Shown piece after piece: positions 1 through 58,505 of a stretch of DNA of 58,505 nucleotides; the stretch's first letter is position 1, and each line of letters opens with the position of its first letter. Under the pieces are notes generated by a model. That model worked only from the letters and a program-made list of their open reading frames with translations, was not told the origin of the DNA and ran no database searches. The position numbers and the translations under genes are program-made. This stretch comes from Ginglymostoma cirratum (lineage: Eukaryota). The DNA is taken from NCBI GenBank assembly GCA_024137785.1, contig JAHRHZ010000116.1, forward strand, positions 698,338 through 756,842. The letters are read 5' to 3'.

Positions 1-11780: not shown

Positions 11781-14700
11781 AATCTGTGCAATTGCTTCGT
11801 TATCCTCATCTGTCTTGATGTACATACACGTGACAAAGTGACTGGTGGTCATATTTTGAGAGTATCATTCTCACTCTACAGTCGGAGATAGTTGTCAGGA
11901 GTTTTATTTGGAACAAACAAAGTAAAAGCCTTTGTGTCTTTTTTCATCAGTAGTTGTTCAAAGTGATGCAGTTTCAACCCCTGCTGGTGGCCTGGGTGTA
12001 TTGCAACTGTGAAAGTCAATACTGCTTNNNNNNNNNNNNNNNNNNNNNNNNNNNNNNNNNNNNNNNNNNNNNNNNNNNNNNNNNNNNNNNNNNNNNNNNN
12101 NNNNNNNNNNNNNNNNNNNNNNNNNNNNNNNNNNNNNNNNNNNNNNNNNNNNNNNNNNNNNNTGACAGTTTATCTTTCCACGTGCCTATTTCTCATGCTG
12201 GGTATCTTTCTGTGTCTCGTTCCATGCATTTGGCAGTCTGTCTCTCTGGTTTCCCCTTTTCCTATGTTTGTTAAATCTACTTTGTTTGCACCTTCAATTC
12301 ACTCTCTGTTGCACACAATGACATTGAATACGGCCTTGTAAAATCTCAGGTGTTCTTGTCTCTCAGGGAGTCTACATTCAGACCAGTATATTTAGGAATT
12401 GTTCCATTAAAGTTAGCACTATGAGCATGGTTGCAATTCAGAAATATTTCTCAGGATCCTCATTCGACGGCTGTGAGACGGTTCAACTGACAACTCCGTA
12501 GGTTTGGTCCAGAGAAAACAGGAAGTGACTTCTGACAAGTGTCGCACTGTCATTGAAGCCATCTGTAGAGCGTGTGATAATATATTGGTGTCCAAACTAG
12601 CGAGTCACCCAGTACTACGACACGAAGGCACTCTCTACACTGCAGAAACAGTTTAGGGTGATACTGTAATGACTATTCACCGGTATCTCTGATTTTTCTG
12701 TGGCCAACCAGGCTGGTTGCCAGAAGGACAGTGATAATAAGGCATTGTATTGGGAATACTTCCAAACGCAGAAGACCTGAGTTACAAAACTGACACACTT
12801 CAAATTACACAATGGAGAGGCAGAGAATAATTGAATTGATTAATTCGAAACCAGCATTTCATATGGCTTGGAAATTGGCGCACAAATTGACTGTCATGAT
12901 AATGTGAACATATAAAGAGGCTACAGGAGAAGGTCAGTTGGCCCTTAAAAGCGTCCTCCTCCATTGAATAAGATCGTGGCTGATACGATGTTAATCTCAA
13001 CTCTAGATCGCTGCATGTTCTTGAAAATCTTTCATTCCTTTGTTGTCAAGAATCTACTTACATCCTTCAAGATGCTGCATTCACTACCTTAACATAAAAG
13101 ACATTACAAAAATTCACAGCCGACTGAATTTTAAAAAGTGCCCACATTGCTGACATTAAAGGGTGCTGTCTAATTTTGTTTTTAACTCCGGCTCCGAATT
13201 CTTCATTTTCCCACAAGAGGAAGCATTCTTTCCACTTGCTTCTGATCAACTCTTCTCAGGGTCTATTTTGTTTCCATACATATGTTCTGAATATATGGTA
13301 CTACAGAGGAGATAGCTCCAGGCTAGTAACTTTTCTCACCCTGTATTACTCTTGATTGTGCTTACAGAACAGTACCTATGGCAAATAGTTTGATAGATTC
13401 AGTTTCCTCTGATGAAGAAATGCTTTATCGTATCTACCTGATTACCTATTCCACGCACACGGGGTGGGGGTAATGTCAGGTGGAGACATTTCTCCATGTA
13501 CTCCGTTAGGTTTGCATCATATAGCTTGATAGCATGCGGCAGTTGAATGTTGACCTCTTGACTCAAAGTTAAGGGTATTAACAGAATGTCACAAGAACCT
13601 TCCCCGCAGCTCACCTATATCCTCACTTACATTATTCTAATGCTGACAGACACAAAGCAAGGATGCTCACATCGATTTCTCAGGAATTCTCGAGTCAGTG
13701 AATAAAATTACGGAATTTTTTTGTTACCTTCATGATGTTCTGACAGGAATAGCTTCTCGCTTTATATTCCAGGGATGGGCGTGAATTCTAGAAATGTTAC
13801 TTGTTATAAGCAAGTTAAGAAAATAAGCAACTTTCCCATCAGTGAATAGACAGGTGGATCCTGTTATACAGTTCCGGAGCATTACACTGTGAGATCTGTC
13901 CATTGTGTACAAGCCGACGTTTATCCACAAACTCACACTGAGCAAACACACCCTCTTGACAAACTGTGGGCTCTGATTCCGGTAAATTGGCATGAGAGGA
14001 GGGAATCGACCTGTTCAGAATCACATTCGTCTGAACAAAGAAAGACACAGCACAAGTCGACCATGATAATATCAACAGTGAATTTATGAATATAAAGTGG
14101 GTATATGAATGGAGAGAAGCAAAGACTGCACGCTGTCCTTGTCCATGATTTGTTGCTGTTGTCGGTTTGAAAAGTGCACTGGACTGCTTCACTCCTTCTG
14201 ATTGAATCCCTGATCAGTTTCACAGTCATCTGTCCAATCGACCCATCTCCCAATACATAAGTCAGTTACTTCTGAAATGACATTAGACAAGTCATACAAA
14301 CCTGCAAGTGAACATTTCTAATTTTCTGTACAGGTTTCTAATCAGACACTGCAATATACAGAACAATGCACTGCAGCACATAAACACACATTGAAAAACA
14401 AATGCAAAGCCATCAAAATAACTAGGCACAAATAAAGATTGATAGAATTCTTTACACGCAGAGACCTATTTGCATTTATGAGAGAATGTATGTGGGAGAT
14501 CCAGGACATTTTCTTTCATTTAGACAGTAAGAGAAGATATAACAGTTGAGCTTCCTACACTGGCCAGTAGTGCAATGAAAAAAGTAGTTCCCCAATTTAT
14601 TTAAATGGTGTTGTGCAGTTAATACGACATGAAGACAAAAAAAGCATAAATATTGGTTGTCTTCAGCGTGAAGGCCATCATCCCAATTGCTTTTTAATTT

Positions 14701-14882
14701 CGATTCTCAGCCGTCAAATTCATATGATCTGTTCAATTTCCATTTGTAGATAACATTACTCGTGGTTTTGGAAAACATGCTTTCATTTTTGAGAGTTTGG
14801 AAGTAACGTAAGACAAAATGACAGCACCTTCTAAACCAACGGCCACGCCCACCAAGAAGGGCACCTGCAGAAGATGCATGTG

Positions 14883-15004
14883 GCTACTCTTCACCTGGAT
14901 CAACAACACAGAACTTTGACTGTTGGAGACATCGATACTGCTGAATGTCGCCCGCTTGATGATTAGCTCTCTGATGCAACTCAAAGTGCAACCGTACAGA
15001 AACT
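14883..15004 (+). pseudogene. 5'-truncated ghost V (FR3 plus RSS remnant)
   Basis: ATLHLDQQHRTLTVGDI; nonamer ACAGAAACT at 14996-15004. Confidence 0.65.
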
Positions 15005-16072
15005 CTAGGGAGACAGGAGACAGACAAACAGCTTCTCTACCTGACCATCAACAACATTACAGAGGAGAAACAATTGCTGACTGAAAGTGAATTTTGTGGA
15101 GCTCCCATGTTCAATGTGAAAATATTACAAAAATTATCACTGGTGAGGATGTAAAAGGTACCCAATTTCTAAGTAAAGTTTTCAGAGATGTTATTTGTCA
15201 CCTCTACAGCAAGTGAATCTAGACCTGAAATCTATTTAAACAGAGCTAGGTACTGTACCACTGCACATTGGTAGCTCCTCAGAATCAAAAGCGCAACTGA
15301 CCTGTGTTAATTTCATTCAGGATAAAAGAGAGTTATCAATGTTAATCGTATCTTCATCTTCATGGTCTAATGACAGGAGTGCTAAACACAAATAAACCAT
15401 TGGTTCTCCTCCTGATTATAGACAACAGGCCAAAGCGGGAAAAAGGTGTGTGAACACTCCTATTCAAAGACTAGATGAAAGAAAACACCCGGCATCACTT
15501 AGGCACGAGTTAATATAAACCTAGAGTACAGTATTGGATACGCAAAAAGCAACTGAAACAAAAAACACTTTTCAAATTGACATTAAATAAACTGTCATGG
15601 ATTTGACTTTCTTTCAGTTTCCATTATGGATCCTCCAGTCAAATTCAGGTTGAGTTCAGTAATACGGTGGGAACCGAACAGAAGGTGAGAATGAAGTTGA
15701 AGCTGAGACTAGCGAAAGTGAGAGACCAACAACAGGTTCTAAATATATCAGGACGGCGAAACTGATATAGAGCACTGTCGGATTAGATATAAACTTCACT
15801 GTTGTGCTGAACCTCCATGTATTCATACATACATTATCATCCAGCTATAAACACGAAAAGCACACACACACGTGCACTCACGCACGAATTCACACAGGCA
15901 CATTCATACACGCACAGAGAGAGAGAGAGAGAGTGAGAGAAAGAGAGAGCCTTGTCCCATTATGTTGTGTTCTCAGAACTTCCTAACTATCCTATGCTGT
16001 GACCTGCTGTTGATGATATGTGCTTAAGTTCTCTGAGTGAGCACTGAAGAGCATGTCACATTTCCTCTTGTG

Positions 16073-16623
16073 GGTTTTTGTACATTGTTGGATCTGCTCT
16101 GCCTCACTGTGCTCATTGCACAATAATATGATGCGTGATCTGAAAAACTCAATGGTCTGATATCCAAAGTGAACATATTGTTTGTAACATCTTTGTAAGC
16201 AGCAACTCGCTTTTCAAACTCTGGATTAAAATAATTGCTGGATTCAGTATAGTACCGAACTAGCCATTGTAGGCCATTCCCAGGACTTTGTCGGTACCAG
16301 TACATATGGTAGACACCGAGATCAAACCCGCTGGTTTTGCATGTCAGTCTCAGAGACTGTCCGACAATGCCTGTCTCTTCCTCCGGTTGAGTCAACAATA
16401 CTTCCAACTGGGCACCTAGTAAGGAAAAGCAACATTAATTAAATTGCAGGAATTGGATTCTTTTAACTCTCCCCTCCAATGCAACTAGCCCCCACCACAA
16501 GCGCCAGGAAAGAGATTTCCAGAGAAACTGAAAGCCACGTTAAAATTTAATTGAAAGAAGCAATTAGACCTACGCACTGGAGACAAAAGCAAGAAGGAGA
16601 GGGAGAAACTTTGGCGAACACAT
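16073..16623 (-). CDS. Intact IgH-like V segment (TAILV-like): leader 16578-16623, V exon 16112-16415, RSS 16073-16111
   Basis: Leader MCSPKFLPLLLAFVS, GTGCGT donor, AG acceptor; AQLEVLLTQPEEETGIVGQSLRLTCKTSGFDLGVYHMYWYRQSPGNGLQWLVRYYTESSNYFNPEFEKRVAAYKDVTNNMFTLDIRPLSFSDHASYYCAM resembles shark IgM VH frameworks; consensus RSS CACAGTG-23-ACAAAAACC. Confidence 0.92.
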
Positions 16624-19600
16624 GCTTCCAGGCTCTGTCTTAAATGAGACAGTCTGTTCTCCAGTCACTCGAAGAAAAAACAGCTCTGCCGACTGTTGGA
16701 TTCTGATCCACACTCGCAGGGTTTTATGTATCAGAAGCAGAAGGGGTGGGTTTGAGATCACAAGAGATTCGCTGACTGCGATTGACCTCTAATGTAAAGA
16801 CATGGGAATTGACGTCTGATATAAATACCTGGGGTGTTTACAATTCCCACCAGGCTGGCTATCAGTACCATCTCATTCCGGCTGTTGAAGATTCCATGAA
16901 TTGACAGTACGAGTCTGTTTTTTTTTACATTTCAAAAAAATATTTTATTCATAAAAACAACTTTATATGCGTAAACAGTCATTAAAGCAGTTTGGTCCCC
17001 AATGCAACACAAAAAGAAACAAACCAACATTGGATTCGGACTCTATCTCGCTCACAATCTCACGGCATTTCTAAATGGTTTCATGGTTTACTTGAATATA
17101 TTAGAAGCATAGCGAAATCCGATAAGTGAATGGGCCCCCATTTCCCTTCGGCAGAAAAATAATCATTTTTCCCACTCCCGTTTGCCGTAGGTCTGCCAAT
17201 TTGCTTTCCATGAGAAAATTACAACCCGAGAACCCTGATGTTGACTGTTGCCCACTGATGTCTTATATAGAAAATTTTCAAAAGCTTTCTGGAAATTCAA
17301 ATCTAACAAATACAGTGACTCAACATTATCTGTTCGACTAGTTAGATCCCTAATGTAAAGCCGCCAGTAAATTTGTTAAGCATGAATTTCCTGCTATATA
17401 CAGGTTATGTCAAATTCGAGTAAATTTTTACAAACATTTTGTTATCCCCTGACTTACCAGAGGCATATACTCGTTAGAAAGGGATTAGGGGTCACATGAA
17501 AATGGTTTAATTCAGCAGTAATTCATAGTGATATGACGTGAACTACCCAATAGGATGCTCGAGACTTTCCAACGTTCATTTGTCAAATTGTAGACAGATA
17601 GTTCGAGGAATCTAAATATTTTGAGTGTGTGCATTTAGGAGAGTAGGAGAGTACGATAAAGTGAATTACACACGTCAGGACCGCCACTGCAGCTGCAGCC
17701 CATTTGAACACATCTGGAGAGTTCCCATTCTGTTACTTGAAAATGCTCACGTTGTCAGAAGGTTCTGAAATTCTAAGGAATGATCAGAAATCAAACCTCG
17801 ATCTGTTACGTCCACCATGTTTATTACAACATCTTCACAGTTTTCAGTAAGTACACAGGATGGCAAATGCAAAAATAATGCGATCCAAATGAATTATGCA
17901 CAAGTTACAACAGGCAGTAAGGTAGAAACCAAACAGCATGGATACATACCTGCCACAACGTGCAAGTCAAATCCGCGTGTATAGCTGTATGAGTACATAA
18001 GTATTTGGTGTATGTGTGTGTGCGTGTGTGTGAGTGTGCGTGTGTGTGTGTGTGTGTTTGTGTCCTTGTCTGTGTCTCTGTCTTTGTATGATTATGTATG
18101 TTTTTCTGTATTTGTGAGTTAGTTTATCTCCGTGCATGCCTGATGGTGCAGCAAAATATATCATTCTCTGTTTGTGCATGATTCTCTCTCCACAATGGGC
18201 GACAGTTAACAGGAGTTTGATTTCAAATTAAAAAAGTAAAAGCCCCTGTACCTTTTTTCATCAGTTACTGTTTAAAGTGATGCAATTGCTCACCCTGCCG
18301 GCGGCCGGCATGTATTGCAACTGCGAAAAGGCAAAAATTACCAAGGAATCGTGCAAAAGGTTAGCAGCAGCACACAGTACCTTATCATCTGACAGCAACA
18401 CCAAAACGTACATTGGATCCGCATGGGGATTTCTGAGATCGACACTATGGAGAATAGAGAGCGGTTCATCATGGGGATTACAAAAATTGTCAATTTTAAC
18501 AGAAAATGCATAAATTCATGAAACAATATTGTCAAAGTATGCAGTCTTTTCAAACGGTTACGCATATGCTGTCTGTCATTCGAAGTGTCCTACTTTAATG
18601 TGTGAGCACAGCATTTATATAACGAACGGCTTTCCTGTCTGTCTATCTAAACTATCTCTCTCTCTATTATACAACCAACATGCTTGACAGTTTATCTTTC
18701 TACATACCTATTTATCACGCTGGGTATTTTCCTCTTCCTCCTTCCCTGCAGATTCCAGCCTGTCCTTTGGTTTTCCCCTCCTTCCATATATGTTCAATCA
18801 ACTATGTTTGCATCTTCAACTCACCCTCTGTTGCACACAATGATGTTGAACAGAGCCTTTTAAAATACTGGGTGCTCTTGTATCTCAGAGACTCTACGTT
18901 CAGACCCGTCCATATAAGTATTGTTCCATTATGTTCAGCACTATGAGCATAATTGCGATTCAGAAATATTTCTCAGAGTCCTCATCCAACGGCTGTGAGG
19001 CTGTTAAACTGACAAGTCTGTAGGCTTTGGCCAGGGAAAAAGGAAAATGACTTCGAACAAAATATGGCACTGTCAATAAAGCCATTCATACAGCGGATGT
19101 TAATATATTGGTATCCAAGGAACAGAGTCAGACAGTACCACAACAACAAGGCACTCTCTCCATCTGCGTAGAAACAGTTGAGAGTGTTACTCTCTCCACT
19201 ATTCCCGCTCATCGGTACCTCTGACATTTCAGTGAAAGATGAGAATGGATTCCAAACGGACACAGATAATAAGGCATTGTGTTTGGAAAACTTTCATCCG
19301 CAGAATAGTGGAGTAACAAAACTAACACTACTCACTTTATACAGAGGAGAGGCAGAGAATGATTGAACAGATTGTTTTGACACCATCATTTCATATGGCT
19401 GAAACGTTGATGCTCCAATTGATTGTTATGGTCATACCAACGTAGAGGAGGGTACAGGAGAACGTCAGTCGGCACTTAACAGCATCCTCCACCATTGAAT
19501 AAGGTCACTCCTGATATGATGTTAACCTCAACTCTAAATCATCGCTTATTCTTGAAAATCCTGCATCCCTTGGTTGTCAAGAACTTACTTACCTCTGCCT

Positions 19601-21489
19601 TTAAATATGCTTCAGGATTCAACATTCACGACCCTAACATTAAAGATATTCAAAAAAAAAACCTCACAGCCTACTGAATGTTAAAAAAAAAGCTCCGCAT
19701 TGCTGAGACTAATGGGTGCTGCGTAAATTCTAACCTCCAGCTCCTAATTCTTCACTGTTGCACAAGGGGAAACATTCTTTCCAGGTATTCTTGATCAACT
19801 CCTCTCAGGGTCTAATAAGATTCCATTCACTCGTTCTGAATCGTCGATACTCCAGACAATCCAGGCTGTGTATCTTTTCTATACCTGTATCAGTCTTGAA
19901 CATACTTAAAGCATTGTCCCTGTAGCAAATATCTTGACAAGTTCTGTTTCCTCTGTTGACGAAATGCTGCTTCGTATCGACATGATTATCTATTCCACAA
20001 CAACGGGATGGGGTTGGTGTTGGGTGGGGACTATTCCCCATTTACTCTGTCAGGTTTTCATAATACATCTTTACAGCATCTCGCGCTTGAAGTTGGGCAA
20101 CCTGATACAAAGGTAAGGATGCTACCATGATGTCATAAGATTCCTCCACACAGCTCGCTTATAAACTCGCATACATTATTCTAATGCTGACAAACACGAA
20201 GCATCTTTGCTACCTTTCATTTCTCAGGAAACTTCTCGTCATCGAACAATATAATACAATTTTGTGTTACATTCATATTGTTCTAACGGCAATACTTCCG
20301 TTCTTTATATGCCAGGGATGAATGTGAATTCCTGAACTGTCAATTGTGCTAAGCAAGTCAAGAAATTAAGCGACTATTCCAGCATTCGGGAAATAGATGG
20401 ATTCAGAATCATTACATTTTCAGATCAGTCCATTGTGTACATTCTGACATGCATCCGCAAATTCACACTAAGCAAACACACACTCTTGACAAATTGCGGG
20501 CCCTGATTCAGGCAACTTGACTTTGGGAGGAGGGAAAAGAACTGTTCAAAATGACGTGCATTCAAGCAAAGTTCAAAAGGATCATTACAATTACAAACAC
20601 GAATTCATGAATATCGGGTGGTTATGCGAATTGAGAAAAGCAAATACTGCACGCTGTCCCTGTGCATGAGTTGTCGGTTTGCAAGGTGCAGTGTGCTACA
20701 GCTCTCCCTCTGAGTGACCTCTTGATTAGATTCAGCTTCGTTTAGTGCAGTAACGTACAGAAGATTGTGGAATTCTATAGTGTTGAACTAAGGGTACGAA
20801 TCAGGCAAAGTGACTTGCAAATTTCGTTGATTACTTCATTCACTTTTATCTGTACAATTGATTCATCTCCAAAACCAACGGCCAATTGCTTTTGAACTGA
20901 CTTTAAACACAGGAGACAAACCTTCAGGTGAAATTTTCCAATCGTTTGTACAGGTTTCTAATCAGTCACTGAGATGGGCAGAAAAATATACAGCAGCACA
21001 TACACACACATTGACAAACAAACGCAAAGATCTCAAAACAATTCTGCACAACGAAAGAGTGACAGAGATACGCACAAGCATAGATATTATCATTTATTAA
21101 AGTATGCATGTGGGAGATCCAGCCCATTTTCTTTCGTTTCGTCTGTGGATGAAGGTATGACAACTGAATTTCCTACTCTGGCCGTTTGCACGTTACAAAG
21201 TGTAGACCCCTCTGTTTACTTCATTGGTGTTGTGCAGTTAAAATGACATGAATGTGGAGGTCGGATAAAAATTGGTTACCTTCATCCCAGGCGAATTTTA
21301 CTTCAAATTCTCAGCCGTAAACGCCACTTGATTTTTTTCAAATTTCCATGTTGAGAGAACATTATTAGAGGATCTGTAAAACATGCCTTCATTTTTCAGA
21401 GTTGGGAAGTTAACAAAGGACAAAATGACAGCACGTTTTGAACCAACGGGCACTTCCACCTCGAAGGACACCTGCAGTAAATGCATCTG

Positions 21490-21619
21490 CCCACTCTTCA
21501 CCTGGATCAATAACAGAAAATTTTCAATATTGCAGACATCAGAGGAGAGGATACTGCCGATTATCACTGCTTGCTAATCAGCACCATGTTACAACTCAAA
21601 GGGCAACAGTACAGATACT
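21490..21619 (+). pseudogene. 5'-truncated ghost V (FR3 plus RSS)
   Basis: PTLHLDQ*QKIFNIADIRGEDTADYHCLLI; CACCATG-22-ACAGATACT. Confidence 0.72.
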
Positions 21620-21771
21620 CCAAGCAGACAGGGGCAAGAACAACAGCTACTCTATCTGACCATCAACAAGATTACAGAGAAGAAACAATCGGTGACTGAA
21701 AGTGAATTTTGTAGAGAATCCCTATTCAATGTTTAAATATTACGTGAATTGTCACCAGTGAGATTTAAAAG

Positions 21772-22046
21772 CTCCCACCGTGGGTAGCGCCAGGGTCCCA
21801 GGTTCATTTCCACGGCCTGGCCACTGTCTGTATGGAGTTTGCACATTCTCCACGTGTCTGCGTGGGTTTCCTCCAGGTGTTTCGGTTTCCTCCCACAGTC
21901 TAAAGTTGTGCAGGCGAGGTGGACTCGCCATGATAAATTTCCCGTAGTGTTCAGGGTGTTGGATCTTAGGTGGGTTTTTGGGGGATGGGTTGGTGTGGAC
22001 TTGGTAGGCTGAAGTGCCTGTTTCCAAATTGTAAGGATCCTGTGAT
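21772..22046 (+). mobile_element. tRNA-derived V-SINE (HE1-like), 5' degraded
   Basis: V-core GGAGTTTGCACATTCTCCACGTGTCTGCGTGGGTTTCCTCC; same cassette site as the copy at 9114. Confidence 0.85.
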
Positions 22047-23073
22047 GAAGGATATCCATTTCCTCAGCAACGTGTTCAGAGATATTATTAGACACCTCAG
22101 CAGCAAGTGAATCTAGAACTGGAATCTGTTTCAAACAGACACAAGGATTGTACCACTGCACTTTGGTAGCTCCTCCGAATCTAAACTGTTAGTTCCATTC
22201 GCATAATGAGAACAACCATTGTTCACCGCACGATCGTCTTCATGTCCTATTGACAGGACTGCAAAGCCAAAATAAAGAGTCGCTCTGCTCCTAATTATGC
22301 AACAAATGTGCAAAGCAGGAAGTGAAATGGGAGCAATCCTAGTCAAAAGACAGTCAAAAGCAAAGACCAGAGATCAGTCAGACACCAATTAATGTAAACC
22401 TAGAGTAGAGTGTTGCAATCAGTAACGAAAGTTATCATGTGAAACATTAGCTCAAAAGAACTCTCTTGAAATTGACATTAAGTACACTGTCATGTAATTG
22501 ATTTTTATTGTTTCCATCATGGACACTACAATTAATTTGAGATTAGGGTCAGTAATACAGTGTGAACTGAACAGGTGGTCAGAATGAAGGAGAAACTGAG
22601 ACGAGAGAAAGATAGAGAACAACAAAGGGGGCTAAATATTTTAGGACGGCGAGACTGATATACAGTAATGAGGGATTGGATATAAATTTAACTGTTTTGC
22701 TGAACCTCAAAGAACTCATACATACATTATCATACACCTTTATACAGACACACAAAAAAATGCTCACACTCGCATACATTCACACGTGCACACTCATACA
22801 CACACAAACCTACAAACAGCCAACTGTCATTTTGTGATATAAGCAGATAAGCACGCACACACACATTCACTCACACACACACACACACACGTGCGCGCGC
22901 ACACACCCACACACACCCACACAGAAACACACGCACGCAAACAAAGCCTCGTTAGTTGTTGTGTTATTTAATAAATAGTATTCAGTAATAACACCATTCT
23001 GTGAGCTGCTATTCATGATGTGTGCATTGGTGCTATCAGTGAGCACCAAAGAAAATGCTACATTTCCTCTTGT

Positions 23074-23666
23074 GGGTTTTGTACAGGTTTGGATCTTATC
23101 TGTATCATTGTGCTCTTGCACAATAATATGTTGCGCTATCTGAAATCCTCAAAGGTCTGATATCCAAAGTGAACATATTGTTTGTAAGGTCTTTGGAAGC
23201 AGTAAATCGATTTTCAAACTCTGAATTAAAATATTTGTTATCTTCAGTATAGAACCGAACTATCCATTGCGGACCATTCTCAGGAGTTTGTCTGTACCAG
23301 TACATCAAGTCAGAGCTCAGATCAAACCCACTCGTTTTACATGTCAGTCTCAGAGACTGTCCGGCAATGCCCGTCTCTTCTTTCAGTTGAGACAATAATA
23401 CTTCTGACTGGGCACCTAGTAAAGCAAAGCAACATTAATTAAACTGCATGAATCGGGGTCTTGAAACTTTCCTCTCCCCTGCCACCACCAACCCTCATGC
23501 CATCGCCCCCCCCCCCACACCACTCACCCCCACCCCACTTCGCACTCCCAAGAAAAATACTGTGAGAGAAATGAAAACCACGTCAAAATTTAGTTGAAAG
23601 AAGCAATTATAACTAAGCACTGGAGACGAAAGCAAGAAAGACAGGAAGAAACCTTGGCGGCCACAT
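23074..23666 (-). CDS. Probably intact IgH-like V segment (TAILV-like): leader 23621-23666, V exon 23113-23415, RSS 23074-23112
   Basis: Leader MWPPRFLPVFLAFVS with weak donor GTGCTT; EVLLSQLKEETGIAGQSLRLTCKTSGFDLSSDLMYWYRQTPENGPQWIVRFYTEDNKYFNSEFENRFTASKDLTNNMFTLDIRPLRISDSATYYCAR; RSS CACAATG-23-ACAAAACCC. Confidence 0.88.
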
Positions 23667-26059
23667 GCTTCCTGACACTGTCTTCAATGAAACAGTCTGC
23701 TCTCCTGTCACTCACTGAAAAAGCAGATCTGCAGACTGTTGGCCTCTTATCCACATCCACAGGGTTTTAAGAATCAGATGAAGAGGGGGTGGGTGTGAGA
23801 ACATTAGAGATTGGCTGTCTGCCATTGACGTCTGATGTAAATACATGGGGTTTCACTTCTGATATAAATACATGGGGAGTTGGCCATAGTCACCGCGCTG
23901 GCGAGCAGCACTATCTCGTTGCGGATTTTGGCGAATGTGTGAATTGGCAGTCGCTGACTGATTTTTTTTTACATTTCAAAAATATAATTTATTCATAAAA
24001 ACAACAATATGTGCGTAAACAGTCTTTAGCGCATTTCCGTCCAATACATAGCATATGAAGAAACAAGCAAACATTGGATTCAGACCCAATCTGGTAAATA
24101 ATCTCAAGCCATTTCCGAATGATTTCAGGGTTTACTTAAATATATTAGACGCATAACGAGAATCCAACAAGTGAAACGATCCCCATTTACCTTCGGCAGA
24201 AAAAGACTCTTTTTTTCTCACTTTCGTTTCCAATAGGTCTACCGATTAGCCTTCCATGACAAAATTACATTTCTAGAGCATTGGGGTTGACTGTTACCCA
24301 CTGACGTTTCATGCAGAAACTTTCCAAAAGCTTTCTGAAAATTCAAATACAGTGACTTAATGTTACCTGTTCTACCAGTTAGATCTCTAAAATTAAACCT
24401 CCAGTAAATTTCAAAAGCATGATATTCCTGCCAAAAAATAGTTATGTCCAATTCCATTAAATCTTTACAAACGTTTTGTTTTCCCTATCTTTCGAGAGGT
24501 ATGTAAACGTTACAAGGGGGTTGGGGATCACTTGCAGATAGTTTAATTCAGCAGCAGTTCAAAGTGATATGGAACGAATTGCCTGATTGGATGCTGCAGA
24601 CTTTCCAACGATCTTTCGTCAAATTGTAGACAAATAGTTCCAGGAATTAAAATATTTGAGAGTGTACTTACGAGACATTAGGGGAAAACAATTGGCTGAA
24701 TCATGCGTGTCAGGAGTGGCAATGCAGCTGGGGCCCAACTGATCACATATGAAGGGCTTCCATTCTGTTCCTTGAATTTACTGACGATGTGGGAAGTTTC
24801 TGGGATTGTAACAACAGAACAGAAAACAAATCTTCGATCTATTACATCCACCATGTCTGTGTCAACAGCTTCAGAGTTTGCAGCAAATACACAGAATTTA
24901 AAATGCAAAGAAACTGCAAAACACATGAACGGAACAATCGTTGCAAGAGACAACAAACAGCATGTTTACATACCTACCAATATGTGTATGTGTAGGTGGT
25001 GTATAATGCTTCCTGGGTACATGAATATTCTGTCATATGTATGTATGTGTGTGAGCGTGTGTGTGAGCGTATGCGTGTGTTGGCATTTTCGTGCAGAACT
25101 TTCCAGACCTCGTCAGGACCAAATGTCATGTGGAAACAGGCTGATTTGGAAACCTGTGTGGGAACAAAGAAAAGCGATTGACTAAATTTTACTGAACTCC
25201 ACATTGCTTATTTAGAGACGCACATAATGCAGTTTCTGTCCCTGTATGTGCTGATGCTGTTGTCGTTTTGAAAGTTGCTGTGTTCTGCTGCTCTCCCGCT
25301 GATCGAATCCTTGGTTAGTCTCACCTTCCTCTTGTGCAGTTATGGATGGAAGAGAGTGGAACTGCATAGTGTTGAACTGAAGGGAGTGAATCAGAGAAAG
25401 AGACCTGGAGATTTTTTGCATTAGTTCGTATACAATCATCACTGCAATAGCTTAATCTGACAAAACAAGTGCCAGCTGCCACCTGCGGGTGAAAGTTTCT
25501 GTTCTTTTGTACATTTCCAAAGTGACACTGAGATCAATAGAACAATACATAGCAGAACGTACACAACCATCGAAAAACAAATGCAAAACTTCAACACAAC
25601 TATGCACAAGTGAAGGCTGATAGAGATCCACACACCCATAAACGGTAGCATTTACACGAGAATGCACATCAGCAATCTAGGCCTTTGTTTTTAGGTTCGT
25701 GTGTCGGTAGAGGTATGACAACTAACCTTCCTGCTATGATTGGTTGCAAATTATAGAAAGTAGATTCCCTGTTTATTTCAGTGTTGTTGCGCTGTCAAGA
25801 GATAATGAAGATGGTGGTGCGATTAACATTGACTTTCTTCAACCTAAATGCCATAAACTGAATTGAGCTACACTTCAGATTCTCATCTCAAAACATCATG
25901 TGATCTTCACAAATTTCCTATTTGGATCTGCATTTTTACTGGATTTGTAAAAGGTGCCTTAATTTTTGAAATTTGGAAGATAATCAAAAGAAAAATATGA
26001 CACCACCTTCCAAACTAACATCCACTCCATCTCGAAAGATACCTGCAGTGGATACGTGG

Positions 26060-26191
26060 CGCCACTCTTCACCGGGCCATAAACAGAGCTCTTTGATCAT
26101 TGGAAACATCTTTTGGGACGATTCTGCTGCCTATCACCGCCCGGTGATCAGCACTGTGCCATAACTCAAAAGGGCAATCAGTGCAGATACT
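26060..26191 (+). pseudogene. 5'-truncated ghost V (FR3 plus RSS)
   Basis: SLIIGNIFWDDSAAYHRPVI; CACTGTG-24-GCAGATACT. Confidence 0.7.
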
Positions 26192-26267
26192 CTCGGCAGA
26201 CAGGAGCCCGGCCGAAAGTTTCGGTGTCTGGACATTAGCAATATTACAACAATCACGGACTGAAAGT

Positions 26268-26478
26268 GAATTTTGTTCTGTGTTGAAATATGACTTGAGT
26301 CATCATTGGTGAGAACCAAAGTGTGTCCATTTTTTAAGCTAAATTTCCAGTTTAATATAGAAAGACAGCTGAAGAGCCCTTGAATCTGACTTTGACTCTG
26401 TTTACAGAATTTTGTTCTGTGTTGAAATATGACTTGAGTCATCATTGGTGAGAACCAAAGTGTGTCCATTTTTTAAGC
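26268..26478 (+). repeat. Perfect 72-bp direct repeat flanking an exact 66-bp copy of 27701-27766
   Basis: 26268-26339 = 26407-26478; 26341-26406 = 27701-27766. Confidence 0.9.
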
Positions 26479-27298
26479 GAGGCATTCGAAGATGTTTTAG
26501 ACACCTGTAGAGCAGGTGACACCAGAATTAGGACCTATTTGACCGATAAGTAGGGCCATTGCCACTACAAATCAGTTACAACTCAGAATCTCAACTGTAA
26601 CTCTCCTGGGCTATTGCCATTCAGGGTAATGATGATATTGAAGGTTAATCGCACGTCTTTCATCATGTCTTATTGACAGGAGTGAATCATAAAAATAAAC
26701 AGTGGCTCTCCTCTTTTTGATGCACACCAGACCAAAGCAGGAAGTGGAGTGGGTATACTCCCATTCACATACGAAACGAAAACAAAGTCCAGGGATCAAT
26801 TACACACCACTCCAGATAAACCTGGAGAACAGCAGTGCAGTCTGTAGAGACATATGCATGTAAAAATAACTGAAAAGAACACTCGTTAAATTGAGATTGA
26901 ATAAACTCTCATGTAACTGATTTTTAGGTGTATTATGGAGTTTACAATCAAATTAAAGTTGAGTTCATTAACATGTGGAGAATGTCTAAGAAGGGGAGAA
27001 TGAAATTGAAATTTAGTGCAAAGAAAGAGAGATGCAAACAGAGGGCAATAAAGATGGCACTGTGCATCCTGGAAAAAAGCCAACAGGGGAGACTGATAAA
27101 AGTGAGTCGGTTGGCACTGACACAGAGAAAAACGAAGAAAGGGCTTTAGGTTCTGGCCTGACGGTACTGCAACTACGAATCGTGAAAATCACCAGAAGAT
27201 CAGTCAAATGGAGACCAGCAGCAGACACCACCACCAAATCTAACAGCAGCATAAATACACGCGAGCATACGCAAACAAACACACACAGACACACACTC

Positions 27299-27329
<31 letters not shown>

Positions 27330-27534
27330 AACTCACACTCAGAACACAGAAACAGAGAGAGAGAGACAGTCAAAGTAGAAAGACAACTGAGGAGCCATTT
27401 TTGAGGGGCAGTGTGACAATGGATGAATAACACATGCAGTTACATTATTAACACTGTATCAACGTATGCATTTACCTAAATCTCGCTCTTTCAGCCTTCG
27501 TGTCCAGATTATCCCTGAGTGAATTTCCATTCAT

Positions 27535-27690
27535 CAATCTGTCTATTCCTCCATCTATCTTTCTTTCTGTCTGTCTATCTACCTATCTGTCTCTCTGTCT
27601 TTCTATCTGTCTATCTATATATCTATCTATCTATCTATCTGTCTGTCTATCTATCTATCTATCTATCTATTTATCGATCTATCTATCCTT
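27535..27690. repeat. (CTAT/CTGT)n tetranucleotide microsatellite
   Basis: Direct inspection. Confidence 0.9.
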
Positions 27691-28635
27691 ATAGCTATCA
27701 AAATTTCCAGTTTAATATAGAAAGACAGCTGAAGAGCCCTTGAATCTGACTTTGACTCTGTTTACAACGATCAGAATCAATCTATTGTGAGATCTATCGA
27801 TTGTGTAAGAGAAAGCATGCTTCCTCGAAGTCAATCTGAGCAAACATACCTTCTTGAAAAACAAAACATGGACAATGATTCTGGTAAATTGACGTGGGGT
27901 AGTGGAAAGGGGTTTTCAGAATAACTGTAATCCTCACAAAGCGAAGCAAAGTACAAAGGAGATTTTAAAATATAAACAATGAATTTATGAATTTCAGTTG
28001 ATTTTGCAACTTGAGATAAGAAAAGACTCTACACTGCTACTTTGTGTGAGTTGTTGATGTTTTCGGTTTGAATGGTGTCATTCCTTGCTGCTCTTTCCCG
28101 AACTGAATCCATGGTCAGTTTCACTTTTCCCTTGTGCAGTAAAGGACATCCACCAGAACAGGGTAGAACTGCATTGCGTTGAACTGAAGGGCGGGAAACA
28201 GGGATAAACACTGTGAGAAACAAAAACAGAAATGGCTGGAATTTCTCAGCAGGTCTGCCAGAATCTGTGGACAGAAATCAGAGATAAAGTTTCAGCTTGA
28301 ATGACCCTTCCTGAGAACTAACTTCTCTCCACAGACATTTGCACAAAGTGAATATTCATAACCTGAAACTGAAACATGGCGGGATAATGCGAAGGGTATA
28401 AGTGCCTTTTTTTTTTAAACTACCAGGCAGACAAGCAAGGATTGTGAAGAGAACAGACTGAACAAAAAATAGATTGGGAAGAAAAAGGATGTGTGAATAC
28501 TTACTACGGTAAGCCCATTGGAATGAACGTTCAGTTTCCCTAACGGGAATTCCAATGTGTTTCCAGGGAGCCAGAAGTATGCTCCCTTATCTCCTATCAT
28601 CATTCCTCACATGGGGACGTAATTCTGTATTACAG

Positions 28636-28945
28636 AAATGCAGGCCAAAGTACGGATCACACAGTCGCCTGTTGCATTAGTAGCTGTGGAAGGCCCCTTG
28701 GTGGCAAAGATCTGCAGTACCAGGACATTGCTCAGCTTTGCAAAGTGGTACAGGTAGCATGGTGGAGGGGAGACAAATCTTCTGATCACCGCCTCTATCT
28801 GCGTAGAGGATTTGGGACACTCTTCACCAGAACAGAAACGTAACACATTCATCATCAGAAACATCAGGAGGAAGGATACTCTGATTTACCACTGCCTGGT
28901 GATCATCACCATGTAACAACTCAAAGGGCAAACAGTATAGATACT
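28636..28945 (+). pseudogene. 'Ghost' TRAV-like V exon with RSS
   Basis: ITQSPVALVAVEGPLVAKICSTRTLLSFAKWYR*...IRNIRRKDTLIYHCLVI; CACCATG(28907)-23-ATAGATACT(28937). Confidence 0.8.
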
Positions 28946-29833
28946 CCAGGCAGACAGGAGTCAGACTGACAGCTTTGCGATCTGAGCATCAACAATCTTA
29001 CGGAGCAGCAACAATCAGTGACTGAAAATGAATTATGTGAAACTACCTTGTTCAATGTGGTAATATTGTGTGATTCGACATTGGTGAGAATCTAAAGCGC
29101 GTCCATTTTCGAAGCAAAGTGCTCTTAGATGTTATTAGACACATCTATAGGAGGTGACACGAGAACTGCAATCAATTGGAATCCGAGGGACGGACTCTAC
29201 CACTGACATCAGTAGATCCTCAGCGACACACAACAGCTACTGATCTGTAATTCATCCAGTTGTTTTCCAAACAGGAGCATGAGGATAATCAATGCTAATC
29301 GTACCTCCATCTTCATGTCCTGTTCGCAGGAGTGCAACTTCGAAACAGAAAAAGATTCTGCTCTTTAAAGTGTACTACAGGCCTACGAAGGAAATGGAGC
29401 ACGGTGCACTTGCATTAATACATGAACTGAAACCAAAGAACCGAGATCACTTTTTCAACACTTAATTTAAACATACAGGATAGTAGCATACTCAGTAACG
29501 CGAGTTATTATATGGAAAAAGCTGCTGAAAAATCTCTTTAAAGTGAGATTTTAAAAATCGTCCTGTAACTGTTTTTCGTTCCATTACAGAGTCTCCAATC
29601 AAATTGAGATAGAATTCAGTAATATACAGGGAAACAAAAAGAAGTACAAATGAAGCTGAAACTCAGATGAATGACAGTGTGACGCCAACAGAGGGGGCTG
29701 AAGATACCAGGAAAGCGAGATTCATATAAAGTACACAGCGAGTAGAACTGAAAAATTAACTGTTATACTGACTCTCCACATAGCATACGTTATCTCTCTC
29801 TTTCTCACTCACTCACAAACATAGACACACACA

Positions 29834-29884
<51 letters not shown>

Positions 29885-30229
29885 GAAGAGAGAGCGGGAG
29901 GAATAGAGAGCTTGGTGCCATGTTGTGTTCTGACCAGGTAAACACAATTCTACGTGATCACATCGCTGATGAAAGGATAAATTCAGCATCCCCTCAATAC
30001 ACTCGAATCAGCATTTTCAGTGACACCAATTTTAAAAGCCCGGCCGTGATGAACTGATGCTGTGTTTCCAGATGCTCCCATTTCATTCCTTCATTGTCAG
30101 GGCGACATGTCTGCGAGCTCAGAACCTGCACTTTCTTTTCTCAGCAGATACAAGAAACACTTGGTTGGCAGTTTAATGCTATATGAGAACGGTTTTCTCA
30201 ACAAATACAAGAGTCTATGGTCTAAAGGC

Positions 30230-30715
30230 AGTTTTTGCACAGGGTAAAGACTGTTTATCATGACTTCGTGCCCAAGCACGCAGAAATAGACAGCAGTGTC
30301 AGAAGGATCCCGGTGATTGTCAAACTGGTGAATTTCTTCGAGATCTGAAGTTCTATCGAGAAGTGACTTTTAGCAAAATCGGCTTTATTCTCATTATCAG
30401 TAGTAGTTTTCCTCAGTATATATTCAGGATTGGTGCCTGGATGTTGTGAGTACCAATATGACCTGTAGGAGCTCAATGTTGTATCATAGGTACAATTTAG
30501 AGTCACCGCCTCGCCTTATGGATGAACATCTGAGGAAACTGAGTGAATAACAAAATTTCCATGACTCAGGTCTGAACGGAAAACGAAATGTTAATTTCAA
30601 ATTATTACCTCGCATCAATTTAAAATATTATTGTTAAAGGAATGTGAATTGGAGTTCCTCCAAATAGACCTATTAGCATTGATACCCACACACCCCAAAT
30701 GTTGAGTAGCCACAT
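30230..30715 (-). pseudogene. TCR alpha/delta V pseudogene: leader 30670-30715, V exon ~30269-30571
   Basis: Leader MWLLNIWGVWVSMLI; TAA stop in FR1; TLNCTYDTTLSSYRSYWYSQHPG...KKFTSLTITG; FR3 frameshift; heptamer destroyed; nonamer GCAAAAACT. Confidence 0.88.
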
Positions 30716-32721
30716 TATCTCGACTTTCGGCGTAAAACAGATGACGAATATTTGAGGAAACCCACTCGATAAACATGCCCTTCGTAAACTGCTGACGTGT
30801 CACTACAGGTTTCCACCTCACTTCCTTGTGGACGCGCTGGTACACTGAGGGCAGGAGGAAGACAGCAGCCTTTCAGTGAATTGACACATCTCGAGATGGG
30901 TTGCACTCACTGTACTTAAAATAGAGAGGTGAGAATTTTGACAGATTGACTTCCATCCTTAACAAGTAATTCCCCAGATTCACTGTACAATTTACTCTCA
31001 AGGCTCTGTTTCTTTTTTCCTGTCCCACATCCCAACTTGACGCGAGTTGTTGATCTTAGCCAATTTATAGCTGCACCTAAATTTGCAACACCGTCATTCC
31101 TGATGTTCGCAGCCTAAGCACAATCCTGGCAGATCCGCAAACACTCCACTCTCAAACTAACTCACGTTCGATATCACTGGACTCAATGTCAGCGTTAACT
31201 CAACAGTATCTCTCCTAACACTTTTCCCAAATCCTCGATTATCCTCCTTATCTGATGCTGCATCGCGGCCTTCAGGCTGAAGATTATTACTTTCTCCCTC
31301 TGTTAGTCCGGCTCAGCATTCCTCGCTGAGCTCAAGTTTCACTTTCCTTCCTCCCACCTGTCGGTGTTTTTCTGACTTACTGAACGCAGAGTCCTCATAG
31401 AACAGGATTCACTGTACTTATCATTGTTATATTCCGGATCTCCCATTCCAGCAGGCTCTGTCTGTCTGTGTGTGTGTGCGTGCCCGCGCACTTGTTCGTA
31501 TGTGTGTGCATCCACTCGAGCGAGCATGCACGTGTGTCTCTTTGTTCAATGCAAGATTTTTTTTGGTCTTTGATGTTATTTGAAATGTTGAAATTGCTCT
31601 TCAATTTGCGTTTAAAGTGAGACAGCGTCACCCTCTGCTGGTGCTGTGAAGCTACTTCACTTGCGCAAAGTGAAAATCGTCACAGAATCAGTCAGAAAAT
31701 CAGGAGCAAACAGCAGCTTTTAACCAGCAGATACATCAACACACACACATGCAAGAAAATTATAGGGATTAAAGTCGGCCACTGTGAAGATTCCAGCGGG
31801 TTCTGTGTGGCAATTAGACAGAGAGTCAGTGTGGAGAGCACATATAACCTCATCGTGTGAATTATATTTGTACAGAGGCAGCTAATGAATACCACTCAGG
31901 ACCTTAAATGTTTCAGTTCAATCATGTCTGTCTCTTGTAAACGCCAGATAGAAGCCAAAGATATCTAGTGTTACTACCTGTGTCTTTCACTTGAATATAA
32001 TTAGCACCCAGGCTCTTTAATAATTTATACAAAAGATTATTTCCCTCTCAGAGAAGAAATACTTCCTCATCTCTTTCTTGGATGTTTTACTCTTTATTCT
32101 GAGATTGCTTCTACTTGCCTTCTTCCCCATGAACTTTCCATCACGTATCTTTGCAACAATAAGACTTGAAGGTCTGCTCCAGGAATCAAAGTTAAAGAGA
32201 CACTAAAACAACATGACAAGAACCCTCCACATCACTCGCTTATATTCTGACAGTATTCTGATGCTAATAAACACAAAGCATTCCTCTTTACACTTTAGAA
32301 TTTAGGAGTGGAAATGAATGTCGGGTCTGTTAATTGCAACGAACAAACCAAGAAATTAAGCAAGCTTTCCAGCATTCGGATAACAGCTGAAGTAAAACCT
32401 GCCATTGAGCGGAATCGGACTTTGTGTTTGCTTTTCGGATCAGCCTCGTTACATTTTCAAAATCTGTCCCATGTGTACAAAACATTCCTGATTCAGAGCC
32501 TCACACTGAGTAATTACTATTTTACCTAACAGTGCGTTGTTTACGCTGGGGAACTGATGTGGACGATGTGGAAGGCATTGTTCTGAATGACACATGGGTG
32601 AACGAAGGAAAGCAAAGGACACAGGAAACATTACAAAACGGTCAGTGAATTTGTGATTGTCAGCTGGACATATGAGCTGAGCGGAGTAAAGGCTGCACAC
32701 TGTCCATGTCTTAGATTTGTT

Positions 32722-32938
32722 ATAACAAGGCGTAGAACACAGATGGCCAAGCAGCATCAGAGTAGAAGGAAGGATGAAGTTTCAGGCCTAGGCCCTTCTT
32801 CAGAAAATTTTCTGAAGAAGGGTCGAGGAACGAAACGTCAGCCTCCCTGATACTCTGATGCTGCTTGGACTGCTGTGATCATCCACCTCCACACCTTTTT
32901 ATCTCAGGTTCTCCACCATCTGCAGTTTCTGCTATTTA
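32722..32938. mobile_element. Fold-back short element, probably Penelope-derived, with 9-bp target-site duplication AGATTTGTT; related fragments at 1-50, 6665-6787, 28220-28335, 50778-50915
   Basis: TSD at 32713-32721 and 32939-32947; empty site at 4923-4931; central 30-bp perfect palindrome; CTGAAGA...GAAAC motifs. Confidence 0.7.
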
Positions 32939-33131
32939 AGATTTGTTGATGCTTTCAGTTTGAATGGTGTTGTTTGCTGTTGTGATCCCACTGCTTGGTT
33001 TGCCATTGCTCTTGCGCAGTAACAGACATTCACAGACATTTCTATACTCATAGGCAAATTCAGAAATTCACACAAACACACATACATGCACAAACAGTTA
33101 GAAGTGTGCTGTGTTGTGCTCTCAACAGATA

Positions 33132-33785
33132 ATTTTATTATTATTATTTTATTCTCATGTGTACGGAACTAATGTGAAAAGCTTTGTTTACGAGCTGTAA
33201 AAACAGATCGTAGTAAGCAAATGGTGTACAGATCAAAAATAGGTAGACAGAGCATACCAATTTTATGTGACAGGATGCGCACGATGCAAGAGCCAGATGA
33301 GCAAGACCAGCATTAGTTGAGTCCAGACAGTTCATTTATCCGTCTTATAAAGGCCAGAAAGAAGTTATTCCTGAAGCTGATCAACCTCTGCCTGATTGAA
33401 GAGATTCTAGGCAATCATTACAGGATTTCAATCAGTCTTTGATAATGATGGTAGCCTTTGTGCAGCAGACACCAGGTAAATGGATTCCATGATGGAAGCT
33501 TGGCTTCCATGCTTGTCTGGGCTGTGCACACCGCTTTCTGTAGTTTCTTACGGTCTTGGGAAAATCTTTTGCAATTCCAGGCTGTCAAGCACCAGAGCGG
33601 TCTACTTTTAATGATGCATCTGCATTGGTGACATACTTCCTGGGCTTGGAAAATTTAAATCGAGTCGCTGGAGGAAGAAGAGGTGTTGTTGTGCCTTCTT
33701 GACAGTTGTATCTCTATGGAATGTCGAGGACAGGTATTGGCTGTCGTCACTCCAAGTGACTTGATCTCTTCACCCTCTCAACGTT
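33132..33785 (-). mobile_element. Rex1/Babar-type fragment, paralog of 4081-4738
   Basis: Reverse complement of 4081-4738 at the same insertion site. Confidence 0.8.
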
Positions 33786-34220
33786 AGTTCTATGTGATGA
33801 CATCGATGTTGGGAGTGTTGATGCACTATTCCCTCAATAAAATCAAATCATCCACTCTGAAAGCCCGCCATGAATAAATTGTAATCGTGTCTCTTAATAC
33901 TCCCTGGCATGTGTGGAACTTATGTGAATCTTGTAAATGCACAGCTCTGTCCAAACTCACTATGTGCAGATAAAGACGACAGAAAATTGTTGTTAGTGGA
34001 GATTTGAAAGGTAGTTTTCAAATATGACTTTGTTCTGGTTTTTGTGAGCACTCGGACACTTTAGTTTATATTCTCATCTGCTCCCTGAAACAGTTGGGTG
34101 ACAGTTTGAATCGTGGTTAATTTAGATTCCTATCGGTGCGATTTTAAATTTCTAACAGTATATTACAATAACACTAAATTTACCCAAACTCCCATAGAGA
34201 GACCATCTATGATTCACAGA

Positions 34221-34708
34221 AGTTTTTGTACAGCGGTGAGACTGTTTCTCTTCACTGTGTCATTCCTGAATGCGCAGTAGTACACGGCAGCGTCAGTCAG
34301 CTGCAGCCCAGTTATAGTCAAACTTGTGAATTTCTTCGAGGTCTGAAGTTCCATAGAGAAACGATCTTGTGCAAAATTTGCTTTATCATTAGAACCACCA
34401 GTATCTTTGAGCATAATAAAGTCAGGACGTGTGTCTGGTTGCTGTCGGTACCAGAAGAGTGTATAGTAGCTCACTGTAGCTTCATAGGTACAACTTAGAG
34501 TAACCACGTCTCCTTCTGTCCGAACTTCTGAGGAGAATAACTGAGTGACAGAATCTCCATAACTCAGATCTGAAATGAAAAGCATAAATCAATTGGAAAC
34601 TGTCGAGCTGGGGTCAGTTTCACCTATGCCTTGATGAAGAAATGTGGAATGTTCACACTTACCTGTTAGAATTGCTACCCACAGAACCGAGATGCAGAGA
34701 AGTCGCAT
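34221..34708 (-). CDS. Intact TCR alpha/delta V segment: leader 34663-34708, V exon 34260-34569, RSS 34221-34259
   Basis: Leader MRLLCISVLWVAILT with GTAAGT donor; DLSYGDSVTQLFSSEVRTEGDVVTLSCTYEATVSYYTLFWYRQQPDTRPDFIMLKDTGGSNDKANFAQDRFSMELQTSKKFTSLTITGLQLTDAAVYYCAFRN; RSS CACAGTG-23-ACAAAAACT. Confidence 0.95.
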
Positions 34709-36431
34709 TGTCGCTGTCCTGTGTGAAATATGGCACTCGGATATTTGAAGACATCGATTCTATAACCCCGCCCGCGGTTAAAAATTGTCGTGTCACTCGA
34801 CGTTCCCACTTCACTGCCTTGTGTGGGCGGTGATGCTATTGGGGCGAGAAGAAGACAGTAGACTGTGAAAGAATTGACACATCCCCAGTTGATTACAGTC
34901 ACTGCGCTTAAATTGGAGCATCAAAAACTCTGAAAGATTAACTTACTTCCATGATAAGAAATCCCCAAATATCACTTAAGCGTTTACCCTGAAGACTCCT
35001 TTTTCCTTTTCACTGATCAAATCTCCAGTTGAAGCCAATTTTTCTTTTTAACCAGTTTGTGGGAATGCGGGTACACAGTTGACGCCAACCCTGTGATTTC
35101 AACCATAACTGCGTCCTCTCAAATTATATCCCTCAAATTCCACATTCTACATTAAAGTAGCCAAACTCAGCCTTATCCAGCGTTATCTCCATTATGATTT
35201 TCACTAAGTTCTCCTTTATTCTGCTCGTCTATTGCTCTTTCTCTGTTCTCAGGCTCAAGATTATCACTCTCACTCTCTGTTAGTCCCTCTCAGCTTTCTT
35301 TTATGAGCTTACTCTTACCTTCCTTCATCCCTTCTGTGTGTTCTTTCTGACTCGCTGAAAGCAGAGGACTTGTATGGCAGGAATCACTGTATGATTGAAA
35401 AATTTTGCAGTCCCAATCTTCAGTTCGAGCAGTAAATGAGAACGCGCACATTTGTGTACGCACGTGTGCTTCTGTGCATGAAGGTTCACCTCTCTGTGTG
35501 ATAGGATCTATTTGTCAGTGCTTTCACAAAGTCAATGACTTTCTGCGTTGCATTTCAACTTGCTTTGAAGTGGCACTGCGCCATCCTTAGTTGTCGGCCT
35601 GAATTTGCTACAATCGCACGGAGAAAATAGCCAGTAAATCAGTCGGATAACAGCAGTAACAGACATCAAATCCAATCTGACAGCAGCGTCAGCACACATA
35701 TATAGACAAGGAAGGGTAGATCAGGCTCATTGCATTGTGAGATCTGTACAATGTGTACAAACCATCCCTGATACAGAAACTCACATTGATAAGTGTACTC
35801 TCTTCACAAACTGTCGATTGTTAATACAGGAAACTGAGATAACAGATGTGGAAACGATTTTTCAGAATGAAAGGAAATGAACAAAGACAATGAAAGGACA
35901 AAAGAAATATGAGAATATCGCCAGCGAATTTATGAATGTCAGCTGGATATTCAAGTACTGTCAACATAACATAAAATTAGTTTGCTTTATTCCTTTGCTG
36001 ACGGAGGCAGCGAAATGAGTGTGAGTAAGCATGCCTTGTGTTTATCAATATCAGAATATCGTCAGTATGTGAGCTAGCTGCATGGGGGAACTTGTAACGA
36101 TATAGCAGTGTCCCTCTTTAGAGTAGAGAGGCACATCTTCAAGACACACGTGCTCAAGAGGTGTGCAATGCAACGTCGACTGGGTAGACACGGAAAAGTC
36201 GTTTCACCCTATGAGATATTCGAGGAGGGACAGGCAAAATTGCAGAATAAGGAGTGAAGAATTTAGGACAGAAATGAGTAGACATTTCTTCTCTCAAAGG
36301 GAACAGAATCTAGTATAATTTATCAAACAATCTAAATGATCATATGTTTATATCTGATATCGACATGGAAAGACCATGTACCGGGCTTGTATCATCTGGA
36401 GGTTTCAAGAATCAGTTTTGTGAACAATAGA

Positions 36432-36582
36432 GGAGAGTGCCTGAGTTACAGAATCTCCATGATTCAGAACTAAAAGGTAAAACATACATCAGTTGATAAG
36501 TGTCAGACTGGGCTCAGTTTAAACTACGATTTGGTAAAGGAATTTGTAATGCATTTCCTCCACATTTACCTGTTAAGTTGTT
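36432..36582 (-). pseudogene. Fragment of main-family V (leader 3' end, intron, start of V exon HGDSVTQ)
   Basis: GAGTTACAGAATCTCCATGA and intron sequence match 58010-58140; truncated at both ends. Confidence 0.75.
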
Positions 36583-36594
36583 CCACAAGCACCC

Positions 36595-36686
36595 CATCAG
36601 CATCATAAAGAGGGTGCAAAGGCCATCTACTTCTGCACTGATATCATCATCGTGATACAACACAGTAAACAGCCTGTACAGAAACC
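36595..36686 (+). pseudogene. 3' remnant of ghost V with RSS
   Basis: AIYFCTDI followed by CATCGTG-23-ACAGAAACC; downstream flank matches other ghost copies (GACAGGAGCTATAC). Confidence 0.7.
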
Positions 36687-38574
36687 CCGGTGAGACAGGA
36701 GCTATACCGACAGACTCACCACCTCAACTACTGCAACCTTTAAGAGGAGAATCAATAAGTGAGCGAAAATGGATGTCGTGAAGCGCCCGTCTTCAATTTG
36801 AAAATAATGCATGAAACATAATTGGTCAGACGTTAGTATGTATCCAAGCTCTAAACGAAAAGTCAAGAGATTTTATCCACATCTTTAGAGAAGTTCAATC
36901 TAGAAACCGGATCCATTTGACGCAGCGGGCGGACACTACCTCTGTACATCAATGGCCGCTAGGAATCTCAAATGTATCTAACCTCATTTCTTTTAATTCA
37001 GGATAATGAGGATAATCGGTGTTAATCGCATTTTTAGCTTCATGTCCTATTGACAGAAGGAGGACACCGAAATAAGAAACTGTTCTCCTCTTTGTAGTGA
37101 AAAGTAGGCCAGAGCCGTAAGTGTATCTGTTACACTTCCAACAGATACACTAACCAAAAAGCAAATACTCGGGACCTCTTACACACCATGTTGGTTAAAC
37201 CAAGAGAGCAACATTTAATCGACAGTGAAAGTAACTACAGTGAAAATGCAGCTGTAAAAAATGCTCGATAAATTTAGATGAAAAATGTTGAAATACCATC
37301 ACGTAGTTGTTTTATTTTTCGTTCCACCATCGTTTCTCCAATCAAAATAAGGCTGAGGTCACTGATACCACGAGAATCCAGAAGGCGCATAAAATGAAGA
37401 TGAAACTCAGACTAGAGATAGGGACACGCCCACAAAGGGGGAGAAAGACAGCTTTGAGTGATACTTCGGGAGACCAACAGGGGAGATCTATAATTGCAAG
37501 ATGGTTGACTGCAGGAGAGGGAGCTTGATGAAAATTACAGCATGGCGCCTAACTGATAACTTTACTCTTATGTTGAATATTCACACTTTCGGACACACAA
37601 CACACATGTAGTGAAACTAACAGAGGAGAGGAGATTAATACAAAGTAGAGCACCGGAGCATTACTAATCACATCATTGTTACGCTGGAACGTCAGGCACC
37701 TTTACGCAGTAATGAGACAGAACTATCATTGTAAACGGCTGCTTGGTTCTTGATTTTTTTCATGGAGAGTTTGAAAGGCAGCATCACCGAACTGCCAACT
37801 TGAAGAAGACTTAAATTAACAGTAGAATCAGCCTGAATGAGTGTGGCCAGCTCTCACAGACCCATATTTCTGGATTTTGCTTTTTTTTCTCAGTAACATC
37901 ATAAGCTTTTTGGCATCTCAGAAGAGTTGGTAGCTTCTGTGAATATCTCTTGTTTGTTACAGTTCCTGAATTATCTTTCGACGTTTCCTCCTCCTAGTTT
38001 GGAAAACAACATGTAAGGATCTGTATCTGAATTTGCCTTTTTGCCAATGGTTGCGCTTATGGGACGCTAGTATACTTGAACAATAGGCACTGTTTCATTT
38101 ATTCGTTATGCTTTCCGATTTTTGGGTGATCTAAATTCTCTTTCTACTGTTTAAAATTTAACTATCTGTTTTAAATAAATTGTGTTTTGCGTAATGTCGA
38201 GTAGTTTGACCAGTCGCATCACAACTGGAACAAGGCACTTCCAATCGATTTTTAATATAAGAAAATATTAATGTCTAGGCTACCTTCTGAAAATATGTTG
38301 GGGGATCTGGTTCGATCCATAACAACACAGGTACACATACATAAACATTCAAAGACACAAGCACACTGAAACGCAAACACACACACACAAACACAATCAC
38401 ACACACACACACACGCAAACATTTGCAAAGAGAGAGAGAGACGTTACCACCTACATGTAGGATGGAAACAATGGGAGGCACAGTTCGTTGCCATTTGGAA
38501 ATTTGTTGGTGGACGTGCAACGCACTTCCTGCTCTGGTCTGTTTACTTTGGTGCTGTACTCCTATCAAAAGGAC

Positions 38575-39713
38575 ATGAAAATGGAGGTGCAATTAACATT
38601 GATTTTCCTCAGGCTGAATGCAATCATTCCAGGTGAGTAATAATTTAGATTCCTAGAAGTAACTGTCAAGTGATCTTTTCACATTCGCAGTTCCAGCCAA
38701 AATTATTTCTGCATTTGTATAATTTACTATTTATTATTGAGCGTTGCGAGGTAAGAAAAGGAAACGAAATTGGAATTATCTTCCAATACAATACTCATCT
38801 CCATCTGGAAGGACAAGTGGAGTAGATAAATTGGAACACCGTTATAGGAAAGCTCTTCTCCAAGTCAATCAACATTCCCACTTGGAAATATATTACACTT
38901 CCTTCTGTGTAACTGGGTCAGCATTCTATCTTCCCCTCCTCAAAAGATTCCTGTGTCTCCCTCTACGCCAACTGATACAGCCGTTTGGAAAGGCAGTTCA
39001 CCACCACCTCCTTCAATGGAATTAGGGACGGTCTACAAACACTTTGCCAGCTAGCGACATCGACATCACGTCGGGGCAAAGAAACACCCAATAGCTAATA
39101 ATATCTTTCGGTAACGAAGAGAGACATTTTCTCAAAGTGAATGGTGAGAGTCTGATAATCTAACACGTGGTGTAAGAACGTGAACGGTGTAAATGTCATT
39201 TTTCCATTGCAGTTACACAATAGCAGGGATGGGAAGAAAATAATTTTCTTCCTTAAAAAATGCTTGACAGGCCACTGTATGTGTGAATATACACCAACAT
39301 ATGCTCATTGCACTGAACAGACAATTTTCCCACTGGACAATGCAACGTGTTTCCAGGGAGCTAGTTGCTTGCACGCTTATCTTCTCTCAGCATTTCTCCG
39401 ATTATATTTCATTCCATGTTACAGTGTTCCTGGTCAAAGAGTGTATCACACAGTCTCCGCTGGCAAGAGTGGTTGTGGAAGGCTCCTCTGTGACAGTGAA
39501 TTGCTGAGACAGCACCTTGTTGACCTTTGAGAAGTGGCATTGGTGGCGTGGCAGACGATAGTTGCTGTTTCTGATCACCGCCTCTGGCAGTAGGGTCGGA
39601 GCATGAAGCATTCCGGCCACAATTCACCGGGAACAAAGATACAGAGCTTTAACGATCAGAGACATCGGGAAAAAAGATGTTGCTTCCAATTCTGTGCTGT
39701 GATCATCACCGTA
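38575..39713 (+). pseudogene. 'Ghost' TRAV-like V pseudogene, most complete copy: leader 38575-38632, V exon 39425-39706, heptamer remnant 39707-39713
   Basis: Intact phase-1 leader MKMEVQLTLIFLRLNAIIP with GTGAGT donor; TTACAG acceptor; FLVKECITQSPLARVVVEGSSVTVNC*DSTLLTFEKWHWWRGRR*LLFLITASGS...ATIHREQRYRALTIRDIGKKDVA../CAVI. Confidence 0.82.
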
Positions 39714-40454
39714 TTACAAGCCAATCTGTCCATCGATCTTTCTTTCTTGGTAACTATCTAAATAATTGTCATCCTATTCCTCTGTCTAACTATCTAGCTG
39801 CTGGTGTGTCTATTCCAGTTTCTATGTATTTGTTTTTCTTTCTGAAGGCATTTCATACTGTATAGTTGTCTTTCAGACAATCTTGTGACTTATTCTACAC
39901 AGTGGGGCTGCACATTGCTGTGTCAAAAACGAGACCATCCTTTCTCTCACAGGCCGTACATGTAGGTCAGCTAATGAAGAGGTTGTTGCAGCAAATACAG
40001 CACCATGAGCGTAGTTATCAAACAGAAATATTTTGCGGAATCGTCATTCAAAATCTGTCAGTCTGCAACTGACAGATCTGCATGCGTTAGCCACTTTGGC
40101 ACCGTCACTGAATCGGGAGGACCCAGTCAGGGAGGCAGCGGTACCACGTCAGACTGACGCTCACCTTCTCTCTGTAAGGAGCAGGTTAGAGTGACACTGT
40201 CTCCTCTCTTTGCTGTCGTCTCTACTGCCAGTTGGTGAGTGATCGAAATAGGTAGGCTCTCATAAGGACACAAATAATAAGGCATTGTGTCAGGATGTTT
40301 TCAATCCAAAGAAGATTGGACAAGTAGAACTCATATCTTTCAAATGATGGAAAGGAGAGACAAAGTGAAAAAAGGGAGGATAATTTTAAAAATCAGCGGC
40401 TTTGTTTGGTTTGGAAATTGATTTCAGAAAGTACTCCAGATGACTGTTCTGATC

Positions 40455-40760
40455 ATGCGAACATACAGAAAGGACACAAGAGTAGGCCACTCGACTCTTG
40501 GACAAAGCCTGTTTTGCCATTAAGTAAGATCATAGCTGATCTGAATTTAACCTCGACTCTACATTTCTGCATGTCTCTAGTTTTTTTCATTCCCTTGGTC
40601 ATCAATAATCTGTCTAACACTTCCTTTAAAAAAAACAAAACAAAGATTCTATATTCACTGACTTTTGAGAAAAGGAATTATAAAGACTCAAAATCCATTG
40701 ATTAAAACAATATGCTTTCTCATTTCTGTTTTATATTGTCGTCCGTTTATTATCACACTG
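40455..40760 (-). mobile_element. CR1-type LINE 3' fragment (related pieces ~12910-13270, ~19440-19870, ~36210-36420, ~43470-43700, ~47080-47290, ~53270-53500)
   Basis: Degenerate FRTEMxRHFFSQR-type C-terminus and GATCATAGCTGATC-type 3' region. Confidence 0.55.
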
Positions 40761-40854
40761 GACACATCTTTTCTGATTGACATTAGGACAGCAAAACCGT
40801 AGTCTATTTGCTAGTTAGGAGAGTACTTCTCTGGACATGTTAAGATGGTGAAGC

Positions 40855-41535
40855 TGCACGAACCTGTGTAAGGCACTAACGCTACAGTTCATTGTCAATG
40901 AGAAGCCTTCCATGGCTACCAGTGCCAGGAGCCACTGTGTGATATTTTCGTTTCTCAAGAGCTCAATAAGATAGAAGCAAACGCCATGGTAGAAATGATG
41001 AGAGGAGATAATGATGTAAGCATCCAGCTCACTGGAAAAAAATTTGGAATCCTAATGCCAAAAGTGCCGTTCATTCTAATGGACATATGCTAGTATGCAT
41101 TCACGCAACTTGCTTCTTCTCAAACTATTCGAATAGCTGTCGATTCATTTCTCTCTGCTGTGTTTGTCTAACTATCCACTAAAACATCTGCAGCATTTCT
41201 TTCATCTCCACCATATCTCAGAGTCCATCGCTCTCGGGAAACACTGAGTAAAAATAAATACTTTCGAACCTCCATCTTCAACGTGGAAATAATGTGTGAT
41301 TCTATATCGATGAGTATCTACAATGAATCCATTTTCTAACTAAGCCGTTCTGACATTTTGTTACTTGCTCTACGCAGGTGAATCCAGAACTCGAGAACTT
41401 GTACCGATGTGGTACAAAGGAATCTTCATTAAAACTATACAATCACAGTCTGTAGAATTCCAAGTGCAACTCCCCTGCGATGCTTACGTTCAGTATTATG
41501 GAGATAACCAAAGTTATTTGTAAATCTATATTCAT
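40855..41535 (-). pseudogene. Minus-strand ghost V: leader 41475-41535 and FR1/CDR1 40855-40963
   Basis: Leader MNIDLQITLVISIILNVSIA; ENITQWLLALVAMEGFSLTMNCSVSALHRFVQ; donor and acceptor both mutated. Confidence 0.72.
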
Positions 41536-41965
41536 GTCCTACAGCAACGAAATGATTTTGACTCTCCATTTTGCCGTGAAAAGTAGGCCAGAGGATGAAG
41601 CACAACTATTATACTCCCACTCTCACATTAACCAAAAAACAAAGACCCTGGACATCTTAGCTAAACCTAGAGAACAGCCATACAGTTAGCAAAGAGATTA
41701 ATCACTCGAAAAAGGCAATTGAAAAGAATAGTTGGTAAATTGAAATTAAAGACCACGTCTGTAGGATTTGCTCTGTTCGATTGCGGAGCCTCAAAGCAAA
41801 GTAATGCTGAGTCAACTGACACAGAAAGAACCCAATAGAAGGAGAGAATGAAGATGAAACCAACGATAAGGAGATTTCAACAGTGTGGGATAAAGATTGG
41901 CCCAATCTTGTGGAAAAACATAGTTCTGTCTGATCACTTCGATGATGAACATATTNNNNNNNNNN

Positions 41966-42213
41966 AAACTTTGATTTGAAATCAAAATCACTAGTATCTT
42001 TCAACAGAATAAAATCCCTTCTGTCCGAGCATCTGAGGAGAGTGACTGAGTGACGGAATCTCCATGACTCATAGCTGAAAGGGAAAACAGAAATCAATCG
42101 GAAACTGTCAGGCTGGATTCAGTTCAACCTACAACTTGATAAAGAAATGTGAAATGTTCACAGCTACCTGTTAGAATTGCTGCCAACAGAACCAAGATGC
42201 AGAGTCGCTGCAT
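41966..42213 (-). pseudogene. TCR alpha/delta V pseudogene with internal deletion: leader 42168-42213, exon from 42074 running into an assembly gap
   Basis: Leader MQRLCILVLLAAILT; FR1 start (SHGDSVTQS) joined directly to DFILLKDTS, so C23 to W41 is deleted. Confidence 0.85.
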
Positions 42214-44721
42214 TGTCGCTGTCCTCTGCATACCAGGGCGGTCAGACATTTGAAGGCACGAATTCTATAACCCCGCCCACGGTGAAATATTGCCGTGTCA
42301 CTGGATGTTCCCGCCTCACTGCCTTGTGCAGGCGAAGATGATTTGTGGACGTTTGCAAGACAGCTGACTCTAACTGAATGAACACATATTAACTTTGTAG
42401 AGTCACTACACTTATAATGGTACACTAAGAACTCTGAAGGATTGACTTCCATCCATGATAAGAAATCCCTAGAATAAGGGTGCAATTTACATTAAAGACA
42501 CTGATTTTTTTTCCCACTGGCCAAATTCCCAGTCGAACCCAATTTTTCTTCTTAACCATTTTTTGAGGTGGTGGGGTCTGTAGCCGATGCCACCCCCAAG
42601 GTTTCAACCATACACATAATTCTACTGGATTTACAAACTGTATATTCTCAAATTACAGACCCTCATATACCACTTTCCAGATTAATGGAACCAAACACAG
42701 CTTCATAGAGCATTATTTCTATTATGACTTATACTAAATGCTCCTTTATTCTCTTCCTCTATTGCTGTTTCTCTGTCCTCGGGCTCAAGATTTTCACTCT
42801 CTCCCTCTGTTCCTCTCTCCCAGCATTCATCAGTGAGCTTAGTCTCACCTTTCTTCTTCTCCTCCGTGGGTGTTTTCTGACTCACTGAACACAGAGGCCT
42901 CATATGACAGAATACATCTGAATAATTTTACAGTAGTTATCTTCAGTTTGAGCACTCTGAGTGTGTGTGTGTGCACGTATGTGTGTGTAAGTGTATGTGT
43001 GTGTGTGCGCGCGCGTGTGTGTGTATTTCTCTGAGCATGCTTGCTCGTCTCTCTGTGAAATGGGAGATATTCGTCAGTGTTTTCACAGGATCAAAGCCTT
43101 TCTGCATTGTGTTTCAAATTGTCTTGAAGTGATACAATGCCACACTTTGCTGGCGGCATGAAGTTGCTACAACCGCGCACCAAAAATTGCCAGGGAATCA
43201 ACCAGAGGGAGAACAGTAGCAGACATCAGTATCCTATCCGACAGCAGCGTCAACACACACATACAAACAAGCAAGGTCAGGTTAGGTATTTTAGAGTTGT
43301 CCACAATGAAGACTACAGAGGGGTCAATGTGCAGATGACAAATAGGACCAGTGTAGAGAAAACAGGCGTGATCAGCACGTGGATTACAAATTCTCCAGAG
43401 AAGGTCGCTCAGGAACTTATGTTTCAGTTCTATCACGTATGCCTTTTGCAGCCTCCAGAGGATACAAGACCAGGCTACATTAGTCGCTCTATTTCTAACT
43501 CAGTCTTGAACATATTTATCACAAAGACTCTGTGATAAATCATTCCACAGATTCTTTTCCCTCTAAGAGAATAAATTTCTCCTCCTGTCGATTTTAAGTG
43601 TCTGACTGCTGATTCTGATATTGTCTTCGGCTCTTAGGATCTTCCACGGGGCTGGATGTTGGGGGAAGCAACCTTTCTGCTCCACTCTGTCAATTTTTCA
43701 AGGCACACATCTGGAGTATGTGGCACGTGACTGTGGGCTTCCTGGTACAAATAGGAAGATACCACACCGCCAAAATACCCCTTCATGCAGCTCACTTTGA
43801 AACAGGTGAATTATGCTGATGTTGACAAACATAAAACATTTTTTAGTCAAGTAATTTATTTGAAAACGTCCAGCCCTGGATTAACACAAACTAATTATGC
43901 ATTGTGTTAGTAGCGCTCAAATAGGAATAGATCCACGCTTTAGAGTCCAGAAGTGGAGATGAATATCTGGTCTGTTAAATGTCAGGTACAAATCAAGTAA
44001 TTGAGCCAGTTTTCCAGCTTTTGGAAGACAGCTGAAGTACAACCCGCCATTGAAGAGAATCTGACTTTGTATCTGCTTTAAGGATCAACGTCATTACATT
44101 TCAGATCTGTCCACCATGAACAAACCATTCCTGATCCAGAAACTCACACTGAGCAAATGTACCCTGTTATCAAACTATAGATTCTTACTCCAGGAAACTG
44201 ACATGGGGGATGTGGAAACGGCGGTTCAGAATGACAGACGGGTGAACAAACACAAAGAACAAAAGAAGCATGAGAATACCACCGGCGAATTTATAAGTAT
44301 CAGCTGGACATGAGAGTTGAGAGCAGCAAAGACTGTGCACTGTCCCTCTGTGAGGATTGCTGATGCTGTTAGTTTAAATACTGCACTATGCTGCTGTCCT
44401 CCCTTTGATTGAACCCATGATTTGCTTGACCTTCTTGAGCAGTAACGGGCATCCGCCAACAGAGAGATGCATTGAATCGCATTGAAGTGAAGGGAGTGAA
44501 ACAAGGAAAGAGACTGTCAGATTTTGTGATCAATTCATTCATTAACAACCCTCCAGACAAATTATCGCACAAAGCAACAGCGGGCTGCTGCTGAGCTGAC
44601 GTTAGATCCCTGAGACAAGGCGCCACATGAACGTCTGTAATCTTTTGAACATGTTTTCCAAGAGAGAATGAGACAGTCAGAACAATACAGAGAAGAATAT
44701 ATCAAAACACACAGTGAAGCT

Positions 44722-44943
44722 NNNNNNNNNNNNNNNNNNNNNNNNNNNNNNNNNNNNNNNNNNNNNNNNNNNNNNNNNNNNNNNNNNNNNNNNNNNNNNN
44801 NNNNNNNNNNNNNNNNNNNNNNNNNNNNNNNNNNNNNNNNNNNNNNNNNNNNNNNNNNNNNNNNNNNNNNNNNNNNNNNNNNNNNNNNNNNNNNNNNNNN
44901 NNNNNNNNNNNNNNNNNNNNNNNNNNNNNNNNNNNNNNNNNNN
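44722..44943. other. Assembly gap (others at 12028-12162, 41956-41965, 50387-50522)
   Basis: N runs. Confidence 1.
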
Positions 44944-44944
44944 A

Positions 44945-45027
<83 letters not shown>

Positions 45028-45476
45028 GGGTACCATTTGTGTTCGAAGCAGATAGGCACAGTTTTATGGGATCAGATTGATGATGAAAGGATTGATGGAA
45101 CTCATTGCGATAAAATCAGCATCTTCAGCCATTCTAAAAACCCCGCCATTTGTAAACTGGCCTCCTCATTGACTTGTGTAGGTGGTGAGGATGTGAAACT
45201 CAGAGAAGGAGAGCAGTCTCTCAGCTCACTGTCTACCCTTCATAAGATGGCAAATTGTTGGTGGTGGGGATTAGAAAGGGTGAGTTCCCATGTGAATCTG
45301 TTCTGTTTCTGCGTGTGCTCGACATCTGCAGGTTATTTACTCATCAGCTGTGGGAAACAGTTGGCTGACAGTTTACTGCAATGTTAGTTTGGGTTCCTGT
45401 TGGTGTGCGTCTAAGCTCCTGAAAGCAATTTGGAACTTCTCAAGTCTCAAGAAAAATCAATCTATGTTCTAACGGC

Positions 45477-45960
45477 GGTTTTTGTACAGGAGAAAGACTG
45501 TTTATCATTACTGTGCCATCCCTGAGAGCACATTAATACATGGCAGCGTCAGTCAGCTTTAGTGCAGTGATCATCAGGCTGGTGAATTTATTCACGAACT
45601 AAAGCTCAGCAGAGAAGCGACCTCTGGCAAAATATGCTTTATCCTCATTGTCAATACTACTTTACCATATTATATACTCTTGCTGCGTGTTTGAGTGCTC
45701 TCGGTACCAGTATAATACATAGACGCTCCATTTGGTATCATAGGTGCAGCTTATAGTCACCACCTCTCCTTCTGTCCGAACATCTGAGGACAGTGACTGA
45801 GTGACAAAATTTCCATGACTCAACTCTGAAAGGGAACACAAACTTCAACTGTAAAGTATCATTTTAAACTATGATTTGGTGAAAAAATGTGAATTGCATT
45901 TTCTCCGCAATTACCAGTTGGAATTGCTCCCCACACATCATTGATGCTGAGTAGATGCAT
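45477..45960 (-). pseudogene. TCR alpha/delta V pseudogene: leader 45915-45960, V exon 45516-45825, RSS 45477-45515
   Basis: Full-length 310-nt exon with three in-frame stops (including TAT-TAA-TGT in YYC); RSS CACAGTA-23-ACAAAAACC. Confidence 0.9.
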
Positions 45961-47847
45961 TGTCGATTTCGTCTGTGTCGCACAGCAGTCAGATAATTGA
46001 AGATACCCGTTATATAAACCCCGCCCACAGTAGACTGCTGACGTGGCTCTAGATGTCCCAGCATCGCTGCCTTGCACGAGCGATGGTGCCCAGAGGGCAG
46101 GAGGAAGAGTGCAGACACTCAGTGAATTGACACATCCAGAGCTGAGTTACTGACACTGCACTTAAAATGGAGAAACGAGAATTCTAATGGTTTGGCCTCA
46201 ATTCATGATAAGCACATCCCCAGAATCATGGTGCATTCTATTCGCAAAACTCTGCTCTTTTTTCTGTCCAACTTCTTCAACTGACGTCACTTTCCCGTTC
46301 TTCACCAGTACAGGGGTGCCCCAAAATCGCCCGCACTACCCAGAGATTCCCGCCATATCCCATAATCTTTGTGGCTCCAAAACTGTGCCTTCTGAATTTA
46401 CAATCACACCTTCCCATCACTGAACTTAATCTCAACCTTAGCCAGCTGTATCCCTGAAATTACTTTGACCAGATTCTTTTTTATTCTGCTCCTCTTTTGG
46501 TGTTTCTTTGCCCTCAGGCTCAAGATTATCACTTTCTCCCTCTGTTAGTCTTCTCAGCATTCCTTACTGAGCTCAGTCCCACCTTCTTTCCTCCCTGTTG
46601 TGGGTGTTTTACTGACTCAGTGACCAAAGACTCCTCACAGAACGGAATTGCCTATACATCTGAATGATGTTACAGTAGGCATCATCGGTTCCAGCACCTT
46701 TGCAGAGAGAGAGAGAGAGAGAGGGAGAGATAAAGGGACAAAGCCTCTCCTCGTTGCAAGTTACCTGATATTGAAGTGATGCAATGACACCCTCTGCTGG
46801 AGACCTGCAGCTGCCACAACTGCGTGAGTAAAAGTAGCCAGGAAATTGGTTAAAGGGAGAGCAACAGCAGATAACTGAATTCAATCTGACAGCAGCATCA
46901 ACAGACACGCAGGGAACTGTAATATTTAGAGCTGGCCTGTTTGAAAATGACAGAGGGGTCAGTGTGGAGAAAATAGACGTGGTCAGTGTATGGATTACAG
47001 ATTCACAATATTAAACCCTCTCAGGTTGGTCTGTGTTACAATTCAATCACGTCTAACTCTCCTGATCTCCGGAGCATACAAACCTTCCTGTCTAGCCTTT
47101 CTATGTCTATCTCAGCCTTGAACATATTTGACACACAGACATTGCGGTAAATAATTCGACAAATTATTTTCCCTCTGAGAGAAGAAACGGCTTCTTACTT
47201 CTAATTTCAATCTGTGACTCCTTATTCTGAGGTTACGCCAAATGCTCCTAGACTCTCCCAAATGGGGAAAAACTTTTCCGCCCCTGTTCTGTTAAGTTTT
47301 CATTACTCATCTCTGGAGTATGTGGAACTTGAATGTGTGCTTCCTGACTCAGATAGGGATGCTACCACAATGTCACAAGATCTCCATGCAGTTTGCTGAT
47401 ACACTGATGAATTATTCTGGTGTAGATAAACAGAAAGTATGTTCGCTCACATTCATTTTTCTTCAGACCTCCAGCCCAAGAATAAGACAAACTAATTTTG
47501 CATTATGTTCGTATGATGGGAATTGTTAGAGATTTGAGACTCTTAAGATTGGAAATGAATGTCTGGTTTGTTAATTGTCACGAACAAATCAAGAAGATAG
47601 GCACGTTTCTCAGCATTACGAAAACAGCAGATGTGTAACATGAAATTCCGACAAGATTCTGTTGTTTCTTTGGGTATGCTAAAAGTCTGCAGTTGATTTT
47701 TTTCAGCAACTCAGGAAAATGGTTGGGTAACAATTTGACGTGAGTTTAGTTTGCTTTCCTCTCCTTGTGTGCTTAATCTCCTGAAGTAGTAACTTCCTGA
47801 GACACTGTGATAGCCTAAATACATGCATCAATTTCTGGTCCAAAGGT

Positions 47848-48191
47848 AGTTTTTGTTCTGGGGGAGAATGTTTATCATCACTGTGAGGTCCCGGAAGCTA
47901 AAGATATGCAACAACATTGTCAGTCAGTTCTAGTCCGGTGATAATCAAGCTGGTGAATTTCTTCCGGGTCTAAATTTCTACAGAGAAGTAACTTTTAGCA
48001 AAATCTGTTTCATCCTCATAGACGGCTTTTCAACAATATATACTCCTGCTGTGCGTCGGGGTTCCGACAGCACCCGTATGATGCAAAGTAGATCGATGTA
48101 GTATCATAGGTACAGCTTACAGTAACTGCCTCTCCTTCAGTGTGCACTCCTGAGGAGAGTGACAGAGTGACATAATCTCCATGACACAGGC
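47848..48191 (-). pseudogene. TCR alpha/delta V pseudogene lacking its leader
   Basis: GLCHGDYVTLSLSSGVHTEGEAVTVSCTYDTT...EYILLKS; W41 and YYC lost; RSS CACAGTG-22-ACAAAAACT; upstream replaced by (CA)n/(GA)n and next-cassette sequence. Confidence 0.87.
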
Positions 48192-48631
48192 CTGAAAGAA
48201 AAACATGTGCGCGTATACACACACACACAGACACACACACACACACACACATGCACACACGCACAGAGAGAGAGACAGAGACAGAGACAGAGCCAAGTGA
48301 TATGTTGTGTTGTTGGCACATCAATAATGGGAGGGTGTCGCACCATTTCCTTAGTGCAATCAAATCAGCACCATCAGACTTTGCAAATGTCACCCTCAGT
48401 AAACTGCTGCGGTGTCTCTGGATGCTCCCAACCTCACTGCCTTTGTTAGCGGTGAGTATGCCAAACTTGGAAAGGGAGAGCTCTCTCCCAGATCACTATC
48501 TACAAATCCACACGACAATAGACTGCTGAGGGTGCTGATTTGAATGGGAGTGTTCAAATCTGATTCTATTCTCTGTCTGTGTGAGTGTTTGCACACCTCA
48601 ACTAAAAGAGAGCCCAACTATGGTTAAAGGA

Positions 48632-49129
48632 AGTTTTTTTTTTGTTTTTTGCATAGGGTTGAGACTATTTCGCATCACTGGGTAGTCCCAGAAATTGCGG
48701 TAATAAACGAGTGTCAGTCAGCTGTACTCCAGTTATAGTCAAACAGGCGAATTTCTTCGAGGTCTGAAATTCTATAGGGAAATGATCTTGAGCAAAATGT
48801 GCTTTAACATCATCACAATTAGTATCTTTCCACAGAATAAATCAGGCTTTGTTCCTGGGTGCTTTCGGCACCAAAACAATGTATTGCTGCTCTCTCTAGT
48901 ACCATAGGTACAGCTTGGACTCACCACCTCTCCTTCTGTGCGAATGTCTGTTAAGAGTGACTAAGTGACAGAATGTCCATGATTCAGCTCTGAAAACAGA
49001 GATCAATTGTAAAATGTCAGTCTGGGGTCAGTTTAAAGTATGATTTGATGGATAAATACGAAGTGAATTTCATCCGCATTTATCTGTTAGAATTACTCCG
49101 CATCCAACCCAGACACTGAGCAGCTACAT
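48632..49129 (-). pseudogene. TCR alpha/delta V pseudogene: leader 49084-49129, V exon ~48680-48989
   Basis: ATG TAG stop at codon 2; donor GT>AT; residual VSPSCTY, FAQDHF, KKFA and LQLTDT motifs; RSS degraded. Confidence 0.85.
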
Positions 49130-50085
49130 TGTTGCTTTCCTCCGTGCAAGAGGACAGTCATAAACTTGAAGAAACCCTGTCCATAATTCTGCTTTGACTA
49201 AAATGCTGACTAAAATACCTTGGATGTTCCCATCTCGCCAGCCTTTTGGGACAGAGATTAAATGAGCTCAGGAGGAAGAGAGCAGAATCTCAGTGAATGG
49301 ACACATCCCGAGCTCGTTTACAGAAACTGCACTAAAACTGGAGCACCGAGGATTCTGATAGATTGACCTGCATCCATGATAAACAATTGCCCGATTCATT
49401 GCATCTTTTACTGTCAAGGTTCAGCTCTTTCTCTCTTTAACTTCCTCAACTGATGCCATTGCTTTTTCTTAACCAGTTAAGGGATCCCCCAAATTACTTA
49501 CACATGCCACCGAGATTTTCACACTACACATAACCCTTTCAGCCACAATATCTCCCCTCCCAAATTACAATCACACCTGTCATAGCACTGGATTCAATCT
49601 CATCCTTATCCAGCAATATCTATCATATCACATTTAACAGATTCTCCTTTATTATGATGTACTAGTGCTGCTTCTCTGCTCTCTGGCTCAAAATTATCGT
49701 GTTTTCCCTCTGTCAGTGCCCTTCAGCATTCTTCACTGAACTCAGTCTCACTTTCCTTCCTACTCCACTGTGGGTGTTTTCTGGCACATTGCACACAGAG
49801 TCCTCACAGAACAAGATCCACTGCACATCTGAATAACGTTAAAATAGCTATCTTCAGCTCCAACATCCTCCGTGTTTGTGTGCGTGTGCATGAGCACATT
49901 TCTCTGTGCAATGGTAGATACTTTTCCAAGGCTTTAAATTTATGAAAGGTCAAATTCCCTGTATTGCACAATGACTTCCTCTGATGGTAGCCTTGAGTTA
50001 CCACAACTGCATATTGCAACAATCATTAGGGAATTAGTCAGAGGGACAACAGCATCAACACACACACGTAGGTTAACTGGAAGTC

Positions 50086-50291
50086 TTTTTTTTCCTTTAT
50101 TCGTGGGACGAGAGGTGACGCTACCTAGGCAGCACTTATTGCCCGTCGGTACTTGCATAGGAAGGGTTGTTTTTCCATGAATTCAAAATTCACTATCTGT
50201 ATTGGCAGGATTCAAACTCTGGTCCCCAGAGCATGATTCAGATGCCAGGATTAATAGCCCAGCGATAATACCACTACGGCATCACCTCCCC
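50086..50291 (-). mobile_element. Internally deleted tRNA-derived SINE (SacSINE1-like)
   Basis: Head GGGGAGGTGATGCCGTAGTGGT...GTTTGAATCC (A/B boxes) joined to a GGGCAATAAGTGCTG...A-rich tail. Confidence 0.6.

Positions 50292-58505: not shown

Follow-up and report, generated by a model that had tools for sequence, protein, structure and literature searches.

An Ig-like V gene occupies the V position of a TCR V duplication unit in a shark TCR alpha/delta V array and is bounded by two seams, an upstream (5') one at a (CA)n tract that most of its gene family shares and a downstream (3') one that is confined to three copies. The Ig-like Vs form one branch of the V-gene tree, none of the IgH loci compared has a flank matching theirs, and one of the three copies, gene B, is joined in frame to a TCR delta J. 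We lean towards a two-step history as the explanation, in which an early join at a (CA)n tract on the 5' side was inherited across the family and the 3' side of one copy was fused to TCR flank later, an order of events that we infer.

The analyzed stretch (the window) is the final 58.5 kb of contig C116. Its minus strand carries about 10 TCR V genes or pseudogenes, together with three Ig-like Vs (A, B, and C), and Ig-like Vs are interspersed among TCR Vs both here and at 500-698 kb of C116; sharks are the source of the protein matches. In the 4.36 Gb assembly that was searched, contig C115 holds J delta and C delta, adjoined by further copies of the TCR unit of the window. Judged by these neighbors, the Ig-like Vs of C116 appear to lie among the TCR V segments of the alpha/delta locus. 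Readable C115 DNA begins with part of a TCR V (L037:2479-2649, i.e., C115:2572479-2572649) that shares 86% identity with the last V of the window, and the end of C116 may be positioned near it. IgM-type clusters and TCR delta/alpha constant genes occur together on C115 (L021, L024, L025, L026, L034, L040-L044), an arrangement of sharks that is also described in parts of PMC12227049. Younger inverted and direct duplications of 78-88% identity are also found (371-4931 vs. 32939-39363; 4956-5885 vs. 41020-41955; 27610-29503 vs. C116:690747-692637), and contig C282 carries TCR-type Vs followed by tandemly repeated 23-RSS units (L029:5872-5994, L031:5851-5972). The Ig-like genes of the window and their remnants are as follows.

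16112 to 16623, minus strand: Ig-like V gene B, with leader exon at 16578-16623, an intron, and V exon at 16112-16415; intact and expressed.
16073 to 16111, minus strand: canonical 23-spacer RSS of gene B, with 0 mismatches to the heptamer/nonamer consensus.
22945 to 25046, minus strand: Ig-like gene C, with junction at about 22986, RSS at 23074-23112, an open V exon, promoter, and upstream block.
10290 to 12016, minus strand: Ig-like gene A, with V at 10454-10750, second Cys lost, heptamer altered, and upstream block partly deleted.
6823 to 7494, minus strand: remnant of a fourth Ig-like unit, consisting of upstream blocks without a V.
6330 to 6659: TCR V pseudogene without leader, adjoining the fourth-unit remnant in a reverse-type join.

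A V-set domain is found in gene B, and gene A is likely a pseudogene. The three genes are 73-76% identical to one another and all have the same 3' seam. At 6659-6823, the opposite join is seen, in which Ig-like upstream DNA is placed on a TCR V.

The first-pass annotation had put the Ig-like V in the V position of a TCR duplication unit and held that the two were amplified together. Both points are supported. Collinear blocks are common to Ig-like and TCR units on both sides of the V. The period is 7001 bases for the Ig-like unit (RSS 16111 to 23112) and 6403 bases for the TCR unit (RSS 51325 to 57728). Along the plus strand, the TCR unit consists of a leader-like block, a decayed V, a flank, a (CA)n tract, 330-700 bases of V 3' flank, the V, its promoter, about 600 bases, a (TG)n tract, and the upstream block, a layout taken from profiles built on separate copy sets. 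The gene B unit matches the TCR unit outside the Ig-like DNA, which spans from about 30 bases right of the first tract to the second tract.

13758 to 15829, no strand assigned: TCR-unit DNA downstream of gene B, with leader-like block at 13758-14231, decayed V ending at about 14935, and flank at 14977-15829.
15830 to 15944, no strand assigned: (CA)n/(GA)n tract by the 3' junction.
18232 to 19929, minus strand: TCR-unit upstream block in two parts, 18232-18506 and 19794-19929 (TCR-only profile E 3e-21).
18507 to 19794: 1.3 kb insert with a decayed V, splitting the upstream block of gene B.
27700 to 32041, minus strand: neighboring TCR V unit, with a V pseudogene at about 30260-30554; the nearest relative of the flank in the Ig-like units.
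51898 to 58314, minus strand: TCR unit used as reference, flanked by the Vs at 51.3 and 57.7 kb.

The same split of the upstream block is present at two Ig-like copies outside the window. In two analyses, the flank downstream of gene B clusters with the adjacent TCR units at 26-29 kb (support 100 and 71/89). Genome searches with 14980-15830 gave 15 matches, 13 on the TCR contigs C116 and C115 and two short ones elsewhere, and all 12 matches of 53860-54720 fell on C116 and C115; these counts are lower bounds, as common words were skipped in the search. The shared flanks are thus restricted to the locus, and the objection that they might be genome-wide interspersed repeats, against which the first-pass annotation had cautioned, fails.

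Other parts of the proposed cassette fared less well. The ghost V is present but decayed, and in Ig-like units only its 3' end scores. An orphan leader had been placed after it, but the TCR leader/promoter profile has no match in either candidate block; a leader-like block is found before the ghost V, not after it. The leader-like block is partly an inverted copy of the upstream block (14152-14226, 25231-25336, 28029-28182, 44345-44514, 54351-54470), and the unit therefore carries an internal inverted duplication. Same-strand partial copies of the V promoter occur in TCR V 3' flanks a few hundred bases past the RSS (30022-30104, 57326-57405, 50920-50985, 48391-48455, 45127-45195, 33848-33917, 5910-5999, 3937-4012).

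On the 3' side, homology to the TCR flank had been read through 15945-16015 (compared with 29905-29972), with a break 55 bases past the nonamer. The whole block does beat shuffles (z 9.5, 0 of 2000), but the signal is confined to 15945-15978: this part scores z 8.8 against 29905-29936, whereas 15979-16015 scores z 1.4 (p 0.12). The stretch 15979-16030 matches the Ig-like gene at C116:586604, outside the window (z 5.6), and none of eight TCR flanks (z at most 0.2), and a profile of nine outside Ig-like flanks alone extends to 15997 in gene B and 22987 in gene C. When a profile of each kind is fitted, the break in gene B is best at 15978 (15973-15978 lie within 3 bits), 16.6 bits over 16017; that of gene C is at 22986 and that of gene A is best at 10386, where it is poorly fixed. 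The remainder of the claimed block is therefore flank of the Ig-like family, which runs through the proposed break, and the switch is placed near 15978, about 95 bases past the nonamer, rather than at 55.

15979 to 16072, minus strand: 3' flank common to the outside Ig-like family; it includes the GATGA previously counted as TCR homology.
15945 to 15978, no strand assigned: short tip of TCR V 3' flank, ending at the best-fit 3' junction at about 15978 (z 8.8; 17.8 bits).

Against a clean break, 22987-23035 of gene C resembles three of the eight TCR flanks (z 3.5-4.9), and the two-profile scan gives the same result for shared descent as for late fusion.

The wider family bears on the age of this seam. 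Between 500 and 698 kb of C116 lie 10 further Ig-like Vs and one fragment, and another truncated copy is at 282 kb; at least 14 Ig-like copies or remnants with V sequence are thus present on one contig. In a tree of 13 Ig-like copies and the eight best IgM-type cluster Vs, with two IgW-type Vs as outgroup, the 13 Ig-like Vs of C116 form a single clade (support 100/100) that is sister to the eight IgM-type Vs; the IgM and IgW labels of these reference Vs rest on characteristic motifs and nearby D segments. The stem between the Ig-like family and the IgM Vs is long (0.2 changes per site), and the Ig-like Vs share 50-55% amino-acid identity with IgM-cluster Vs and about 30% with TCR Vs; exon identity to IgM Vs is only 55-65%. 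Genes A, B, and C form a clade of their own (100/100), which in the best tree is nested in the family with the 517 kb copy (91/90). This grouping is lost once upstream DNA is added, and the alternative tree, in which A/B/C is sister to the rest, passes the AU test (p-AU 0.25, or 0.38 when the 517 kb copy is left out). Among gene models of other sharks, which are protein models without flanks, one from bamboo shark groups within A/B/C (97), with a TCR V of the window's family directly upstream, and one from catshark falls inside the Ig-like family (99) and is joined to TCR delta J and C. No 12-RSS D was found near any Ig-like copy, as opposed to four IgM-type loci in which a D lies about 400 bases on. 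At C116:650562-650802 (L016:562-802), an Ig-like V is directly followed by an inverted duplicate of its own RSS and 3' flank.

The 3' seam at +95 is present in three of the 13 Ig-like copies (A, B, and C), whereas the other 10, including the nearest one at 517 kb (E 9e-29), have a separate 3' flank of their own beyond this point. The longer flank of these 10 suggests that the 3' seam is probably a secondary fusion. As the footprint of entry proposed earlier, the seam does exist, but its restriction to three copies makes a later origin more likely. At 640-672 kb of C116, Ig-like and TCR Vs alternate in one orientation, and from such an array a deletion or unequal crossover can make the 3' join. 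In the two-step model, the Ig-like Vs would be old residents of the shark TCR alpha/delta locus. The first event would have been the early join at the upstream (CA)n tract, passed on through the family. In the second, a deletion or unequal crossover would have fused the 3' flank of one copy, about 95 bases past its nonamer, to the distal flank of a neighboring TCR V, presumably removing an intervening TCR V, and the product would then have been amplified in tandem to three or four copies. No source of the distal 3' flank of the outside copies was found, and a further 420 kb of C116 gave no match to it.

One founding swap, the strongest competing account, is possible but on balance doubtful. 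An IgM-type V with about 1.3-1.6 kb of upstream DNA would have replaced a TCR V, from the (CA)n tract to about 5 bases past the nonamer; A/B/C would keep the original layout and the other copies would have gained a different distal flank later. The evidence turns on a short motif beside the nonamer.

16053 to 16067, minus strand: 15-base motif like distal TCR V 3' flank, at +6 to +20 from the nonamer; an alternative position of the 3' seam.

With at most two mismatches, the motif occurs at five sites in 257 kb, namely four TCR flanks and one site after the gene A nonamer. Its profile score in A/B/C exceeds all 254 null windows. The 15-base match at +6 to +20 is followed by weaker collinear likeness through +90 (whole-flank z 3.3, 1 of 100 shuffles), and 60 columns of the A/B/C consensus can be aligned with the distal TCR flank at 70% identity. 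However, this alignment requires a 25-base insertion, and the motif was picked by eye ahead of the statistical test. Taken by themselves, the outside copies fail to align with the distal TCR flank (z 0.0), and their motif copies are weaker, with 17 of 254 nulls scoring as high. Over +5 to +95, the A/B/C consensus is 73.5% identical to the outside copies without a long gap, compared with 70% to the TCR flank with the 25-base gap. The motif may be a chance likeness that favored crossover or a trace of an older seam by the nonamer; on either reading, there is no break at +55. A root with A/B/C basal, which a founding swap would call for, is compatible with the tree test, but A/B/C is nested in the best tree. 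The consensus identity of the shared blocks to TCR units is alike on the two sides (78.6% upstream, 80.0% downstream), in keeping with one swap; used as a clock, block identity does not separate the two seams in age. That the A/B/C units keep, intact at both ends, a single germline exchange of an IgM-type V for a TCR delta V predating the split of catsharks and carpet sharks is something we rate as rather unlikely. If it were true, they would be a physical footprint of the entry of an antibody V into a TCR locus, by slot replacement and not by RAG transposition.

The seam on the 5' side, which was absent from the first-pass annotation, is the better candidate for an entry footprint.

17990 to 18100, no strand assigned: (CA)n tract (coding strand), the 5' junction shared by most of the family.
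16624 to 18021, minus strand: promoter and upstream block of the Ig-like family, with pieces of genome-wide repeats at about 16916-17157 and 17241-17401.

On the far side of this tract, homology of Ig-like and TCR units is continuous up to the CA-rich tract. On the promoter side, TCR pairs score z 21-54 and Ig-like pairs mostly z 2-50, whereas cross pairs score z -2 to 7. A profile of the TCR-only upstream block is matched at the same place and strand upstream of the Ig-like copies at 586, 619, 650, and 678 kb and of genes A and B, and upstream of none of the eight IgM-type Vs. In total, the TCR block lies directly upstream of seven of 11 Ig-like upstream blocks (one weakly, E 0.015), and other DNA is found at the remaining four. 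By this pattern, the 5' seam is older than most of the spread of the Ig-like family. It may mark the point of entry from an IgH cluster or an early rearrangement within the locus, and the long stem to IgM would leave room for earlier in-locus history. A causal role of the tracts is only suggestive, because their density in this locus (0.115 per kb) is raised about 10-fold and, by eye, no tract lies at the block ends near 6659, 8597, and 11854.

An improbable reading of the same seam is that no footprint of entry is left. The upstream block would then be a module spread by duplication and inversion, added to Ig-like Vs and to TCR Vs on separate occasions when the Ig-like V had long been resident. 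The many copies of the block that are partial or inverted fit this reading, as does the long stem (0.2 changes per site) that separates the family from IgM Vs; moreover, the non-coding DNA aligns to TCR units and not to IgM clusters, and the 5' seam thus looks younger than the split from IgM. Yet in Ig-like and TCR Vs alike the block borders on the same (CA)n tract and has one orientation, which one join fits better, and an unsampled or lost IgH donor would also explain the absent match. A tree of the upstream block is too weak to place the Ig-like copies.

The search for an IgH donor gave no match. Neither the upstream-block profile nor the 3'-flank profile of the Ig-like family matched any of 10 IgH loci (the eight best IgM-type and two IgW-type), and these flank comparisons give no support to an IgM or IgW cluster as the donor suggested earlier. 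The Ig-like promoter has no cross-match to IgH loci, where only leader and intron match, weakly (best E 7e-11); an IgM spacer profile has no match in Ig-like flanks, and genome DNA searches for the donor flank returned only copies in the locus and repeats. As 150 of 157 candidates were scored in the protein search, a donor cluster may have escaped sampling, and sequence divergence could hide a donor. The proposal that an IgH V was captured together with its promoter gives way to a resident parent, as the Ig side of the junction derives from the Ig-like V family of the same locus.

Gene B is not an IgM/IgW cluster V, having no IgM-type promoter or V-D spacer and no 12-RSS D nearby. Nothing supports an exchange between tracts with an extant IgM cluster, as none of eight has such a tract within 2.6 kb upstream. 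RAG coding and signal joints form at RSSs in V(D)J chemistry; both seams lie outside the RSS and are not such joints, and RAG transposition was ruled out by this reasoning.

Taken literally, the first-pass proposal was direct capture of an IgH-cluster V with a break 55 bases past the nonamer, founding the three copies. The slot geometry and the excess of the full 71-base block over shuffles agree with it, but family homology passes through that point, 10 closer relatives are in the same locus, and IgM Vs are only 55-65% identical with no flank match, making it very improbable. An explanation of the shared flanks by dispersed repeats or by faulty assembly is scarcely credible: the Ig-like upstream block does contain pieces of repeats, and among the contigs examined the 3' seam was spanned by no read or contig, but the flanks are confined to the locus and three copies, 73-76% identical, carry the same seam.

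Gene B is present in spliced public contigs from two runs, in one of which there are 0 differences in 414 nt. In a contig of 1375 nt, its leader is spliced to the V across a GT-AG intron; past the V come 16 junction bases and then 14 of 14 bases of the J upstream of C delta. The V-J join is in frame by a hand count in this one contig of one study, read as far as J. Gene B rearranges to a TCR delta J in this contig, the constant part being assigned from the position of the J; no D delta segments were found in the readable stretch of C115. In function, it serves TCR delta as a regular V segment with a 23-RSS. Both seams are evolutionary scars, for which no function is predicted. An unrearranged public contig (run X2, record 8; 16058-16288) has 13 differences and a flank like that of gene C, and may represent an extra paralog or an allele missing from the assembly.

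Set against its description, the Ig-like family seems to fit the published TAILV family: it has an IgH-like V domain, lies among TCR Vs, forms a lineage apart from IgM/IgW cluster Vs, has no D-J-C cluster of its own, and is joined to TCR delta J. No protein named TAILV was among the protein matches, and a near-length protein search gave no match at E 1e-25. TAILV is not known to be expressed together with IgH constant regions. Both the genes themselves and the notion of VH translocation are already in print; the analysis adds the corrected, probably secondary 3' seam and the mapped 5' seam that most of the family shares. In the literature searched, no account of these junctions was found, which does not by itself establish their absence from print. 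As slowly evolving shark DNA keeps a seam inherited by most of the family, the entry question is testable across a few genomes. A primary 5' seam would show how large the transferred segment was and would favor recombination into a V unit already in place. With a secondary one, the locus would still clearly exemplify birth and death of V genes through block shuffling.

From sharks to monotremes, TCR delta loci are known to contain Ig V genes, for which an origin by translocation out of IgH has been proposed, as outlined in portions of PMC12227049 and PMC3457774; further background is given in sections of PMC5931798 and PMC3964593. Like TAILV, as characterized in parts of PMC12227049, the present family is an IgH-like V lineage that lies within the TCR alpha/delta V array and is joined to TCR delta J; beyond that description, at least 14 copies or remnants are on one contig and the junctions with the TCR V unit are mapped. 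The VH-delta genes of frog, birds, and platypus belong to separate tetrapod lineages, for which the relevant passages of Parra et al. 2012 (PMC3457774) give no breakpoint or mechanism, whereas the shark locus keeps alignable seams. Somatic trans-rearrangement of an IgM/IgW V to TCR delta D-J in sharks (portions of PMC12227049 and PMC3457774) yields a product of the same kind, a TCR delta chain bearing an Ig V, but joins across loci in lymphocytes, whereas the V described here is a germline resident. NAR-TCR (parts of PMC12227049 and PMC3457774) likewise places an Ig-related V in the shark TCR delta locus; its V is NAR-type and rearranges doubly with a supporting V, whereas gene B is IgM-type and joined straight to delta J.
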